From IMG/VR virus record IMGVR_UViG_3300019135_000051, positions 1-53,953 of that record: DNA of 53,953 nucleotides, one strand, 5' to 3'. This document shows, piece after piece, positions 1 through 53,953 of the stretch (positions are counted from its first letter, which is position 1; the number at the start of each line of letters is the position of its first letter). Position numbers and translations under genes: made by a program. The stretch comes from a virus. Lineage: Duplodnaviria; Caudoviricetes. Under the pieces are notes generated by a model. That model was not told where the DNA came from and did not search any database. It saw nothing but the letters and a program-made list of their open reading frames with translations.

Positions 1-1140
1 CTAAAGTGACTTTGAGCGTTTTTGCTTCATCATTTTCTCGAAGTTGTCAGCTGCGTCTTTTTGCATGTCCGGTAATACATGGCTGTAAACGTCCATCGTG
101 ATGCCCACCCGACTATGCCCCAGGCGCTCGGAAACCACCTTGGGGTGTTCACCCAGCTGCAGGAGCATGGTGGCATGGGTGTGTCGCAGATCGTGGAAGC
201 GAATGTACGGCAAGCCACTCCTTTTGATGATCCGCTCGTAGTGCCGTAGCAAATTGCGGGGGTCCTGCGGCCGACCGTCATCATAACAGACCACAAGGTC
301 GTGATCCTGGTAACCCGCACCGTATTGTATGCGCAGCGCATTTTGCTTAGCTCGGTGAGACTTCAGTTCCTTGACAACGAACTGAGGGATGGCAATTCGC
401 CGTTTCGCGCTTTTAGTCTTCGGCTCCTGGAAGATGATCCCGGAATTTGCGGGACGATATAGAGTCTGTTGCACGCTGATCCGAGACTGCTCAAAGTCAA
501 CATCTTTCCAACGTAGACCTAGGATTTCCCCTCGGCGCATACCGGTATAAATGGCCAGTACAAAAGCGATGTAATACTTGTCGTCCTTGGCATAAGACAG
601 AAACTCGTTCGCCTGTTCCGCAGTCCAGGTAACGATTTCTTTCTGGATAAGACGGGGAGGATCAACGTGCTCCATGATGTTCTTGGGAACCAACTGCCAT
701 TTGACGGCCTGATTCAGGGCTTTGCTGAGCACGGAGTGCAGATACTTGATGTAATCAGCTGAAAGCCCCTCTTTTTGCAGCTCGGCCAAATACTTTGTGA
801 CGCGGAGCGGAGTCAGCTTGTCCAACTCGTGATGGCCAAGAGAGGGGATGAGTCTGCTCCTGACTGCAATCTCGTGGTTTGTATAGGTGGACTGGCGGAG
901 ATTGGTCTTTGCGTAGTTCTCTAACCAAAATTCCAGGTAGCTTGCCAAGGTTTGCTTTTTCGAAATGACGAGCTCACCGCGTTCAAACTGTGCAATCATC
1001 TCTGCACATGCAACCTCGGCCTCCTTTTTGGTTTTGAAACCGGAGCGTGTTATTTGCCGACGCTTTCCTGTCTCGGGATCGGTTCCGAGGGAGACTGCAA
1101 ACGACCAGGTGCTTCCGCGTTTTCTGAAGTGTCCCTTCAT
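1..1140 (-). CDS. int: Tyrosine integrase (ICEBs1/phage type with N-terminal arm-binding domain)
   Basis: TGMRRGE, RFHDLRHTHAT, ERLGH and YSHV catalytic motifs; N-terminal RSGFKTKKEA. Confidence 0.97.
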   Translation of the reverse strand: MKGHFRKRGSTWSFAVSLGTDPETGKRRQITRSGFKTKKEAEVACAEMIAQFERGELVISKKQTLASYLEFWLENYAKTNLRQSTYTNHEIAVRSRLIPSLGHHELDKLTPLRVTKYLAELQKEGLSADYIKYLHSVLSKALNQAVKWQLVPKNIMEHVDPPRLIQKEIVTWTAEQANEFLSYAKDDKYYIAFVLAIYTGMRRGEILGLRWKDVDFEQSRISVQQTLYRPANSGIIFQEPKTKSAKRRIAIPQFVVKELKSHRAKQNALRIQYGAGYQDHDLVVCYDDGRPQDPRNLLRHYERIIKRSGLPYIRFHDLRHTHATMLLQLGEHPKVVSERLGHSRVGITMDVYSHVLPDMQKDAADNFEKMMKQKRSKSL

Positions 1141-1219
1141 AGCATCCAATCCTTTCTGTAAATGATGGGAATATATGTTCGGTTTCAGGGCGAAAGAGAG
1201 CCCCGAAACGAAGAACCAA

Positions 1220-1651
1220 TCAGAACTTTTTCAAGTGGGCCACATCTCCCGGCACTCCATAAATGGCTGCTGCCTCACGGATTGTCATGCCAGAGTGTCG
1301 ATGTTCATGCAGAAGGCTGTCAGGAATCAACAGCTCAACCGCGAATTCGTTAGCCTCACGTTCGACTCGGTCGATGGACTGAAACGTATTCGCCCGCAGG
1401 AATGGCACGTTAACCTTGGGATGCAGGATGCGGTGTCCGAGCTCATGTGCGATGACGAACCTCTGCAGGTGTTCGTCCAGGTTACGGTTGACGTGAATCA
1501 TGGGTATACGCTTGCTGATGTTAAAGTAGCCCCAAATATTTTTGAAGTCTTCATACAAAATAAGAATGCCTTTCTGGCTCGTGATGGTCGCCGGGTCGTT
1601 GGTGCCGTGTCGCTTGACGAGCCGTTGCACGATCTGCTTAATAGGCTGCAT
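1220..1651 (-). CDS. ImmA/IrrE-family metallopeptidase (anti-repressor)
   Basis: AHELGH (HExxH) and EREANEFAVELL; lies between repressor and integrase. Confidence 0.93.
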   Translation of the reverse strand: MQPIKQIVQRLVKRHGTNDPATITSQKGILILYEDFKNIWGYFNISKRIPMIHVNRNLDEHLQRFVIAHELGHRILHPKVNVPFLRANTFQSIDRVEREANEFAVELLIPDSLLHEHRHSGMTIREAAAIYGVPGDVAHLKKF

Positions 1652-1671
1652 GTGTGCATCTCTCCAGCTCG

Positions 1672-2187
1672 TTATTTTCTATGTTTTTTCGGAGTGAACT
1701 TCTTCTTTGCCATCATCTTGGCAAGCCTGAGTGATTGCTCCAGAGAGGAGCGCAGCAACTCCATTTCTTCCTCGTCGATTGGCTCCCCATGGAAGGCGAG
1801 CGCCTGGTTGCTCTCCAGATCGGCCATGATGCGTTCCAGGTCTTTTACGATGTCGCGTTCTTCTTTAGATGTCAAAACAGTTTTAGGCTTAAGTTTTCGT
1901 TCCAGTTCTTTTTGTAGGTCCTCAAAAAATGACTCATCAGTGTAGCCGTCAGCATACATGTCGTCCGAAAGCATCAATACGCCTTCTGGGTGCGGCAATC
2001 CAAGTAAAAAGTCAACTGTGACCCCGTGAAATCGGGCTAGAGCCGCAAGCTTCGTGTGATCAGGATTGGAGATTCCGTTTTCCCAAGCATTGTAACGAGC
2101 GCGTTTAACGCCAATTGCTTCTGCAACTTGTTCTTGAGTAAGGCGTTTGTAATTCCTTAGTGCAGCAAGTCGTTGGCCCAAATTCAT
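1672..2187 (-). CDS. XRE-family HTH immunity repressor (ImmR/CI-like)
   Basis: LTQEQVAEAIGVKRARYNAWENG HTH; divergent from the cro-like gene. Confidence 0.93.
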   Translation of the reverse strand: MNLGQRLAALRNYKRLTQEQVAEAIGVKRARYNAWENGISNPDHTKLAALARFHGVTVDFLLGLPHPEGVLMLSDDMYADGYTDESFFEDLQKELERKLKPKTVLTSKEERDIVKDLERIMADLESNQALAFHGEPIDEEEMELLRSSLEQSLRLAKMMAKKKFTPKKHRK

Positions 2188-2236
2188 CGTAAAAACCGAC
2201 CTTTCCTCGTGTGGATAAAAAATTTATCAAACTCGC

Positions 2237-2265
2237 TTGACGATAAGATTTTTATCAAATATAAT
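2237..2265 (+). promoter_or_regulatory. sigma-A early lytic promoter
   Basis: TTGACG-17 bp-TATAAT, with an operator in the spacer. Confidence 0.88.
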
Positions 2266-2294
2266 CAGATTACGACAAGGAGGTGAATCGTGAG

Positions 2295-2513
2295 ATGGCA
2301 AAAAGACGGCAACAGCTAATCGAGTGCCGTGAAGCGAAAGGATCAAGAGATCAGGTTGCCTCGGAACTTGGCATTTCAAAGGTCTATCTTAGGATGATTG
2401 AAACAGGTGCTTTGAAACCTGGTCGCGACCTAATGATAAAAATGTCTGGCTTTTTTGAACAACCGCTCGATATACTTTTCCCAGACCTGTTTGAAGGAGA
2501 GAGGTCTAATTAA
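2295..2513 (+). CDS. Cro-like XRE HTH regulator
   Basis: SRDQVASELGISKVYLRMIETG HTH; RBS AAGGAGGTG. Confidence 0.88.
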   Translation: MAKRRQQLIECREAKGSRDQVASELGISKVYLRMIETGALKPGRDLMIKMSGFFEQPLDILFPDLFEGERSN

Positions 2514-2552
2514 GTGTGCTTACTATGATAAAATTATTATCGCTACGAAATG

Positions 2553-2581
2553 AGTATACTGGATAAAATTATTATCGTCAA
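2553..2581 (-). promoter_or_regulatory. Leftward sigma-A promoter reading antisense through cro toward the repressor
   Basis: Minus strand TTGACG-17 bp-TATACT, with operator 2562 in the spacer. Confidence 0.7.
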
Positions 2582-2644
2582 CATGGTTTTTCTTTTTTGT
2601 AGTGGCTGATAAGAATTTTATCAAAACCAAAGGAGGGGGACCTC

Positions 2645-2848
2645 ATGGAACAGACGCAGCCCATCCACAATGGTCTGCCAGCAATATTGACTGCTCAGGA
2701 CATAGCAAATTATCTCCGGATATCGGAGCGACGCGCCTATGAGCTTATGGACTTGAAATCATTCCCTCTGATCCGACTTGGTCGTTCCAAACGGGTGAAC
2801 AGAGATTCGTTTTTAAACTGGTTACAACAGAACGAAAGAAATGAGTAA
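2645..2848 (+). CDS. Excisionase-like HTH_17 protein
   Basis: ILTAQDIANYLRIS...FPLIRLGRSKRVNRDSFLNWL; RBS GGAGGGGG. Confidence 0.85.
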   Translation: MEQTQPIHNGLPAILTAQDIANYLRISERRAYELMDLKSFPLIRLGRSKRVNRDSFLNWLQQNERNE

Positions 2849-2850
2849 TC

Positions 2851-3123
2851 GTGATGGACAAACGCGCTATCTGGCTCGCGGTAAACTCCGCACACGGCGA
2901 CCGTCTTGTACAAATTGCCCAAGAGCATTGCCGTTTAGCTCGTGAGGTCGCCGCAAACGAATACCTTTCACACCAGGATAAGGAAACGTATAAGGCACGC
3001 ATCGAGCAGCTACGTAGGGAGCGGGATCAAATCCTTACACAGTTTGAAGAGGAGGTGAGCACGGATGGACAAGACCTGGAAACAGCGACAGATGGAAGTG
3101 CTGATGGCGAGCTTCGAGCATGA
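2851..3123 (+). CDS. Hypothetical phage protein
   Basis: ORF in the tightly packed early operon. Confidence 0.6.
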   Translation: MMDKRAIWLAVNSAHGDRLVQIAQEHCRLAREVAANEYLSHQDKETYKARIEQLRRERDQILTQFEEEVSTDGQDLETATDGSADGELRA

Positions 3124-3238
3124 GACGGCGTTGATGGCGTCATGGCCAGGAGGGAAGGAAGCAGCAGAGGGTTACGCTCAGCGCTTGCTGGCTTACGACA
3201 CAAAGCAAAAGGCAAGGGAAAAGGGGGAAAACCGGTGA
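3065..3238 (+). CDS. Small hypothetical protein (57 aa, MDKTWKQRQ...), absent from the ORF track
   Basis: RBS GGAGGTG; stop overlaps the next GTG start. Confidence 0.6.
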   Translation: MDKTWKQRQMEVLMASFEHETALMASWPGGKEAAEGYAQRLLAYDTKQKAREKGENR

Positions 3239-3483
3239 GGGCATACGGGTTCAGTGAAGCACAAAAGCGGATCGAGCGTTTGAAGAGGATTTACCGGATC
3301 ATGAAAGCGACCCATCCCCAGGACGGGACATGGGATTGGTGGATTAAAACAGAAATCACTGAGCTCAAACGAGAGATGGCCACTACTGCGAACAGTGACC
3401 ATTGGGCAACACGATTCCGAAAAGCGATTTCCCTTAGCGTATCACGATTATTGGTGTCGGGCAAGGAGGGGTCAACACTATGA
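3235..3483 (+). CDS. Hypothetical phage protein
   Basis: GTG start coupled to the upstream stop. Confidence 0.5.
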   Translation: MRAYGFSEAQKRIERLKRIYRIMKATHPQDGTWDWWIKTEITELKREMATTANSDHWATRFRKAISLSVSRLLVSGKEGSTL

Positions 3484-3656
3484 GCGCCTATAAAGAAATG
3501 GCGATTTCTGATCGAGAGGATCAAATTGTTGATATTTGCGACCAATGCTCGGGTGGCATACATAAAGGTCAACAGGTCTGGAAGGTCGGAAGCGAGATTT
3601 ACTGCTGCAGAGATTGCTTGCAAACCGGGTTGCAGATTGTGACGTTGCGGATTTGA
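3480..3656 (+). CDS. Small Zn-finger-like protein (58 aa; CDQC...YCCRDC), absent from the ORF track
   Basis: RBS AAGGAGGGG; two Cys clusters. Confidence 0.7.
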   Translation: MSAYKEMAISDREDQIVDICDQCSGGIHKGQQVWKVGSEIYCCRDCLQTGLQIVTLRI

Positions 3657-3721
3657 GTCGAAACCGGGGCCACGCCCCTGGTCGCAGGGAGCTGACCGTC
3701 CCTGCCTGATGAGACTGGTCA
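3656..3721 (+). ncRNA. Type II hammerhead ribozyme; predicted cleavage after GUC at 3683
   Basis: AGTC-GAAA-stem III-GTC-stem I (GCAGGGA/TCCCTGC)-CTGATGA-GACT; loop I TGACC can pair with 3' GGTCA. Confidence 0.9.
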
Positions 3722-3821
3722 TACATATGCGAGGCAAAGCGGGAGCGCCCGGGGAGGCGCACGGCTGTCGGAGAGGTAGGGCCGGCGGCGGCCTCGTGAC
3801 TAAACGGAAAGGAGGGATAAA

Positions 3822-4037
3822 TTGGAGTATTTAAAACTGGTGCATACGCAGGAAGAGCTTGAATCAGCGGACGATAATTGTCTTCTGGAACATTTCGGTG
3901 TCACTTGCATGCGATACGTGCACGGGGAGGTACCACACCGTTATGTGAATCAAGTGAAAACGATCATTCTTCAAAGGATTTCCAGATCAAAAGAAAAAGA
4001 CTCCGCGGCAACGGAGTCTCAAGCAAAGCACTTATAA
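3822..4037 (+). CDS. Hypothetical phage protein
   Basis: RBS AAGGAGG with TTG start. Confidence 0.65.
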   Translation: MEYLKLVHTQEELESADDNCLLEHFGVTCMRYVHGEVPHRYVNQVKTIILQRISRSKEKDSAATESQAKHL

Positions 4038-4085
4038 TTGCCTTCATTTTACAACTGTGGAGGCACAAACACAAGGAGGGTGCTC

Positions 4086-4550
4086 ATGAACATCACACTG
4101 AACATCGAAGCCGGCACTCCGGCTGAGCTGCAGGAAGCGATCGTCGGTTTGGCCGGTATCGTTGGATTCGTACAAGACGGCCCAGCGATCCAGCAGACGA
4201 AAAGCGATCAGGAAAAACCGAAACGTAATTCTCGCACGACAACCAAAACGGACAAGCCAACGGATTCTCAGCCAGACGATGAGGAGCAACAGTCCGCAGA
4301 GCAGATCTCTGAAACAGAAAAAGAGTCTGCAGAAGAAGTAACCAGCCATGAAACGGGAGATGGGCCAGGCGATAGTGAGGAACACATTCCGACTGTTGTG
4401 GAGCTGCGCGCTGCAGCACAGGAAAAAGGGAAAACGCCAGAGGGAAAACAGGCGATCAGGGAACTGCTTAACAAATTCGGCAGCAAATCAATTTCTGATG
4501 TTCCCGAGAAGAAGCGAGCGGCATTCCTTGCTGAGTTGGAGGCGCTATGA
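4086..4550 (+). CDS. Acidic hypothetical protein of the type found upstream of DUF2800 in PolA phage cassettes
   Basis: C-terminal PTVVELRAAAQ...IRELLNKFGSKSISDVPE; RBS AAGGAGG. Confidence 0.75.
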   Translation: MNITLNIEAGTPAELQEAIVGLAGIVGFVQDGPAIQQTKSDQEKPKRNSRTTTKTDKPTDSQPDDEEQQSAEQISETEKESAEEVTSHETGDGPGDSEEHIPTVVELRAAAQEKGKTPEGKQAIRELLNKFGSKSISDVPEKKRAAFLAELEAL

Positions 4551-5743
4551 CACAGCAGGCACACGCTGAGCGTGCTCACGCTTTACTCGGCGCTTCCAAG
4601 GCGGAGCAGTGGATCAACTGCCCACCGAGCGCCAGGCTACAGGAAAGCATCCCTGACAAGCGGAGCGAATACGCAGAAGAGGGCACGACGGCCCATGAGC
4701 TCGCGGAGATCAAACTCCGCCGCCGTTTAACCATCTGCAACGCTGCCGAACGGGAACGGCTTGATGAGGCGCTCCAGAAGGTAAAAGACAGCCCGCACTA
4801 CAGCACCGAAATGGAGAACGCCATTCAGGAGTACATCGAGCTGGTCGGGGAGCGCTTCATGGCCGCGAAGGCGAGATCAAGTGACGCAGTTGTGCTGCTG
4901 GAAGAACGCCTGGACTTCTCAGAGTGGGTCCCGGACGGGTACGGCACTGGTGACGTGGTACTGATCGCGGACGGTGTTCTGGAAGTGATTGACCTGAAAT
5001 ACGGAAAGGGTGTACCGGTGAGCGCTGTTGGCAATTCGCAGATGCGGTTATATGCTCTCGGTGCTTGGTCGGCTTACAGCTATCTGTACGACATCCGTGA
5101 AGTGATGATGACAATCGTACAGCCGCGTCTCGATAACGTCAGCACGGACTCAATACCGATCGACGAGCTGCTGGGTTGGGCAGAGGCCGTTGTCAAACCA
5201 GCAGCCGAGTTGGCTCACCGCGGCGAGGGGGGTTACAAGGCCGGCGATCACTGTCGTTGGTGCAAGGTGAAGGGCAACTGCAGGGCGAGGGCGGACGCCA
5301 ATTTGGCGGCGCTGGCTTACGAGTTTAAAGATCCGGCCCTAATGACGAACGAAGAAATTGGGTCGGTCCTGTTCATCACAGAACAACTCAAGACATGGGC
5401 GAAAGATGTGGAAGAATACGCCTTCGAGCAGGCCAAGGCCGGCAACAAGATCCCGCAGTGGAAACTCGTCGAGGGCCGCAGTAACCGGGCGATCACCGAC
5501 AAAGATGCGGCATTGGCTGCCCTGGAAGCGGCCAAGTTGGATCCGGATAAATACCTGAAGCCGCAGGAGCTGCTCGGTATCAGCGAGCTGGAGAAGCGCA
5601 TCGGCAAAAAAGAGCTGGCATCCTTGCTTGATGGCCTGATCATTAAACCGCCTGGTAAACCGGTACTTGTGCCTGAAACGGACAAGCGCCCGGAGCTAAA
5701 CAGCATTGAAGAAGAATTCGCAAATATCGATTTGGAGGATTGA
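4547..5743 (+). CDS. DUF2800 Cas4-like PD-(D/E)XK exonuclease
   Basis: HALLGAS...WINCPPS, GTGD, IDLKYGKG, QMRLYALG, HCRWCK. Confidence 0.9.
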   Translation: MTQQAHAERAHALLGASKAEQWINCPPSARLQESIPDKRSEYAEEGTTAHELAEIKLRRRLTICNAAERERLDEALQKVKDSPHYSTEMENAIQEYIELVGERFMAAKARSSDAVVLLEERLDFSEWVPDGYGTGDVVLIADGVLEVIDLKYGKGVPVSAVGNSQMRLYALGAWSAYSYLYDIREVMMTIVQPRLDNVSTDSIPIDELLGWAEAVVKPAAELAHRGEGGYKAGDHCRWCKVKGNCRARADANLAALAYEFKDPALMTNEEIGSVLFITEQLKTWAKDVEEYAFEQAKAGNKIPQWKLVEGRSNRAITDKDAALAALEAAKLDPDKYLKPQELLGISELEKRIGKKELASLLDGLIIKPPGKPVLVPETDKRPELNSIEEEFANIDLED

Positions 5744-5749
5744 TTCTGA

Positions 5750-6346
5750 ATGGCAATCGACAATACCGTAACAAAAGTGATCACTGGTAAGGTACGCCTC
5801 TCGTATGTCCACGTTTTTGAGCCGCAAAAAGATGACCAAGGAAACGACAAATACAGCACGGCCATCCTCATCCCGAAGTCCGATAAGGAGACACTCCGAA
5901 AAATCAAGGCAGCTGTAGATGCAGCCATCGAGCTCGGCAAAAGCAAATGGGGAGGCAAGGTTCCTCCGAACCTGAAAAAGCCGCTGCGCGACGGCGACGC
6001 GGAGCGTCCGGACGACGAGGCATATGCCGGTCACTTCTTCCTGAATGCGACCAGCAAGAACAAGCCCGGAATCGCCAAACCAATCGGCAAAGGCCCTGAC
6101 GGCAAACCAAAGTTTCAAGAAATCACGGACAGCACCGAAGTGTACAGCGGGTGCTATGCCAAAGTGAGTCTGAACTTTTACCCATTTGACGCTAAGGGGA
6201 ACCGCGGAGTGGCAGCTGGACTTAACAACATTGTGAAGGTACAGGATGGTGAGTTCCTGGGCGGCCGCGCAAGCATCAACGATGAATTTGCCGATGAGGA
6301 ATTCGACGACCTTGGTGATGGGGACGAGGACGATTTTCTCAGCTAG
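5750..6346 (+). CDS. DUF2815 / gp2.5-like single-stranded DNA-binding protein
   Basis: VRLSYVHVFEP, PLRDGD, VYSGCY, GVAAGLNNI and acidic tail. Confidence 0.92.
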   Translation: MAIDNTVTKVITGKVRLSYVHVFEPQKDDQGNDKYSTAILIPKSDKETLRKIKAAVDAAIELGKSKWGGKVPPNLKKPLRDGDAERPDDEAYAGHFFLNATSKNKPGIAKPIGKGPDGKPKFQEITDSTEVYSGCYAKVSLNFYPFDAKGNRGVAAGLNNIVKVQDGEFLGGRASINDEFADEEFDDLGDGDEDDFLS

Positions 6347-6422
6347 TGCACAACTACCAAGGGGGATTCGGCAGCGGGTCCCCTTTCATTTCAAACAAAT
6401 TCCGGGAGAGGGAGGTATTGCG

Positions 6423-6719
6423 TTGAAGACGGACGGGGTGCTTTTAACACCAGCTATTCTGAGCGTTATGGAAGAGCGGAAACGACAGGACGACAAGTGG
6501 GGCGAGCAAAATCATGAGCCAACCGTATGGCTTGGCATTTTGGGGGAAGAGTTCGGGGAACTTTGTCAGGCGGTAAACGAAACGTGGTTTGACAATGGGC
6601 CGGAGGAACGCAAAAAGGGTGGTTACGAAAACGTGCGAGCGGAGGCGGTGCAGGTCGCGGCCGTGGCGGTCTCCCTAATCGAATGTCTGGATCGCCGGCA
6701 TGGTGGGGAATCTTCATGA
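6423..6719 (+). CDS. MazG-like nucleotide pyrophosphohydrolase
   Basis: ERKRQDDKWGEQNH...LGEEFGEL...EAVQVAAVA. Confidence 0.8.
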   Translation: MKTDGVLLTPAILSVMEERKRQDDKWGEQNHEPTVWLGILGEEFGELCQAVNETWFDNGPEERKKGGYENVRAEAVQVAAVAVSLIECLDRRHGGESS

Positions 6720-8677
6720 CCGTCCTCCAAATCGACCTTGAGACATACAGCAGCGTTGATTTGACCAAGTGCGGTGTGTATCGGTACGTTGAAGCCCCAG
6801 ATTTTGAAATTCTGCTTTTCGCGTACGCCTATGATGACGAACCTGTACAGGTTATCGACCTGACAGCCTTTGAGGATCTTCCGGAGCGGGTCCGGCATGA
6901 CCTGACCAATCCCGCCGTGATCAAAACAGCCTACAATGCCAACTTCGAGCGGACCTGTATCTCCAAGCACTTCGGGATTGAGTGCGACCCTCTCCAGTGG
7001 CGCTGCACAGCCGTCCATGCACTCGCGCTGGGGCTGCCCGGCTATCTGGAAGGCGTTGCAGAAGTATTAAAGCTTGAAGCCCAGAAGGACGCGCGCGGTA
7101 AAAACTTGATCAAATATTTCTCCGTTCCGTGCAAGCCAACAAAAGCGAATGACGGGAGGACACGTAACTATCCGTACCATGATCCAGAGAAATGGGAGCA
7201 ATACAAAGAATACAACCGGCAGGACGTCGTCGTGGAACGGGAGGTCCGCCGGAAGCTGGAACGGTTCCCATTGCCGGACCATGAGTGGAAGCTGTGGGCG
7301 TTGGACCAGCGGATCAATGACCGAGGCGTCCGGCTCGATCCGGTTCTATTCCGACAAGCGATCGCTTGCGATGAGCAGTACGAGGCCCGGCTGGTGGCCG
7401 AGGCAAAAGAGATCACGGGATTAGACAACCCGAACAGTCTTCAGCAGCTCAAGGAGTGGCTGGCAGAGCGCGGACTGGAGACACCCGATGGCCTCTCCAA
7501 AGAGCATATGCCAGTCTTGCTCGACCGAGCGCCGGACGATGAGACACGACGTGTCTTGGAGCTGCGGCAGGAGATGAGCAAGACCAGCGTCGACAAGTAT
7601 AACGCAATGGAGCGCAGCATGTGTGCTGATGAGAGAGCCAGAGGGCTGCTCCAGTTCTGCGGAGCAAACCGCACCTGGCGATGGGCCGGGCGGATAATCC
7701 AGGTACAGAACTTGCCACAAAACAAAATTGAGGATCTGGCCATGGCGCGAGAGACACTCCGGAACGGCGATTTCGAAATGTTGGAGCTGATGTTCGGGCC
7801 TCCTCCTTTTGTACTCTCCCAATTGATCCGGACGGCGTTCATCCCGTCCCGGGGCTGCAGGTTCATCGTGTCAGACTTCGCGGCCATTGAAGCCCGCGTC
7901 ATTGCCTGGCTGGCAAACGAGCACTGGGTGCTTGATGTGTTCCGTGGGCACGGCAAGATCTACGAAGCCACGGCCGCGCAGATGTTCAAGGTCCCTTTCG
8001 AGACGATCACAAAAGGCCATGCAAACTATCAGTTGCGGGCGAAGGGGAAAGTGGCCACACTCGCCTGCGGATACCAGGGCGGACCGAATGCTTTGATTGC
8101 CATGGGAGCACTCAAGAGCGGGATTTCAGAGGAAGAACTACCGGCACTGGTTAAGCAGTGGCGAGAGGCCAACCCGAATATCGTCAACCTGTGGTACGCC
8201 GCAGAAGATGCTGCAGTTACCGCTGTGCGCGAGAAAACGACCGTCAAGTTGGCTCATGGAGTCCAGTACCGGTATGCCCCCGGAGTATTGTTCGCCGACC
8301 TGCCCAGTGGTCGCAGCTTGGCGTACGTCAACCCGCGGATCAAGCCTGATCCGAAATTCGGTAAGGACGGTCTCGTGTTCGACGGCATGGATCAAGTGAA
8401 GAAGAAGTGGATGTCTCACCGGACATACGGCGGCCGGCTGGTGGAGAACCTTGTTCAGGCAATCGCCCGGGATTGTTTGGCCGAGAGCTTGATGCGACTG
8501 GATTCGGAAGGATACAAGATCGTGATGCATGTACACGATGAAGTTGTACTTGATGTGTCGGTCGGGATTGGATCTGTGGAAAAGGTAGTGGAAATAATGG
8601 GACGCCCAATTGTATGGGCGCCAGGGTTACCGCTGAGTGCTGCCGGTTTTGAGTGCAATTTTTACATGAAGGATTAA
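6716..8677 (+). CDS. Family A DNA polymerase (phage)
   Basis: IDLETYS exonuclease motif, DFAAIEARV (motif A), RAKGKVATLACGYQ (motif B), HVHDE (motif C). Confidence 0.96.
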   Translation: MTVLQIDLETYSSVDLTKCGVYRYVEAPDFEILLFAYAYDDEPVQVIDLTAFEDLPERVRHDLTNPAVIKTAYNANFERTCISKHFGIECDPLQWRCTAVHALALGLPGYLEGVAEVLKLEAQKDARGKNLIKYFSVPCKPTKANDGRTRNYPYHDPEKWEQYKEYNRQDVVVEREVRRKLERFPLPDHEWKLWALDQRINDRGVRLDPVLFRQAIACDEQYEARLVAEAKEITGLDNPNSLQQLKEWLAERGLETPDGLSKEHMPVLLDRAPDDETRRVLELRQEMSKTSVDKYNAMERSMCADERARGLLQFCGANRTWRWAGRIIQVQNLPQNKIEDLAMARETLRNGDFEMLELMFGPPPFVLSQLIRTAFIPSRGCRFIVSDFAAIEARVIAWLANEHWVLDVFRGHGKIYEATAAQMFKVPFETITKGHANYQLRAKGKVATLACGYQGGPNALIAMGALKSGISEEELPALVKQWREANPNIVNLWYAAEDAAVTAVREKTTVKLAHGVQYRYAPGVLFADLPSGRSLAYVNPRIKPDPKFGKDGLVFDGMDQVKKKWMSHRTYGGRLVENLVQAIARDCLAESLMRLDSEGYKIVMHVHDEVVLDVSVGIGSVEKVVEIMGRPIVWAPGLPLSAAGFECNFYMKD

Positions 8678-9552
8678 ATATTATATTCTCGCCCGGCACG
8701 GTGTAATAATGCTTCAACTAGGTGTCTGAGGCGTCTGACGGTTACTTGATCTAAGTTTATATCATTATTTCTCAGGACCCTAATACAGTGATTTATCAAA
8801 TCAAATAAGTTTACAGCTGTATCGGACTCAAGATTAGATAGGTATTCCATAACAGTAATGTCCAAAATATTAAGCATGCGGGGGCTCAATGTAGTTTTAT
8901 CGCTATCCGTTCCTGAAAAATTGGCTGACAAATTATTGATAGAACGTAACTGTGCAGATTTTAACGCAGCTATATCAGTCTGCATCTCCGTTAGCTGATT
9001 AACAATAAGGTCGAACGGCATCACTTCAGTTTGATCAAGTTTAGCGACTTTAAATTCACCAAAACTCTTAAGAAAGGGGGAATGGTTCGGATCTTTTTCG
9101 GCATCTTCTAATGTTGCAATGGTTTTTCTAACTAGAGTGTTTTTAAACTCTACGATTCTTGTAAATCTGAGGTCTCTTGGATATTCAATATGCTCTATTC
9201 CTCCAGTATCAAATGAATAGTTTGTTTTATCGTCTTTGATTATGATTGTTGGTTTATCAAAAGCCAGGCGCATACCTAATTCGAACATAACATTTGGGTT
9301 CTTGCAGCTTACATCACAGATAACAATATCGGAATTGTAGAGACCCTGAACAATCCTTTTGTGGATTAACCCACTACTATCAGAGTCACTTACCAATCGA
9401 GTTTCGAAGTGGTAATGGTCATTCGAAGAAAGTGCATCAGTAATGATTGACTTTACTTCTAACCAATGTTCGGGTCCGCAGTTATCAATTTGTGCTATTG
9501 GCATAACTAATCCAACATGAACTTTCTTGGTTTCCTTAATCTCAATAACCAT
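8674..9552 (-). CDS. AT-rich moron: nucleoside 2-deoxyribosyltransferase-like (NDT-type) domain protein
   Basis: VMPI...SDIVICDVSCKNPNVMFELGMRLAFDKPTIII; own extended -10 TGGTATAAT at 9585-9593 (minus strand). Confidence 0.75.
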   Translation of the reverse strand: MVIEIKETKKVHVGLVMPIAQIDNCGPEHWLEVKSIITDALSSNDHYHFETRLVSDSDSSGLIHKRIVQGLYNSDIVICDVSCKNPNVMFELGMRLAFDKPTIIIKDDKTNYSFDTGGIEHIEYPRDLRFTRIVEFKNTLVRKTIATLEDAEKDPNHSPFLKSFGEFKVAKLDQTEVMPFDLIVNQLTEMQTDIAALKSAQLRSINNLSANFSGTDSDKTTLSPRMLNILDITVMEYLSNLESDTAVNLFDLINHCIRVLRNNDINLDQVTVRRLRHLVEALLHRAGREYNI

Positions 9553-9622
9553 TGTAGCCCCCTGTTTACACAATTATTAGGAACATTATACCAATTGTGA
9601 GGGACAAAAGTAAGGAGAGGAT

Positions 9623-10003
9623 ATGATGAAAAACGCAGCAGTGAAAATAAAAACGGAGATGTGCAGTAACAAAAACAACTCTTATATCCAGGTAATCGGA
9701 GATTTCTTGCTCCGGCACCTTGAGGCCAATCCGGACTGCGCAGAGAAGATCCTGGCTACCGACAAGACGATCGTTAAAAGTCTTGACGCCATGAAGAACG
9801 AGGCCCGGAAAAAACAGCACAACGGTATGGCCATGCTCACCGATGCGGAGGGCTTCGCAATTGTGCTGAAATATTTCGGTATTGAGGGCGTGCCTGTCGC
9901 TGCGGATGCGCCGGCAGCACCGGTATCAGCGCCAGTCGCTACCGCCCCTGTGAAAAAGCCTGTTGCAGTCGATTTCGACGTCAAGCTCGAAGACTTTCTA
10001 TGA
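9623..10003 (+). CDS. PcfK-like protein (family including AcrIIA9)
   Basis: AEKILATDKTIVKSLDAMKNEARKK...LTDAEGFAIVLKYF; immediately upstream of pcfJ. Confidence 0.7.
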   Translation: MMKNAAVKIKTEMCSNKNNSYIQVIGDFLLRHLEANPDCAEKILATDKTIVKSLDAMKNEARKKQHNGMAMLTDAEGFAIVLKYFGIEGVPVAADAPAAPVSAPVATAPVKKPVAVDFDVKLEDFL

Positions 10004-10018
10004 GGGAGATGAAGATGT

Positions 10019-11599
10019 ATGGACCTGAAACAGTTTTCAGCTCATTTCCCTGAGAAACAAAGTCCGGAATTCGTCTCATTTGTGGAGAACGTGGCCATGC
10101 TGTCAAGCCGCTACATATTCACCTGCCGGAAAGGCAAGAAACAATATGGTTATTGCACGCATTGCAAGGCCGAATTTGAGACGCCGGGGATCCGCCACAA
10201 TGAGTTTTATGTCTGCCCGTCATGCGAATCCCACTGCGGCGTGCGCGCCAGCGGGAAGGGCCGCAAGCAGATGGTCGATGAGGCCTACGTAGTGTGGTAC
10301 GAAAAGTCGCTGGTCAATCCGGATGCGATTACCGCTCGCGGTGTGCTAGTTGTGAGGGATTATCGAGGAGACTATCGGGATGTGCCCACACATATCTCAG
10401 TCCGTGCTGAGTACCTGTTTGAGCCAGGAAAAAGCTTGATGCTGGACCATCCATATCTTTACTACAGCTTGTCCTACGGCGAAATGAGAAACGGGAGCTC
10501 GGTTTACTTCCGAAACAGTGTATTCTCTTTGGCCAATGGCGTCATGGCCAAGAAGCGATTATATTGCTCAGTCGATAGCATCGAAGCTGCTGTCCAAGGA
10601 ACGCCGTTCCGGTACAGCACCTGGGAGAATTATAAACACGACGATATGGTTGAATTCTTCGATCTTTTCGCAAAGTACCCGTGCATCGAATACCTCACGA
10701 AGATGGGGATGCGCGGGCTGGTTGAGGCAAAACTGGCGGGGGATAAAACATACGGAATGATCAACTGGCGCGCAAAGAACCCGCAGAAGGTTTTGAAAAT
10801 GACCAAGCAGGAGATAAACGAACTCCGCGACACGGGAGTCCGGGTGGATCCTTGGCTGTTGTATCTCAAGCATTTGTCCAAAAATGACGGCTCCAAACTA
10901 TCTTTCGAAGAACTGGCAAGGATCCATGCTGACATCTCCGAAGAGTGGCTTCCCGATCTTAGCAAGGTGCTTGAACGCACAACTCTACGCAAAGCATACG
11001 CCTATCTGGGTAAGCAACTTGGGAAGTCAGACGTCTCTCGGCGACATCGCAACAAGGGTCAATTGCTGTCTACCTGGAACGATTACATTGCGGATTGCCT
11101 GCGACTGGGGCTCGATATCACAAGGGAGGCTGTACTTTTTCCCACGAATCTATATCGGGCTCATCAGAACACAATCAAACAGATCAAGGTGAAAGAGGAT
11201 GAGAAGCTGAGAGCCCAATTTGCATCTAGAGGCAAAGCACTTGAAAAGTTGAGGTTTGAAGCACTTGGATTTCTCCTTCGACCTGTTTCCGATCAGAACG
11301 AGCTCATCGAAGAGGGGAAGGCGCTGCATCATTGCGTAGGAACCTACGCGCCGCGTTACGCCAAGGGGGAGACGGATCTGCTTCTCTTGCGTAAAGTGGA
11401 CGAGCCTGACAAGCCCTTTTACACGATGGAGATCCGCAACGGATCGATTGCCCAGTGCAGAGGGCTGAATAATTGCTCACCGACTGCAGAGGTTCAAGCC
11501 TTCATTGATCTTTTCGTCTCCAAAAAACTGCTGACCAAAAAGCGAACGCGTGTTGACGTGACCGCCCTTCAACAAAACAGACAGGAGGTAGCTGTATGA
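10019..11599 (+). CDS. PcfJ-domain protein
   Basis: N-terminal CTHC/CPSC; C-terminal LIEEGKALHHCVGTY...PFYTMEI...QCRGLNN. Confidence 0.88.
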   Translation: MDLKQFSAHFPEKQSPEFVSFVENVAMLSSRYIFTCRKGKKQYGYCTHCKAEFETPGIRHNEFYVCPSCESHCGVRASGKGRKQMVDEAYVVWYEKSLVNPDAITARGVLVVRDYRGDYRDVPTHISVRAEYLFEPGKSLMLDHPYLYYSLSYGEMRNGSSVYFRNSVFSLANGVMAKKRLYCSVDSIEAAVQGTPFRYSTWENYKHDDMVEFFDLFAKYPCIEYLTKMGMRGLVEAKLAGDKTYGMINWRAKNPQKVLKMTKQEINELRDTGVRVDPWLLYLKHLSKNDGSKLSFEELARIHADISEEWLPDLSKVLERTTLRKAYAYLGKQLGKSDVSRRHRNKGQLLSTWNDYIADCLRLGLDITREAVLFPTNLYRAHQNTIKQIKVKEDEKLRAQFASRGKALEKLRFEALGFLLRPVSDQNELIEEGKALHHCVGTYAPRYAKGETDLLLLRKVDEPDKPFYTMEIRNGSIAQCRGLNNCSPTAEVQAFIDLFVSKKLLTKKRTRVDVTALQQNRQEVAV

Positions 11600-12438
11600 G
11601 TGAATTGGTACGGACCGCGCAGGTGATCGCGGCCGAGATCCGCAGCATTGACACACAGACCAGAGAGATCGTTTTGCGGAGTGCGATTGAGATCGGTAAG
11701 CGCCTGAATGAAGCAAAAGAACTGGTGCCACACGGTGAATGGAGAGCCTGGTTGGAGTCAAATGTCCATTACAGCCAATCCACCGCGAACAACTTCATGC
11801 GAATCGCAGAGGAGTACGGATCAAATTACCAAGCGATTGAGAATTTAAGCTACACCAAGGCGCTGGCTCTTCTCGGCGTTCCGGAGGAGGAACGGGAGCA
11901 GTTCGCCCAGGAACATGACGTCGAAAATATGTCGGCGCGCGAGCTGCAGCAAGCGATCAAGGAGAAGAAGCGGTTGGAGAAGGAGTTGAAAAAGGTCCAG
12001 CAGGCTGCCGAGAAGGAACGCAAGGAGCGTGTAGAACTTCAAAAACAAGTCGCCGAACTGCAAGACAAGCTGTTCGATGCGGAAATCGACGGAAATGAAG
12101 ATGAGGTCCAAAAGCTTGAAAATGAACTGAAAGCGGCTCAGGAAAAGGTGAAGCAGTTGGAGAAGGAGCTGCGGGAAAAACCGATCGATGTGCCTGCGGT
12201 TGTGGAGAAAGTCCCGGAGGAAGTAGAGAAGGAACTGGCCGAGCTTCGGAAGAAGGCATCCCAGTCAGGGAACGAAACGGCGATAAAGTTCAAGGTTCAG
12301 TTCGAGGGACTTGCTGCGGGGTTCCGGGATCTGTTGGCCACTCTGGCGGAGATTGAGGCTGCTGATCAGGAAACATATAAAAAATACAAAGGTGCAGTGC
12401 TTGGGCTAATCGGCAAGATGTCAGAGAGGCTTAACTAA
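11596..12438 (+). CDS. DUF3102-domain coiled-coil protein
   Basis: IEIGKRLNEAKELVPHGEWRAWLE...STANNFMRIAEEY. Confidence 0.88.
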   Translation: MSELVRTAQVIAAEIRSIDTQTREIVLRSAIEIGKRLNEAKELVPHGEWRAWLESNVHYSQSTANNFMRIAEEYGSNYQAIENLSYTKALALLGVPEEEREQFAQEHDVENMSARELQQAIKEKKRLEKELKKVQQAAEKERKERVELQKQVAELQDKLFDAEIDGNEDEVQKLENELKAAQEKVKQLEKELREKPIDVPAVVEKVPEEVEKELAELRKKASQSGNETAIKFKVQFEGLAAGFRDLLATLAEIEAADQETYKKYKGAVLGLIGKMSERLN

Positions 12439-12587
12439 TCGGTAATGCAGGAAAGGGGAACGAAAAATGTACTGCTATGATGAAAATGGCACGCTGCTGG
12501 GGCTTGGCAGGACTCAGCGTAGGGCTACTTCTTGGCTGGCTGATCTGGGCTTAACACAACACACGATTTGTTAAGAGGGGGATAACC

Positions 12588-12797
12588 ATGTGGCCAATGC
12601 ATTCAGCGAATGGACTTAAAAGAGGCGAGCGCGTAAAGCATGTGAAAAGTAATCGCAGTAAGTGGAATCACCTGGTTAATGGGGTCATCGAGGATATTTC
12701 CATGACAGCGGAAAGTGTTTACGTGCGGTGGTATGACAGCGACGGAAAGAAAATTCATTGGGCGAAATACAAATGCGAAATGATCGAGAAAATCTGA
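12588..12797 (+). CDS. Small hypothetical protein
   Basis: RBS GAGGGGG; 69 aa. Confidence 0.6.
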   Translation: MWPMHSANGLKRGERVKHVKSNRSKWNHLVNGVIEDISMTAESVYVRWYDSDGKKIHWAKYKCEMIEKI

Positions 12798-12937
12798 CTT
12801 AACAAAACATTACACGTGAAAATAAAAAAGCCTCATAACTGAGACACGCTTTACTTATTATTTTTGGTTATTATCGGCCCATTTAGCAACAGATTGTACG
12901 CTGTCGCTAAATGCTGCACTTTTGCAGAGGTCACTGC

Positions 12938-13024
12938 TTACCTAAGCGCAAACACTGCAAAGGTAAAGCACAATGCAAAAATGGTGACACAGAAACCTAA
13001 AAAGGCTAGACTTTGCTTTCCCAT
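12938..13024 (-). CDS. 28-aa hydrophobic peptide MGKQSLAFLGFCVTIFALCFTFAVFALR, absent from the ORF track
   Basis: Strong RBS AAGGAGGTGG; upstream TTGACA-18-TAATTT on the minus strand. Confidence 0.6.
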   Translation of the reverse strand: MGKQSLAFLGFCVTIFALCFTFAVFALR

Positions 13025-13118
13025 TCCAAACCACCTCCTTCTTCTTACTTGGTGGTTGAAACACACAATAAATTACCATTTTTTTATGTAGATTGTCAAA
13101 TTGAAAGGGTGAACCTTC

Positions 13119-15476
13119 ATGCTTGACCAGGACATCGAACTTGATATCTCTTTCGGCAAACACCGGGCCGACATGAACTGGAAGCCGGAGTACCTCACCT
13201 GGAACGAGTTCGTTGGCCGTCTGCAGAAGGTGCGCCGAACGTCCGAAACGATGGCCCAGTACGACAAGATGACCGTGGTCGGGAAAGGAAAGGTTAAGGA
13301 TGGGCCCGCCTTTGTTGGCGGGCTTATCCGGGGCGGACGGCGGAAGAAGGAGAACGTCGACACCCGCAGCCTGATCACGCTGGATGCCGACTTTGCGGAC
13401 GATGATTTCCTCTTCACCACAGAGCTCGTCCTGGGCGGACGGGCCTACGTCGTCTACTCGACCCACAGTCACCGTCCGTACAAGCAGAAATACCGCCTCA
13501 TCGCGCCAGCTGATCGCACCATGAGTCCAGACGAGTACGCGGCGGTTAGCCGGCGGATCGCCGAGCAGATCGGTATGCATTACTTCGACAAAACGACCTT
13601 TCAGGTTCATCGTCTGATGTATCTGCCCAGCTGCTCTGCCGATGCGGAGCCCGTGCTGAACATTTATGAGGGCGGCCCAATCTGCGTTGATGACATCTTG
13701 GCCGAGTACGATGACTGGCGGGACGTAATGAGCTGGCCGCGGCATCCGGAAGAGAAGAAGGCGATTCGGACGTCCGCCAATAAGGCACAGGACCCGCGGG
13801 AAAAGTTTGGCACGATCGGGCTGTTCTGTCGGGCGTTTTCGATTGATGAGGGCATCGACACGTTCTTGTCAGATGTGTACGTTCCCGGCTCCATGCCGAA
13901 CCGGTACACCTACATTCACGGTTCGTCAGCCAACGGCTTGGAAATCTATCCAGATCAGGAGCTTGCCTACTCCCACCAAGACAGCGACCCGGTGGCTGAC
14001 GGGCGCACATATAACCTGTTCGATCTTGTGCGGGTCCACAAATTCGGCCATCTGGATGAACGAGTGAAAGAGCATACGCCTGATACCAAGAAGCCAAGCC
14101 ATCTGGCAATGGAACAATGGGCGATTCAGCTCCCGGAGGTCAAGCGGCTCGCAGCAGCGGAGCGTCAAGCGGATTTCGGGGAGATGGCCAAAGAATTCGA
14201 TGAAGATGACGATCCGGAGGATGACAGCTGGACGGAGAAATTGGAGCGACATCGCAAGACCAGTGAAATCTTACCTACGGCTGAAAACGTGGAACTGCTC
14301 CTCACTCACGGCCCCTGGCGCGGCGTTCTCGCCTATGACGCCTTTGGGAATACGGAAGTGATCCGGAAGCCGCTGCCGTGGCGTGGCCGCGAACGGCCAG
14401 GGCGAACTTATGAGCCATGGCTGGCGGCGGACGACAAACGGCTGCAACACTGGTTTGCCAAAGTCCACAAAATCACCTCAGCTAAAATCATCCAGAACGC
14501 TTTCACTGAAGTGGTCCATAAAAACACCTTTCACCCGATCAAGTCCTATCTGGAAAGCACCGTTTGGGACGGCGTGCCGCGGGCGGAGAGGATCTTCCCC
14601 GTATACCTAGGGGCACCTGATACGCATTACGTCCGACAGGTGACGCGGAAAATGCTGCTGGCGGCAGTCACCCGGCTGTACCGGCCAGGCTGCAAGTTTG
14701 ACCAAATGCTGGTCCTCGTTGGCCCGCAGGGGGCCGGCAAGAGCAGCCTGCTGGCGAAGCTGGGGCGGGAATGGTTCAGCGACTCGCTGAGGACGTTCGA
14801 GAACAAGGAGGCGGGGGAGCATCTGCAGAGCGGCTGGATCTTTGAGATCGGAGAGCTATCAGCCATGAAGAAGTCCGAGGTCGAAGAGGTCAAAGCGTTC
14901 TTGTCCAAGACGGAGGATCGCTACCGGGTGGCCTACGACCGGCAGGTGTCGGAATTCCCGCGAAAATGCGTATTTTTCGGCACGACCAACACCCGCGACT
15001 TCCTGCGGGACGCCACGGGAAACCGCCGCTTTTGGCCGGTTGAGGTGGATCCGGAGAAGGCGGAGCTGAGCCACTGGACGCACTTGACGGATGAAGTGGT
15101 GAGCCAAATCTGGGCGGAGGTTTTGTGCTGGTTCAAGGCGGGGGAAACCTTGGAGCTGGATCAGGAAGCCAGGACGGAAGCTGAGCGCCAACAAGCGGCA
15201 CACATGGAGAGCGATCCGCGCGAAGGGCTTATTCAGGAATGGCTCGATACGCCGATCGAGGACGAATGGGCGGACGGCCCATCAGACCAGTTGCGGCAGC
15301 GCGTCTGTGCTGCCCAGATATGGGTGGAGTGCCTAGGAAATAAAAAGGGGTCCATGCGTCCATGGGAGGCCAAGGAAATTTTGGACATCCTGCGCCGCAT
15401 ACCCGGCTGGGAAGAGAGAAAAAAGAGAGCGCGGGTAGCTGGATACGGATTGCAAACCGTCTTTGAACGGGTTTAG
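13119..15476 (+). CDS. VapE/VirE-family primase-helicase
   Basis: LDAD and YSTHSH primase-like motifs; Walker A GPQGAGKS; GTTN...TGNRRFWPV. Confidence 0.92.
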   Translation: MLDQDIELDISFGKHRADMNWKPEYLTWNEFVGRLQKVRRTSETMAQYDKMTVVGKGKVKDGPAFVGGLIRGGRRKKENVDTRSLITLDADFADDDFLFTTELVLGGRAYVVYSTHSHRPYKQKYRLIAPADRTMSPDEYAAVSRRIAEQIGMHYFDKTTFQVHRLMYLPSCSADAEPVLNIYEGGPICVDDILAEYDDWRDVMSWPRHPEEKKAIRTSANKAQDPREKFGTIGLFCRAFSIDEGIDTFLSDVYVPGSMPNRYTYIHGSSANGLEIYPDQELAYSHQDSDPVADGRTYNLFDLVRVHKFGHLDERVKEHTPDTKKPSHLAMEQWAIQLPEVKRLAAAERQADFGEMAKEFDEDDDPEDDSWTEKLERHRKTSEILPTAENVELLLTHGPWRGVLAYDAFGNTEVIRKPLPWRGRERPGRTYEPWLAADDKRLQHWFAKVHKITSAKIIQNAFTEVVHKNTFHPIKSYLESTVWDGVPRAERIFPVYLGAPDTHYVRQVTRKMLLAAVTRLYRPGCKFDQMLVLVGPQGAGKSSLLAKLGREWFSDSLRTFENKEAGEHLQSGWIFEIGELSAMKKSEVEEVKAFLSKTEDRYRVAYDRQVSEFPRKCVFFGTTNTRDFLRDATGNRRFWPVEVDPEKAELSHWTHLTDEVVSQIWAEVLCWFKAGETLELDQEARTEAERQQAAHMESDPREGLIQEWLDTPIEDEWADGPSDQLRQRVCAAQIWVECLGNKKGSMRPWEAKEILDILRRIPGWEERKKRARVAGYGLQTVFERV

Positions 15477-15481
15477 CAGTT

Positions 15482-15730
15482 GTATCAGTGCGGTGATCAG
15501 TGCGGCACTCACCACTGATACAACTGATACGGGTAATGTAACAGATGTATCAGTGGTATAACAGTAAAATAGCCAAACACTGATACGCAGAAAATGCAGT
15601 AATGTCAACGCAAAATGCCTATATGTATCAGCTGTATCAGTAAATTTAATAGAAATAGTAAAGATAGTAATTAACTATATAGCGACTATAGTTAAACGCA
15701 AAAAATGCGCATATACGCGTGCGCGTGATA
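15482..15730. repeat. Putative phage replication origin: seven GTATCAG/CTGATAC iterons in both orientations plus an AT-rich tract
   Basis: Copies at 15482, 15515, 15524, 15547, 15580, 15625 and 15634, directly after the primase-helicase. Confidence 0.72.
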
Positions 15731-15753
15731 CTTCTGAACAAGGACGTGAGGTA

Positions 15754-16254
15754 ATGCAAGACTATAAGACATGGATCGCATCCCGGCTTGATGTGGTCGG
15801 CCCACTCGGGGAACTGGCCCGGATCATCCATTCGGACCCGAGTTTTCCAGATACTTCGGAGAGGGAGAAAATCCAGCAATGGCTATCAAAACGACCAGAT
15901 TATGAGCGATTGAAAATTGCCTTTATCGGTACGTGGAAGTATTACTTGGCCGATGCAAAAAAGCAGCTACGTGAAGTTTCCCTGGAGAGCAGATTGGTTC
16001 ACGAGGTAGAGAAGAGGGGCGGGCTTTGCTGGAAATTCACTTCCCCTGGAACGGTAGGTGTCCCCGATCGACTCGTCATAGCACCTGGGGGGAAAGTCGC
16101 ATTCGTTGAAATGAAAGCACCCCGTGGAAAACTTCAGCCCATACAACGAAAGCGAGCGGATGAGCTAATAGCTCGCGGCGCGAAATGGTATCTCTTGAAG
16201 TCAAACCAGGACATTCTGATTTTCTTGCAGGAGATGTTTGGTGATGAAGTATAA
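15754..16254 (+). CDS. YozE/SAM-like domain fused to a VRR-NUC nuclease
   Basis: N-terminal LGELARIIHSDPSFP...FIGTWKYY; C-terminal KFTSPGTVGVPDRL...FVEMKAP...Q. Confidence 0.82.
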   Translation: MQDYKTWIASRLDVVGPLGELARIIHSDPSFPDTSEREKIQQWLSKRPDYERLKIAFIGTWKYYLADAKKQLREVSLESRLVHEVEKRGGLCWKFTSPGTVGVPDRLVIAPGGKVAFVEMKAPRGKLQPIQRKRADELIARGAKWYLLKSNQDILIFLQEMFGDEV

Positions 16255-17620
16255 ACCGCACCAATATCAGGAGTACGCCACCCAGCGGATCCTGGATACG
16301 CCTTACATAGCCCTTCTGTTGGAGATGGGACTTGGCAAGACCGTATCCACATTGACGGCGATCGATCTGCTGCTGAACGATTACTTCGAAGCAGGCCGAG
16401 TATTGGTGATTGCGCCCCTTCGAGTGGCAGACGATACCTGGGCCCGTGAGATTGAAAAGTGGGATCACCTCCGGCATCTCCGGATTTCGAAGGTCTTGGG
16501 CTCTGTCACACAGCGCCGGAAGGCGTTGAAAGCTGAAGCAGACATTTGGGTCATCAATCGGGAGAACGTCGAGTGGTTAGTGAGCGAGTATGGCAGCAAG
16601 TGGCCCTTTGATACGGTGGTGATCGATGAGCTGTCCAGCTTCAAAAATCACCAGTCCAAGCGGTTCCGGGCACTCCGTCGCGTACGGCCGATGATGAAAC
16701 GGGTCATCGGATTGACGGGAACGCCAGCACCGAACAGCCTGATGGACTTGTGGGCTCCGATCTATCTGCTGGATCAGGGCGAGCGTTTGGGCAAAACCAT
16801 CACCGGGTTCCGCGACCGATACTTTCTACCTGGCGAGCGCAGTGGCCACATCGTATACAAGTGGCATGAAAAGAAAGAGGCTGAGCAGCGAATCTACGAA
16901 GCGATCAGCGATATCGCTGTAAGCATGAAGGCCGAGGACTGGCTGGAATTGCCGGAGAGAATCGACCGGATTGTGCCGGTCAAGCTGTCAGACAACGCCC
17001 GGGCGTTGTACAAGAAGCTGGAGCGGGAGTTGCTTCTTCCCTTCACAGACGCTGATGTCGTGGCCCAGACCGCCGCGGTTCTTTCGAACAAGCTGCTGCA
17101 AATGGCCAGCGGCGCCGTTTACGACGAGGAGCGCGGCGTCAAGCAGATCCACGACGGGAAGCTAGATGCGCTGGAGGACATCATCGAGGCAGCCAACGGT
17201 AAGCCGGTCATGGTGTTCTACAACTTCAAGCACAGCCTTGACCGGATCCAGCAGCGCTTCCCGCAAGCACGGACCCTGCGGAAGGGAAAGGACGGAAACG
17301 AGGACATCCGGGCATGGAACAACGACGAAATCCCGTTGCTGTTGCTTCATCCAAAATCAGCAGGCCACGGCTTGAATCTTCAGGAGTCAAGTTGTCAGAC
17401 GGTAGTCTGGTACGACCAGATATGGTCGCTGGAAGAGGACCAGCAGGCGAACGCCAGGGTTCACAGACAGGGCCAGACCCGCAGGATCGTTGTATTGCGA
17501 CTGGTGGCTGAGGGGACGATGGATGAAGAGGCTGTCTCGGCCCTGGAGAGAAAAGCAAGCGGCCAAGAGGCCCTGATGCAGGCGGTTAAAGCACGAATTG
17601 ATCGGGTAAAAGGGGAGTGA
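16244..17620 (+). CDS. SNF2-family (DEAD/H-like) helicase
   Basis: MGLGKT, IDELS, LTGTP, GHGLNLQ, ARVHRQGQ. Confidence 0.94.
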   Translation: MKYKPHQYQEYATQRILDTPYIALLLEMGLGKTVSTLTAIDLLLNDYFEAGRVLVIAPLRVADDTWAREIEKWDHLRHLRISKVLGSVTQRRKALKAEADIWVINRENVEWLVSEYGSKWPFDTVVIDELSSFKNHQSKRFRALRRVRPMMKRVIGLTGTPAPNSLMDLWAPIYLLDQGERLGKTITGFRDRYFLPGERSGHIVYKWHEKKEAEQRIYEAISDIAVSMKAEDWLELPERIDRIVPVKLSDNARALYKKLERELLLPFTDADVVAQTAAVLSNKLLQMASGAVYDEERGVKQIHDGKLDALEDIIEAANGKPVMVFYNFKHSLDRIQQRFPQARTLRKGKDGNEDIRAWNNDEIPLLLLHPKSAGHGLNLQESSCQTVVWYDQIWSLEEDQQANARVHRQGQTRRIVVLRLVAEGTMDEEAVSALERKASGQEALMQAVKARIDRVKGE

Positions 17621-18051
17621 ACAAGATGTCAGCGATCAAAATCCGGAAAGGTACCTTTCAGCACGTCGAATCTGAACTGTATGCCTATCACGACACGAGA
17701 AAAGAAATTGTGCGCCTGAAAAACGAGATTTTATACGCGAGCACATCGACTGATGAAAACGTTGGCGGCGGGAGGGGGAATATTCCCGGGGATCCGACAA
17801 GCCAGACAGCCATCCTGCTGACAAACCACAAGAAGCTGGAGCAGCTGCAAAACATCGTGGATGCCATCGAAAACGTAGTCGAACGGTTAACTGATGATAG
17901 AAAAAGACTTGTCCGATTAAGATATTGGGACAAGCCCAGACGACTTACATGGGACGGGATCGCAGCGGAACTGCATGTCAGCCGCCGCCAAGCGATGCGA
18001 TGGCGAGACGAGATCGTTCTAGCAGTGGCCGAAAAGATTGGTTGGAGATGA
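17617..18051 (+). CDS. RinA/ArpU-family late transcriptional activator
   Basis: ESELYAY...DPTSQTAI...LRYW...TWDGIAAELHVSRRQ; last early gene. Confidence 0.88.
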   Translation: MNKMSAIKIRKGTFQHVESELYAYHDTRKEIVRLKNEILYASTSTDENVGGGRGNIPGDPTSQTAILLTNHKKLEQLQNIVDAIENVVERLTDDRKRLVRLRYWDKPRRLTWDGIAAELHVSRRQAMRWRDEIVLAVAEKIGWR

Positions 18052-18131
18052 TGACACTAAGATGTCACTTTTGGCACTTAAATCCATGATAACATGGTAG
18101 TGTGGAAAAAAATCAAATAAGTGAATTGGAC

Positions 18132-18159
18132 AAGCCATCCGATTTCGGGTGGCTTTTTG
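18132..18159 (+). terminator. Intrinsic terminator-like hairpin
   Basis: AAGCCATCCG ATTT CGGGTGGCTT followed by TTTGT. Confidence 0.6.
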
Positions 18160-18263
18160 TATGGGGCGATCCGCACTGTAAGGCACGTTACTGGGTCGTC
18201 GGATCAGGTATCACGGGTGAGGTATGTGCCTTTGAAACACTTACTCCAAGGGAGAGAGGAGTT

Positions 18264-18566
18264 ATGAGACTTGATGAGTTGGAACTCCGAATAGAAGACC
18301 ATGCATACGAGCGATATTGCCAACGAGTTGAGTCGATCACCAAGCAAGCACTGATCGACTTAGTTACTGAGCAACTTATGGGTGAGTTTTATCGTCGACG
18401 AGACTATATACAGATGAACGATGTGTGGTGGAGATACAGCGCTACTGACGGTGTGCTGAGGCTGTACACCTGTTATGGAAAACACCAACTGGATCTGCCA
18501 GCTGCAATCCAGTGGGCCAAACAACACAAGGATCGGATCGTTCTTGGACAAGTATATGGCGATTAA
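18264..18566 (+). CDS. Hypothetical protein (HAYERYCQR motif)
   Basis: RBS GAGAGGAG; overlaps the HNH start. Confidence 0.7.
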   Translation: MRLDELELRIEDHAYERYCQRVESITKQALIDLVTEQLMGEFYRRRDYIQMNDVWWRYSATDGVLRLYTCYGKHQLDLPAAIQWAKQHKDRIVLGQVYGD

Positions 18567-18954
18567 ACCCAAGCGTCCATGCGCTGTGCCTGGCTGCTGT
18601 AACCTTGCATCGGCACGATATTGTTCCGACCATTCACACATCGCAGAGAAGCAGAAGCGAGAACGCCATAAGCGGTACGATCTATATCAGCGAGACAGTA
18701 AGACAAGAGACTTCTACCACAGTGTAGAGTGGGGAAGGCTGCGGCAGCAGAGGCTGATGATTGATCATGGACTATGTCAGGACTGTCTTGGCGAGCAACG
18801 GGTCACTCCTGCAGATGTGGTGGACCACATCAAGCCGATTCGCTTGTACTGGGAGTTACGGTTGAGTTTGGACAACACGCGGTCATTGTGCCATCCACAC
18901 CACAACCGCAAGACGGCGGAGGACAAGCGACGATATGGAGGGAGAGGACCATGA
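18556..18954 (+). CDS. Packaging-associated HNH endonuclease
   Basis: CAVPGC, LCQDC, VVDHIKP, LCHPHHNRKT. Confidence 0.92.
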   Translation: MAIKPKRPCAVPGCCNLASARYCSDHSHIAEKQKRERHKRYDLYQRDSKTRDFYHSVEWGRLRQQRLMIDHGLCQDCLGEQRVTPADVVDHIKPIRLYWELRLSLDNTRSLCHPHHNRKTAEDKRRYGGRGP

Positions 18955-19151
18955 GGATCCTATTATTACCAACAGCCACTATCTTTTTGCTGGTGTTGTG
19001 GTACACAAGATTGTCACCAGAAGAGTGGCAGCACATAACCGGCAAAGACAGCTTTGTTTTCTGGTTTGGTCTCCCGAGCCTCCTGGTGTTCTTTGTAGCG
19101 GCACCTATACTTGTCTGGTTAGACGATCGACGAACGAAGAGCAGGTGGTAG
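18951..19151 (+). CDS. Small two-TM membrane protein
   Basis: Two hydrophobic segments; ATGA overlap with the HNH stop. Confidence 0.6.
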   Translation: MRILLLPTATIFLLVLWYTRLSPEEWQHITGKDSFVFWFGLPSLLVFFVAAPILVWLDDRRTKSRW

Positions 19152-19240
19152 GGGGAGGGTCAAAAATTTTTTAGCGGGTTGCGGGAGACCGCGCCCCCAC
19201 CTTCGCGCGAATTTTTTTCCCAAAATGAGATTTTTTTAGG
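19152..19240 (+). other. Probable cos region
   Basis: G-rich run, GC-rich core and T-tracts upstream of TerS, the usual position in HNH/3'-cos phages; exact cut site not determined. Confidence 0.5.
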
Positions 19241-19250
19241 AGGTGATGAC

Positions 19251-19781
19251 ATGGCAGGACGACCCAGTAAGCCGGTCCAACTGATAAAGTTGGAGGGTAA
19301 AAGTCACCGGACGAAGGATGAACTGAAGCACCGTGAAAAGGCGGAGAAGTCTCTTTACACCGGGACGACTTTTAAGGAGTCGCCCGCCGTGAAGGCTGAT
19401 CCGATTGCTCACCGTGAGTTCAACCGGTTGAAAAAACTCTACAAGCAGATCCAGTATGTCGACGGGCTGGATGAACAGATCATTAACCGGTATTGCATGC
19501 TGATCAGCCAGGAACATGCACTGGCGAAGATGATGGAGCGGATGCGGCAGGACATCGACGAAGTTGAAGAAGTGGATGACCGATTGCGGATATACGAGTC
19601 GATCGCTGGCGTCACTGACAAGGTCATGAAAACCAGAGACATGCTGCTCAAGCTGGAGGACCGACTGTTCCTCAACCCTACGGCGCGGATCAAATCGATC
19701 CCGAAAACACCGCCGGGGGAAAAGAAAGAGTCAGCGATGGCTCAATTTATAAGCAGAAGAGCTGGTGGCCATGCCCCATGA
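19251..19781 (+). CDS. Terminase small subunit (P27-like)
   Basis: MAGRPSKP...LFLNPTARIK. Confidence 0.88.
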   Translation: MAGRPSKPVQLIKLEGKSHRTKDELKHREKAEKSLYTGTTFKESPAVKADPIAHREFNRLKKLYKQIQYVDGLDEQIINRYCMLISQEHALAKMMERMRQDIDEVEEVDDRLRIYESIAGVTDKVMKTRDMLLKLEDRLFLNPTARIKSIPKTPPGEKKESAMAQFISRRAGGHAP

Positions 19782-21339
19782 TAAACAGCGAGCGCTAGAA
19801 CCAATTGAGTTTATCCAGATGCTCCACGCCGTCGATGATTTTTACGGTCAGCCGTTTCAACTGCTTGACTGGCAGTATCAAATTCTTTGGGATGTATACG
19901 GGACTGTCAAAGAGGACGGATACCGGCAGTACCGCTATGCGTATCTGGAGATCCCGAAGAAGAACGGAAAAACCTCACTGATCGCTGCGATCGCGCTCTA
20001 TCACATCGTCTGCGACGGGCCCGGCGGTCAGATATATTGTTGTGCGGCGGACCGGCAGCAGGCTGAGCTGGTATATCGGGCAGCTTGCGGCATGATCGAA
20101 CAGGAGCCGGAGCTTGATGTGATCCTCAAGGTCACCGAAAGTAAAAAAGAGATCAAAAACAAGCTGACCGGTACGACGCTCAAGGTTTTGTCCGCAGAAG
20201 CCTATACGAAGCACGGGATCAACCCTACCGTGGTCATCTTCGATGAGCTGCACGCTCAACCGAACCGTGATCTGTGGGATGTCATGACGTTTGGGGCGGG
20301 GGCCGCCCGGAAAGAACCGATCTGGTGGGTTATCACCACCGCCGGAGATGACCCTGACCGGAAGTCAATCGGCTGGGAGGTCCATGACAAGGCGCGTAAA
20401 ATTACCTCAGGTGAACTGGATGACCCATACTGGTACGCCAAAATATATTCGGCTCCAGAGGACGCGGATATTTTTGACGAGGAAACCTGGTACAAGGCAA
20501 ATCCGAGTCTTGGCCACACCATCAGCATAGAAAGCGTTCGCCAAGAGGCGCTGGCCGCTCGTAACAGTGAAGCGGCAGAGCGCCTTTTTCGTTGGCTCCG
20601 CCTGAACCAGTGGGTATCACTGAAGCGGGTTGGTTGGCTACCGCTTACGCTCTGGGACCAGACGACCGGAAAATGGTCACTGTCGGAGCTGGTCGGGAAA
20701 CGTTGCTATGTTGGTCTGGACCTGTCGAGTACCACGGACATCACTGCTGCCGTCTATTTGTTCCCGCCGCAGGATGGCATCCCGGATTGGCGGTTCATCC
20801 ATGACGCCTGGATACCGGAAGACAACATGCGGGAGCGGGTTGCCCGCGACCATGTACCTTATGATCGCTGGGTAAATCAAAAGTACCTCCATGCCACCCC
20901 CGGCAATGTAGTCGACTACGACTTTGTGGAGGCCCGGATCGTCGCGGCGAGCAAACAGTACAACCTGCATACAGCTGGCGCCGACCCGTGGAACAGCCGA
21001 ATGTTGACGCAACGACTTATGAGGCAGGGCATCGACGTCGTGGAGATCCCGCAGAATATGGCAAACATGAGCCCGGCCATGAAGCTGGTAGAACAGCTCA
21101 TGAAGCGCGGGATGATGACCCACGAGGAAAACCCCGTGGCCAGATGGTGTTGGGGTAATGTCGTGGTAGCCGTCGACGGGAACGAGAACATCAAGCCCAT
21201 GAAAAATAAGTCTGCGGACCGTATCGACCTGACGGTCGCGCTGATCGACGCGATGGCGACAGCCATGTTGTTTGAGGAGATCAGCCTGGATGTGTCCGAG
21301 TTTGCGGATGAAGTGTTTCTCAACAAACTGTGGGGTTAA
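19771..21339 (+). CDS. Terminase large subunit
   Basis: IPKKNGKT, IFDELH, ITTAG, GLDLSSTTD, RIDLTVAL. Confidence 0.96.
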   Translation: MPHDKQRALEPIEFIQMLHAVDDFYGQPFQLLDWQYQILWDVYGTVKEDGYRQYRYAYLEIPKKNGKTSLIAAIALYHIVCDGPGGQIYCCAADRQQAELVYRAACGMIEQEPELDVILKVTESKKEIKNKLTGTTLKVLSAEAYTKHGINPTVVIFDELHAQPNRDLWDVMTFGAGAARKEPIWWVITTAGDDPDRKSIGWEVHDKARKITSGELDDPYWYAKIYSAPEDADIFDEETWYKANPSLGHTISIESVRQEALAARNSEAAERLFRWLRLNQWVSLKRVGWLPLTLWDQTTGKWSLSELVGKRCYVGLDLSSTTDITAAVYLFPPQDGIPDWRFIHDAWIPEDNMRERVARDHVPYDRWVNQKYLHATPGNVVDYDFVEARIVAASKQYNLHTAGADPWNSRMLTQRLMRQGIDVVEIPQNMANMSPAMKLVEQLMKRGMMTHEENPVARWCWGNVVVAVDGNENIKPMKNKSADRIDLTVALIDAMATAMLFEEISLDVSEFADEVFLNKLWG

Positions 21340-21381
21340 ATTCCCAATCGCTTGCGAATTTGAAGGGAGGGAGGTGCAGAT

Positions 21382-22704
21382 GTGAAGATCATAGATTATG
21401 CACGGCGCTGGCTTGGGATGGAAAAGCGAGAAACATTGCAACTGAACGTAGACGACCGCCGGTTGCTTGAGGTGTTGGGTATTGAACCTGGTGATGTCAA
21501 CGTGCGTGGGAAAAATGCCCTCAAAGTAGATACGGTTTTTGCCTGTGTCCGGATCCGATCAGAATCGGTGGCAAAGTTGCCTGTGAAGGTATTCCAGGAG
21601 GATGAGTCTGGGGTTCAAAAACATACGCGGCACCCTGTATATCAGCTGCTCCGATTGCGCCCCAATCCGTACATGAGCGCTTTTGACTTTTGGAAGTGCA
21701 TCGAGGCGCAAAACAGTATGCACGGCAACGCTTACGTTTCCATGGAATTTGATCATCGCGGCCGAATCGTCGGGTTGTGGCCGATGGACGCCAGCCGGGT
21801 AAAGATCATCGTGGATAACGACACCGGCGCAAGCGGCGTTCTCACCAGTCGATCGAAGCTCTGGTATGAGGTGAATCTTGGCTATGAACAGCGAAAGCTT
21901 TCGCCGGATGAGGTTCTGCACTTCAAAGGCGGCGTGACCCTGGACGGTATTGTCGGGCTATCTCCACTGGATTGTTTGCGGGCCACAGTTGAAAATGCGG
22001 CGTCGGCGAACAAGTTCGTCAACAACTTCTACAAACAGGGGCTACAGGTAAAAGGGATCGTCCAGTATGTTGGCGACCTGGATGAGAAGGCCAAGAGGAA
22101 CTTCCGTGATAAATTTGAAGCCATGTCATCGGGGTTGAACAACAGCCACCGGGTCGCGCTGATGCCCATTGGTTATCAGTTCGTGCCAATCGCGCTGAAT
22201 ATGCACGACGCGCAATTCCTGGAGAACAACCAGTTGACGATCCGTCAAATTGCTTCGGCCTTTGGGATCAAGATGCATCAGCTTAATGACTTGACCAGGG
22301 CGACGCATACAAACGTAGCTGAGCAACAGAAGGAATTTTACACGGACACGCTGCAGCCGATCCTGACGATGTACGAACAAGAGCTGACATACAAGCTGTT
22401 GCTGGATGAGGAGATCCAGGACGGGTACTTTTTCCGTTTTAACGTCGACGCGATCCTGCGGAGCGATATCAAAACCAGGTATGAAGCGTATCGCATCGGC
22501 GTGCAGGGTGGGTTTCTCGCACCCAATGAGGCCCGGGCGAAGGAGGAACTCCCGCCAATGGAAGGCGGCGACCAACTGCTGGTGAACGGCAGTGTTGTAC
22601 CGATCACCATGGCGGGAAGCGCCTATAAAGCGAAAGGGGGTGATGGAGCTGGACAAGGAGAAAAAGACGACCCAGACGAAGGAGATCCGGGCGTTACCGG
22701 TTAA
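21382..22704 (+). CDS. HK97-family portal protein
   Basis: VFACV...VAKLP, LRPNPYMS, GIVGLSP, PNEAR. Confidence 0.95.
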   Translation: MKIIDYARRWLGMEKRETLQLNVDDRRLLEVLGIEPGDVNVRGKNALKVDTVFACVRIRSESVAKLPVKVFQEDESGVQKHTRHPVYQLLRLRPNPYMSAFDFWKCIEAQNSMHGNAYVSMEFDHRGRIVGLWPMDASRVKIIVDNDTGASGVLTSRSKLWYEVNLGYEQRKLSPDEVLHFKGGVTLDGIVGLSPLDCLRATVENAASANKFVNNFYKQGLQVKGIVQYVGDLDEKAKRNFRDKFEAMSSGLNNSHRVALMPIGYQFVPIALNMHDAQFLENNQLTIRQIASAFGIKMHQLNDLTRATHTNVAEQQKEFYTDTLQPILTMYEQELTYKLLLDEEIQDGYFFRFNVDAILRSDIKTRYEAYRIGVQGGFLAPNEARAKEELPPMEGGDQLLVNGSVVPITMAGSAYKAKGGDGAGQGEKDDPDEGDPGVTG

Positions 22705-23275
22705 GCTTGAGGTTCGAGCCTCTGAAGGTGACGACGGCAAACGGACCATCACCGGGGCGATCAAGTACAACACAGACAGTGCAGAGATGCGCGACTGGTG
22801 GGGAGACACGTTTGTTGAGTCAATCGACAAGGAAGCCTTCAAGGATAGCATCGCTTCGCGTAACGTCGTTGGTCTGTGGAGCCACGACACATCTCAGGTC
22901 CTTGGAAACACGAAGTCAGGGACACTGCGCCTGACCAACACGGATACAGAGCTTCGCTTCGAACTCGATATCCCGAACACCACTGTCGGCAATGATGCGT
23001 GGGAGTTGATCCAGCGCGGTGATGTGGATGGCGTATCGTTCGGCATGCGCGTGACAAAAGACAAGTGGACAAGCGAGAAGCAAGGAGACAAGCGAATTTA
23101 CAAGCGCTTGATCCTTAACGCTGAACTGTATGAAATCAGCCCGGTTGCGTTTCCGGCTTATCCGGCCAATGAAGTCGCTGCAAGGTCTCTGGAAGAATTC
23201 AAAACGTCTGAAAAGCGGGCGGCCGATCAATACGAAAAAGAAAAAATGCTGATGGAGCTCGACCTTTTTGGTTGA
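22643..23275 (+). CDS. HK97-family prohead protease
   Basis: LWSHD, GDVDGVSFG, EISPVAFPAY. Confidence 0.94.
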   Translation: MELDKEKKTTQTKEIRALPVKLEVRASEGDDGKRTITGAIKYNTDSAEMRDWWGDTFVESIDKEAFKDSIASRNVVGLWSHDTSQVLGNTKSGTLRLTNTDTELRFELDIPNTTVGNDAWELIQRGDVDGVSFGMRVTKDKWTSEKQGDKRIYKRLILNAELYEISPVAFPAYPANEVAARSLEEFKTSEKRAADQYEKEKMLMELDLFG

Positions 23276-23311
23276 GCTTTTGTTTTGCCAATTATCCCTT
23301 GAGGTGATCAC

Positions 23312-24505
23312 ATGACAAAGGAATTGCGTGCGCTGCTCCAACAACTGGAGAACGCGAAACAGGAAGTACGATCTCTGCTGGCGGAAGATAAAACCACTGA
23401 GGCGAAAGAGAAAATGGATGAGGTTCGTACTCTGCAGACGAAGGTGGATCTACAACGAGAACTGGAAGAAACTGAGGCTCGCGGTCTTGGAGGAAAAGAG
23501 CTGAACGACAATGGTAATGTGGAAGAGCGGGACATGCAGGAGTTGGAGAAAGAATATACCGGCATTGTCCTGCGTGGTCTTCGCCGCCAACAAATCACTT
23601 CGGAAATGCGCAGCATCATCAGCGAGTATGAGCGCCGTGCCGTGATGAACGAAGGTAGCACGAATCCGGCCATTGCTGATGGCGATGTGGGGATTGTCGT
23701 ACCAAAAGACGTTCAAACACAGATCAATCAGCTGATGCGCGAGTGGAATGACCTCAGTCAATACGTGACGGTTGAGAATGTAACGGCTCTCTCGGGTTCA
23801 CGCGTGCTGGAAACAGACGCTGACATGACTCCGTTCGCGGACGTGGATGAGTATGGGATTATCCAACTGACGGACAACCCGAAATTCACCCCAATCAGTT
23901 ACAAACTCAAGAAGCGGGCAGGTTATTTGCCACTGACCAACGAGCTGCTTGCCGATAATGACGCCAATCTTTTGGCGTATGTCACCAATTGGATCGCTCG
24001 GAAAGCAGCTCATACTCGGAACGTCCACATTCTTTCTAAGCTGCAAACGTTGACTCCGCAAGTGCTTCCGGATCTCAAAGCGATCAACTCGGTGCTCAAC
24101 GTGGAACTTGACCCGGCCATCAGCCGTTCCGCAGTGTTGCTGACCAACCAGGACGGATTCAACTGGCTGGATAACCAAGTGGATGGCATGGGCAGGCCGA
24201 TCCTGATGAATGATATCACACAGCCTGGCCGCAAGCTGTTCAAAGGTCGCCCGATCGCGGTGGTGAGCAACCGGAATCTGCCGAATGATACGGTGACAGG
24301 GAATGCTCCTTTGTTCATCGGTAATCTGAAACAGTTCATGGTGCTGTTCAACCGCCGATTCTTTGAGTTGGCATCCACCCGGGAGGGCGGCGATGCATGG
24401 CGCCGCGATACCACCGAGCTGCGGACCATCATCCGCGACGATTACGTACAGTGGGATGCTGCGGCCGCGGTCTACGGCCAACTGGATATCACGCCAACAC
24501 CTTAA
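23312..24505 (+). CDS. Major capsid protein (HK97 fold, delta domain)
   Basis: Coiled-coil N-terminus, GIVVPKDVQTQI, ELLADND, TNQDGFNWL. Confidence 0.94.
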   Translation: MTKELRALLQQLENAKQEVRSLLAEDKTTEAKEKMDEVRTLQTKVDLQRELEETEARGLGGKELNDNGNVEERDMQELEKEYTGIVLRGLRRQQITSEMRSIISEYERRAVMNEGSTNPAIADGDVGIVVPKDVQTQINQLMREWNDLSQYVTVENVTALSGSRVLETDADMTPFADVDEYGIIQLTDNPKFTPISYKLKKRAGYLPLTNELLADNDANLLAYVTNWIARKAAHTRNVHILSKLQTLTPQVLPDLKAINSVLNVELDPAISRSAVLLTNQDGFNWLDNQVDGMGRPILMNDITQPGRKLFKGRPIAVVSNRNLPNDTVTGNAPLFIGNLKQFMVLFNRRFFELASTREGGDAWRRDTTELRTIIRDDYVQWDAAAAVYGQLDITPTP

Positions 24506-24563
24506 TGATCCGCAAAAACGGGGGCCGGGAAGACCGGCCCTCGATATTTTGGAGGTGAAATGA

Positions 24564-24920
24564 ATGGCTAAGGTGATCAAAGCCTTCCGTGAGCGATATC
24601 ACGGCATGAAACTGTACCGCCCTGGCGAAGAATACCCGGATGATGACCAACAGCGGGTCCAATATCTGGTCTCCCAAGGATTTTTGGAAGCGTCCGAAAA
24701 AGTAGCTCCGCCCAAGCCACCGACTTTGGAAGAATTTTCGGAGCTTTCGGCTACTGAGCAAAAAAAATGGTTGGCCACTTTGGGGATCGAAGGGGACGAC
24801 AGCAACGCGGATAAGCGGGAGTCACTTTACCGGCAGTATCTCGGCGTCGATCCTTCCACAGCAGACGGTGGAGCGGTCAATGATGGGGTAGTGAATACGG
24901 ATGCCGATCCTGACGCTTGA
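24564..24920 (+). CDS. Hypothetical head-associated protein
   Basis: Directly after the capsid gene; RBS GGAGGTG. Confidence 0.7.
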   Translation: MAKVIKAFRERYHGMKLYRPGEEYPDDDQQRVQYLVSQGFLEASEKVAPPKPPTLEEFSELSATEQKKWLATLGIEGDDSNADKRESLYRQYLGVDPSTADGGAVNDGVVNTDADPDA

Positions 24921-25200
24921 AGAAACGAAGACTTGGCTGCGCGTGGACGGCACTGATGAGGACACGGTCATTCAAACTCTGATGGGTGCAGCGGAGACGT
25001 ATCTGCACAACTCCGTTGAGGTTGAGTTTGACGGCACCAACCAACTGGCTAAGCTCTTTTGCCTGGTTCTCTGCGCTGACTGGTACGAAAACCGCGATCT
25101 TATCGGGTCACAGCCGTCCGATAAGGTCCGATTTACCGTTCAGTCCATGCTTGCGCAACTACAGCATGCTTACGCGCCGTCATCGGAGGAGATATCGTGA
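24901..25200 (+). CDS. Head-tail connector (gp6-like)
   Basis: LTLEETKTWLRVD..ED..I...ADWYENR. Confidence 0.9.
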   Translation: MPILTLEETKTWLRVDGTDEDTVIQTLMGAAETYLHNSVEVEFDGTNQLAKLFCLVLCADWYENRDLIGSQPSDKVRFTVQSMLAQLQHAYAPSSEEIS

Positions 25201-25520
25201 AATCACTGGTCAATCGGCTGAACAAGCGAGTCACGATCAAATCGCTTTCAACCACCACGGACGGGTACGGGCAACCACAGGACATCTGGTCTACGGTGGC
25301 GACGGTATGGGCGGCGGTTGAGACACTTTCGGGGTCGGAGTTCTTCGCCGCACGCAAACTACATGCCGAAGTGACTACCAAGCTAACCATACGTTACCGG
25401 ACCGGCATCGATCGAACTATGCGGGCCCTCGTCAATAGTAAGACCTTCGAGATCATGTATGTGATCAACGTCAACGAGGCAAACCGGGAATTGCAATTGT
25501 TCTGCAAGGAGCTGCAGTGA
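25197..25520 (+). CDS. Head closure / head-tail adaptor
   Basis: RLNKRVTI...VWAAVE..SGSEF...IRYR. Confidence 0.9.
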   Translation: MKSLVNRLNKRVTIKSLSTTTDGYGQPQDIWSTVATVWAAVETLSGSEFFAARKLHAEVTTKLTIRYRTGIDRTMRALVNSKTFEIMYVINVNEANRELQLFCKELQ

Positions 25521-25521
25521 C

Positions 25522-25983
25522 ATGCCAAAAGACGACTTCAGAATTGATGGACTTGATGCCCTCATAAGGGACATTGAAAAGCTTGGTCGCGTACCACAGA
25601 CCGCCGTGACGCAGGCAGCACGCGCAGGGGCGCGAATCGCCTACAAGGCGGCGAAGGCGAATGCTCCGGTAGACACAGGCGAGCTGCAGCAGGCCATCAT
25701 CATGAAAAAGGAACGGAAGAAAGTCGTCGGTAAGGCTGTTTTCGACGCTATGATTGATCCGGGTAAGAATGACATTTTCGTGAAGTATAGCAAGGAAGGG
25801 GACCGATCTTATTACCCTGCCTCTCAGGAATACGGATTTCTGACGGTAAGCGGACGATACGTGCCAGGATATCGATATTTGCGTCGGGCGATCGATGAGA
25901 ACAAGGAAAATATCGAACGCACGGTACTGGATCGGGCAGGAAAAGAGATCGATAAGGCCTTAAGCAAGAAGGGGCTGAGATAG
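25522..25983 (+). CDS. HK97 gp10-like morphogenesis protein
   Basis: APVDTGEL, EYG, YLRRA. Confidence 0.88.
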   Translation: MPKDDFRIDGLDALIRDIEKLGRVPQTAVTQAARAGARIAYKAAKANAPVDTGELQQAIIMKKERKKVVGKAVFDAMIDPGKNDIFVKYSKEGDRSYYPASQEYGFLTVSGRYVPGYRYLRRAIDENKENIERTVLDRAGKEIDKALSKKGLR

Positions 25984-26384
25984 TGCCACAAGATTTTGAA
26001 ATGGCGTTGACCGCAGAGTTGAAATCGATACCGACGTTATCCGATCGGGTGTACCCACTCGTCGCCCCGGATGCCGATGCCGGAGCTGGTACACCGTATC
26101 TGATTTATCTTTCCGATTACGGAATCCCCACTCGAACACACAGTGGCCGGTCTGGGGGGCGCACTGTGACGCTCGAATTGAACATCATGGCTGAGCGGTA
26201 TGAAACGCTGAAAAGTGTAGTGTCCTCCGTGGTCAACCAGGTATACTCGTTTGTCAATCGTAAGATCGGGTCAGATGGCCCTTTTGTGCAAGAAGTTTTT
26301 CTTGTCACGCAGCCGTTTGAGACTTACGAGGCCCAGCCAAAGCTTTACCGGAGTGTGTTGGAATTTGAAGTTTACTATATCTAA
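25983..26384 (+). CDS. Tail completion/terminator protein (DUF3168-like)
   Basis: RVYPLVAP...PYLIY; position before the tail tube gene. Confidence 0.78.
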   Translation: MPQDFEMALTAELKSIPTLSDRVYPLVAPDADAGAGTPYLIYLSDYGIPTRTHSGRSGGRTVTLELNIMAERYETLKSVVSSVVNQVYSFVNRKIGSDGPFVQEVFLVTQPFETYEAQPKLYRSVLEFEVYYI

Positions 26385-26395
26385 GAGGTGATAAT

Positions 26396-27091
26396 ATGCC
26401 CCAACGTTCTGTAGGTACACGAATTTTGGTCGGTACCACTTTCGTAGCGGAGCTGAATTCTATCGATGCGCCTCCTATGTCGGCGGAAACGATTGATACC
26501 ACAGCGCTTGACAGCGTGGGTGGTTATCGTACATTTACAACCGGATTCCGAGACGGCGGCGAAATCACCGTTTCCGGATTCTACAACAAGGCTGACGGAG
26601 GGCAGTCCGCGCTCCTCACCGCGTTTAACGATGGCGCTACAGTACCTATTAAGATTATGTTCCCAGGTGCGTTTGCGGCCGAGTGGCAATTTAACGGCGT
26701 AGTCACTGCCTACCAGGGCGGTAATGCATCCCTCGAGGACATGCTTGCGTTCGAGGCAACCATTAAGGTGAGCGGCAAGCCTACGTTACTCACCACTGAG
26801 TCGAGCAACCTGACCAACGTAACCACGACGGCAGGGACGATGACGTTCGCAGCGACTACCTACGAGTATCAGATTACAACAAGCGGCACCTCCTTCACTG
26901 TCACACCGACATTTGCATCCGGTACGGTCGATATGTACGTAGACGGCACGTTTAACACGTCCCTTACGACGGCAACGGCTTCGACGGCTGTAACCATCTC
27001 CAGCGGACAAACGAAACGAGTGTTGCTTGTAGCTCGCGGATCGAACACAAGTGCTGCGAAGATGTACGAGTTAGTAGTCACTAAACCTTAA
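26396..27091 (+). CDS. Major tail tube protein with C-terminal Thr-rich beta-sandwich
   Basis: ETIDTTALDS...GFRDGGEI...ATIKVSGKP. Confidence 0.88.
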   Translation: MPQRSVGTRILVGTTFVAELNSIDAPPMSAETIDTTALDSVGGYRTFTTGFRDGGEITVSGFYNKADGGQSALLTAFNDGATVPIKIMFPGAFAAEWQFNGVVTAYQGGNASLEDMLAFEATIKVSGKPTLLTTESSNLTNVTTTAGTMTFAATTYEYQITTSGTSFTVTPTFASGTVDMYVDGTFNTSLTTATASTAVTISSGQTKRVLLVARGSNTSAAKMYELVVTKP

Positions 27092-27144
27092 TTTTTTCGG
27101 GCCGGGTAAACACCGGCCCAATTCAATTATCAGGAGGCACTGAT

Positions 27145-27486
27145 ATGGCAGAGATCAACAACGACGTTGTATATATTCAACTAGACCGACCGCGTCAGCT
27201 TCGATTCGGGCATTCCGCGTTGAAGCGGCTAACCGCACTGACCGGCAAGTCTATGGAACAGATCGACAATGGGTTCGATTTGGAGGACCTGGAGAAAGTT
27301 CTCTATGCGGGCCTACTTTACGATGCGCGGCAGAACGGGGAGACGCTACTGCTCGAGCAGATGGAAGAATTGCTTGACCAGGCGCCTTCCTACCAGCATA
27401 TTTTGGACAAGATGAACGAGGCGTTCACGGCGGCGTTCGGCAAACAACCAGAGGGGAAGCAAGCGGGAAACGGTCCGGAGAAGTAA
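27145..27486 (+). CDS. Tail assembly chaperone (gpG-like)
   Basis: Between tail tube and tape measure genes; slippery site near its 3' end. Confidence 0.85.
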   Translation: MAEINNDVVYIQLDRPRQLRFGHSALKRLTALTGKSMEQIDNGFDLEDLEKVLYAGLLYDARQNGETLLLEQMEELLDQAPSYQHILDKMNEAFTAAFGKQPEGKQAGNGPEK

Positions 27487-27809
27487 AGCCGTTCGATTGG
27501 AATGAATCCAAACAGGCAGCGATTGCCATCGGCATATCACTCTCGGAATACGACGACATGACGCCACACGAGTTGAACATGTACATAGAGGCGTATTCAG
27601 ATCGACAGATTGCAGAGGGCAAGGAGCGCCTGACAATGGCTTATCTCACGGCGGCATGGTCACGGGCAAACAAACTGCCGAAATTGGAGCAGATCTTGAA
27701 AAAGATGGATAAGGCCAGCAAGCCTGATAAAGAGCAAACTCCAGAGGAAATGCTAGCCATGTTGAATGCTTGGGCTACACCTGTAAAGCCCGTAGAGGAG
27801 GTGGAGTAA
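27465..27809 (+). CDS. gpT-like extension made by -1 programmed frameshift at G GGA AAC (27465-27471)
   Basis: -1 frame is open from the heptamer (RSGEVKPFDWNE...MTPHEL) to the stop at 27809. Confidence 0.8.
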   Translation, partial: GKRSGEVKPFDWNESKQAAIAIGISLSEYDDMTPHELNMYIEAYSDRQIAEGKERLTMAYLTAAWSRANKLPKLEQILKKMDKASKPDKEQTPEEMLAMLNAWATPVKPVEEVE

Positions 27810-30431
27810 TTGGCAGTCGTAAGGAACCTACTTATCCGCGCAGGGGCGGACTTTTCCAAGGCGCGGGCCTCCATGCAGAAATTCCAAAGAGACATGTCTG
27901 GCTTCAAAGATCGAGTGTCCAGGAGCATGTCAGACTTGCGTGACTCGATAGCAGGTGAGATTGCAGGTATCGTGACGGTACTCGGTGCAAACAGTCTTCT
28001 GCAAGATGCAATTAAGGTGGAAGCTGCATTCGGGCAGCTAAGTCGCACGATGGGATCAAGCGCCGAAGCATATCGGGAGTGGGCGCAAACCGTCGGGGCG
28101 TCGATGGGGATGTCTATCTCGGAAACACTTCGTTATGGTGCGACGTACTCCCAGATCATTTCTGACTTCACCAAGGACAATGAGCAAGTTCTCAAACGTA
28201 CGCAAGACCTCATGAAAGCGTCTGCGCTCATCGTGGCAGGTACGGGACGCGATATGACGGACGTTATGGACCGTTTGCGCTCAGCGTTCAACCAGGAAGC
28301 TGACGCTGCCGATGAGCTTGGGATCAACGTGAGGGTGGCCGCCCTTGAAGCGTCTAGCGCTTTCAAAGAGTTGGCCAACGGTCGACAATGGGCCGACTTG
28401 GATCAATCGACGCAACGGCAGATCATCTACATGCAGATTTTGAATGAAACATCGCGTCGGTACGGCGACACGCTCCAGAACAATACCATGTTGCGGCAAG
28501 CACAATTTACCGCACAGGTAAAAAACCTCGGGACAGCGATTGGTAACATTCTCCTGCCTATTTACAACGCGATGCTTCCGATACTGACCAGGATTGCAAG
28601 CGCGCTGGCGAGCGCAGCAGCTGCAGCGGCTACATTCGTCGGGGCGTTGTTCGGGTATGACCCAGCAGCGGACGCTAAAGCGGTCCAAGCACAGGCAGAT
28701 GCAGCCGATAAACTTGGATCGTCCTACCAGGCAGCTGGCGACGCCGCGAAGGACGCCGGCAAGAAGGCCAAGGGGGCGGTGGCCGGATTTGACGAAATCA
28801 ACCAGCTTGCACAATCCACAGCAGAGTCAGACAAAAGCGGAGCATCCGGGGGCGTCGCGGCGGGAGCAGACGCAGGTAGTACAGCCGGGGCGCTTGGTGA
28901 CCTGTCTAAACAGATGCAGGAGACGGCGAACCAGGCGAAACAAATGGGCCAGAAAATCCGCGAGTTCTTTGCCTCTATCCACGATGCGATCGTACAGCAT
29001 AAGGACGTGATTATCGCGGCGCTTGCTGGTATCGGCGCGGCATTCCTTGCATTCTTTCTTATCACCAATTGGGGCGCTATCTCTAAGGCCATTTCAACTG
29101 CAATCGGTGCTATCCGTGTTGCGATGCTGGCCTTGGCAGGGTCATTAGGTTGGGTAGGTTTAATTGTTGTCGCAATAGGCGCTTTGGTAGCTGCTTTCGT
29201 CTACTTCTACCGAACGAATGAGACGTTCCGCGGCGTCGTGGATGGTATCCTTCAAAAAATCGGCGAAATGGCCAAATGGCTTTGGAATGAAGTTTTTGTG
29301 CCGTTTGGAAAATGGCTTGCTGACGTAATGGTCAAGGCATGGGAAAACCTTGCATCTGCCATGAAAGTGCTATGGGCCGAGGTGATGGTGCCTTTCGGAA
29401 AATGGCTCGCAGATGTGGGACCGAAAGCTTGGGATGCGGTTAAGGCAACGGCGCAGGACTTCTGGAAAAACGTGCTCGTACCGTTCGGAAACTTTCTCAA
29501 AGCGTTGTGGAATGATGTGCTCGTACCGGTAGGAAAGGTGATCGGTGAGGTTCTGGTTATCGCATTTAAGGCGTTGGCGGCTGTAGCGCTGTCTTTATGG
29601 AGTAACGTCCTAGTGCCACTGGGTGCAGCACTTCTGGAGATGTTTAAACCAGCTGTCGAGGCTGTGTCTGCGGTGCTCACCTACTTGTGGCAAAGCGTAT
29701 TATTGCCGTTGTGGGATATGCTCGTAAAGAGTTTCACACCTGCGGCCAACGGTTTGGGTACGGTATTTCAATGGCTGTGGCAAGAAGTTTTGAAACCGTT
29801 AGTCACGTTCATGTCGGATGTATTTGTAACGGTATTCGATAACGTATTCCAAAGCATTGGAAAAATCATCGGCAACTTAAAAGACACGTTCATCGGCCTA
29901 ATGAACTTTATTACGGGAGTGTTCACGGGCGACTGGGAAAAGGCTTGGGAAGGGATCGTTGATGTATTTGAAGGCATCGTAGGCTTGCTTAAGTCGGCAT
30001 TCAAAGGAGGCATCAACGCGATAATTGCGGGCATTAACAAGCTAATTGAAGGCCTCAACAAAATACAAGTACGTGCCCCCGATTGGGTGTACAAACTGAC
30101 CGGCATCTCCTCATGGGGGATTAAGATTCCAACGATCCCGAAGCTCGCACGAGGTGGGATCGTGGCTGGTGGAACTCCATTTATCGCGGGGGAAGCAGGC
30201 GCGGAAATGGTTGTTCCTCTCGAACGCGGCGATGTTTTCGACCGATTCGCCGGGGCAATCACTACGGCGATGATTACTGCACTTCAGATGACGCAAGGTG
30301 GGTCAGACAAGACGGCAGCGGGGCGCGACATCTTGTTAAGCATTGATGGCGTCGCTTTTGCTCGTTTGATGAATGCCTATAACAGACGGGAAAGCGCCCG
30401 AATTGGCTCCAGCTTGATTACAGTTACGTAA
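27810..30431 (+). CDS. Tape measure protein
   Basis: 873 aa, Ala-rich, Trp-periodic repeats, LARGGIV near the C-terminus. Confidence 0.92.
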   Translation: MAVVRNLLIRAGADFSKARASMQKFQRDMSGFKDRVSRSMSDLRDSIAGEIAGIVTVLGANSLLQDAIKVEAAFGQLSRTMGSSAEAYREWAQTVGASMGMSISETLRYGATYSQIISDFTKDNEQVLKRTQDLMKASALIVAGTGRDMTDVMDRLRSAFNQEADAADELGINVRVAALEASSAFKELANGRQWADLDQSTQRQIIYMQILNETSRRYGDTLQNNTMLRQAQFTAQVKNLGTAIGNILLPIYNAMLPILTRIASALASAAAAAATFVGALFGYDPAADAKAVQAQADAADKLGSSYQAAGDAAKDAGKKAKGAVAGFDEINQLAQSTAESDKSGASGGVAAGADAGSTAGALGDLSKQMQETANQAKQMGQKIREFFASIHDAIVQHKDVIIAALAGIGAAFLAFFLITNWGAISKAISTAIGAIRVAMLALAGSLGWVGLIVVAIGALVAAFVYFYRTNETFRGVVDGILQKIGEMAKWLWNEVFVPFGKWLADVMVKAWENLASAMKVLWAEVMVPFGKWLADVGPKAWDAVKATAQDFWKNVLVPFGNFLKALWNDVLVPVGKVIGEVLVIAFKALAAVALSLWSNVLVPLGAALLEMFKPAVEAVSAVLTYLWQSVLLPLWDMLVKSFTPAANGLGTVFQWLWQEVLKPLVTFMSDVFVTVFDNVFQSIGKIIGNLKDTFIGLMNFITGVFTGDWEKAWEGIVDVFEGIVGLLKSAFKGGINAIIAGINKLIEGLNKIQVRAPDWVYKLTGISSWGIKIPTIPKLARGGIVAGGTPFIAGEAGAEMVVPLERGDVFDRFAGAITTAMITALQMTQGGSDKTAAGRDILLSIDGVAFARLMNAYNRRESARIGSSLITVT

Positions 30432-30443
30432 GGCGGTGAGATC

Positions 30444-30791
30444 ATGGCAGTATTGACAATTGGCACGACGTCTATCAGCCCTTCCGAAATGAGCCTAGAC
30501 GTCATGGATATATCCAACGCGGAACGGAACGCGAAGGGAACCATGATCATCGAGAGGATTGCCACCAAACGTAAAATCGAGTTGAGGTTCTCTTACCTTT
30601 CTGCGGCGGAGTTGAAAACGATCTTGACCGCCGTCTCAGGCGTTACGTTTCCCGTTACTTATACTGACCCTATCACCAATTCTAACCGTACCGCCACGTT
30701 TTACTGCGGGGACCGTTCTGTTGGAGTAGTCAGTTTCATCAACGGCACACCGGTCTACAAGGATGTGTCGTTTAATCTTATCGAAGTGTAG
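30444..30791 (+). CDS. Distal tail (Dit-like) protein
   Basis: After the tape measure gene; RNAKGTMIIERIA...FYCGDRS...FNLIE. Confidence 0.75.
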   Translation: MAVLTIGTTSISPSEMSLDVMDISNAERNAKGTMIIERIATKRKIELRFSYLSAAELKTILTAVSGVTFPVTYTDPITNSNRTATFYCGDRSVGVVSFINGTPVYKDVSFNLIEV

Positions 30792-30802
30792 GAGGGTTGA
30801 GC

Positions 30803-32377
30803 ATGTACAGTACGACGCAAGTTTATAAGGACAATGTATATGCTCAATCCAGACGATTCAGCGGGCGTGTTACGTTTGAGATCACAGACGTTGAAGCGTC
30901 GGGCGCAGTGTCAAGTGTATCGACTTCTACGCAAGCGTCGAATATCAGTCTGGCTACACAACTGTTCGACGGTGTACGTTCTCCATCCTACAGCTTGGCG
31001 ACTTTTGAGCCTGGACGGTTCAAATTAGATGGTAGTATGTCTTTTGCGGACAGTAACGTTGCCAACAACGGCCAGGTGGGATTCGTGAGTGATGTTATCT
31101 GTGGAGCCGACGGAACATTCTCCCCGGCACAAACTATCACGATAAACTACAGCAGCCTTCGCTCATCCTACGGTATCACGGTGACATTCGATCAAAATTC
31201 AGGGGAGTACGCGACAGAGTTTTCTGTTCGTGTGTATAATGGTACGTCTCTCGTAGCTAGCCAAAACGTAAACGGAAATACGAGTGTGGCAGCGGCTGTT
31301 CTCCAGCAACCTCTGTCCAACTATAACAAAATCGAGGTTATCATCACGAAGTGGGTAATAGGCAACCGACGTGCCAGGGTGCTTGAGATCGATGCCGGTA
31401 CGGTTAAAGTCTACACCGATGATAACCTGATCAATATGGAACTGACCGAGGAGATGGACGCATTCACGGGGCAATTGCCGTCTCCTGAGTTCCGGTTCAC
31501 GATTGACAATAGCAGCCGGGAGTTCAACATTCTGAACCCATCGGGGGTATATGCATTCCTTCAGCAACGGCAACGCATTACAGCTGAATTGGGTTTGGAC
31601 ATTAACGGTTCTGTTCAGTGGGTTCCACTCGGAAAGTATCTTCTCTGGGAGTGGAAGGGTGATGAAGGGGCAATGACGGCCACCTTTACCGCCCGGACTG
31701 CGCTCGATCTGATGGAGAACTACAGCTATGAGCAAAGCACCGCTAACTCTCAAAGCCTCTATAACCTAGCGGTCGCGAACTTCGCGGCATGCGGGATCAC
31801 TAAGTACAGCATCGACACGGCGCTGCAATCCATCATGACAGACAGCCTTTCCGAAAAGATCAACAGACGGGAGTTATTGCAACGTATCGCGTTGGCTGGC
31901 CTCTGCAACATATGGGTGTCGAGGGACGATGCGATCCATCTAAAGCAGCTACCCAACACGGTAGGAGCAGCCGTTGACCGGATTGACTTAGACAACGCCT
32001 ATAAGGAGCCGCAAGTTGTATTGGATACGCTGATCGGCAGCGTGCAGGTGTCGTACTGGACAAGTATCTCGTCCTCTGCGACATACACCGCAACGGATTC
32101 CAGTATTACAAATGGCAGCACATTGGCCCTTACCGGAAACAAGCTGATCAACACATCAGCACGTGCTCAAGCTGTAGCGGAGTGGCTTCTGGGCCGGTCG
32201 AAGCTGCGGGCCATCCTACAATCGAACTGGAGAGGTAATCCTGTCCATGAATTAGGTGACGTGCTGGGTATCGAGAACGTTTACGGCTCTGACCGGGCGT
32301 CATACGTCACAAAGAACCAATTGACCTACACAGGATACCTAAAGGCAACGACCGAGACGAGAGGAGCGTCGAGTTAG
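30803..32377 (+). CDS. Tail tip/baseplate hub protein
   Basis: Position; WRGNPVHELGD-type C-terminus. Confidence 0.72.
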   Translation: MYSTTQVYKDNVYAQSRRFSGRVTFEITDVEASGAVSSVSTSTQASNISLATQLFDGVRSPSYSLATFEPGRFKLDGSMSFADSNVANNGQVGFVSDVICGADGTFSPAQTITINYSSLRSSYGITVTFDQNSGEYATEFSVRVYNGTSLVASQNVNGNTSVAAAVLQQPLSNYNKIEVIITKWVIGNRRARVLEIDAGTVKVYTDDNLINMELTEEMDAFTGQLPSPEFRFTIDNSSREFNILNPSGVYAFLQQRQRITAELGLDINGSVQWVPLGKYLLWEWKGDEGAMTATFTARTALDLMENYSYEQSTANSQSLYNLAVANFAACGITKYSIDTALQSIMTDSLSEKINRRELLQRIALAGLCNIWVSRDDAIHLKQLPNTVGAAVDRIDLDNAYKEPQVVLDTLIGSVQVSYWTSISSSATYTATDSSITNGSTLALTGNKLINTSARAQAVAEWLLGRSKLRAILQSNWRGNPVHELGDVLGIENVYGSDRASYVTKNQLTYTGYLKATTETRGASS

Positions 32378-32835
32378 TGGCGACAAGCACCGTTTATTCC
32401 AAGACTGTCGAGGGCACGACGTACAGTATAACGACCATCGAGGATTGGGCCAGCACCGACGCAGTCAGCCACTCCGACTTCAACCGGATCGAGACTAACA
32501 CACAAACGCTGCGGAACATGCTCACGGCTATGTCGTACGTCATCGACACGATGACATTCACCACAGGGCGTACCATGTCGTCAATTGAGTTTTTATCATC
32601 CATTACCCGGATCGAGAACAACATTGAAACAATCCGGGGGGCCTTCCTCACACCCCCAGACTACGAGGGCGCGGAAACGTGGTCGGTCGGTAAGGGGTTC
32701 GACTACATTGACATGAATCGTCTTGAGACTAACATCCGCTCTCTATTTAACTATGCGGCCAACGTTTATGATAGTTTTTTTCGCTGCGGACAGATAAACG
32801 CAGGTAACGCGCGGGGGGATTTACCTAATGCGTGA
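32377..32835 (+). CDS. Minor tail protein
   Basis: Internal repeat DFNRIETN / DMNRLETN. Confidence 0.7.
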   Translation: MATSTVYSKTVEGTTYSITTIEDWASTDAVSHSDFNRIETNTQTLRNMLTAMSYVIDTMTFTTGRTMSSIEFLSSITRIENNIETIRGAFLTPPDYEGAETWSVGKGFDYIDMNRLETNIRSLFNYAANVYDSFFRCGQINAGNARGDLPNA

Positions 32836-32855
32836 AAGAGGAGCGAGGCGAACTT

Positions 32856-34085
32856 ATGGCTTACACGAAAACGAACTGGATTGATCGTGCGGTACAGTAT
32901 CCGAACCGATATACCAAGAGCAACGAGACGGCAACAGCGGTCACGCTCACGGCGAGTCCTGGCACAGTAACGCAGGCAGGTACGCCTTTGAGTGCAACGA
33001 ACTTTAACAAGATCGAGCAGGGCATTTACGATGCACACGTTGCCGTGGAAGAAGTAAAAAAGAACTTCGGACCGTCGAGTCCATCCGGTACCTACTTCAA
33101 CAGTAACTATGGCCTTGTATTTAGTACTACAAAGGCTGTATATTTTTCGAAAACAAAAGTCTATGCAGATGTTGCCGGTACGATAACAGTAAGATTAGCG
33201 CCTTGGACTGCGGGTGTTGGCGCTGGTACAACTATCATTGGAAAAGTGTTTTCTGTTGTAGCAGGTGAAAATGTCATTAACTTGGACATGATCGTCCCTT
33301 CGTCAGGAAACTACCTCTTGTATCTTCAATCCACCACTGGAGGAGTTCAACTGTTGCGCCTCACTTCCTACACTGGATGGGCTCAACAGTCAAATGGTAT
33401 CGTCACTTTTACTACAGGCGGAAACGCTACCACTGGAGATATTCTAAGTAACTGGTACTGGTTTTACGACCTGCAAGTCTCTGCCTTGGACGCGCTCGTT
33501 GACCTTATTTATCGTTGGCAGACAGAGAAGGGGACACCCGGCGGCACGGAACCGAACAAGGTGCCGATAACAAATGCAAGCGGACGTGTGGGTGACAGCG
33601 AGAAAGTCAGCGGATACTCGCCGTCAACTGGAGCCACACCAAACACTCTAGTGGTCCGAGATGCAAATGGGGGTATATCCGGTCTTTCAGCATCAGGATT
33701 TTGGTCGGATACAACCACACAAGTTGCGGCGAATACGACTTACACAAAAACAATACCTATTGGGTTTGCTGGAAAGAAAGGGCGGCTTGTCATTCGGCAC
33801 GGTTCCAGCAGCACCTGGGCAACCGTATACTTCAATACCGATTCCACAAAAGCGACGTCGGTAGAGGTAACGAGTACACCCACATCCCAGTTTTACTCAA
33901 AAGCGCTAGGTGACGCCAGATTAGGATCAAGAAACACCTACATCAGCGAAGGAGTAAACGCAAGCGCAACAGGCTTGACCGAAGTTTATATTTCGGGTTC
34001 TAACCTTATCATCGTATTTAGAAACGGGTCTACATCGACGGCGACTCTTAGCGTTGGTGCATGTTATTGGGAGGTGGAAGGATGA
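32856..34085 (+). CDS. Tail fibre / receptor-binding protein
   Basis: MAYTKTNW...GTPLSATNFNKIEQGI N-terminus; TPNTLVVRDANG; S/T/G-rich. Confidence 0.8.
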   Translation: MAYTKTNWIDRAVQYPNRYTKSNETATAVTLTASPGTVTQAGTPLSATNFNKIEQGIYDAHVAVEEVKKNFGPSSPSGTYFNSNYGLVFSTTKAVYFSKTKVYADVAGTITVRLAPWTAGVGAGTTIIGKVFSVVAGENVINLDMIVPSSGNYLLYLQSTTGGVQLLRLTSYTGWAQQSNGIVTFTTGGNATTGDILSNWYWFYDLQVSALDALVDLIYRWQTEKGTPGGTEPNKVPITNASGRVGDSEKVSGYSPSTGATPNTLVVRDANGGISGLSASGFWSDTTTQVAANTTYTKTIPIGFAGKKGRLVIRHGSSSTWATVYFNTDSTKATSVEVTSTPTSQFYSKALGDARLGSRNTYISEGVNASATGLTEVYISGSNLIIVFRNGSTSTATLSVGACYWEVEG

Positions 34086-34495
34086 AATTTGTAGTCTATC
34101 GAAAGTCTGATTTCCGGATAATGTCTACTTCAATTGAAACACCTGACGAAAGCTATTCTCCGCGCTGGGAGATTGATAACAACGTAATTCCTAACCACGG
34201 GGGTGCGTTTGATGACTATGGGTATGTGGAGATAACGAAAGAACAATATAGACAGATGGTAGATAGGGGGTGTTCGGTGCAATTGGTTGACGGTGTTCCC
34301 ACCTTCATCACAGTGGACATTATGCCCTCACAATCGCCGAGCAAACTGGAAGAGTTGGAAACCGAACTTCAAGCGCTGAAAAAAGAAAACACCAAGCTGA
34401 AAACGGAAAACGATGCCCTGAAACAGCGCGACTCGGCGCTGCAGGATGATGTCTTGTTCATCATGGAGACCCTTGTCTCCAACGACTTGGCGTAG
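34082..34495 (+). CDS. Tail fibre-associated protein with C-terminal coiled coil
   Basis: Coupled to the fibre gene. Confidence 0.65.
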   Translation: MKFVVYRKSDFRIMSTSIETPDESYSPRWEIDNNVIPNHGGAFDDYGYVEITKEQYRQMVDRGCSVQLVDGVPTFITVDIMPSQSPSKLEELETELQALKKENTKLKTENDALKQRDSALQDDVLFIMETLVSNDLA

Positions 34496-34514
34496 ACAAA
34501 AGGAGGAATGCGGA

Positions 34515-34775
34515 ATGGCAGAAACAGTTCGACAGCGGATGGTGCGCGGGTACGCCTTTCAAATCTATGTAGACGGCACAAAGCGGTTCTCAGATGTCAA
34601 CACCACGTACCACGAAGAGATCAAGCAGTACGCTGCAGACAACTTCACGATTGACCCGTACGCGACCGCCGAGAATCGTACCATACAACTGGATAAGGCC
34701 TGGGCAAACAGCTGGATCAACCAGCAAGAGTATGAAAATACTGTTGCGAAAATCGAGCCATACCCAACCGAGTAA
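34515..34775 (+). CDS. Small hypothetical protein (XkdX-like position)
   Basis: RBS AAAGGAGG; ends WINQQEYE. Confidence 0.6.
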   Translation: MAETVRQRMVRGYAFQIYVDGTKRFSDVNTTYHEEIKQYAADNFTIDPYATAENRTIQLDKAWANSWINQQEYENTVAKIEPYPTE

Positions 34776-34872
34776 CGCTCCTTCTCAAAAGAGATTGAGC
34801 GTTTTTTAATTGGGGAGCTGCCGCAGCTTCCTTTACTTTTGCCCCAAAAGGGGGTGAGGAGGAACGAAATAG

Positions 34873-35286
34873 ATGAAATACGACGGATGGCTAACAATTG
34901 CAACTGGCGGCACGATCGCCACGGCAACCTACCTCCTTGGAGGGCTGGATCACCTGTTATTCGCATTTGCTATCTTCCTGGCGCTAGACTATATCACCGG
35001 GTTATCAGCGGCGATATACCGCAGGGAAGTGAATAGTCGAACCGGATGGACTGGCTTGGGACGGAAAGTCCTCATGTTCGTTTTTGTGATTGTCGCGCAC
35101 CAGCTGGATGTTATCAGCGGCAATTCGCAGGGATTCATCCGGGATGCCATTTTGCTGTTCCTGATCGGGACCGAGGGGATCTCCATCATGGAGAATTGCG
35201 GCAAGCTCGGATTGCCGGTCCCTCCGTTTCTGTTGACCACGCTGGATCGGTTCAAAAACAAACAGCCCGAGAAAGAAGGAAGATAA
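34873..35286 (+). CDS. Holin (phage holin 4 / TcdE-like)
   Basis: LGGLD...LDYITG...NSRTGWTGLGRK...EGISIMEN. Confidence 0.92.
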   Translation: MKYDGWLTIATGGTIATATYLLGGLDHLLFAFAIFLALDYITGLSAAIYRREVNSRTGWTGLGRKVLMFVFVIVAHQLDVISGNSQGFIRDAILLFLIGTEGISIMENCGKLGLPVPPFLLTTLDRFKNKQPEKEGR

Positions 35287-35287
35287 C

Positions 35288-36091
35288 ATGAAAATGATCA
35301 TACCAGGCGCGCGCGTCGTAGACGTTCGCACCTCTTTGCCGCGGCACCCGGTGCTTAAATACAGGCGTCGCCGGCTGGAGGACATCCGGTCGGCAGCAAT
35401 TCATCACTCGCTGACCAAGACTGGGACACCGGAGGCGTTCGCAAACTTCCACGTCGGCACCAACAAGTGGCCCGGCATCGCCTACACGTTTGTCATCCAA
35501 AAAGACGGCACAATTTACTGGTGCAATGATCTGGAGGCGATCAGTTATCACGTTGGCGACAGCAACCGCCATGCCTTGGGTATTTGCTTGATTGGCGACT
35601 TCCGCACGCAACAACCAACACCAGCGCAGATCGACGCAGCTTACCGCCTCTTGGAGTACCTGCAGGGCATTCTGCCGAACATGAAGCAAATCCTTGGCCA
35701 CCAGGAGTACCCGGGCTACGCATGGAAAAACTGCCCGGCATTCTCAATGGATTGGTTCCGTGCAGGTTATGCACAATTTCTAAAAAAATCTGTGGAGAAG
35801 TTAGCCGGCGCGCCGGTTGCAATCGCCTTGAACAGTATCGCCCTCCCCTTCGCTGGCTTCCTGCAGAACGGTGTATCGATGCTCCCGGTGCGCGCGGTGG
35901 TGACAGCTGCCGGCGGAAAGCTGGAGTGGATCGCGGCGACGAAGGACGTGCGCGTGAACGGAAAAGACCTGCACGAAAAGATCGTGTCCGGATCCGCATA
36001 CGCTCCTGCGCGCGAGCTGGCAGCTGCCCTCGGCCTGACAGCGATATGGGACAACAAAACAAGAACCGTGAACTTGAAAGGATGTGTGTGA
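35288..36091 (+). CDS. Endolysin: Amidase_2 N-acetylmuramoyl-L-alanine amidase plus C-terminal wall-binding domain
   Basis: IHHS, WPGIAY, SYHVG, GHQE, CP. Confidence 0.92.
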   Translation: MKMIIPGARVVDVRTSLPRHPVLKYRRRRLEDIRSAAIHHSLTKTGTPEAFANFHVGTNKWPGIAYTFVIQKDGTIYWCNDLEAISYHVGDSNRHALGICLIGDFRTQQPTPAQIDAAYRLLEYLQGILPNMKQILGHQEYPGYAWKNCPAFSMDWFRAGYAQFLKKSVEKLAGAPVAIALNSIALPFAGFLQNGVSMLPVRAVVTAAGGKLEWIAATKDVRVNGKDLHEKIVSGSAYAPARELAAALGLTAIWDNKTRTVNLKGCV

Positions 36092-36092
36092 C

Positions 36093-36334
36093 ATGGAACA
36101 ATTCGCACATGAGATCACAAACGCCCTCGTCAGCCTGCTCGCTCTCCTGGTACTGGCTGTCATCACGGAGCTGCGTAAGCGCGTGCTGGGGTGGATTGAT
36201 GCCCGAAAGAGCTCAGCTGAGCGTGAGATCCTGTACAAGCTGGCTCAGGAGGGCTTCGCCTTGGTAGAACAGACGAAGAAGTGCGCGCAGCCATTGAGCG
36301 GTTCGTGACCGAATACAACAAGCACAAAAAGTGA
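36093..36334 (+). pseudogene. LL-H-type holin with internal deletion/frameshift
   Basis: N-terminal TM and ALVEQ in one frame; C-terminal DEEVRAAIERFVTEYNKHKK in another; middle missing. Confidence 0.7.
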
Positions 36335-36417
36335 CCTCCTCCCCCATCCGTTCTTCGGGTGGGGGCTTTTCTATTTTCTGGAATGACTGTATGATAGAGA
36401 AAAAGGCGGTGAATCAA

Positions 36418-36732
36418 ATGGCTCACTACATTTTGAAAGAAATCGGCGAACGCGGTACCCCTGCCGTGATGGATGGTGGACCGGGATGGAATGCTTCTCT
36501 GTTGTCGTATGGCGATGAATGGCAAATGGAAGGCGGCCCGGGTTGGAAGCTACACCAAGACGGTCCAAGCTGGAAGTTTCAAGACGGCCCCGGTTGGTCT
36601 CCGACTTTTTTCGGTCCCCCAGAGGGAAATGGCGATGTTATATACCATCGTCTCATGTTGGGCGATTGCCCCGGTTATGACAAACTGCGGTTTGGTCCTC
36701 CTGAAAATAACGGAATCTCGATGCTCCACTGA
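36418..36732 (+). CDS. 104-aa protein with tandem GPGW-like and FGPPExNG repeats
   Basis: MDGGPGW, MEGGPGW, QDGPSW, QDGPGW, GDCPGY; RBS AAGGCGGTG. Confidence 0.65.
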   Translation: MAHYILKEIGERGTPAVMDGGPGWNASLLSYGDEWQMEGGPGWKLHQDGPSWKFQDGPGWSPTFFGPPEGNGDVIYHRLMLGDCPGYDKLRFGPPENNGISMLH

Positions 36733-36797
36733 AAAGTGGGATCTCCGTTCGGTACCCTCCTTTGACGAAGCGTGAATAGCAAGGGTATGATTTAAAT

Positions 36798-36884
36798 ATG
36801 ATCTAGGGTGGGAGGAGTCTTTCAGCTCCATCCCTTTGTTCAAGCGAACCTCTTGCGGTGCCACGCAAGGGGTTTCACTTTTTT
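36798..36884 (+). ncRNA. Putative small RNA (type I antitoxin-like)
   Basis: TTGACG-18-TATGAT upstream, 5' hairpin 36805-36835, terminator hairpin 36846-36875 plus U-run. Confidence 0.45.
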
Positions 36885-37065
36885 CTGGAGCTCTCCAATT
36901 GATGATCGCGGGTACCAGGTTGATGAAGGTTGTTGTCAATTTACTTGTTAGGTCCTTTTAAATAGATGAGTAGATAAGAAATTTTACTGACTAGGAAGGA
37001 ATACCCAGATACTTGTCGTAAAAATACCAATAGTGACGAAAATTGGAAGGTAGGGGGTATTATTC

Positions 37066-37527
37066 ATGGGTTATTGGATTTTATATGCGTTGTTTGCATT
37101 GTGGGTCTTTTATGATGCCGGAAAGCGAAAAAACAATCGAATATGGTGGCCACTTGCAACGTTTCTAATTGGACCGCTCGCGCTACCGGTTTACTACGCT
37201 AAGCGTAACTTGAAAGAAGGGGAGGTTCGCGAGGGCGGTACTGCATGGAATGTTCTGAAAAACTTTGCGCTATTCTGGACGATCACGATGGTGGTCGCTG
37301 CCGTTGCCGGTATGGCTGGCGCAGGTGAAGTCGTAAACAACGCTGGTAATGAGTACGAACAGGCTGGAGCTGTCATTGGCATGGGAATCGGCTTTGCGAT
37401 GCTCGGTACTCTTTGGTTCTTCCCGATGGTTGGGGCGTTGATACTCGGTTTTTTCCTCAAAAAATCGAGTATCGTTGAAAAGGGTCCGACTGGTAAGCTG
37501 GCATCCGTCGAGATCCCGGTAAACTAA
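37066..37527 (+). CDS. Multi-pass membrane protein (moron)
   Basis: About four hydrophobic segments; RBS AGGGGG. Confidence 0.8.
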   Translation: MGYWILYALFALWVFYDAGKRKNNRIWWPLATFLIGPLALPVYYAKRNLKEGEVREGGTAWNVLKNFALFWTITMVVAAVAGMAGAGEVVNNAGNEYEQAGAVIGMGIGFAMLGTLWFFPMVGALILGFFLKKSSIVEKGPTGKLASVEIPVN

Positions 37528-37604
37528 CGCTAAAATGTCTCGGAGTCAATCCGGGGCTTCTTCTTTTTGTCTTGATAATCCGTCTCTCATCGCACATAAT
37601 ATAA

Positions 37605-37616
37605 GAACTAATGTTC
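37605..37616 (+). promoter_or_regulatory. LexA/DinR SOS (Cheo) box
   Basis: GAAC-TAAT-GTTC, 25 bp upstream of the yolD-like gene. Confidence 0.8.
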
Positions 37617-37641
37617 GCTGTTATATTACGGAGGGGTCTCG

Positions 37642-37983
37642 ATGGCACGGAAAATCAACGATTTATTCGGCTCGATGCGGATGGTCCTGCCGGAGCACCG
37701 CGCAGCCATTCTCGAGCATAACGAGGAGAGAGGGCTCATCGAGCGTCCAGTGATCGACGAAGTCGACATGGGCGAAATGTGCTTTCGCATCTACGACTCG
37801 ACACAGTACGATTACGCGATCACAGTAAAATGGTTCCAACCGGTGCGCGGCAACCTCGGCGTGTTCGAGACCGCGTGGGGAGTTGTTCGCGAGATCGACC
37901 CGGAACGGAAACGATTCAAACTAGCGAACGATTGGGAGTCCCGGTGGATTAACGTGAAGGACATCGTGAGCGTAACGAAATAA
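37642..37983 (+). CDS. YolD-like protein
   Basis: SMRMVLPEHRAAI...RPVIDE...GVVREID...INVKDIVSV; SOS box upstream. Confidence 0.88.
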   Translation: MARKINDLFGSMRMVLPEHRAAILEHNEERGLIERPVIDEVDMGEMCFRIYDSTQYDYAITVKWFQPVRGNLGVFETAWGVVREIDPERKRFKLANDWESRWINVKDIVSVTK

Positions 37984-38074
37984 TAATTTCCAGTAAACAG
38001 TGTTGTTCGAACATAGTTGACGGTTCAGAGAATGATATTACTAAACAATAGCACAACGGAACGAGGGATAATAA

Positions 38075-38932
38075 TTGTCGGATTTAAAGTTGGCTGTTTC
38101 TGAAAAATTAACTTATTGCACGGTCAGAATTGAATGCATCTTAAAAGACGGATCTACAAGTACTGGAACCGGATTCTTTTTTAATTTCCTTGAGGGAAAC
38201 AACAGGTATTTACCTACTATCGTGACTAATAAACATGTAGTCAAAGATGCAGTAATAGGGAGAATTCCAATTACAATTCAGGATAGTAACGGTAACCCTC
38301 AAACAGGCTCTTATTTTAATGTTGAGGTACCAGACTTTGAGCGTAAATGTATTTTTCATCCTGAGGATGATGTTGACCTTTGTGTATTACCGATCACCTT
38401 TATACTCAATACATTAGAATCACACGGCGTAAAAGCTTATAATCTAGCATTAACTAAAGCGCAAATTCCAACTGCTGAAGATCTGAACGATTTGACAGCT
38501 TTGGAAGAAGTAATAATGATTGGTTATCCAAACGGAATATGGGATCATGTGAATAACTTACCAATTGTTCGCAGTGGTGTAACAGCAACGCACCCTAATA
38601 TTGACTATCAAGGTAGACCAGAATTTATGATTGATGCAGCTTGTTTCCCTGGCTCTAGTGGATCTCCGGTACTGCTCTATAATCAGGGTTCATACGTATC
38701 AAAATCTAAGGGTGTACTTATCGGAGGAACAAGATTAATGCTTTTAGGTGTCCTCTATGCCGGCCCCCAACATACGGCCTCGGGGGAAATAAAAATCGTC
38801 AACATTCCTACGAGACAAGAACCGGTGGTCATTTCAAGAGTACCAAATAATTTAGGACTGATCATAAAGTCTCGTAAGATAATAGAGTTCGAAGAAATCC
38901 TAAGAAATTTAATCGCAGAGAAGAATAAATAA
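38075..38932 (+). CDS. Trypsin-like serine protease (moron)
   Basis: GTGFF, VTNKHV (His), VDLC (Asp), PGSSGSP (Ser). Confidence 0.9.
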   Translation: MSDLKLAVSEKLTYCTVRIECILKDGSTSTGTGFFFNFLEGNNRYLPTIVTNKHVVKDAVIGRIPITIQDSNGNPQTGSYFNVEVPDFERKCIFHPEDDVDLCVLPITFILNTLESHGVKAYNLALTKAQIPTAEDLNDLTALEEVIMIGYPNGIWDHVNNLPIVRSGVTATHPNIDYQGRPEFMIDAACFPGSSGSPVLLYNQGSYVSKSKGVLIGGTRLMLLGVLYAGPQHTASGEIKIVNIPTRQEPVVISRVPNNLGLIIKSRKIIEFEEILRNLIAEKNK

Positions 38933-39150
38933 TAAGGTATATACTGTTTTGATGCCTTTTTGTGTGCATGTTCCCTTTCTGTTCGCATATAAAAGTAAAT
39001 CACGTTCTGTTGGGTGATTCCAAGAGCTCGCATGACTAAATGCTTTCCTGGTTCTCCTGCTGGCAGCTCGTGGCCTTCCTGCGGCATTCTTGTTCTAAGC
39101 ATCTGAAAGAATGAAACCCGCCCCGCTTACGCTGAGGTGGGTTTTGCTGT

Positions 39151-39588
39151 TTAAATACTTTTTCCGATCTGCTCCAGAACCTTGATAAAAAGCGGTGACA
39201 ATTGAATGAGGACGTATCCCAGGCCCGCGTTTTGGATGGTGCTCCAGGCCTTTTCTGAGTTGCCGAACATGAAGAAGAAACAGCCGCCGATCATGACGAT
39301 GGATGCAACTGGTAGCGAAATTGCCACCAGGATCTGCACAATAGGATCCAAGGCGTGTGAAAGGATCTGTAGTGCGGTGCCGGCAACAACTTTCGATGCT
39401 GTTTCCGTAGCACCAGATGCACTTGCAAACGACGCCATTGGGGCGATAGCCAATGGGATTAGTGTTCCAGCCTTCACCAACCCGTCGACAAGCGCGGCAA
39501 CCTCCTCTTTACTCAATTTCTTTTTCTTTGGTTCTTTCCACGTTCCGTCCATGAAATCCCGAAACTTGATGGTTTGAACCTTCGCCAT
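39151..39588 (-). CDS. Membrane protein with TrbC/VirB2 pilin-like topology
   Basis: Two hydrophobic helices separated by FGNSEKAWSTIQNA. Confidence 0.6.
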   Translation of the reverse strand: MAKVQTIKFRDFMDGTWKEPKKKKLSKEEVAALVDGLVKAGTLIPLAIAPMASFASASGATETASKVVAGTALQILSHALDPIVQILVAISLPVASIVMIGGCFFFMFGNSEKAWSTIQNAGLGYVLIQLSPLFIKVLEQIGKSI

Positions 39589-39600
39589 TTGGACCACTCC

Positions 39601-40206
39601 TTATCGAATGTCATCAATCAGGTAAACCGAGGATGGCATACCCTCGCATATGTCTCTGAACCGCCTTACTCTGCCGGGGCTGACCGTTACGATGTGAAGG
39701 GTGGGGAAGTATCCAAACTGCTGTTGAAACAAGCCTCGGTCGAACATCTCCCGATATCTCTTGATTTTTGCGCTGTTTTCGACCATGGTCTGAGTGTTAT
39801 CGACCTCTAGAAAGTGATACTGCTTATTCTTCATGAACAGGGCGTCTGCAACGAGCGTGGTCTGCCCATCAGTCACCTTGATCTCGTTTCTCCAATTGAC
39901 AGGACAGCCGACATGGAAAAAGAAATCGTTTCGCATCAGAGTGTGTCTGATTTGGAGGGTGCGTTTGACCACCTTTTTAGAGCCGATCATCTGCCGGCCG
40001 TGCTTATTCAGGTAGTAGACTGTGCCATACCGCTCTTCCCGGAAACTGTGAACGAGATCTCCCATCTGCCTGAGTACCTTCTGGGCGTTCCGATCACCGC
40101 CCAAGCGGTGCAGCCGCTGGAGTTGCCCTCTACTCAAAAAACCGAATCTGTCCAAGCTGTGCAGGATCTGCTCCTGTCTTTCTAACCTGTTCACGGCGAC
40201 TCTCAT
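39601..40206 (-). CDS. Replication-relaxation (Replic_Relax) family protein
   Basis: LDRFGFLSRGQL wHTH, YYL, HTLMRND, VADA...FLEVD. Confidence 0.85.
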   Translation of the reverse strand: MRVAVNRLERQEQILHSLDRFGFLSRGQLQRLHRLGGDRNAQKVLRQMGDLVHSFREERYGTVYYLNKHGRQMIGSKKVVKRTLQIRHTLMRNDFFFHVGCPVNWRNEIKVTDGQTTLVADALFMKNKQYHFLEVDNTQTMVENSAKIKRYREMFDRGLFQQQFGYFPTLHIVTVSPGRVRRFRDICEGMPSSVYLIDDIR

Positions 40207-41458
40207 CGCTGGCCTCCTTCCTTGGCTTGATTACGATGTTTGGCTGAACGACATACCGGATGGTCTTTGTGTCGATGAGCGGAGTCTGCACGATCTGCCG
40301 TTTGTCAGCGGTCTGAAAGATAGCTCGCCCTTTGATCTCAGGTAGAGTTTCGGCCCCGGTATCATCAAGTACGACACGGGAAGCGGTCCCGTTCTGCACG
40401 CGGAAGCATAGCTTCGCATCACTGTTTTGCTTGCACTGGCGAGGTATGACATCGCCGGTGGGGTACTGTGTGGCCAGGATCTGACGGTAACCAAGACCGG
40501 CACCGAGACGGGCAATCGTGCTCATGTACGTCTGGCAGCGTTCCTTCAGAGCGCGTTCTTCCTTTGTCACCGCCTCATCAGGGTTGAGTTCGCCGACCTC
40601 ATCGACGATTACGAAATGCCGAAAGGGGTCCTTGGCCTCCTGTACGTTTTTCACACCGCGTCGCTTGAGCGCCTGTTGCTTTTCCCGCATCTCCACTACA
40701 ACGGCCTGCAATGCCTTCTCAGCTTCTTCAGGCTCCTCAGCGTAGTGGGAGACCTGCTTCGCATCCTGGAATTCATGGAACTCTACGCCGCCTTTGAGGT
40801 CGACAAGCGTAAAACGAACGTGATCTGGCTGCTGTGCGATCAACGTGGCGATCAACATATTGAGAAAGTTGCTTTTTCCGTATCGGGTCGCGCCGCCAAC
40901 GACCATATGCGGCGTTTGATCGAAGTCGTGGTAGATGATGGTGTTGCTCTCCCTGATCTGGCCAACGGGAACCTTCCAGTCCCCGACAAGCGGAGCGTCT
41001 TCATAGTTTAACAGGGGCGGTAACGGAGTGTGATAGACCCGCACCTTGAGCAGGCCATCATAAATTAACTCCACCTCCTTCTTTACCGCTTTCCTCGTGA
41101 GGAGCATTTTGACTTGTGGAATCAGTGGCTGCCCCCAGTCTATCTTCATGAAATCCGCCAATGTTACCTGAAAAGGCATCTTTCGGTTGTTCAGACCGTC
41201 CTGGATGTGGTTGAGCTTTGCAAGGTAATCCTCAAAACTCCGTCCGAGCGGGATCCGGTAGCTGTACTCCGTTCCCCAGGTGTGGGCCCGCTTTTTGATC
41301 AGTTGCGCCGTGTAAGTCTTATCCTTGTCGCGGACGTTCAGGCCAGTGAGCGTAAAGATTTTGTTTATTTTGTCGCTGTCGCTCGTCAATCCGGATTTTT
41401 TAATTTTTGCATAAAACGCAATCCCTCCCATGATGGCAGTAGTGAAGACCTCAATCAT
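40130..41458 (-). CDS. FtsK/SpoIIIE-domain ATPase
   Basis: PHMVVGGATRYGKS, DLKGG, VDEVGEL, ATQYP. Confidence 0.92.
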   Translation of the reverse strand: MIEVFTTAIMGGIAFYAKIKKSGLTSDSDKINKIFTLTGLNVRDKDKTYTAQLIKKRAHTWGTEYSYRIPLGRSFEDYLAKLNHIQDGLNNRKMPFQVTLADFMKIDWGQPLIPQVKMLLTRKAVKKEVELIYDGLLKVRVYHTPLPPLLNYEDAPLVGDWKVPVGQIRESNTIIYHDFDQTPHMVVGGATRYGKSNFLNMLIATLIAQQPDHVRFTLVDLKGGVEFHEFQDAKQVSHYAEEPEEAEKALQAVVVEMREKQQALKRRGVKNVQEAKDPFRHFVIVDEVGELNPDEAVTKEERALKERCQTYMSTIARLGAGLGYRQILATQYPTGDVIPRQCKQNSDAKLCFRVQNGTASRVVLDDTGAETLPEIKGRAIFQTADKRQIVQTPLIDTKTIRYVVQPNIVIKPRKEASDESRREQVRKTGADPAQLGQIRFFE

Positions 41459-41728
41459 TCGATCACTCCTTCTCGCGCCACCTCATTGTTGTTTCGGTAG
41501 AAACAGTTGCGAAGAAAGCGAACCGCACAGAGCTGCTATTTACTCTTGAAAAGTCTGTATTTGCTGGTTCGTTTCGTCGTTTCGCCGGCCGGCGACGCAA
41601 ACGAATAGCGGTGCGAACTGACTTTGGTATAACTTGATGCCAAACGGATTGTCCAGTATTCCTAAATGAATCAACGTTTGAAAAAAGAAACTTTTGACCA
41701 AGCTATTAGCAAAAGGAGCTGGTTATAA

Positions 41729-41953
41729 ATGTTTGGATTGGGCAAGCCCAGATCACGGTTTGGTAAGTGGTTGGACCGGAACGGGATCACACAAGAGGAG
41801 TTATCAAGAGAAAGTGGGGTGAATAAGTCAACAATCAGCCGAATATGCAGCGGTGATGCCTTTAAGCCCTCAATACGGAGTGCAGCCAAAATTATCAAGG
41901 CACTCCGGAACAGAGGCAAGGATGTGACCATGGATGATTTTTGGTCGATGTAG
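41729..41953 (+). CDS. XRE HTH regulator divergent from the FtsK operon
   Basis: GITQEELSRESGVNKSTISRIC. Confidence 0.88.
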   Translation: MFGLGKPRSRFGKWLDRNGITQEELSRESGVNKSTISRICSGDAFKPSIRSAAKIIKALRNRGKDVTMDDFWSM

Positions 41954-41965
41954 GAGAGAGTTGTT

Positions 41966-42172
41966 TTGAAAAGAACAAAAAGACGCAAACGTCCGGCCAT
42001 TAGAATTGGAGCTCATTACATGTTGATCGATGGGAAGGAAGTAGAAATCGATCCTTTCAAGACAAATTTACCCGATCGTTGTAAACAGGCTTTGACCGAA
42101 ATAGTAACCGGCCATCCCTGCAGGTTTGTTGACAACGGCGTTGACAACCAAACTGACAACGCACATAAGTAA
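41966..42172 (+). CDS. Small hypothetical protein
   Basis: RBS AGGAGAG with TTG start. Confidence 0.55.
   Translation: MKRTKRRKRPAIRIGAHYMLIDGKEVEIDPFKTNLPDRCKQALTEIVTGHPCRFVDNGVDNQTDNAHK
42128..42160 (+). repeat. Three TGACAAC direct repeats about 12 bp apart, probable integrase arm-type sites
   Basis: GTTGACAAC ggc GTTGACAAC caaa CTGACAAC, about 110 bp before the att core. Confidence 0.65.
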
Positions 42173-42266
42173 AACAAATAAACCTTACGTAGCCAAAAGA
42201 AAGAAAAACCGCAGTAGAATGCGGTTTTTGCGGTCAGATTAACCACCGGAAACACGATTGATCAAA

Positions 42267-42311
42267 TTGACAGGGTGGGGGTCGCTGGTTCGAACCCAGT
42301 CCGGATCACCA
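42267..42311 (+). tRNA. 3' half of tRNA-Val(GAC) = attR core (not a full tRNA)
   Basis: TTGACAGGGTGGGGGTCGCTGGTTCGAACCCAGTCCGGATCACCA: anticodon loop GAC, T-arm GGTTCGAA, CCA end; no 5' half upstream. Confidence 0.9.
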
Positions 42312-42326
42312 TACATAAGACGTTGG

Positions 42327-42352
42327 AACCCTTGCGGAAGCAGGGGTTTTTC
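42327..42352 (+). terminator. Terminator downstream of the tRNA 3' end
   Basis: AACCCTTGC GGAA GCAGGGGTT followed by TTT. Confidence 0.7.
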
Positions 42353-42428
42353 ATTTTTCTGTTTCTGTATAAGTAAGAGCGTACGGTCACCTCAATGCCT
42401 TTTGACGACCACTTGGTGACCAAAGGCT

Positions 42429-42597
42429 CTAGTTACCTGTTTTCTTGAATAATAACTCGTTAATTGCATTTGATGATTCTGCTTGCATGGTGGGCTGAAC
42501 ATGGCTGTATGTGTCCAGTGTTTCTGGTATTCCTGTGTACTAGACGCTCTGGAACTACTTTGACATGAATACCCTGTTTTAGAAGAAGAGTGGCGTA
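42429..42597 (-). pseudogene. C-terminal remnant of a second tyrosine integrase
   Basis: Minus strand reads YATLLLKQGIHVKVVPERL, then after a frameshift ETLDTYSHVQPTMQAES... Confidence 0.82.
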
Positions 42598-42668
42598 CCG
42601 ATCCCGGACGCTAGTCATGTGTGAGGACCAATACGCGAATCTGAGTGCGGCGCAGGGGTATGCTTATC

Positions 42669-43560
42669 CAGAAGTCGCAAGGCGTTCAGATTCCTGTTCA
42701 AGACGTAGAAATGCGTGCGTTGGACGTGTATGAGCGTCTTGTGGAGGTGGGCGCATGATCGAGTTCGAACAAGCCCGCCACCGTTTGGAGGAACTCGGAT
42801 TGGGCCAAGCGGCCCAATCACTCGATGCAAAGTTGGAAGCCGCCAGCCGCAACCAAAGCACGTATCTCTCTTTCCTCAACGAATTGCTAGATGCTGAGAT
42901 TCAAGAGCGCCAGCGCCGAAACGTGGGGGTTCGCATGAAGCTGTTCCACCTGCCTTATCGGCGCGCGCTGAGCGAGTTCGATTTCTCCTTTCAACCGGGG
43001 ATTGATGAGCGACTGATTCGTGAACTGGCGGCGCTGTCCTTCGTTGGGAGGCAAGAAAATGTACTGTTTCTTGGTCCTCCTCGCGTGGGGAAAACGCATT
43101 TAGCAATTGCCATTGCCATGGAGGCCATTGGACAAAGATTGCCTGTGTATTTCGTTTCACTCGCACAGCTCGTGGGCTGCAAACAGCTTACGAAGAGAAG
43201 CGCCTGGACAAGCGAATGAGGGTATATCTTCGTCCGCGCATCCTCATCGTAGACGAGGTGGGATACCTCCCTCTCCATCCGCTTGCTGCAAACCTGATTT
43301 TTCAGTTGGTTTGTGCACGCTACGAGAAAGGAAGCATGATTCTAACTAGCAACAAAAGCTTCGGCGAGTGGGGTGAACTCATGGGCGATCACGTTCTTGC
43401 AACAGCTGTTCTTGATCGCTTATTGCATCACTCCCACGTCGTGAACATCCGAGGGAACAGCTACCGACTCAAAGAAAAACTAAAAACCGGAATCTATTCG
43501 ACGCTAGGCGCACAGGTGGGTCAAAATTATCCCGGCGTTGAGAGTTTTGATAGCCATTAA
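42669..43560 (+). mobile_element. istB: Degenerate IS21-family element: istA C-terminal stub plus frameshifted istB
   Basis: VEMRALDVYERL stub; FDFSFQP, GPPRVGKTHLA, DEVGY, TSNK, LDRLLHH, GNSYR split across two frames. Confidence 0.88.
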
Positions 43561-43636
43561 ATAAAGGACATGTAATTACACCAAACTGTATCCGAAGATG
43601 CTTAAGATTGACATAAGAGGAGAAATTATTATATAT

Positions 43637-44166
43637 TAGAGATTTATGATTTCTATAATGACCAGAAAGGTTACGCAACTCCAACTCAGCTTACCTTAGC
43701 AATTAATTTAGGAACTACCCCTAGTACTATAAGTAGGCACCTAAAGACATTAGAAGAAAAGGAGTTTATTGAGAGTAAAGGGAGAAAAGATAAACAGAAA
43801 AGATACTACCCTGTTTTCAAACTTGCAGAAAATCCCTATATAATCTTAACTGAGTGGTTTCACTTTGGAGTTAGGGTGTTGAACACCTGCAAGACTTGGT
43901 GGGCGGGGAATGGCCAAACAGATTACTCAAATTTAAATATAAAAAGTGACCTGGAATTTACTGTAGATGACCCGTACAAACAATATATCGTTAATTTAAG
44001 GAGATTTTCTCCCCAGCAGAGATGGGATTTCGTTATTAAAAATTTCCTTGATCATCTACTCCAAATTGCAAATGAGTACACACAAAAAGATATACAATAT
44101 GACTGGTTAGAAGAACTCATAAAATTTAATCAAAAAAATTTGAAGAACTGTTTGCCAATCGAATAA
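43637..44166 (+). pseudogene. 5'-truncated winged-HTH (HTH_36-like) protein
   Basis: Open frame GYATPTQLTLAINLGTTPSTISRHLKTLEEKEFI continues into ORF 43876-44166; no start codon, abuts the IS end. Confidence 0.6.
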
Positions 44167-44718
44167 CTAAATAAGAGTTGAGAAATTATGAAGATGAGGC
44201 GTAAGGCTTGTACACCTCGGAATGACAATATCCGTTAAAAGAGTTGTTCTTAAATCTTTTTTGGGGTGAAAAACTTGGACGAAGTCCGTAGTTTATCAAG
44301 CTATTACCTTTCTTTAGGTACTATTAATGATATTTTTATGTGTGCTTTTCTAAACTGTCACATTGCATTTTTAGCTTTACTTTAAGTCATTTTTGAAAGT
44401 CTAAAAACATAAACGCACTGTCAACTTACGTTTTTGCAACACATTTACCATGAGTCCCCTATGATATGGGAAGTAGCTTCTCATAACTGATGACAAGGAA
44501 TTTACCTAATACAACTAATAAGACTGTATAAAGTGTTAGGATCACAAAGCAACATTGGTAGTTATACGGGTTTTTTCTGTATGTACTTACCTGTTGCTGT
44601 TGTGGCCACCAAAAATGAATGTCTTAAATGGCAATAGTCGGTAGAAAGTGTTAAACAATGTTGATAAAATAGGAAATTAGTAATGGGTTGTTGTGGAATA
44701 TTTTTGAGGAGGCTCGGC

Positions 44719-46518
44719 ATGGCAAACAAGGTATTAATAGTAAAGAAATTAATGAGTTCTGATCTTGGGTGGTTTGCTGTATGTCGTACCCCGGATATTA
44801 CTAGAGCAAAGCAATGTGGATTGAATATAGATACCAAATTCATAACGAATTTATTTAATAACATAGAGGATCAGAATTCTATCCCAGTGGAAGTTTGTTA
44901 TTGGCAAAATGGAGACTCTGTACCTTTTAAAAAAAATTTTGAGATTCGGCATCAAGGCAAAAATTGGCGACTTACAGGGAAAATTGAAGGGGATTTTTAC
45001 TCGGGACTAAAACCAGGAGACTATATACTCCTTTTCTTTAATATTGACAGTGGTAAAACTAGTATCTATTGGGAGCTTGCTTGCCAAGATCCAAATATGG
45101 GTAGAACAGCACTTTATAAGTATATTGATAATGAAATAGGAGAAAACTCTATCGTCCATGATTCAACTATTAAAGAAAAAATTTTAAGCTTTCTAAAAGA
45201 TATAAACACAGAACTGCATGACTTTGTTAAGAATTCAGAGGTGGTGCACCAACAAGTTAAGAGAGCATTTTCATCTCGCCACGTTCTTGCAGATATTATG
45301 GCAACCGTAGTTACACTTTCTAGTAAAACACAAGTTGAATATTTAGACATCCTGGAACGTATTGTCGAACGGTTCAGATATCTTCTACGGGATCAGATTT
45401 TCTCAATAGACTTAAACCATAAACAAATGTGGGATTCTGTAAAGGGTATGAAACTTGGATTTATAGATGGTGGAGTTGCCTCAATTAGTTCACTTGGTTC
45501 TGAACCTATTGCTATAAGAGTGGGTGAATATACAGTTAAGCCTGGAATAATTGGTGATGACAGAGAGACTTTTAAGTTCAAAGCTCAACTTGTAGACGAG
45601 CTATATGACTACGAAAGTAGTATCTTCGATGAGTATTCTGATAACTTTCCTAAATTACTTGATATGGCGAGGATTTTTACAGAAGCTGGAGCAGTATACA
45701 AATCAATAAAAGAAGAGGACAAATGTGATTTCCTATTTTTACATGGCCCTTTGGTTAACCCGGCTGCACCTTATGCTGATTTACCCAAGTTTACTAACAA
45801 GGCTTTAGAAATGTTTGGGCTAAATCGAAACGACATAATACAAGGTGTGGTACCTCCCCCCGGTTATGAGTCTCACTTTATAGCTGTATATCAATATTTA
45901 CTACATTCAATCTTTAAAAGTGATACACCTATATGCGGCATTGTAGAACGTAGTGCAGGTTCTCGAATTGTATCAATGACTTTGCTAAATCAACTAGCAA
46001 AACGAGGATTTGCAATGGAAGCAGATCAGATTGCTAGTTCAATGAAGGAAAATCGAATCTCTGATGCGATACTTTTCTCTTGTTTATTGAAAGAAGGGGA
46101 GTATATTCGACCTATAAATATTGATAAGAATGAATTAGGAAAATCACCAGACAGATGGAAATCCGTAATTGATAACTATCCTGAGCCTCTAACAACTTAC
46201 TTGAAAGCAACGGATACCTCGTATCCTTTTAGAGTCGAACTGAACAAATCTTTTAATGAACACAGTCAATTCATAATAAGCTTGGTTTATCATATGGCTA
46301 GATTGCTCCCTCAATATGCTTTCCCTGTTGGCCTAGACATCGTTGATAAGTTTGCAAAAGTACCAGCTTGGATGACCAAGCAGATATCGAAGGAGCAGAG
46401 TGCTCAAATACTTAGTAAAGCTTTAACATCAGGAAGAAGAGATGTTGTCGATCTTGTTAGATTATACTTGTCTGGAAACTCTCGGGATTGGCTATTTAGG
46501 CCGAAATATGACCGTTAA
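44719..46518 (+). CDS. NurA-family nuclease with N-terminal EcoRII-N/B3-like domain
   Basis: GFIDGG, FLHGPL, ICGIVER, PFRVE, AFPVGLDIVDKFAKV; RBS GAGGAGG; upstream of HerA. Confidence 0.82.
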   Translation: MANKVLIVKKLMSSDLGWFAVCRTPDITRAKQCGLNIDTKFITNLFNNIEDQNSIPVEVCYWQNGDSVPFKKNFEIRHQGKNWRLTGKIEGDFYSGLKPGDYILLFFNIDSGKTSIYWELACQDPNMGRTALYKYIDNEIGENSIVHDSTIKEKILSFLKDINTELHDFVKNSEVVHQQVKRAFSSRHVLADIMATVVTLSSKTQVEYLDILERIVERFRYLLRDQIFSIDLNHKQMWDSVKGMKLGFIDGGVASISSLGSEPIAIRVGEYTVKPGIIGDDRETFKFKAQLVDELYDYESSIFDEYSDNFPKLLDMARIFTEAGAVYKSIKEEDKCDFLFLHGPLVNPAAPYADLPKFTNKALEMFGLNRNDIIQGVVPPPGYESHFIAVYQYLLHSIFKSDTPICGIVERSAGSRIVSMTLLNQLAKRGFAMEADQIASSMKENRISDAILFSCLLKEGEYIRPINIDKNELGKSPDRWKSVIDNYPEPLTTYLKATDTSYPFRVELNKSFNEHSQFIISLVYHMARLLPQYAFPVGLDIVDKFAKVPAWMTKQISKEQSAQILSKALTSGRRDVVDLVRLYLSGNSRDWLFRPKYDR

Positions 46519-46530
46519 AGGGGAAAAGTC

Positions 46531-48216
46531 ATGACTAATATTTGGAAACATATAGGAACTGTTGTTGGAAATACAGATACACAAGAATATACCTTCATTC
46601 TCAAGAAATTCAAATCCAGAGTAGGAGATATAGTATGTGTTAAAATGTTAATTCCTACAGAAGACTATATCTCAACGAAACAAGTATTAGTATGGGGAAG
46701 AGTTGTTTCTATAGAACGATATAATCCGTTCTTTCCTTTTGAAGCAGCACAAGAATTAGGTGAGAATGGCATTAACATAATTGATACAGTTCTTTCCAAT
46801 AGCCGAGACCAACTTCAAGCAAGGGTACTAGTTCTAGGTTATACGAATGAAGGAGATAGCAAATACAATCTTTTCCCAGTTACCTATCCAATCGAGCCAG
46901 CAGCTGAAGTTGTGTTTCCCCCATCTGATGTAATTACGCTTTTATTGCAAGGAGAACAAAAAGACACAAGTATTCATGTTGGGAGTCTTATATCACGCAG
47001 TGACGTTGGGGTATCGTTAAGAGCTAACCCCATCGTTGCTCGTCACATGGCAATCTTGGCTATGACAGGTGGTGGTAAATCAGTAGCCTCCAGACGAATT
47101 ATAAGGGAACTGGCAAACCAAGGTTATCCCCTTCTTATACTCGATCCTCATGGTGACTACTTGTCTCTTGCAGAACACCAAGAAAAGTTTGAAGGAAACA
47201 AGATAAAGCTCTTTTATCCACATATAAAAATAAACAGCAGAAACGAATACATGATAAAAATGCTCATTGCAAAGATGACAAAGGGCTTGACCGAACCACA
47301 ACAAGAAGTACTTGACTTAGCCCTTGAAAATGAAATACCAAGAAATGAGGTTAGTATTAGAGACTACATTGGTACCTTAATATCTAGAATCGATCAAATG
47401 CAAGTAGCTTCTACACTTAATCGTTCTAAAGGTGCACTAAAGCGTGCATTGAGGTTTGTGGATGAAAAACTTAACGCTATGGAGGCATCAAACCAACAAT
47501 TACGAACTAGGTTAGATAATTTTGATTTTAAGGAACTCCCTGATCCTATAGACAACCCAAACGGAATTATTGCCCCTAATCAAATATCTATCTTATATTT
47601 AGGTGGTTATGACCATATAACTCAAAGTACTATCGTTTCTATATTATTGGATGCAATGTTTAACCATAGAGCTACTATGACTAACCGAATACCTCCTTTC
47701 TTTACAGTAGTTGAAGAAGCTCACAATTTCATTCCTTCCCATTCAGAAGGTCAAAGTGATACTCCTTCTCTGGAATCAATTAGAAGAATCATTACTGAGG
47801 GAAGAAAATTTGGAACTGGGCTATTATTAATAAGTCAACGACCAAGTCGATTAGACCAAACTATTTTATCTCAATGTAACTCGTTTCTAATTTTACGACT
47901 TGTAAATCCAAAAGATCAGAACTTTGTGCGTCAGGTAATGGAAAATCTTTCTGAATCTGATGCAAGAATGCTTCCAGCGTTTGGTCCCGGTCAGGGGTTA
48001 ATTAGCGGACAGGCGGTTCGGTTTCCACTTTTAGTTAAGATAAAAATGGACGAAGACCTTATTCCGAGTACTATTGGGGATGAGAATTTTATTGAACAAG
48101 CAAAAGCGTGGGGGCAATCTCAAGAAGCTGAAGAAGTGGCCATTTCAAATGCAACAACAGAGTTTTTAAAGCGAGCTTCTAGACGTAAAAAACGGGTGAA
48201 TAGCAATGGAAAATGA
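46531..48216 (+). CDS. HerA-family ATPase/helicase (HAS barrel plus P-loop)
   Basis: HMAILAMTGGGKS, DPHGDY, VEEAHNF, EGRKFG, ISQRPS. Confidence 0.92.
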   Translation: MTNIWKHIGTVVGNTDTQEYTFILKKFKSRVGDIVCVKMLIPTEDYISTKQVLVWGRVVSIERYNPFFPFEAAQELGENGINIIDTVLSNSRDQLQARVLVLGYTNEGDSKYNLFPVTYPIEPAAEVVFPPSDVITLLLQGEQKDTSIHVGSLISRSDVGVSLRANPIVARHMAILAMTGGGKSVASRRIIRELANQGYPLLILDPHGDYLSLAEHQEKFEGNKIKLFYPHIKINSRNEYMIKMLIAKMTKGLTEPQQEVLDLALENEIPRNEVSIRDYIGTLISRIDQMQVASTLNRSKGALKRALRFVDEKLNAMEASNQQLRTRLDNFDFKELPDPIDNPNGIIAPNQISILYLGGYDHITQSTIVSILLDAMFNHRATMTNRIPPFFTVVEEAHNFIPSHSEGQSDTPSLESIRRIITEGRKFGTGLLLISQRPSRLDQTILSQCNSFLILRLVNPKDQNFVRQVMENLSESDARMLPAFGPGQGLISGQAVRFPLLVKIKMDEDLIPSTIGDENFIEQAKAWGQSQEAEEVAISNATTEFLKRASRRKKRVNSNGK

Positions 48217-49954
48217 TCTTATAGTGTTTTCACATGAATTTCAACAACAAGTTCTGCTGAGTATGCAAAACTCTGACGTTGAAGAAAGAGAGAACTGTTT
48301 TACTGAATATATGATAAATTGCTTAATTGAGGACGGTACACTGGAAGACGGTATCCCACTTTATTACAGAAAGGGTGGGATGCAAATAAATGGCTACTCA
48401 TTTGTTGAAGAGACTGGTATTTTAAACCTTTTTGTTAGCCAGTACAATGCAGCTTCACCACCAGCAAATGTCAGATTAAGTGACTTGGATTCAGCGTTGA
48501 ATCGACTGTTTTTGTTCCTCAAAAAGACTTTAAATGGCCTAAATAACAATCTAGAAAAGGGAACCCCTATTAACGATCTCATACTTAGACTTTTTGAAGA
48601 AAAGGAATCAATAACAAAGGTCAATCTTTATTTTTTAACAGATGGAGTAATCAAAAAAACTTGGAATAAGGAACTATCTTTAGATAACTTAGAGATTGAG
48701 GTTCATTTATGGGACATCGAAAGGTTATTTCGAACTATTACCTCAGGAAAGAATAGAGAAGCTATTGAGATCGATTTTGAAAAACTAGGATATTCTATTC
48801 CCTGTCTTGAGATGCCAGAAAAAAACGAAACATATGAAACCTATCTTGCAATTTTTCCCGCAATTTTATTAGTAGAGATATATGGGAAATATCGTTCACG
48901 TCTTCTTGAAGGTAATGTTAGATCTTTTCTTCAAATCCGGGGAAGTGTGAATAAAGGAATACGTGATACGATAAAAAATGAGCCACATATGTTTCTTGCT
49001 TACAACAATGGAATTTCAGCCGTAGCTGAGAGTGCAGAAATTGTGAAAACTCCTAAGGGTCTTGCGATACGAAAGGTTAGAGATTTGCAGATTGTAAATG
49101 GGGGCCAAACAACTGCGACACTTTACTATGTATATAAAAAAGATCGTGTAAGTCTAAAAGGTGTTAGCGTTCAAGTAAAGCTTACCGTAGTTTCAGATCC
49201 AGCGACTATGGGGGAAATTGTACCCAAAATATCGGAGTATGCTAACAGTCAGAATAAAATACAAGGTGCTGATTTCTCTTCGAATCATCCCTACCATCGG
49301 GCACTTGAAGAGCTTTCAAGGACTGTTTGGGCCCCTGTTGTTGGTGGTATGCAGCGACAAACTAAGTGGTATTATGAACGAGCTCGAGGCCAGTATTTGG
49401 TAGATAGGGGTAGAGAAAATACACTGACTCACAAGCGTAACTTTGATGCGGAATTCCCCAAAAATCAAAAATTTGATAAAACGGATCTGGCTAAGTATGT
49501 AAACGTATGGCAACAAAAGCCATACGTTGTTAGCCGTGGTGCACAAAAAAACTTTAATGAGTTTATGGATTACATTAACGAAGAAAAGATACCGTTGCCC
49601 GTTCAATCAGATTATGAAAAGCTTATTGCATTAGCAATTTTATACAGGAAAGCCGAGCAATTATTAAACGAACAAAAAGATAGATACCCGGCTTACCGTT
49701 CCTATATAGTGGCATACTCTATCGCTTGGATTTCTTATGTAACAGATGGTGAGATAGATCTACATAAAATATGGCGAGAACAAGATATTGATGATTCCAT
49801 AAAAGAAAGCTTAAATTATATTTTTCCTTATGCTAATAAACATATTACTAACGCACCAGGTAGCGGTAATATTACGGAATGGGCTAAAAAGAAAGAGTGT
49901 TGGGATGCCTTCACCAAATTAGATATCGATATTCCAGACTCTTTGATTGAGTGA
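48206..49954 (+). CDS. AIPR-family protein
   Basis: RLLEGNVRSFLQ, FLAYNNGISA, QIVNGGQTT, ANSQN, WYYERARGQY. Confidence 0.92.
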   Translation: MENDLIVFSHEFQQQVLLSMQNSDVEERENCFTEYMINCLIEDGTLEDGIPLYYRKGGMQINGYSFVEETGILNLFVSQYNAASPPANVRLSDLDSALNRLFLFLKKTLNGLNNNLEKGTPINDLILRLFEEKESITKVNLYFLTDGVIKKTWNKELSLDNLEIEVHLWDIERLFRTITSGKNREAIEIDFEKLGYSIPCLEMPEKNETYETYLAIFPAILLVEIYGKYRSRLLEGNVRSFLQIRGSVNKGIRDTIKNEPHMFLAYNNGISAVAESAEIVKTPKGLAIRKVRDLQIVNGGQTTATLYYVYKKDRVSLKGVSVQVKLTVVSDPATMGEIVPKISEYANSQNKIQGADFSSNHPYHRALEELSRTVWAPVVGGMQRQTKWYYERARGQYLVDRGRENTLTHKRNFDAEFPKNQKFDKTDLAKYVNVWQQKPYVVSRGAQKNFNEFMDYINEEKIPLPVQSDYEKLIALAILYRKAEQLLNEQKDRYPAYRSYIVAYSIAWISYVTDGEIDLHKIWREQDIDDSIKESLNYIFPYANKHITNAPGSGNITEWAKKKECWDAFTKLDIDIPDSLIE

Positions 49955-50015
49955 TGTTTACTTTTATAAAATACTAGAGTATTCTATTGAAGCTAAAGAA
50001 TTTTGGGGTGAGACC

Positions 50016-51251
50016 ATGAATTTCATTGATATATTTGCAGGGGCTGGTGGACTTTCAGAAGGATTTGTCAGACAGGGTTTTTTGCCAATTGCCCATGTTG
50101 AAATGAATCGGGATGCTGCTCTCACTCTAAAAACAAGGATGGTATATCATGAACTGAAGAAAAGTAATCAGTTAGATATATATAATAACTATCTCCTTGG
50201 AAGTATTACGAGAGACGAGTTGTATAAAACGAATCCACAGGTTGAGAATTTCGTTATTCAAAAGGAAATTTCTGATGAGACCATTGATTCAATATTTAAC
50301 ACAATAGACAAGAATTTAAAAGAATTAAAACAGAAGAGTGTTGATATTCTTATCGGTGGGCCGCCGTGTCAGGCGTATTCATTAGTTGGAAGAGCTAGAG
50401 ATCCTTATGGGAAAGAACATGATCCAAGAAATTATCTGTATAAGCAATATATAAAATTCCTCATAAGATACGAACCTAAAATGTTTATCTTTGAAAATGT
50501 TCCAGGTATCCTTACTGCTGGCAAAGGTCAGTTGTTTAATGATGTTAAGAAATATATGGACGAGGCTGGTTACGATATTAAAGCAGAGACGCTTGATGCT
50601 TCTGACTTTGGAGTATTACAAAAGAGATTTAGAGTTATCTTAGTTGGATGGAAGAAGGGAACCAAATACAGTTATCCAATTTTGGAAAAGCAGTCACATA
50701 ACTTTCTAGTCAAAGATTTACTTATTGATTTACCAAGGCTTCATCCAGGGCAATCAATAAATTGTGGTGATTATACAGGAGAGCCTACGAGGTACCTGCA
50801 ACAATTCAAAATTAGAGATAAAGAAGATATTTTGATTCAACATATAACTAGGCCTCATAATGAGAGAGATCGAGAAATTTATGAACATGTAATCAATACT
50901 TGGGAAAAGGAAAATAGACGTCTGAAGTATAATGAGTTACCTGAGAGATTAAAGACTCATAAGAATAGGGAATCTTTCTTAGACCGTTTTAAAGTGGTAG
51001 GTTCTAATCAACCTTACTCACATACATTGGTTGCACATATTGCCAAAGATGGACACTACTATATTCACCCGGACATTACACAATTAAGATCTATTTCAGT
51101 TCGTGAAGCAGCAAGGATACAATCATTTCCCGATAATTACTTTTTTGAGGGTTCAAGAACTGCAGCATTTACGCAAATTGGAAACGCTGTACCTCCTTTG
51201 ATGTCTGAAGCTCTTGCGATGAAGCTTAAGGAAATGATCTCTTCAGTATAA
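50016..51251 (+). CDS. dcm: C5 cytosine DNA methyltransferase
   Basis: FAGAGG (I), GGPPCQ (IV), ENV (VI), QKRFR (VIII), REAARIQSFPD (IX), IGNAVPP (X). Confidence 0.96.
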   Translation: MNFIDIFAGAGGLSEGFVRQGFLPIAHVEMNRDAALTLKTRMVYHELKKSNQLDIYNNYLLGSITRDELYKTNPQVENFVIQKEISDETIDSIFNTIDKNLKELKQKSVDILIGGPPCQAYSLVGRARDPYGKEHDPRNYLYKQYIKFLIRYEPKMFIFENVPGILTAGKGQLFNDVKKYMDEAGYDIKAETLDASDFGVLQKRFRVILVGWKKGTKYSYPILEKQSHNFLVKDLLIDLPRLHPGQSINCGDYTGEPTRYLQQFKIRDKEDILIQHITRPHNERDREIYEHVINTWEKENRRLKYNELPERLKTHKNRESFLDRFKVVGSNQPYSHTLVAHIAKDGHYYIHPDITQLRSISVREAARIQSFPDNYFFEGSRTAAFTQIGNAVPPLMSEALAMKLKEMISSV

Positions 51252-51257
51252 GTTGTA

Positions 51258-51288
51258 AGCCACTTCTTTTTGGAGTGGCTAATTTTTT
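51258..51288 (+). terminator. Terminator of the NurA-HerA-AIPR-MTase operon
   Basis: AGCCACTTC/GGAGTGGCT hairpin followed by a T-run. Confidence 0.7.
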
Positions 51289-51383
51289 GTAGTTATTCCC
51301 TTTGTATGGTTGTTTAATTAATCAATTTAACCTAAAAGGCTTAAAAACTGGGAGATAAAGCAAGTCAATTTACGCATGATGTA

Positions 51384-51681
51384 TGTTGTTACCGCGGGTT
51401 AAAATTGCCCCAGGTTCGCCGAAAAGAAAATGCCCCACCCCTACCTCTCTCTGAAATTACCGACCAAAGTAGCATCAGAGGGAGAGACATATACTAAGGA
51501 ATATGACTGTGATCAGATGACACGAACTTTAAGCGAGCGGCAAGAGTATGCGCGAAATCACAGGAGAAACGGGCTATTGGAAAATACCTCCGCGCAGACG
51601 GAATTCCTAAACATCGTTCACGAAAGAAGAAGGTCTCCAAACTCGATGCGTTCAAAACCTTGCTGGATCAATGGTCCGTAA
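51384..51681 (+). pseudogene. IS21-family left end and istA N-terminal remnant
   Basis: Repeated AAA(T)TGCCCCA near the end; frames read GKSMREITGETG / GKYLRADG...SKLDAFK. Confidence 0.6.
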
Positions 51682-52048
51682 GGCTGTTGTACATGAGCTG
51701 AAGGCATACAAAGCCCTCCGTGTCCCAATACAAAAAAACAAGAGCAGGCCGAGAAGGGGATTGATCAGCTGTTTCCACGGCTGCATCAATCAGAGAAAAA
51801 AACGACCTGAAAGCGAGACAGATCGAGCGGGCACTTAAATACCCAATGGATGATGATTATCGGGGAAAGTACCTCAGCCCTGCCAGAGTGAATGACATCA
51901 ACGTTTACTTGGAGCTGGGTCTGATTGAAAGACCAACTCTATATTAAAAAGTGAGAGGCGATATTCCAACTCCCGACGGCACTCAGGATCATTTGAGCCC
52001 TTTTATTTTAATCATTTATAGCATTGTTTAGGTTGCGTGTGATGTGTA

Positions 52049-52435
52049 TCATTTTGGTTCTACATTAATATCCCAACTAAAACTATCTGAAATATTTTCA
52101 TACTGAGCAAAGATCGTGACATTGTGTATACCCGGTTCCTTAAAAGTAACAATAAATTTATAATTCCCATTCTCTGCTTCTTCCATTAAACAATTTCGAG
52201 CTTCACCACTATCAACGTAAAAGAATGTCGCATTGACATTTTTCAAAGGAATGTTGTTCAAACTGATGTGGCCTGTTATTTGTAGTGGCTTACCTACGAC
52301 GATACGGCCTGTGTTTTGTGCAGCCGCTTGAAAGTAAAATACCATTTTCGGTGATGTATCTACTATAAAACTCAGCGGAATCAAGAGCGCAAATAAGATG
52401 GGTAGGAATATCGTCAATAAAGAAGACTTAAACAT
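52049..52435 (-). CDS. Membrane-anchored Ig-like (YtkA/FixH-like) protein
   Basis: N-terminal TM; EAENGNYKFIVTFKEPGIHNV; RBS GGAGG. Confidence 0.6.
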   Translation of the reverse strand: MFKSSLLTIFLPILFALLIPLSFIVDTSPKMVFYFQAAAQNTGRIVVGKPLQITGHISLNNIPLKNVNATFFYVDSGEARNCLMEEAENGNYKFIVTFKEPGIHNVTIFAQYENISDSFSWDINVEPK

Positions 52436-53635
52436 GAATAACCTCCAAAAGTTAATTATTAATTCTGAGTAGTAATTTAAATGTAAAGACGTGGCTAATA
52501 GAAAAATTGTTACTACCTAAAATTTACATATTGAAGAATACTACTTCTACTGTCAAGGTGTTTTTTGCAAAAAAATTAAGAGGCGGACAAAAATCAGGAC
52601 AAAATCCGGATAAATATTTTGAAGAAAAATGAGGAAAATTATACTCCCTATTCATATTGCGATTTTCTAAAGCTCAGAGAGGGCGACCAACCCCGAAAAT
52701 TGACGCTGTACAAAAAGACAACAGGATAAATGAATAAAAAATGCAAGTTCCCCGCTACGACCATCGCAAGACCGACTAGAGTTCAGATAGGTGTCGCAAG
52801 AAGAGCGGTGGCTTTCCTGCCGTTCATTGATGATTCGAAAGCCTTCCGTGACAAGGTTCTGGCGGATTCTGCGAATGGTTTATATAGGTTCTAGGGTGAA
52901 TGGAACTGGGTTGACGATAAACGGGACGCAATATATGATGTTAAAGATTTAGCAGCTGTTCGAATGACCAACACGTCTGGATATGGGGTTTACTCAAGTT
53001 ATGCGAAGGACAAGGGATGAATTTGGCAATCAAACTGGCTATGTTGATAACCATGGAAACCATACCCCCAAAAAATTCAAACGTAACAAAAAGTTTGAAT
53101 ATTCAGCAGGTGTGTATATAACTAAATTGATACCGATGAATTTGTAAGAACAGGTCCTTTTATTTACAATACAGACAGTGGAAGAATAACACAACTGCAT
53201 TGGCAAAGATCAAGTGGTGGTAGAACCATCAATTAATTAATTTCTTATAAAAATGTGGTATTTATTGTCCAACGATTCTTTTTATCTGATATTGCAGACA
53301 ATGTAAATACATTGCTGACTTTTACTTGTGGATGGTGATCAAGGTGAGTGAAAGGAAAATATATGTAATAATCCTGATAGGGTTTTCAATCGTGTCTTTT
53401 GTTATTTTGGCAAATTATTTTAAGACAAGTCAGCCGTTATCAGATTTTTTAGTATTAGTGATAACTACTCATTTAATAATCGATAAGTTAGACTTGCCAA
53501 AATATTTTCGTGATAAACTGTAGAATTTTAAAAATTAAAAGCAAAAGTTAAGCATCGAACTTTCGAACCCTATGTAATAACTATACCCCTGTTATAATTT
53601 CGAAAAGTAACAGAGGAAGAATCGCTGATTGGCAG

Positions 53636-53953
53636 GTGCTGCCGCGAAAAGCGATTACCGAACGGTCACCGAGGCCAGGTACGGAAGAAGAGTTGTACGT
53701 GAAGTTCGTGGTGGAAGAGTGGATGAAGCGAGAAGTGCCGATCGTATCCGGCGGACAAGGGATCTATACCTTGTTGTTTACCACCAAGTATATCTTCGAC
53801 CGCGCCAGCGAGATTGCCGAACTTCGCTTAGAAAACGAAGAACAGTTAAAAGAATGGCGTGAGAAGCGCCGGCGTGGCAACGTGAAGGTTGAGTTGGATC
53901 ATCACTACGTGGATCTGGCCAAGCGTGTGGTGAGGATTGAGGGGCATGAGTAA
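53636..53953 (+). CDS. Hypothetical protein
   Basis: 105-aa ORF ending at the window end; start uncertain. Confidence 0.5.
   Translation: MLPRKAITERSPRPGTEEELYVKFVVEEWMKREVPIVSGGQGIYTLLFTTKYIFDRASEIAELRLENEEQLKEWREKRRRGNVKVELDHHYVDLAKRVVRIEGHE

Follow-up and report, generated by a model that had tools for sequence, protein, structure and literature searches.

Analysis of a 53,953-nt stretch of virus DNA (hereafter, the window) revealed a type II hammerhead ribozyme that directly precedes a second conserved RNA fold, which is related to a host small RNA. The host element is a Brevibacillus-type prophage, and the ribozyme lies between its regulatory and replication genes. We consider it probable that this hammerhead is active and serves as a host-nuclease-independent intercistronic processing or insulation site on the early prophage transcript. 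The first-pass annotation of this DNA had treated the ribozyme as a stand-alone element; instead, it opens a conserved RNA cassette that has several parts (Table 1).

Table 1. Positions of the hammerhead ribozyme, the junction RNA and the neighboring features in the window
Feature	Position	Strand	Basis or remark
Promoter-like site, TTGACG-17-TATAAT	2237-2265	+	11/12 matches, consensus match only; best plus-strand site in 1-14000
58-aa Cys-rich ORF	3480-3656	+	Last base of its stop codon (TGA, 3654-3656) doubles as ribozyme base one
Complete type II hammerhead ribozyme with its pseudoknot tail	3656-3721	+	Sequence, fold, covariance model, covariation
Stem II, 5' strand AGUC	3656-3659	+	Sequence
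Core GAAA (G12 A13 A14 and A15.1)	3660-3663	+	Invariant in the hammerhead alignment (A2)
Stem III hairpin, 6 bp with one G-U, loop CCACGC	3664-3681	+	C3664-G3669 with C3676-G3681
GUC triplet	3681-3683	+	Predicted scissile bond C3683/G3684, placed by hammerhead consensus
Stem I hairpin, 7 perfect bp, loop GCUGACCG	3684-3705	+	3684-3690 with 3699-3705
Pseudoknot, loop I strand UGACC	3693-3697	+	Complements GGUCA, 5 bp
Core CUGAUGA (C3 U4 G5 A6 U7 G8 A9)	3706-3712	+	Invariant in the hammerhead alignment (A2)
Stem II, 3' strand GACU	3713-3716	+	A3656-G-U-C3659 pairs with G3713-A-C-U3716
Pseudoknot, 3' tail strand GGUCA	3717-3721	+	Complements loop I UGACC
Three-way-junction RNA, BsrC-like fold	3721-3801	+	Model R1, covariation, centroid fold
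Junction RNA P1	3730-3735 with 3791-3796	+	Alternative P1': 3740-3743 with 3792-3796
Junction RNA P2, loop CGGGGA	3745-3749 with 3756-3760	+	
Junction RNA P3, loop AGAGGUAGGG	3764-3771 with 3782-3789	+	
Shine-Dalgarno GGAGG of the downstream ORF	3811-3815	+	Sequence
First ORF past the RNA elements, 71 aa, TTG start	3822-4037	+	Resembles the start of Emery gp74
Conserved terminal hairpin, 8 bp, loop CGGCAA, flanks AAAAG and GAGUCU	3998-4019	+	Inside the end of the 71-aa ORF

Overall structure of the hammerhead ribozyme

The conserved core of the ribozyme consists of CUGAUGA and the GAA at 3660-3662, with C3683 at position 17 (H17, not G), and the three core-adjacent pairs A3663-U3682, G3713-C3659 and G3684-C3705 are present. 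According to both the sequence order and the minimum free energy (MFE) fold, stems I and III are capped by loops while stem II opens to the flanks, which is the type II topology. Loop I pairs with the bases directly 3' of stem II over 5 bp, at least 4 bp being expected of this pseudoknot. The MFE fold of 3650-3725 recovered all three helices (-29.2 kcal/mol, z -2.0). The complete core, the helices, the GUC triplet and the loop I pseudoknot described in the first-pass annotation were confirmed at every coordinate by the sequence, and its claim that the element starts at the upstream stop codon also held, with the last base of that codon being the first of the ribozyme. Of the predicted cleavage products, the upstream one would end at 3683 with a 2',3'-cyclic phosphate, and the downstream one would begin at G3684 with a 5'-OH.

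The Rfam Hammerhead_II covariance model (RF02276), which the first-pass annotation had named as the check on its identification, matched 3656-3723 from end to end, with all 66 model positions covered (1-66), at 31.8 bits and a record-wide E of 3.1e-6, though below the gathering score of 37. The shortfall touches no structural feature, and this model gives 38-52 bits for relatives of like architecture. The search found one ribozyme only in the window. A cmscan run against Rfam reported no hammerhead in the window at the gathering threshold, nor at E<=10 on 3500-3900; since cmscan reports RF02276 in the relatives and the RF02276 search finds the window motif, this negative is a filter loss. In practice, a standard Rfam scan overlooked the ribozyme via its speed filters. 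The motif exceeds chance: a window should contain even its bare descriptor, CGAAA..GTC..CTGATGA, just 0.08 times (8 of 100 shuffles had a match). It is hardly credible that the motif is a chance or decayed hammerhead-like sequence devoid of activity: its score below the gathering threshold and its loss to the cmscan filters would fit such an origin, but the core is complete, the E value is low, the sequence is conserved where the flanking DNA is not, and covariation extends to every helix and to the pseudoknot.

Relatives and covariation of the hammerhead

RF02276 matched 13 of 61 Brevibacillaceae genomes at E<=0.01, eight of them above the Rfam cut-off. Alignment of 29 hammerhead sequences revealed strong covariation in stem I, stem III and the pseudoknot, with 94.1% of the cells paired and 14 of 22 pairs changed on both sides; none of 500 shuffles reached as high, and slid controls were 28-47% paired. 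Stems III and I are paired in 100% of the cells, with both-side changes in 5/7 and 4/6 pairs, respectively. The pseudoknot is paired in 92.4% of the cells and changes on both sides in three of its five pairs, with variants such as GACC/GGUC, GGCC/GGCC, AACC/GGUU and GAUC/GAUC. The G-C, U-A and C-G pairs of stem II are present in 29/29 relatives, the U-A pair being replaced by C-G in three, while the fourth pair, A3656-U3716, occurs in the window only, so that its stem II has 4 bp versus 3 in the closest relatives. Next to the core, pair A15.1-U16.1 is AU and pair 10.1-11.1 is CG in all 29, and positions 1.1 and 2.1 are always paired. The full-length model match and the family covariation support the earlier identification as a type II hammerhead with a pseudoknot. 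Comparison with Brevibacillus phage Emery revealed a DNA-level match limited to 169 nt (82%), which corresponds to the ribozyme plus the downstream RNA; in Emery this stretch sits between gp73 and gp74, and the coding sequence on either side has no DNA match.

In the relatives, the element begins at, or a few bases from, the upstream stop codon. This recurring overlap or near-abutment of stop codon and stem II would be in line with conditional cleavage: a terminating ribosome would cover stems II and III and make the cut depend on whether the upstream ORF is translated, or folding of the adjacent leader would face competition from the pseudoknot tail, whose last position, 3721, is also where the junction-RNA model begins. 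However, phage genomes are often tightly packed, and no competing structure that would inactivate the ribozyme was found, the MFE structure of 3650-3725 being the active fold. We regard conditional cleavage as quite improbable.

Operon setting and proposed role of cleavage

The promoter-like site at 2237-2265, a strong one of sigma-70-like type, likely starts the early rightward transcript that carries the ribozyme, as judged from its match to the consensus. On the plus strand it is followed by a cro-like HTH_3 gene, an HTH_17 xis-like gene, small ORFs and the ribozyme, and beyond the ribozyme by genes for a DUF2800/PD-(D/E)XK nuclease, an Enc34-type ssDNA-binding protein and a DNA polymerase. 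The integrase, an ImmA-type protease and the XRE repressor are encoded upstream on the opposite strand. The promoter site and the gene order support the previously described position within an early operon, between its cro/xis side and its replication side. The gene directly upstream had been called a small Zn-finger gene; its 58-aa product is indeed Cys-rich (CxxC ... CCxxC), but it has no Pfam or PHROG match. Homologous Cys-rich ORFs lie upstream of the element in five related loci (L046, L047, L052, L054 and L070). A purine-rich ribosome-binding site (RBS) is located at a similar distance past the junction RNA in all rows of the alignment of this region (A3). The 71-aa ORF has no family match in Pfam or PHROG. 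No terminator-like site was found on the plus strand between 2200 and 10800, and a put-like antiterminator role for the junction RNA was dropped for that reason.

In the mechanism that we favor, the hammerhead would cut the early rightward transcript at C3683/G3684 with no need for a host nuclease. The upstream RNA, carrying the cro-like, xis-like and small ORFs together with the Cys-rich ORF, would terminate in the stem III hairpin, 27 nt past the last stop codon, with a 2',3'-cyclic phosphate. The 5'-OH of the downstream RNA would fall exactly at the foot of the 7-bp stem I hairpin, and this RNA would continue through the BsrC-like leader and the RBS of the next ORF into the replication genes. 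Cleavage would uncouple the fates of the two operon halves, and the leader would gain a fixed 5' end capped by a hairpin. Of the predicted products, the 5' fragment has an end hairpin with a folding energy of -12.2 kcal/mol, and the hairpin of the 3' fragment folds from base one; the z-scores of these product hairpins are modest for single sequences (-1.2 to -1.4, with -2.0 for the hammerhead fold). We infer that the ribozyme would cleave in vivo and influence stability or translation. The proposal of the first-pass annotation that cleavage would split the regulatory from the replication mRNA and alter the stability of each is a reasonable one. The consequences for stability rest on the general behavior of terminal hairpins and of Bacillus RNase J1, and work by Collins in 2007 reportedly concerned RNase J1 and the 5'-OH product of glmS. 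Because the window contains a single ribozyme, no gene is bracketed by two, unlike in published multi-hammerhead arrangements. The prophage hammerheads in the available text of Perreault et al. 2011 (PMC3088659) lie on the flanks of genes, cut long transcripts in vitro and require the pseudoknot for fast cleavage.

Structure and identity of the BsrC-like junction RNA

The RNA that follows the hammerhead head to tail folds into a three-way junction and yields the sole match of model R1 in the window (85.2 bits, E 1e-22). Its P1 and P1' helices are mutually exclusive; both are ~91-99% paired, and neither has both-side changes. The Rfam BsrC model (RF01410) matches 3714-3782 on the minus strand with 29.7 bits, covering model positions 20-87 only, which is below the cut-off of 38 bits and on the strand opposite to the model. 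Conversely, R1, which was built from phage-type copies alone, matches nine chromosomal BsrC places with 26-36 bits, again on the strand opposite to RF01410, and on that strand P2 and P3 of the chromosomal copies are 100% paired. The Rfam BsrC family appears to have been modelled on the strand that lacks the structure.

Comparison of the junction RNA with the chromosomal BsrC family (RF01410; ydaG-ydaH intergenic region in B. subtilis) revealed that both have the same two hairpins, a GGA-containing loop 2, the AGAGGUAGGG loop 3 and a UCACA..GG joining stretch, in addition to the reciprocal model matches. Judged by this common fold and these loops, the junction RNA represents a phage-borne copy of the chromosomal BsrC-locus fold. 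The two differ in that the chromosomal copies have a U-rich tail directly after P3 (GUUUU in most of 30), as expected of a stand-alone gene with a terminal hairpin and U-tract, whereas the window copy has no U-tract after P3 and runs into an extra closing helix and the RBS, which places it within an mRNA leader and not in a separate gene. BsrC was reportedly discovered by Saito in 2009. A reading of the GGA loop as a possible CsrA site was considered. A search of the window for the Hatchet ribozyme (RF02678) gave no match at E<=10, and five related loci searched against Rfam at E<=0.1 gave nothing but Hammerhead_II.

These relationships bring in another explanation, in which the job of the ribozyme is not to set mRNA half-lives; it would free the BsrC-like junction RNA from translated upstream RNA, and the freed fold could then either bind its partner (Hfq or another factor) and regulate the downstream ORF, or titrate the partner of the host RNA as a decoy. 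As a unit in its own right with strong covariation, the junction RNA also occurs without a hammerhead (19/30 loci) and as a stand-alone chromosomal gene, and besides the cross-matches of R1 and RF01410, the loop 10-mer is common to phage and chromosomal copies. According to Table 1 in the available text of PMC3574147, bsrC tops the list of putative sRNAs co-purifying with B. subtilis Hfq (ratio 53.6), and the available part of PMC3287200 describes (AG)3A as bound by B. subtilis Hfq, to be compared with the AGAG or AGAGAG in loop 3; Hfq is encoded in 3/3 Brevibacillaceae genomes tested. However, the 5' end after cleavage would still be 37 nt from the junction RNA, which has no 3' boundary of its own and no terminator ahead of the RBS. 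Moreover, the Hfq link comes from B. subtilis, for which the available text gives no strand of the co-purified RNA, and the full (AG)3 is present in just 8/26 phage copies. We therefore hold release of the junction RNA to be rather unlikely as the main function, while noting that it is compatible with the favored explanation, intercistronic processing.

Terminal hairpin and an alternative element in front of the junction RNA

The hairpin inside the end of the 71-aa ORF (-12.8 kcal/mol, z -3.4) recurs 136-574 nt past the junction RNA in 24 of the 32 sources examined. In the corresponding alignment (A6) it is read in differing frames or lies after the stop codon, which indicates that it is conserved at the nucleotide level. 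Among 30 junction-RNA loci, a hammerhead is located in front of the fold in 11 and another conserved element, module B, in 16, and the upstream and downstream ORF families are the same with either element. Module B gave no match to Rfam at E<=0.1 in nine loci, and ARAGORN predicted no tRNA or tmRNA in 18 loci, despite hairpins resembling a T arm. RNAalifold preferred one long imperfect rod over three local hairpins for module B, and a single compensatory change (in locus L072) favors the rod, which is too little to decide between the two.

As a tentative and broader proposal, the hammerhead may belong to a set of two or more 5'-processing modules that can replace each other. Module B, 70-110 nt long and not in Rfam, would be the second and might be a rod of the RNase III type or a ribozyme not yet described. 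Brevibacillus prophages would set either one before a phage-borne copy of the Hfq-associated BsrC fold, generating a portable expression cassette composed of processing element, BsrC-like leader, small variable ORF and terminal hairpin. If so, the phage hammerheads here would serve to give a mimic of a host sRNA a clean 5' context. A selfish version of the same cassette, with the ribozyme serving its spread or RNA circularization and not phage gene expression, seems very improbable. In its favor, the ORF enclosed by the junction RNA and the hairpin is variable amid conserved RNA elements, and bacterial hammerheads flank small non-conserved ORFs according to the available part of a review (PMC6155905), but the window holds no second ribozyme to release a unit-length RNA, and neither repeats nor a recombinase are tied to the cassette.

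Comparison with known systems

The window ribozyme belongs to a known kind (Perreault 2011) and not to a new one. Its permuted topology (open stem II, capped stems I and III), its core and its kind of pseudoknot are those of type II hammerheads (RF02276; Perreault et al. 2011, PMC3088659, available text), as is its habitat in a prophage region near an integrase and between genes. It differs from the RF02276 family in scoring under the cut-off and in being single and not clustered. Its head-to-tail fusion with a second conserved RNA has no counterpart mentioned in the available text of PMC3088659. The pairing of a hammerhead with a BsrC-like RNA was not found in the literature searched, and Dataset S1 of Perreault may already include these Brevibacillus hammerheads. 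No literature was found that joins the hammerhead ribozyme with Brevibacillus, and among the matches listed for literature from 2012 on hammerhead, prophage and bacteriophage there was no functional study of a phage hammerhead. In the available part of PMC10651486, the only hammerhead is an engineered one. The role of bacterial and phage hammerheads is described as an open question in the available part of PMC6155905.

The present locus offers a handle on the role of phage hammerheads, as the ribozyme comes with a constant partner, namely a covarying leader akin to a host sRNA that has been listed as Hfq-associated, and with a natural substitute, module B, in the same slot with the same neighbor genes. 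Swapping, inactivating or deleting the modules in a Brevibacillus lysogen or in phage Emery could show the purpose of cleavage. Hammerheads have been catalogued in bacteria and phages since 2011, and Weinberg in 2015 reportedly dealt with ribozymes located near ribozymes. In phage T7, RNase III processing hairpins lie between early genes; like them, the hammerhead would cut between the cistrons of a long early transcript and yield hairpin-ended mRNAs, but it would do so without a host enzyme and with 2',3'-cyclic phosphate and 5'-OH at the new ends, so that the likeness is one of function and not of family. RiboJ, an engineered insulator derived from a plant satellite ribozyme of another topology, likewise combines a self-cleaving hammerhead, a structured spacer and an RBS, giving a fixed 5' end whatever lies upstream; the window has a natural arrangement of this sort, with a conserved fold of 81 nt as the spacer.

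A type II hammerhead ribozyme in the early lytic operon

The window is an IMG/VR provirus, in which regulatory genes precede and replication genes follow the ribozyme proposed by the first-pass annotation. This gene order, the promoter-like site ahead of the cro-like gene, and the absence of a terminator-like site on the plus strand between 2200 and 10800 make the annotated setting, an early lytic operon at its regulatory/replication boundary, a fair description. Analysis of the ribozyme sequence recovered the complete type II core, the helices, and the pseudoknot as annotated, and the motif begins, as also claimed, at the stop codon of the upstream small gene, its first base being the A of the TGA (3654–3656) that ends a 58-aa Cys-rich ORF. 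The isolated RNA is predicted to form the three helices (−29.2 kcal/mol, z −2.0), and the bare sequence descriptor is expected by chance 0.08 times per window of the same composition. In the covariance-model check suggested by the annotation, the Rfam Hammerhead_II model (RF02276) matches end to end (model positions 1–66 of 66, 31.8 bits, E 3.1e-6 for the 54-kb record), with a score under the curated cut-off of 37 bits. The window motif is very probably a competent hammerhead. A 2011 paper (PMC3088659) described prophage type II hammerheads that share this pseudoknot and are found between genes, close to integrases, so the window ribozyme is of an already known kind.

Features of the ribozyme locus and its surroundings in the window
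Feature	Position	Strand	Remark
Integrase	1–1149	−	
ImmA-type metalloprotease	1220–1651	−	
XRE repressor	1672–2187	−	
Promoter-like site	2237–2265	+	TTGACG-17-TATAAT, best of plus strand
cro-like HTH_3 gene	2283	+	
HTH_17 xis-like gene	2645	+	
Three small ORFs	between xis-like gene and ribozyme	+	
Type II hammerhead, whole motif	3656–3721	+	read from sequence
Stem II	3656–3659 / 3713–3716	+	AGUC / GACU
Core	3660–3663	+	GAAA
Stem III	3664–3669 / 3676–3681	+	6 bp, closed by A3663-U3682
Triplet	3681–3683	+	GUC
Stem I	3684–3690 / 3699–3705	+	perfect 7-bp helix
Core	3706–3712	+	CUGAUGA
Pseudoknot	3693–3697 / 3717–3721	+	loop I UGACC complementary to GGUCA
Junction RNA	3721–3801	+	~80 nt after ribozyme
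P2	3745–3749 / 3756–3760	+	
P3	3764–3771 / 3782–3789	+	
Conserved hairpin	3998–4019	+	−12.8 kcal/mol, z −3.4
Two small ORFs	between ribozyme and nuclease	+	
DUF2800/PD-(D/E)XK nuclease	4547	+	
Enc34-type ssDNA-binding protein	5750	+	
DNA polymerase	6683	+	

The general Rfam scan gave no hammerhead in the window at the gathering threshold, nor at E ≤ 10 for the 401-nt segment 3500–3900. Since the same scan reports RF02276 for four relatives (40–52 bits), this blank reflects a filter loss; for short ribozymes, absence from such a scan cannot safely be read as a negative. The distinction is relevant because the first-pass annotation counted a missing covariance-model hit as refuting. In the same segment, the 31.8-bit RF02276 match is absent at E ≤ 10, yet a 29.7-bit match to BsrC is reported.

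Conservation and covariation of the hammerhead family

Brevibacillus phage Emery gave the sole match in the phage collection (169 nt, 82% identity), which lies precisely between gp73 and gp74 and spans only the ribozyme and the following ~100 nt. Scanning viral contigs and species-representative genomes by pattern revealed further copies, among them copies in B. laterosporus, in B. fulvus, and in a Saccharibacteria MAG. A search of the 61 genomes of the B. laterosporus family with RF02276 (E ≤ 0.01) gave 21 matches spread over 13 genomes; the cut-off is exceeded in 8 of the 61, and some genomes have two or three copies inside 1.5 kb. The label Brevibacillaceae for this set derives from the seed locus L020, which is named as B. 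laterosporus, and from the family grouping of the genomes. When 29 distinct copies were aligned, the structure as written from the window was paired in 94.1% of cells, compared with 28–47% for control registers slid by 1–3 columns, and 14 of 22 pairs changed on both sides, a level reached by 0 of 500 shuffles made without phylogeny correction. Stems I and III are paired in all cells, with 4/6 and 5/7 pairs covarying, and the pseudoknot in 92.4%, where three pairs covary. In stem II, three pairs are conserved, and the fourth (A3656-U3716) is peculiar to the window. Conservation and covariation across these copies place the window motif in a hammerhead family that is conserved and under structural constraint, and it is a putatively self-cleaving RNA.

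Several variants were observed among the relatives. Four loci (L032, L036, L042, and L043, the same places as L046, L060, and L052; for example, L042:1501–1600) have a 26-nt insert that separates the CUGA(C/G)GA box from GAC, the 3′ strand of stem II, and folds into two small hairpins, the first CCGC-loop-GCGG and the second covarying (AUCGG/CCGAU, AUCGG/CUGAU, AUCAG/CUGAU). A core insertion at this spot is unusual, and RF02276 still gives these loci 30–36 bits. Hammerheads of a different subfamily, marked by GCC/GGC in stem II or by one additional U behind CUGAUGA, and lacking the junction RNA described below, occur as three within 1.4 kb of one contig (L027/L037/L044, G059:C62) and two within 0.8 kb (L029/L040, G008:C1), the multi-ribozyme arrangement described in 2011. 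The Saccharibacteria MAG contig (L022, 2966–3030) has a hammerhead whose stem I sequence is identical to that of the window and whose pseudoknot is altered on both strands (GAUC/GAUC); its very distant host lineage suggests spread by mobile elements.

A BsrC-related junction RNA follows the ribozyme

The first-pass annotation overlooked a second RNA just downstream, conserved equally with the ribozyme. In two alignments, 26 copies form a three-way junction, in which hairpins P2 and P3 are paired in 96–98% of cells, with 4/5 and 5/8 pairs covarying (0 of 500 shuffles, without phylogeny correction, reach the observed score). Loop 2 contains a near-invariant GGA and loop 3 is AGAGGU(U/A)GGG; the closing helix has two competing versions (P1 and P1′) on one shared 3′ strand, neither with covariation. 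R1, a covariance model built from the phage-type copies, matches the window once (85.2 bits) and reaches at least 48 bits at 48 places in 31 of the 61 Brevibacillaceae genomes. No strong match was found outside this set in a 151-genome Bacilli sample, whose only four positive genomes also belong to it.

Weak R1 matches (26–36 bits) occur once per genome, and nine of the ten places fetched bear the Rfam BsrC model (RF01410, 76–88 bits) on the opposite strand; reciprocally, RF01410 matches window 3714–3782 on the minus strand (29.7 bits). RF01410 was found in 58 of the 151 sampled Bacilli genomes. On the R1 strand of 30 RF01410 loci, P3 amounts to 240 cells, of which 187 are Watson-Crick, 48 G-U, 2 A-C, and 3 other, and a U-rich tail, GUUUU in most, lies directly 3′ of P3; one alignment of the chromosomal BsrC places was fitted to the model. 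The sequence comparison indicates that the junction RNA is a phage-borne version of the fold at the BsrC locus. Read on Rfam's strand, the 48 G-U pairs would be mismatches, so the conserved BsrC structure lies on the other strand from that of the model. Chromosomal loci with RF01410 opposite are L076–L083, L085, and L089–L118; in two Brevibacillaceae genomes, the chromosomal RNA precedes a cold-shock protein gene of the same orientation by ~190 nt, an arrangement not seen in B. laterosporus.

An Hfq link of the junction RNA is a lead. In B. subtilis, bsrC lies within the ydaG-ydaH spacer (PMC2784878) and tops a table of putative sRNAs co-purifying with Hfq (ratio 53.6; PMC3574147), and (AG)3A is recognized by Hfq (PMC3287200). 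Loop 3 contains AGAGAG in most chromosomal copies and in 8 of the 26 from phages; most other phage copies, the window's among them, have AGAG. An Hfq gene is present in all three Brevibacillaceae genomes tested and was not found in the prophage.

An unrelated element replaces the hammerhead

Among 30 loci with a strong junction RNA match (one per genome), the position directly upstream is occupied by a type II hammerhead in 11, by another conserved element, module B, in 16, and by something else in 3. The replaceability of the ribozyme, like a third element further downstream, had been overlooked in the first-pass annotation. Module B (L048, L051, L056–L059, L062, L063, L066–L068, and L070–L074; ~70–110 nt) is made up of GCGGGCUUCGGCCCUGC, a hairpin that varies and covaries, and GGAGGUUCGAACCUCC; 14 of the 16 were identified by pattern, and L068 and L072 by inspection. 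Like the hammerhead, it starts at the upstream stop codon, and it ends just 5′ of the AUACAUA opening the junction RNA. The neighboring genes are shared: an upstream ORF ending ..REQARRLLK accompanies the hammerhead in L049, L065, and L069 and module B in L058 and L068; a Cys-rich upstream ORF accompanies the hammerhead in the window, L046, L047, L052, and L054 and module B in L070; and the downstream 40-aa CxxC and 118-aa ORFs each occur beside both. An Rfam search with module B gave no match, and it is not a tRNA. RNAalifold predicts one long imperfect rod, with three hairpins or one long rod as alternative folds; the modeled rod would suit a double-strand-specific nuclease, and module B may be a nuclease site or a ribozyme not yet described.

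Three viral contigs (L006, L007, and L019) carry a hammerhead without the junction RNA, followed by an RBS, a very short frame, and, ~95 nt after the hammerhead, a module B-like element, so the two processing-type elements can occur in tandem.

Since an unrelated element occupies the same slot, the slot function appears to matter rather than the hammerhead as such, and would be processing or insulation immediately before the leader. In the window, ribozyme cleavage would split the early transcript between C3683 and G3684. The 5′ product would keep the entire upstream ORF and end in the stem III hairpin (predicted −12.2 kcal/mol) with a cyclic phosphate. The 3′ product would carry a 5′-OH, begin directly with the opening base of stem I, and extend across the BsrC-like leader as far as the RBS (GGAGG, 3811–3815) and the TTG start (3822). 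Both product ends would thus be hairpin-capped; hairpins at these positions generally obstruct 3′ exonucleases and, in Bacillus-type hosts, RNase J1, which degrades RNA from the 5′ end. As a whole, this processing and insulation reading is reasonably probable. The main rival differs in emphasis, placing the purpose of the cut in serving the BsrC-like RNA and its partner, and we regard it as rather unlikely. In print outside supplements, we found neither the fixed pairing of a hammerhead with a BsrC-like leader, nor natural replacement of a hammerhead by another element, nor the strand on which the BsrC structure lies, all of which raise the locus above a routine ribozyme match.

A conserved hairpin further downstream

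A hairpin flanked by AAAGAC and GAGUCU lies 136–574 nt 3′ of the junction RNA in 24 of the 32 sources examined. It is located at or over the end of the ORF that comes first after the junction RNA, beyond the stop of this small ORF in some loci and within the ORF end, in differing frames, in others, indicating conservation as nucleic acid. In the window and 23 related loci, it takes the form AAAGAC, stem, CNGNAA-type loop, stem, GAGUCU, in long and short versions, with a frequent C-A mismatch beside GAC/GUC, and it gives unrelated small proteins a common ..KD(P/S)A.. tail.

What the first reader, a model, noticed from the sequence alone, without database searches (positions are those of the whole stretch)
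44719..51288. Candidate undescribed restriction-like defence operon: B3/EcoRII-N-NurA + HerA + AIPR + C5 methyltransferase
Seen: four co-oriented intact genes with 12 bp, overlapping and ~60 bp junctions and one terminator. They are AT-rich and sit among IS21 and integrase debris in a tRNA island. Known: HerA-NurA is a helicase-nuclease end-resection machine; HerA is also the motor of anti-phage pairs such as Sir2-HerA and DUF4297-HerA; AIPR and C5 MTases are linked to R-M-type loci. No classical REase, MORC/MutL or Z1 gene is present. Inference: the MTase marks self, while NurA-HerA acts as an ATP-driven processive restriction nuclease, with AIPR as accessory or abortive partner. I do not know a named system with this exact composition.
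Basis: partly seen in the sequence, partly recalled or inferred. Interest (0 to 1): 0.88.

Follow-up and report, generated by a model that had tools for sequence, protein, structure and literature searches.

The report
Methylase-linked NurA-HerA restriction cassette
Four tightly packed foreign genes (a DNA-shredding NurA nuclease carrying a restriction-enzyme-type DNA reader, its HerA motor, an AIPR protein and a cytosine methylase) look like an unnamed kind of restriction-modification immune system that recurs in many bacterial phyla.

Summary
Four co-oriented intact genes lie at 44719-51251, with a 12-nt gap, an 11-nt overlap, a 61-nt gap and one terminator. Their GC is 34-38%, against 49-58% in the prophage to the left.

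- Gene 1 has an N-terminal B3/EcoRII-N fold (VIA Z 10.0 to EcoRII-N) and a NurA fold (Z 17.8 to Sulfolobus NurA).
- Gene 2 is HerA.
- Gene 3 is AIPR.
- Gene 4 is a complete C5 methyltransferase.

Linkage is conserved. HerA follows this NurA in 87 of 88 distinct loci. Among 60 loci with full flanks, a C5 methylase lies within 6 kb in 53, Vsr in 50 and AIPR in 30, across at least 12 phyla.

No named system matched. PADLOC has no model for the NurA. The MzaE and HerA equivalog cut-offs are missed. Full-text searches found no description.

The most likely reading is an ATP-driven restriction-modification system in which B3-NurA plus HerA is the restriction arm. The role of AIPR is open. The closest precedents are CglI/NgoAVII and TdpABC.

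The scan had already noted related methylase-linked HerA-NurA cassettes on other DNA. DefenseFinder and REBASE could not be consulted.

The parts
44642..44670 (+). Weak sigma-70-like promoter match (TAGAAA-17-TAAAAT with TG) upstream of gene 1
   Evidence: It matches 9 of 12 positions. The region has no more such matches than its shuffles (25 found, 28.8 expected), so this is only a candidate.
44719..45132 (+). N-terminal B3 / EcoRII-N-like DNA-binding pseudobarrel of gene 1 (residues 1-138)
   Evidence: The domain model has pLDDT 90.4. VIA search of 48,161 chains gave EcoRII-N 3hqf_A at Z 10.0, rmsd 3.0, 117 aligned, 20% identity. BfiI-C 3zi5_D scored 9.8 and LlaJI.R1-N 6c5d_A scored 8.7. The top 13 rows are all B3-type, and the next row has Z 3.3. 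Foldseek's top hits are TEM1 B3, EcoRII and BfiI. Residues L11, S14, F19, Q32, N82, W83, G87 and D101 are invariant in 29 sequences.
45310..46518 (+). NurA-fold nuclease core of gene 1 (about residues 198-599); residues 139-197 are a helical linker
   Evidence: The whole model has pLDDT 84.2. Foldseek: 2ygk_A, E 4.6e-9. VIA: 2ygk_A Z 17.8 (264 aligned), 9x1m_G 16.8, 3taz_B 15.6, TdpB 8wfd_G 14.3, 7f6d_G 11.2. PF09376 is matched by 20 of 25 family members at E<=1 (best 2.5e-9), but not by the window's own protein. Invariant acidic and His residues include D250, E283, E322, H342, E410, E461, E507, H525 and D543 (numbering).
46531..48216 (+). HerA-type hexameric ATPase/translocase
   Evidence: PF01935, 2.6e-29. 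PADLOC HerA PDLC04105, 4.5e-54. The closest solved sequence is T. kodakarensis HerA 9x1l_A at 6.4e-39; TdpA 8wet_A reaches only 1.8e-7. The Walker A lysine is K183 and Walker B reads EEAH at 395-398. A HerA gene follows NurA in 87 of 88 distinct loci.
48206..49954 (+). AIPR family protein (AIPR_N + AIPR core)
   Evidence: PF10592, 5.5e-100; PF22879, 7.4e-35. PADLOC MzaE, 2.7e-95; AbiU, 3.2e-28. NCBIfam MzaE scores 400 bits against a cut-off of 1050. PHROG 1841 'Abi alpha-like', 2.5e-40. No solved relative by sequence. An AIPR gene lies within 6 kb of NurA in 30 of 60 complete loci.
50016..51251 (+). C5 cytosine DNA methyltransferase, all catalytic motifs present
   Evidence: PF00145, 1.6e-60. 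TIGR00675 dcm, 172 bits against a cut-off of 100.65. The best PADLOC model is DrmMII PDLC02649, 592 bits. M.HaeIII is the closest solved sequence. Motifs FAGAGG, GPPCQ (C118), ENV, QKRFR and GNAVPP were read.
51258..51280 (+). Intrinsic-terminator-like hairpin closing the operon
   Evidence: 9-bp stem with 5 GC pairs and a 5-nt loop, followed by a T-rich tail.

Best explanation
The cassette is a horizontally acquired, methylation-based restriction-modification-like defence system. Its restriction arm is a NurA-HerA nuclease-motor complex rather than a classical restriction endonuclease.

Shown:
- The four genes form one compact, co-oriented, AT-rich unit.
- Gene 1 fuses a B3/EcoRII-N DNA-reading fold to a NurA fold.
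- Gene 2 is a canonical-type HerA.
- Gene 4 is a complete C5 methyltransferase.
- This NurA family is nearly always followed by HerA and usually has a C5 methylase and Vsr within 6 kb.

Inferred:
- The methylase marks a short site on the cell's own DNA.
- The B3 domain of NurA binds that site when it is unmethylated. B3 domains do this in EcoRII, BfiI and the R-proteins of CglI/NgoAVII.
- This licenses the HerA hexamer to pump the DNA into a NurA dimer, which degrades it with ATP hydrolysis.
- AIPR is an accessory. It may be a second DNA sensor or regulator, or an abortive back-up. I cannot tell which.
For: Anatomy:
- Gene spacing, ribosome-binding sites and a single terminator fit one operon.
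- GC is 0.34-0.38 against about 0.5 elsewhere, and a split IS21 gene lies beside the cassette.

Folds:
- B3/EcoRII-N, Z 10.0. All 13 top rows are B3 domains; 7 of them are from restriction enzymes and 6 from plant B3 proteins.
- NurA, Z 17.8.

HerA is closest to the HerA of a solved HerA-NurA complex.

Synteny, from 114 fetched loci reduced to 101 distinct ones:
- HerA follows NurA in 87 of 88 loci that have at least 2 kb downstream.
- Among 60 loci with at least 4 kb upstream and 6 kb downstream, a C5 MTase is present in 53, Vsr in 50 and AIPR in 30. Sample ORFs were checked with Pfam.
- The family occurs in at least 12 phyla by record titles, and the HerA tree does not follow taxonomy.
- It is rare: 192 relatives in one genome for each of 185,579 species, and 215 clusters at 50% identity.

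Precedent in print: CglI/NgoAVII combine a C5 MTase, a B3-bearing nuclease and an ATPase, and cleave only unmethylated sites with ATP hydrolysis (PMC4267653, passages read).

In one architecture HerA and AIPR share a C-terminal domain of about 79 aa (L008, E 8e-12). This ties AIPR to the motor in those loci.
Against: - There is no functional data of any kind.
- The window's NurA does not reach the Pfam NurA model even at E<=1. Its active site was not mapped onto a solved NurA.
- Seven of 60 complete loci have no C5 MTase within 6 kb: six Pelagibacteraceae loci and L046. The pair can therefore exist without a methylase.
- AIPR is missing in half of the loci. In many it lies on the opposite strand.
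- The MTase and AIPR families are far larger than the NurA family. They also co-occur on contigs that do not appear among the NurA hits. AIPR + MTase may therefore be a module of its own.
- Known HerA defence systems (Sir2-HerA, DUF4297-HerA) act by abortive infection and have no methylase (abstracts listed).
- The window has no Vsr gene within 6 kb.
Confidence: 0.6

Rival explanations
1. Two juxtaposed modules rather than one system. An AIPR + C5 methylase unit (an R-M-associated or abortive-infection module of its own) happens to sit next to a self-sufficient NurA-HerA defence or repair pair in a defence island.
For: - Close AIPR and MTase homologues share contig lengths with each other (26425, 23390, 19313, 445501, 30455, 257112, 13517). 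These lengths do not appear among the NurA hits.
- AIPR is absent in 30 of 60 complete loci. In the largest clade it is on the opposite strand.
Against: - In the window HerA and AIPR overlap by 11 nt, and all four genes share one terminator.
- The C5 MTase stays with NurA-HerA in 53 of 60 loci, although order and strand are rearranged.
- HerA and AIPR share a C-terminal domain in L008.
- The B3 fusion on NurA makes sense only if a site-specific mark exists.
Confidence: 0.2
2. An abortive-infection system. NurA-HerA, with or without AIPR, is held inactive and, on a phage cue, degrades DNA indiscriminately, as Sir2-HerA and DUF4297-HerA do. The methylase then has another role, such as an epigenetic function or protection against other restriction enzymes.
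For: - All experimentally studied bacterial HerA defence systems in the library are of this type (abstracts).
- AIPR matches AbiU and an 'Abi alpha-like' PHROG.
- Six Pelagibacteraceae loci and L046 lack a methylase.
Against: - A methylase plus Vsr accompanies the pair in 50 of 60 loci. This is the signature of self-marking.
- In solved restriction enzymes, B3 domains are site readers (PMC4267653).
Confidence: 0.12
3. A housekeeping double-strand-break end-resection machine, as the public annotation of the relatives says ('DNA double-strand break repair nuclease NurA'). The neighbours would be unrelated.
For: - The names given by NCBI to P0006 and P0018.
- The fold and partner are the same as in the archaeal and Deinococcus HerA-NurA complexes.
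Against: - The cassette is an AT-rich island beside IS debris.
- The family is in about 0.1% of species genomes and scattered over phyla.
- NurA carries a B3 reader fusion.
- Linkage to a methylase and Vsr is conserved.
- No Mre11 or Rad50 gene is in the cassette.
Confidence: 0.04

Closest known systems
CglI / NgoAVII ATP-dependent restriction-modification systems (PMC4267653)
   Same: - Logic: a C5 methyltransferase, a nuclease subunit that carries a B3-type DNA-recognition domain, and a separate ATPase.
- In those systems cleavage needs ATP hydrolysis and unmethylated sites (passages read).
- The window's B3 domain matches R.NgoAVII B3 at Z 5.5 and EcoRII-N at Z 10.0.
   Different: - The nuclease domain here has the NurA (RNase H-like) fold, not PLD.
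- The motor is a HerA ring ATPase, not an SF2 DEAD-Z1 protein.
- B3 is N-terminal here, C-terminal there.
- An AIPR gene is added.
TdpABC, phosphorothioate-based defence of thermophiles (TdpAB structures 8wet/8wfd). The paper itself was not in the library and was seen only as a citation.
   Same: A HerA-like ATPase with a NurA-like nuclease serves as the restriction arm of a system that marks its own DNA. TdpB is a clear structural match (8wfd_G, Z 14.3).
   Different: - The mark here is C5 methylation, not phosphorothioate, and there is no TdpC-type gene.
- The HerA is much closer to canonical HerA (6.4e-39) than to TdpA (1.8e-7).
- The NurA is closer to archaeal NurA (Z 17.8) than to TdpB.
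- B3 and AIPR are extra.
Archaeal and Deinococcus HerA-NurA end-resection complex
   Same: Best structural and sequence matches of both proteins. The two genes are adjacent.
   Different: - No Mre11 or Rad50 neighbours.
- Mobile AT-rich context.
- B3 fusion on NurA.
- Linked methylase, Vsr and AIPR.
- The Pfam NurA model is missed by the window's own protein.
MZA (mzaABCDE) and other Dcm/Vsr-linked AIPR operons with MutL/paraMORC and Z1 proteins
   Same: An AIPR protein of the MzaE type (PADLOC 2.7e-95) lies next to a C5 methylase. A few related loci also carry a paraMORC-like GHKL gene (4 of 60).
   Different: - The cassette has no MutL-like, Z1 or other Mza component.
- The MzaE equivalog cut-off is missed: 400 bits against 1050.
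- NurA-HerA takes the place of those ATPase and nuclease parts.
Sir2-HerA and DUF4297-HerA anti-phage pairs
   Same: A HerA ATPase is coupled to an effector enzyme. The PADLOC HerA models match.
   Different: - The effector is NurA with a DNA reader, not Sir2 or DUF4297.
- A methylase is linked.
- The NCBIfam anti-phage HerA equivalogs are missed: 128 and 100 bits against cut-offs of 850 and 800.

Membership tests
NurA (PF09376) | NurA / RNase H-like fold | tested here: met
   Foldseek: 2ygk_A, E 4.6e-9. VIA: Z 17.8, rmsd 4.0, 264 aligned, with four further NurA entries at Z 15-17.
NurA (PF09376) | Match to the Pfam NurA profile | tested here: not met
   The window's protein has no PF09376 hit at E<=1. 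Of 25 aligned relatives, 20 match, the best at 2.5e-9. This is a divergent sister group of the curated family.
NurA (PF09376) | Conserved metal-binding acidic and His residues at the active site | tested here: inconclusive
   D250, E322, H342, E410, H525 and D543 are invariant in 25 sequences. They were not superposed residue by residue on a solved active site.
NurA (PF09376) | Adjacent HerA partner gene | tested here: met
   A 12-nt gap in the window. HerA follows NurA in 87 of 88 distinct loci.
HerA (PF01935; NCBIfam HerA equivalogs) | HerA central domain with Walker A and B motifs | tested here: met
   PF01935, 2.6e-29. GGGKS at 180 and EEAH at 395.
HerA (PF01935; NCBIfam HerA equivalogs) | Score above the equivalog cut-offs (repair HerA 970/800; anti-phage HerA 850/800) | tested here: not met
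   175, 133, 128 and 100 bits.
AIPR (PF10592 + PF22879) | Both Pfam domains above the gathering score | tested here: met
   335 and 121 bits against cut-offs of 25 and 28.
MZA system | MzaE equivalog score, plus MutL-like and Z1 partners | tested here: not met
   400 bits against a cut-off of 1050. None of the four cassette proteins or ten flank ORFs carries a GHKL or Z1 domain.
DISARM class 2 | DrmMII methylase together with DrmA, DrmB, DrmC and DrmE | tested here: not met
   The MTase matches the DrmMII model at 592 bits. No helicase, DUF1998 or PLD gene was found in the cassette or among the flank ORFs scanned. Only this window was examined.
Type II-like C5 R-M of the CglI/NgoAVII kind | C5 methyltransferase | tested here: met
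   PF00145, 1.6e-60, with all motifs present.
Type II-like C5 R-M of the CglI/NgoAVII kind | B3 domain on the nuclease subunit | tested here: met
Type II-like C5 R-M of the CglI/NgoAVII kind | PLD nuclease domain and SF2 DEAD-Z1 ATPase | tested here: not met
   The nuclease has the NurA fold and the ATPase is HerA.
TdpABC | TdpC-type phosphorothioate-forming gene; TdpA and TdpB orthologues | tested here: not met
   The only modification gene in the cassette is a C5 MTase. TdpA scores 1.8e-7 against 6.4e-39 for canonical HerA. TdpB matches in fold only, Z 14.3.
Restriction-modification system in the functional sense | Methylation-dependent protection of self and cleavage of unmarked DNA | not testable with these tools
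   This needs methylome mapping, plating and transformation assays.

The most novel reading that the evidence does not exclude
This family is a distinct, unnamed class of ATP-dependent restriction-modification system. A site reader licenses a NurA-HerA shredder that processively destroys unmethylated DNA. L010, with B3 and no AIPR, is sister to seven loci with AIPR and no B3. The window's Bacillota clade carries both readers and so has two layers of sensing. [quoted passage not shown]
Probability: 0.25. Interest if true: 0.82.

Novelty: new variant of a known kind. Interest (0 to 1): 0.68.

Why it matters
NurA-HerA is known as a DNA-repair machine. Its only published restriction role that I could find is in the sulfur-based TdpABC system. 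A widespread cytosine-methylation-linked version would show that the repair motor has been recruited repeatedly as a restriction arm.

This version fuses NurA to the kind of DNA reader that EcoRII, BfiI and NgoAVII use. That gives a directly testable prediction: the B3 domain should bind the unmethylated target of the neighbouring methylase.

The system also offers a tractable setting in which to learn what AIPR proteins do. Public annotation calls these genes double-strand-break repair nucleases, which is probably misleading.

Tried and rejected
- Named-system look-ups. PADLOC-DB 2.0.0 gave 0 families for the NurA and only generic HerA, MzaE/AbiU and DrmMII/MTase_II hits for the others. NCBIfam equivalogs were all far below their cut-offs. 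PHROGs has no family for the NurA. The Atlas gave only 'NurA family protein'.

- Literature. Five full-text searches found no description of this gene set: NurA+HerA+anti-phage+methyltransferase, NurA+AIPR, NurA+HerA+phage+defense system, HerA+AIPR, and NurA/HerA/restriction/Dcm/defense islands/immunity with four of six terms required. A sixth search, NurA/Vsr/methylase, also found nothing relevant. In PMC10853773 NurA and AIPR occur 0 times. The TdpABC paper is not in the library.

- Plasmids and phages. tblastn of the NurA found no match in either collection.

The first metagenome scan found nothing. The second found 31 loci, but none above 41% identity. The claim that the Bacillota clade shares all four genes therefore rests only on equal contig lengths.

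- Shared HerA/AIPR tail. It is absent in the window and in L065, and present in L008.

- B3 and AIPR as mutually exclusive parts. They occur together in 0 of 60 loci (naive Fisher p 5.8e-6). On the HerA tree only 3 independent pairs exist: one goes the same way, one the other way and one does not differ (sign test p 1). Exclusivity is therefore not supported once kinship is counted.

- Island borders. No convincing flanking direct or inverted repeats were found.

- Integrase remnant and tRNA. Neither was confirmed.

- Complex prediction was not used. AIPR plus HerA exceeds the size limit, there was no hypothesis about which domains touch, and NurA-HerA is a textbook pair.

Full report
**Observation**

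The window holds four long, co-oriented ORFs on the + strand.
- Gene 1 starts at ATG 44719, behind a GAGGAGG ribosome-binding site. It ends at 46518 and gives 599 aa, identical to the database gene call P0005.
- Gene 2 runs 46531-48216 and starts 12 nt after the stop of gene 1.
- Gene 3 runs 48206-49954 and overlaps gene 2 by 11 nt.
- Gene 4 most likely starts at ATG 50016, behind GGGGTGAG. It ends at 51251 and gives 411 aa, identical to gene call P0310.

A hairpin with a 9-bp stem and a T run at 51258-51280 follows directly. GC is 0.34-0.38 across 44-51 kb, against 0.49-0.58 over most of 1-37 kb.

To the left lie several other features:
- prophage tail and lysis genes;
- a Replic_Relax/FtsK pair and an HTH gene;
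- a split IS21 istB gene at 42755-43560.

Only suggestive reading frames are visible. The tool that draws relatives says the window is a virus record. The proteins lie on a contig of 152,324 bases. The cassette sits beyond the apparent right end of the prophage, so it is not shown to be phage cargo.

**What the genes are**

Gene 1 has no Pfam hit of its own, but 20 of 25 aligned relatives match PF09376 NurA. An AlphaFold model built on that alignment has pLDDT 84.2. Its closest solved structures are:
- NurA of S. solfataricus (Foldseek E 4.6e-9; VIA Z 17.8, 264 aligned);
- NurA of T. kodakarensis (Z 16.8) and of P. furiosus (Z 15.6);
- TdpB (Z 14.3) and Deinococcus NurA (Z 11.2);
- Argonaute PIWI and EndoV lie around Z 10.

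Residues 1-138 were modelled alone (pLDDT 90.4). They match EcoRII-N at Z 10.0 (rmsd 3.0, 117 aligned, 20% identity), BfiI-C at 9.8 and LlaJI.R1-N at 8.7. All 13 top rows are B3-type domains and the next row is Z 3.3. Foldseek agrees.

Twenty-five diverse relatives keep D250, E283, E322, H342, E410, E461, E507, H525 and D543 invariant. This fits an active metal-dependent nuclease, but I did not superpose the residues on a solved active site.

The other three genes:
- Gene 2 is HerA (PF01935, 2.6e-29). It is closest to the HerA of the T. kodakarensis HerA-NurA complex (6.4e-39) and far from TdpA (1.8e-7).
- Gene 3 is AIPR (5.5e-100 and 7.4e-35). No solved relative was found by sequence.
- Gene 4 is a C5 methyltransferase with all motifs. 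M.HaeIII is the nearest solved sequence, and the best PADLOC model is DrmMII (592 bits).

**Relatives and linkage**

The NurA family is small. There are 215 clusters at 50% identity with E<=0.001. One genome for each of 185,579 species yielded 192 relatives.

I fetched 80 genome loci, 3 viral-contig loci and 31 metagenome loci (the first scan found nothing). I then called ORFs, clustered them and scored components by tblastn within 6 kb. Loci whose NurA proteins are at least 95% identical were collapsed, leaving 101 distinct loci.
- HerA follows NurA in 87 of the 88 loci with at least 2 kb downstream. The exception, L024, has a truncated HerA.
- Among the 60 loci with at least 4 kb upstream and 6 kb downstream:
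  - a C5 MTase is present in 53;
  - Vsr in 50;
  - AIPR in 30;
  - a B3 domain on NurA in 15;
  - an AspBHI-like gene in 10;
  - a paraMORC-like GHKL gene in 4 (Pfam checks).
- The seven loci without a methylase are six Pelagibacteraceae loci and L046.

Recurrent gene orders are:
- Dcm > B3-NurA > HerA > Vsr;
- Vsr and Dcm divergent from NurA > HerA, with AIPR convergent;
- Dcm > NurA > HerA > AIPR;
- NurA with a different N-terminal extension > HerA, with Dcm downstream.

Record titles span at least 12 phyla, and the HerA tree does not follow taxonomy.

**The window's own arrangement**

B3-NurA > HerA > AIPR > Dcm, without Vsr, was not seen in any of the 60 complete loci. The closest homologues of NurA (64-81% identity), of AIPR (70-84%) and of the MTase (64-83%) sit on contigs of equal length.
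- Lengths 24494, 25488, 52311 and 972269 appear in all three searches.
- Lengths 155809 and 76158 appear for NurA and AIPR.
- Length 26972 appears for NurA and the MTase.

So a small Bacillota clade, including Brevibacillus laterosporus and Paenibacillus illinoisensis, probably shares the arrangement.

On a FastTree of 83 HerA proteins, the window is a deep unresolved branch in a 39-row clade (support 97). That clade also holds the B3 type and the co-oriented AIPR type. L010, with B3 and no AIPR, is sister to seven loci with AIPR and no B3 (support 100).

B3 and AIPR never occur together in the 60 loci (naive Fisher p 5.8e-6). The tree offers only three independent contrasts, with no trend, so I do not claim exclusivity.

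In L008, HerA and AIPR share a C-terminal domain of about 79 aa (37% identity, E 8e-12). The window's shorter HerA and AIPR lack this domain, as does L065.

**Mechanism**

Shown: the anatomy, the folds and the synteny.

Inferred: a restriction-modification logic.
- The near-constant company of a C5 methylase and Vsr argues that the host's own DNA is methylated and that methylation matters to the neighbours.
- The prokaryotic B3 domains among the solved matches are the site readers of restriction enzymes.
- In CglI/NgoAVII, a B3-bearing nuclease works with a separate ATPase and a C5 methylase. ATP hydrolysis and cleavage require unmethylated sites (PMC4267653, passages read).
- HerA-NurA complexes thread dsDNA through a HerA hexamer into a NurA dimer. 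A 2026 paper suggests an antiviral role for the archaeal complex (PMC12977600, abstract and passages).

I therefore propose the following sequence. B3-NurA recognises the unmethylated target of the neighbouring methylase. HerA then loads and feeds the DNA to NurA. Foreign DNA is degraded with ATP hydrolysis.

The role of AIPR is open. It could be a second sensor or regulator, or an abortive back-up. Older comparative papers only say that it is common in R-M operons (PMC2292703; PMC3506569).

**Comparison and novelty**

None of the named systems that I could test fits.
- MZA: no MutL or Z1 gene, and the equivalog cut-off is missed.
- DISARM: only the methylase matches.
- Sir2-HerA and DUF4297-HerA: a different effector.
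- TdpABC: a different mark, and a distant TdpA.
- CglI/NgoAVII: a different nuclease and motor.
- The repair HerA-NurA operon: no Mre11 or Rad50, and a mobile context.

Full-text searches found no description. DefenseFinder, REBASE and paper supplements were out of reach, so 'unnamed' is provisional.

Earlier notes of this scan describe related methylase-linked HerA-NurA cassettes in other genomes, and name TdpABC as the closest known system. The same window also carries a first-reader note on the B3 fusion.

I rate this a new variant of a known kind: restriction-modification with a NurA-HerA restriction arm, a B3 reader and an AIPR partner.

Noticed in passing
L008:3319-5304 and L008:5320-7395: In the co-oriented Dcm>NurA>HerA>AIPR architecture, HerA and AIPR end in a shared domain of about 79 aa (37% identity, E 8e-12). 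The window's HerA and AIPR are about 100 aa shorter and lack it. L065 lacks it too.
   Followed up: partly
L065:7160-8335 (-), and 10 of 60 complete loci: A gene with RE_AspBHI_N + Mrr_cat domains sits next to the Dcm-Vsr pair of the cassette. This architecture is that of 5mC-dependent type IV enzymes. It is an odd neighbour for a C5 methylase.
   Followed up: no
L016:12403-14493; also L081, L044, L046: A paraMORC-like GHKL ATPase gene (HATPase_c_3 + HATPase_c) lies beside the NurA-HerA cassette in 4 of 60 complete loci.
   Followed up: no
L068-L080 (Pelagibacteraceae), e.g. L073:9621-13268: NurA-HerA pairs of the same family have no methylase, Vsr or AIPR within 6 kb. They are flanked by conserved small ORFs without Pfam hits and by an AAA_15 ATPase gene at L073:5473-7266. 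This may be a different use of the pair.
   Followed up: partly
L079:9536-11332, L031:4760-6556, L052:9527-11332: A subgroup of about 600-aa NurA proteins carries a different N-terminal extension of roughly 170-190 aa. It does not match the B3 profile and has no Pfam hit. The methylase lies downstream of HerA in these loci.
   Followed up: no
(contig lengths 26425, 23390, 19313, 445501, 30455, 257112, 13517): Close AIPR and C5-methylase homologues co-occur on contigs that do not appear among the NurA hits. This suggests a wider AIPR+Dcm module with other partners in Bacillota.
   Followed up: no
window 38075-38932 (+): An AT-rich ORF (GC 0.37 in that kilobase) encodes a trypsin-like peptidase (PF13365, 3.3e-11). 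It lies between the lysis cassette and the FtsK module.
   Followed up: no
window 39601-41458 (-) and 41729-41953 (+): Replication-relaxation protein (2.9e-20) and FtsK/SpoIIIE ATPase (1e-23) genes lie on the minus strand, with a divergent HTH_3 gene. They sit at the apparent right end of the prophage, as another first-reader note also says.
   Followed up: partly
window 42240-42663: Reading frames here look like the 3' part of a tRNA gene, followed by the C-terminal end of a tyrosine recombinase on the minus strand. Neither ARAGORN, Rfam, Pfam, PHROGs nor BLASTP confirms either.
   Followed up: partly
window 42755-43560 (+): The IS21 istB gene is split into two overlapping ORFs by a frameshift (PF01695, 8e-38 and 5e-39). 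No istA gene was seen upstream.
   Followed up: no

What the first reader, a model, noticed from the sequence alone, without database searches (positions are those of the whole stretch)
44719..45300. NurA carries an extra ~190-aa N-terminal domain resembling the EcoRII-N/B3 DNA-recognition fold, and unusual catalytic residues
Seen: IVKKLMSSDLGWFA...AKQCGLNI...KNWRLTG...GLKPGDYILLF precedes the NurA core. Known: EcoRII-N-type B3 domains show a similar K-L-S-x-x-D...Q-x-G-x-x-I...R-L-T...GD pattern and read specific sequences; repair NurA lacks such a domain. The core reads HGPL where DG is typical, and IVDK where a C-terminal His is typical. Inference: a normally non-specific resection nuclease has been made sequence- or methylation-specific.
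Basis: inference. Interest (0 to 1): 0.72.

Follow-up and report, generated by a model that had tools for sequence, protein, structure and literature searches.

The report
NurA nuclease with B3-like DNA reader
A bacterial NurA-type DNA-degrading enzyme carries a DNA-reading domain of the kind restriction enzymes use, in one operon with a motor ATPase, an abortive-infection protein and a DNA methylase, which looks like a restriction-type anti-phage system I found no description of.

Summary
The gene is real: 44719-46518 (+), 599 aa, with a strong ribosome-binding site. Residues 1-125 are modelled with confidence (pLDDT 85.8) as a beta-barrel. Its only convincing structural matches are plant B3 domains and the restriction enzyme BfiI. 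ESM Atlas neighbours carry EcoRII-N. Sequence-level support is weak: Pfam gives nothing, and hhalign against EcoRII-N gives 22% probability.

The C-terminal part is a divergent NurA. Foldseek's best hits are P. furiosus NurA, and hhalign against 25 Pfam-grade NurAs gives 98.7% probability.

The "unusual residues" claim is half right. Motif II has His instead of the catalytic Asp in 45 of 45 family members, against 0 of 25 canonical NurAs. The motif III Asp is the common bacterial state (21 of 25).

The gene heads a tight four-gene cassette, NurA-HerA-AIPR-C5 methyltransferase, on a low-GC island of a provirus record. In 114 related loci HerA always follows wherever sequence is available. All but one of the 26 B3-type loci, a short contig, carry a C5 methyltransferase, and none carries AIPR.

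The best reading is an ATP-dependent restriction-modification-like defence system. Whether the B3-like domain reads sequence or methylation is untested. No N-domain/methyltransferase co-variation was detected. I rate it a new variant of a known kind.

The parts
44642..44670 (+). promoter-like site (TAGAAA, 17 nt spacer, TG-extended TAAAAT) ahead of the operon
   Evidence: Consensus scan, 9 of 12 matches. This is weak: the number of sites in the region is not above that in shuffles.
44705..44711 (+). Shine-Dalgarno sequence GAGGAGG, 7-8 nt before ATG 44719
   Evidence: Read directly from the sequence.
44719..46518 (+). Gene for a 599-aa B3-like/NurA fusion nuclease (the stop codon is included)
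   Evidence: ORF. 100%-identical 599-aa database protein P0001. Full-length model pLDDT 85.7.
44719..45093 (+). Residues 1-125: B3/EcoRII-N-like DNA-binding pseudobarrel. Conserved motifs are SDLGWF (14-19), Q32-x-G-x-N36, KNWRLxG (81-87) and GD (100-101).
   Evidence: Model strands 3-10, 34-37, 54-61, 70-79, 82-86, 102-110 and 113-121. Foldseek top 7 hits are B3/BfiI. ESM Atlas. Conservation.
45094..45438 (+). Residues 126-240: helical linker and N-terminal helical extension. Members without the N-domain begin at about residue 186.
   Evidence: Model helices 130-139, 149-162, 164-185, 187-197 and 202-222. Alignment A1.
45439..46518 (+). Residues 241-599: RNase H-fold NurA core. Key residues: D250 (codon 45466-45468, motif I FIDGG), E322 (45682-45684), H342 (45742-45744, motif II LHG in place of DG), E410, Y533-x-F535 (46315-46323), D540 and D543 (46336-46347, motif III LDIVD).
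   Evidence: Foldseek hits to NurA 3tal/3taz/3tai at E 2-6e-5. hhalign to 25 canonical NurAs: probability 98.7%, E 2e-15. Invariance 45 of 45. Codons checked.
46531..48216 (+). HerA-type hexameric ATPase, 561 aa. The P-loop reads AMTGGGKS and Walker B reads VVEEAH at residue 393.
   Evidence: Pfam PF01935 at E 2.6e-29. PADLOC HerA at E 4.5e-54. Motifs. There is a 13-nt gap after the NurA gene.
48206..49954 (+). AIPR protein, 582 aa. Its start overlaps the end of herA by 11 nt.
   Evidence: Pfam AIPR at E 5.5e-100 and AIPR_N at E 7.4e-35. PADLOC MzaE at E 2.7e-95. NCBIfam MzaE scores 400 bits, below its cut-off of 1050.
50016..51251 (+). C5 cytosine DNA methyltransferase, 411 aa from ATG 50016. 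The ORF list starts it at TTG 49947. Motifs present: FAGAG, PCQ, ENV.
   Evidence: Pfam PF00145 at E 1.6e-60. PADLOC DrmMII at E 1.2e-178, with the profile starting at residue 23 of the long ORF. Motifs.
51258..51290 (+). Terminator-like hairpin (9-bp stem) with a T-run, 7 nt after the methyltransferase stop
   Evidence: Consensus scan.

Best explanation
Window 44719-51251 is one operon. It encodes an ATP-dependent, restriction-modification-like defence module built on a NurA-HerA nuclease-translocase.

Shown: gene 1 is a divergent NurA-family RNase H-fold nuclease. It keeps motif I Asp, the helix Glu and motif III Asp, but has an invariant His where canonical NurAs have the motif II Asp. It is fused at its N-terminus to a B3/EcoRII-N-type pseudobarrel. 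Genes 2-4 are an intact HerA ATPase, an AIPR protein and an intact C5 cytosine methyltransferase.

Inferred mechanism: the methyltransferase marks host DNA. The two B3-like domains of a NurA dimer bind DNA at sites that lack this mark. Either they recruit the complex, or, as in EcoRII, they release an autoinhibited nuclease. The HerA hexamer then pumps duplex DNA into the NurA ring, which degrades both strands processively. AIPR, described in the literature as a predicted HEPN RNase toxin, would act as a coupled back-up or abortive-infection arm. In most other lineages the system carries either the B3 domain or AIPR. This window carries both.
For: Fold of the N-domain:
- Model pLDDT 85.8, pTM 0.83.
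- The top 7 of the Foldseek PDB hits are VAL1/FUS3/LEC2 B3 domains and BfiI, at probability 0.98-1.00 and target-normalised TM 0.57-0.62 for the B3 domains. From rank 8 on, probability is 0.20 or less.
- The same B3 hits recur with the full-length model; FUS3 gives TMt 0.65.
- ESM Atlas feature neighbours carry PF09217 EcoRII-N (13-15% of cluster members, score 0.91). Structure neighbours include HNH+EcoRII-N, EcoRII-C, McrB-like AAA_5, HATPase_c_3 and NOV_C proteins and plant B3, at TM 0.53-0.80.

NurA core:
- All 4 Foldseek hits at E <= 1e-3 are P. furiosus NurA.
- 37 of 45 family members hit PF09376 at E <= 1. The 81%-identical P0002 scores 34 bits against a cut-off of 21.
- hhalign against 25 canonical NurAs gives probability 98.7%, E 2.1e-15, over 328 columns.
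- D250, E322, H342, E410, Y533, F535 and D543 are each invariant in 45 of 45.
- The Y-x-F loop before the last helix matches the Y298/F300 active-site and HerA-binding segment of S. solfataricus NurA (PMC3326311, passages).

Operon:
- Gaps of 13 nt, -11 nt and at most 62 nt, with a terminator-like hairpin after the last gene.

Conserved context:
- HerA follows the NurA gene in 108 of 114 loci. The other 6 loci end within about 120 nt.
- A C5 methyltransferase is present in 25 of 26 B3-type loci, mostly abutting or overlapping upstream.
- NurA-core and methyltransferase distances correlate: r 0.81, partial r 0.43 controlling for the N-domain, p 0.001.
- The cassette sits in a low-GC island, 0.35-0.40 against about 0.43-0.57 elsewhere.

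Literature (passages read):
- AIPR is commonly encoded in RM operons (PMC2292703).
- AIPR carries a predicted HEPN toxin domain (PMC3506569).
- HerA-NurA degrades both strands from DNA ends, and a defence role has been proposed (PMC12977600).
Against: - The window protein itself gets no NurA, B3 or EcoRII-N hit in Pfam, PADLOC or NCBIfam at E <= 0.1.
- A profile of the family finds no PDB chain by sequence even at E <= 10.
- No Foldseek hit of the N-domain model reaches E <= 1e-3; the best is 1.4e-3.
- hhalign of the N-domain against 6 EcoRII-N sequences gives only 22% probability, E 9.7e-4.
- N-domain and methyltransferase divergence do not co-vary once the core is controlled for: partial r -0.06, p 0.65, 20 loci.
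- Q32, N82 and W83 are invariant and N36, K81 and R84 nearly so across 29 sequences that share only about 20% identity and sit beside different methyltransferases. This fits a constant ligand at least as well as diverse recognition sites.
- Ring-shaped NurA-HerA is known to act from DNA ends. How it would load at an internal site is unexplained.
- His at the motif II metal-ligand position could mean altered or lost catalysis.
- In this window the methyltransferase lies after AIPR rather than directly upstream of NurA, so it could belong to AIPR.
- The genomic context of the close relatives (44-81% identity, P0002-P0013) could not be retrieved.
- I could not make a residue-level 3D superposition, because the VIA-align libraries were unavailable.
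Confidence: 0.55

Rival explanations
1. The N-terminal barrel is a general DNA-handling or regulatory module of a defence NurA-HerA. It would work as a non-specific duplex or end clamp, or as an autoinhibitory lid. Self/non-self discrimination would then come from elsewhere: from the methyltransferase acting through another reader, from AIPR, or from DNA ends.
For: - Q32, N82 and W83 are invariant and N36, K81 and R84 nearly so across 29 sequences at about 20% identity.
- There is no N-domain/methyltransferase co-variation.
- 78 of 114 loci lack any N-domain yet keep the same partners: methyltransferase in 46 of 78 and AIPR in 49 of 78.
- Other members carry unrelated N-terminal modules, for example the CxxC pairs in P0047.
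Against: - Characterised prokaryotic domains of this fold (EcoRII-N, BfiI-C, NgoAVII/CglI R-subunit) are site-specific readers (abstracts of PMC3973309, PMC4267654 and PMC2770665 seen in search listings).
- The loops at residues 20-31 and 62-72 are variable and carry indels, as expected for specificity arms.
- The N-domain is the fastest-evolving part: mean p-distance 0.57, against 0.44 for the core and 0.36 for HerA.
Confidence: 0.2
2. The B3-like domain reads modified rather than unmodified DNA. NurA-HerA would then be a Type IV-like, modification-dependent nuclease, and the neighbouring methyltransferase would serve AIPR or another system.
For: - ESM Atlas structure neighbours include McrB-like AAA_5 proteins and HNH_2 proteins; I recall, without checking, that some of these are modification-dependent.
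- In this window the methyltransferase follows AIPR rather than NurA.
Against: - In 25 of 26 B3-type loci a C5 methyltransferase is in the locus, usually abutting or overlapping the NurA start on the same strand, and no AIPR is present. A nuclease that attacks methylated DNA would be self-toxic there.
- Core and methyltransferase are co-inherited (r 0.81).
Confidence: 0.1
3. Two independent modules lie side by side. An AIPR-methyltransferase pair sits next to a B3-NurA-HerA pair that works without any methyltransferase, for example by degrading incoming linear DNA from its ends.
For: - AIPR-methyltransferase linkage is known in its own right (PMC2292703, passage).
- The Pelagibacteraceae loci L068-L080 have NurA-HerA with neither methyltransferase nor AIPR within about 8 kb.
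- This window is the only B3-type locus with AIPR.
Against: - The four genes are packed with gaps of 13, -11 and at most 62 nt, and the only terminator-like hairpin with a long stem follows the last gene.
- The same four families recur together, in several orders, in the clades without an N-domain: AIPR in 49 of 78 and methyltransferase in 46 of 78.
Confidence: 0.1
4. This is a housekeeping NurA-HerA double-strand-break resection pair, and the other genes are neighbours by chance.
For: Public annotation of the 81%-identical homologue reads 'DNA double-strand break repair nuclease NurA'. NCBIfam's best HerA hit is the repair HerA model, but at 175 bits against a cut-off of 970.
Against: - The cassette lies on a low-GC island next to an IS21 remnant in a provirus record.
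- The family is rare: 184 relatives among contigs of 185,579 species genomes.
- Methyltransferase and AIPR linkage is conserved.
- No Mre11/Rad50 was seen in the cassette.
Confidence: 0.03

Closest known systems
CglI / NgoAVII ATP-dependent restriction-modification systems (PMC5737866 passages; PMC4267653 and PMC4267654 abstracts in search listings)
   Same: A multi-gene cassette with a C5 methyltransferase, a nuclease subunit that carries a B3-like DNA-binding domain, and a separate NTP-hydrolysing DNA motor subunit. The logic is a site reader fused to a nuclease and driven by a translocase.
Archaeal and Deinococcus-Thermus NurA-HerA (S. solfataricus 2YGK, P. furiosus 3TAI/3TAL; PMC3326311, PMC12977600, PMC13748450 passages)
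   Same: RNase H-like NurA core. Motif I DG. The Y-x-F loop before the last helix. The gene is directly followed by herA. The expected action is HerA feeding duplex DNA into a NurA ring.
   Different: Motif II Asp is replaced by an invariant His. There is an extra N-terminal pseudobarrel and a long helical linker. The partners are a methyltransferase and AIPR rather than Mre11/Rad50. The location is a mobile low-GC island. The window protein falls below Pfam's reporting threshold.
EcoRII and BfiI (EcoRII-N and BfiI-C pseudobarrel domains; PMC2770665 and PMC3973309 abstracts in search listings)
   Same: A B3-type pseudobarrel fused to a restriction nuclease. The motif register shared with EcoRII-N sequences fetched here is K-[RK]-L-S-x-x-D, Q-x-G-x-x-I and R-[LI]-T-G.
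   Different: The catalytic partner is different (PD-(D/E)XK in EcoRII, PLD in BfiI). There is an insertion of about 8 residues between the S-x-x-D and Q-x-G motifs. Profile similarity is only 22% probability. Those enzymes do not depend on ATP.
HerA-coupled anti-phage systems (Sir2-HerA, DUF4297-HerA; abstracts of PMC11472057, PMC11514289 and PMC11291478 in a search listing)
   Same: A HerA ATPase paired with an effector encoded by the adjacent gene, inside defence islands. The window's HerA hits PADLOC HerA models.
   Different: The effector is NurA rather than Sir2 or DUF4297. A modification enzyme is present, which implies epigenetic self-marking rather than abortive NAD+ depletion.
AIPR-linked RM operons and the MZA system (PMC2292703 and PMC3506569 passages; PADLOC/NCBIfam MzaE models)
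   Same: An AIPR protein encoded next to a cytosine methyltransferase. It matches PADLOC MzaE at E 2.7e-95.

Membership tests
NurA (Pfam PF09376) | Match to the family HMM above the gathering score (21 bits) | tested here: inconclusive
   The window protein gets no hit at E <= 0.1. Its 81%-identical homologue P0002 scores 34 bits, and 7 other family members score 26-38 bits. 37 of 45 members hit at E <= 1.
NurA (Pfam PF09376) | RNase H-like fold resembling solved NurA structures | tested here: met
   All 4 Foldseek PDB hits at E <= 1e-3 are P. furiosus NurA (E 2.3-5.5e-5, probability 1.00). TM1739 (1zup) comes next. Global TM is low (0.28 query-normalised, 0.37 target-normalised) because the model has several domains. 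hhalign to 25 canonical NurAs gives probability 98.7%.
NurA (Pfam PF09376) | Motif I (I/V)(V/A)x(V/I)DG with the catalytic Asp (PMC13748450) | tested here: met
   FIDGG. D250 is invariant in 45 of 45 and aligns to the motif I Asp, which is present in 25 of 25 canonical sequences.
NurA (Pfam PF09376) | Motif II (I/V)(L/V)(L/M)DG with the catalytic Asp | tested here: not met
   FLHG. H342 is present in 45 of 45 family members. The aligned position is Asp in 25 of 25 canonical sequences.
NurA (Pfam PF09376) | Motif III near the C-terminus (archaeal LxxAH) | tested here: met
   The motif reads LDIVD, with Asp at the His position. This is the majority state in the bacterial sample: Asp in 21 of 25 and His in 4 of 25.
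NurA (Pfam PF09376) | Gene adjacent to herA | tested here: met
   There is a 13-nt gap to a PF01935 HerA. HerA follows in 108 of 114 related loci; the other 6 are cut off by contig ends.
NurA (Pfam PF09376) | Toroidal homodimer; Mn-dependent 5'-3' exonuclease and endonuclease activity | not testable with these tools
   This needs a structure and enzymology.
B3 / EcoRII-N DNA-binding pseudobarrel | Pseudobarrel fold similar to solved B3, EcoRII-N or BfiI-C domains | tested here: met
   [not shown]
B3 / EcoRII-N DNA-binding pseudobarrel | Sequence-profile match to PF02362 (B3) or PF09217 (EcoRII-N) | tested here: not met
   Neither family appears among the 20 families hit by the 45 members at E <= 1. 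hhalign to 6 EcoRII-N sequences gives probability 22%, E 9.7e-4, over 96 columns, in the expected register.
B3 / EcoRII-N DNA-binding pseudobarrel | Site-specific DNA binding through N- and C-arm loops | not testable with these tools
   This needs EMSA, SELEX or a co-crystal structure.
ATP-dependent RM of the CglI/NgoAVII kind | Cognate methyltransferase, a nuclease with a B3-like domain and an NTPase motor in one cassette | tested here: met
[not shown]
   The nuclease is NurA-like and the motor is HerA. This is therefore an analogue, not a member.
ATP-dependent RM of the CglI/NgoAVII kind | Methylation-sensitive, NTP-dependent cleavage | not testable with these tools
   This needs biochemistry.
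[not shown]
   NCBIfam MzaE scores 400 bits, below the cut-off of 1050. None of the four cassette proteins or the 10 flanking ORFs scanned hit any other Mza model.
DISARM class 2 | DrmMII together with the DrmA, DrmB, DrmC and DrmE genes | tested here: not met
   The methyltransferase matches PADLOC DrmMII at E 1.2e-178. The only other Drm hit is a 'DrmD' model that matches the two halves of a broken IS21 IstB (Pfam IstB_IS21). The large phage ORFs upstream were not scanned with PADLOC.

The most novel reading that the evidence does not exclude
This family is a distinct class of ATP-dependent restriction-modification system. A NurA2-HerA6 ring machine is the restriction enzyme. A cognate C5 methyltransferase supplies self-marking. 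Target reading is supplied in cis by a B3/EcoRII-N-type domain or in trans by AIPR. The catalytic centre carries His in place of the motif II Asp.

If so, this would be the first genomic case in which NurA-HerA is tied directly to epigenetic self/non-self discrimination. That bears on the open question of whether NurA-HerA is a repair machine or a defence machine.
Probability: 0.4. Interest if true: 0.75.

Novelty: new variant of a known kind. Interest (0 to 1): 0.62.

Why it matters
NurA-HerA has been treated for twenty years as an archaeal end-resection machine. Recent structural work argues that it shreds both strands and may be a defence nuclease, but offers no genetic link to self/non-self discrimination (PMC12977600, passages).

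Here a bacterial NurA-HerA lineage is encoded beside a cytosine methyltransferase, and in one branch it is fused to a restriction-enzyme-type DNA reader. I found 215 clusters at 50% identity and 184 relatives among contigs of 185,579 species genomes. This gives a directly testable model: a methylation-gated NurA-HerA.

It also adds a third nuclease fold, after PD-(D/E)XK and PLD, that has recruited the B3/EcoRII-N pseudobarrel. And it offers a natural experiment on a His-for-Asp change at a two-metal active site.

PADLOC (2023) has no model that hits the NurA component, so such cassettes currently go unrecognised as a unit.

Tried and rejected
- Direct family scans of the window protein (Pfam, PADLOC, NCBIfam) gave only sub-threshold noise (DUF4745, FANCI_S2, hsdR).
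- PDB sequence searches gave nothing relevant, either with the single protein or with the family profile.
- Foldseek of the N-domain model against BFVD gave no credible match.
- tblastn against the plasmid and phage collections found nothing.
The context of the close relatives (P0002-P0013) therefore stayed out of reach.
- The metagenome scan with the single protein found nothing. The permitted second scan, with alignment A3, found 31 loci, none above about 41% identity.
- An N-domain region search found only 8 NurA fusions.
- P0185 and P0186, which match only the N-domain, look like truncated or frameshifted fusions rather than a separate architecture.
- The alternative N-terminal module of P0061 could not be identified; the best ESM Atlas score was 0.78.
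- B3 versus AIPR exclusivity: 0 of 26 B3-type loci carry AIPR, against 49 of 78 loci with no N-domain and 3 of 10 with another N-module. On the tree this comes down to at least 6 changes for B3 and 8 for AIPR, with only 4 independent pairs and a sign test p of 1. I do not claim a functional trade-off.
- A partial Mantel test for N-domain/methyltransferase co-variation was negative. Whole-protein methyltransferase distance is a crude proxy for specificity, so this is weak evidence either way.
- I tested the guess that the DrmMII-like methyltransferase targets CCWGG by counting sites. There are 110 against 85 expected, so no depletion, and the result is uninformative.
- Complex prediction on two copies of the NurA core (residues 186-599) returned 'no answer' with a score of 0.00. 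This is not evidence for or against dimerisation.
- Literature searches found no paper joining NurA with a B3 or EcoRII-N domain, and none holding AIPR, HerA, methyltransferase and defense together. One search was a wasted search, because the 'mza' terms hit journal codes.
- Iyer et al. 2004 (PMC521647) and Makarova et al. 2011 (PMC3194920) are not held. They, or supplements I did not open, may already list NurA-HerA-methylase neighbourhoods.
Full report
**The gene.**
The finding's coordinates, 44719-45300, are the first 194 codons of a + strand gene that ends at 46518. The ORF list opens the frame at ATG 44683. ATG 44719, however, is preceded by GAGGAGG at the right spacing, and a 100%-identical 599-aa database protein begins there.

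The window is the whole of a 53,953-bp IMG/VR 'provirus' record. Its content runs as follows:
- integrase at 1-1149 (-);
- terminase, portal and tape measure at 19.8-30.4 kb;
- an amidase at 35.3-36.1 kb;
- an FtsK-like gene and a replication-initiator gene at 39.6-41.5 kb (-);
- a broken IS21 istB at 42.8-43.6 kb;
- a block from about 43.6 kb to the end with GC 0.35-0.40, against about 0.43-0.57 elsewhere.

The gene lies in this low-GC block. Whether the block belongs to the prophage or is an adjacent island swept in by the provirus call cannot be decided here.

**The N-terminal domain.**
An AlphaFold2 model of residues 1-194, built with 28 homologues, has pLDDT 85.8 and pTM 0.83. It shows a seven-stranded barrel over residues 3-121, followed by helices.
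- Foldseek against the PDB ranks VAL1, BfiI, FUS3, VAL1, VAL1, LEC2 and LEC2 first. Probability is 0.98-1.00, E is 1.4e-3 to 2.2e-2, and target-normalised TM is 0.57-0.62 for the plant B3 domains. From rank 8 on, probability is 0.20 or less. No hit reaches E <= 1e-3.
- The full-length model recovers the same B3 hits; FUS3 gives TMt 0.65.
- In the ESM Atlas the nearest clusters by language-model features carry PF09217 EcoRII-N in 13-15% of members (score 0.91).
- The nearest clusters by structure (TM 0.53-0.80) carry HATPase_c_3, NOV_C, McrB-like AAA_5, HNH_2 with EcoRII-N, or EcoRII-C, and one cluster is plant B3.
- At the sequence level the link is weak. No B3 or EcoRII-N Pfam hit appears in any of the 45 family members at E <= 1.
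- hhalign of the N-domain alignment against six EcoRII-N sequences, fetched from 6 of 401 sampled genomes, gives probability 22% and E 9.7e-4 over 96 columns.

I accept the fold assignment. Family membership by sequence is unproven.

**The NurA core.**
The full-length model has pLDDT 85.7. All four Foldseek PDB hits at E <= 1e-3 are P. furiosus NurA (3tal, 3taz A and B, 3tai; E 2.3-5.5e-5). Next come T. maritima TM1739, Argonaute PIWI domains and EndoV.

The window protein itself is invisible to Pfam at E <= 0.1. Its 81%-identical homologue P0002 scores 34 bits, above the cut-off of 21, and 37 of 45 family members hit PF09376 at E <= 1.

To map residues I proceeded as follows:
1. I sampled 201 genomes of one bacterial phylum; 35 had a PF09376 match.
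2. I took 26 ORFs and dropped L140 because the wrong ORF had been picked.
3. I aligned the remaining 25.
4. I ran hhalign against the family core, which gave probability 98.7%, E 2.1e-15 and 328 columns.

The mapping is:
- D250 aligns to the motif I Asp.
- H342-G343 aligns to the motif II Asp-Gly.
- E322 falls within one residue of the helix Glu.
- E410, D449 and G460-E461 match conserved canonical positions.
- P536, L539, D540 and D543 match the canonical P..LD..D.

The tallies are:
- Motif II: Asp in 25 of 25 canonical sequences, His in 45 of 45 family members.
- Motif III: Asp in 21 of 25 and His in 4 of 25 canonical sequences, Asp in 45 of 45 family members.

So the His-for-Asp change at motif II is a true family signature. 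The motif III Asp is simply the common bacterial state and differs only from the archaeal LxxAH (PMC13748450, passages).

Y533-A-F535, on the loop before the last helix, parallels Y298/F300 of S. solfataricus NurA. There Y298 lies at the active site and F300 is in the HerA-binding patch (PMC3326311, passages). This last correspondence is by position and my own reading, not by superposition.

**The operon and its relatives.**
Downstream, with gaps of 13 nt, -11 nt and at most 62 nt, lie:
- a HerA ATPase with an intact P-loop and Walker B;
- an AIPR protein;
- a C5 methyltransferase with the FxGxG, PCQ and ENV motifs.

A terminator-like hairpin follows 7 nt after the last stop codon.

The family is rare:
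- 215 clusters at E <= 1e-3 among 1.84 billion representatives;
- 184 relatives among contigs of 185,579 species genomes, of which 80 were kept;
- 3 relatives in 2.9 million viral contigs;
- none in the plasmid or phage collections.

In 114 fetched loci (some are duplicates of one contig, for example L083 and L094, and L089-L092):
- HerA follows the NurA gene in 108. The other 6 loci end within about 120 nt.
- Among the 26 loci with the B3-like domain, 25 hold a C5 methyltransferase, usually abutting or overlapping upstream. The exception is a short contig. None of the 26 holds AIPR.
- Among the 78 loci with no N-extension, 49 hold AIPR and 46 hold a methyltransferase.
- Among the 10 loci with some other N-extension, 3 hold AIPR and 9 hold a methyltransferase.

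The window is the only fetched locus with both the B3 domain and AIPR.

On a quick maximum-likelihood tree of the core, B3-bearing members fall in several clades of one half of the tree. The tree has 124 rows; rows with fewer than 330 aligned core residues were left out. There are at least 6 state changes for B3 and 8 for AIPR, and only 4 independent contrasts. The B3/AIPR anticorrelation therefore cannot be separated from shared descent.

Core, HerA, N-domain and methyltransferase distances are all correlated (r 0.76-0.95). The core-methyltransferase correlation survives controlling for the N-domain (partial r 0.43, p 0.001). The N-domain-methyltransferase correlation vanishes when the core is controlled for (partial r -0.06, p 0.65; 20 loci). 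The N-domain is the fastest-evolving part.

**Mechanism.**
Shown:
- the domain architecture;
- an intact-looking active site with one permuted ligand;
- an intact motor and an intact methyltransferase;
- tight operon packing;
- conserved co-inheritance.

Inferred:
- The methyltransferase protects host DNA.
- The pseudobarrels read the unmodified state, as EcoRII-N, BfiI-C and the CglI/NgoAVII R-subunits read their sites.
- The barrels either tether or license NurA2-HerA6.
- HerA then pumps duplex DNA into NurA, which degrades both strands, as shown for the archaeal complex (PMC12977600, passages).
- AIPR, described as a predicted HEPN toxin that is common in RM operons (PMC3506569 and PMC2292703, passages), would add an abortive arm.

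Weak points:
- How a closed ring would load at internal sites is unexplained.
- Specificity has not been demonstrated.
- Several candidate DNA-facing residues do not vary.
- In this window the methyltransferase sits next to AIPR rather than next to NurA.

**Comparison and novelty.**

It is a NurA by fold and profile. It fails the canonical motif II, and the window protein itself falls below Pfam's threshold.

The searches named under Tried and rejected found no paper describing a NurA with a B3/EcoRII-N domain or a NurA-HerA-methyltransferase-AIPR cassette. Two older comparative-genomics papers and all supplements could not be read, so earlier mention cannot be excluded.

I rate this a new variant of a known kind, with interest 0.62.

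Noticed in passing
window 38075-38932 (+): This 285-aa ORF lies between the phage lysis gene and the FtsK/Rep pair. It matches the PADLOC single-gene defence candidate PDC-S45 (E 1.6e-119) and Pfam Trypsin_2 (E 3.3e-11). It is a second likely defence gene in the record.
   Followed up: partly
window 42755-43560 (+): An IS21 istB is split into two overlapping ORFs that cover Pfam IstB_IS21 positions 3-133 and 149-237. No istA was seen in the ORF lists. It sits exactly at the step from about 0.5 to about 0.36 GC. PADLOC labels both halves 'DrmD', which looks like a model contaminated by IstB-like ATPases.
   Followed up: partly
window 39601-41458 (-): A replication-initiator gene (phrog_2190) and an FtsK/SpoIIIE-like gene (phrog_1358), with an HTH_3 gene at 41729-41953, lie after the phage lysis module. 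This could be a small integrated mobilisable element inside or beside the prophage.
   Followed up: no
window 43222-43239 and 53788-53805: An 18-nt direct repeat (17 of 18 identical) lies 10,566 nt apart and roughly brackets the low-GC block. One copy is inside the istB remnant and the other inside the open-ended ORF at 53636-53953. It may be chance.
   Followed up: no
P0047, P0061; loci L031, L039, L051, L052, L057, L079: Other members of the same NurA family carry different N-terminal modules. P0047 has two CxxC...CxxC zinc-ribbon-like pairs. The P0061 type has a module of about 160-180 aa with no identifiable relatives. The N-terminus of this NurA lineage seems to be a swap site.
   Followed up: partly
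loci L068-L080 except L070 and L079 (Pelagibacteraceae; 11 loci): NurA-HerA pairs of the same family have neither a C5 methyltransferase nor AIPR detectable within about 8 kb. This branch may work differently.
   Followed up: no
locus L010 (Chthoniobacteraceae MAG): A B3-bearing NurA without AIPR is nested in a clade (support 100) whose 8 other members mostly lack an N-domain (one has a longer N-extension) and all carry AIPR. This is the one clean within-clade swap of B3 for AIPR.
   Followed up: partly
loci L116-L141 (canonical NurA sample): Pfam-grade bacterial NurAs split into two motif III types: 'P..LD..D' in 20 of 25, with L116 a further variant carrying the second Asp only, and 'LxEAH' in 4 of 25, the archaeal-like form. 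The published motif III (LxxAH) therefore describes only a minority of this bacterial sample.
   Followed up: partly
ESM Atlas neighbours of residues 1-130: The closest feature clusters are small (130-158 aa) hypothetical proteins. Two of the three carry EcoRII-N in 13-15% of members; the third shows no common family. The few members with a recorded taxon are largely phage (up to 85% Viruses). These are stand-alone pseudobarrels in phages whose role I did not examine.
   Followed up: no
window, whole: CCWGG occurs 110 times against 85.3 +/- 8.3 in shuffles, and 0 of 100 shuffles reach 110. This is a mild excess, not an avoidance.
   Followed up: no
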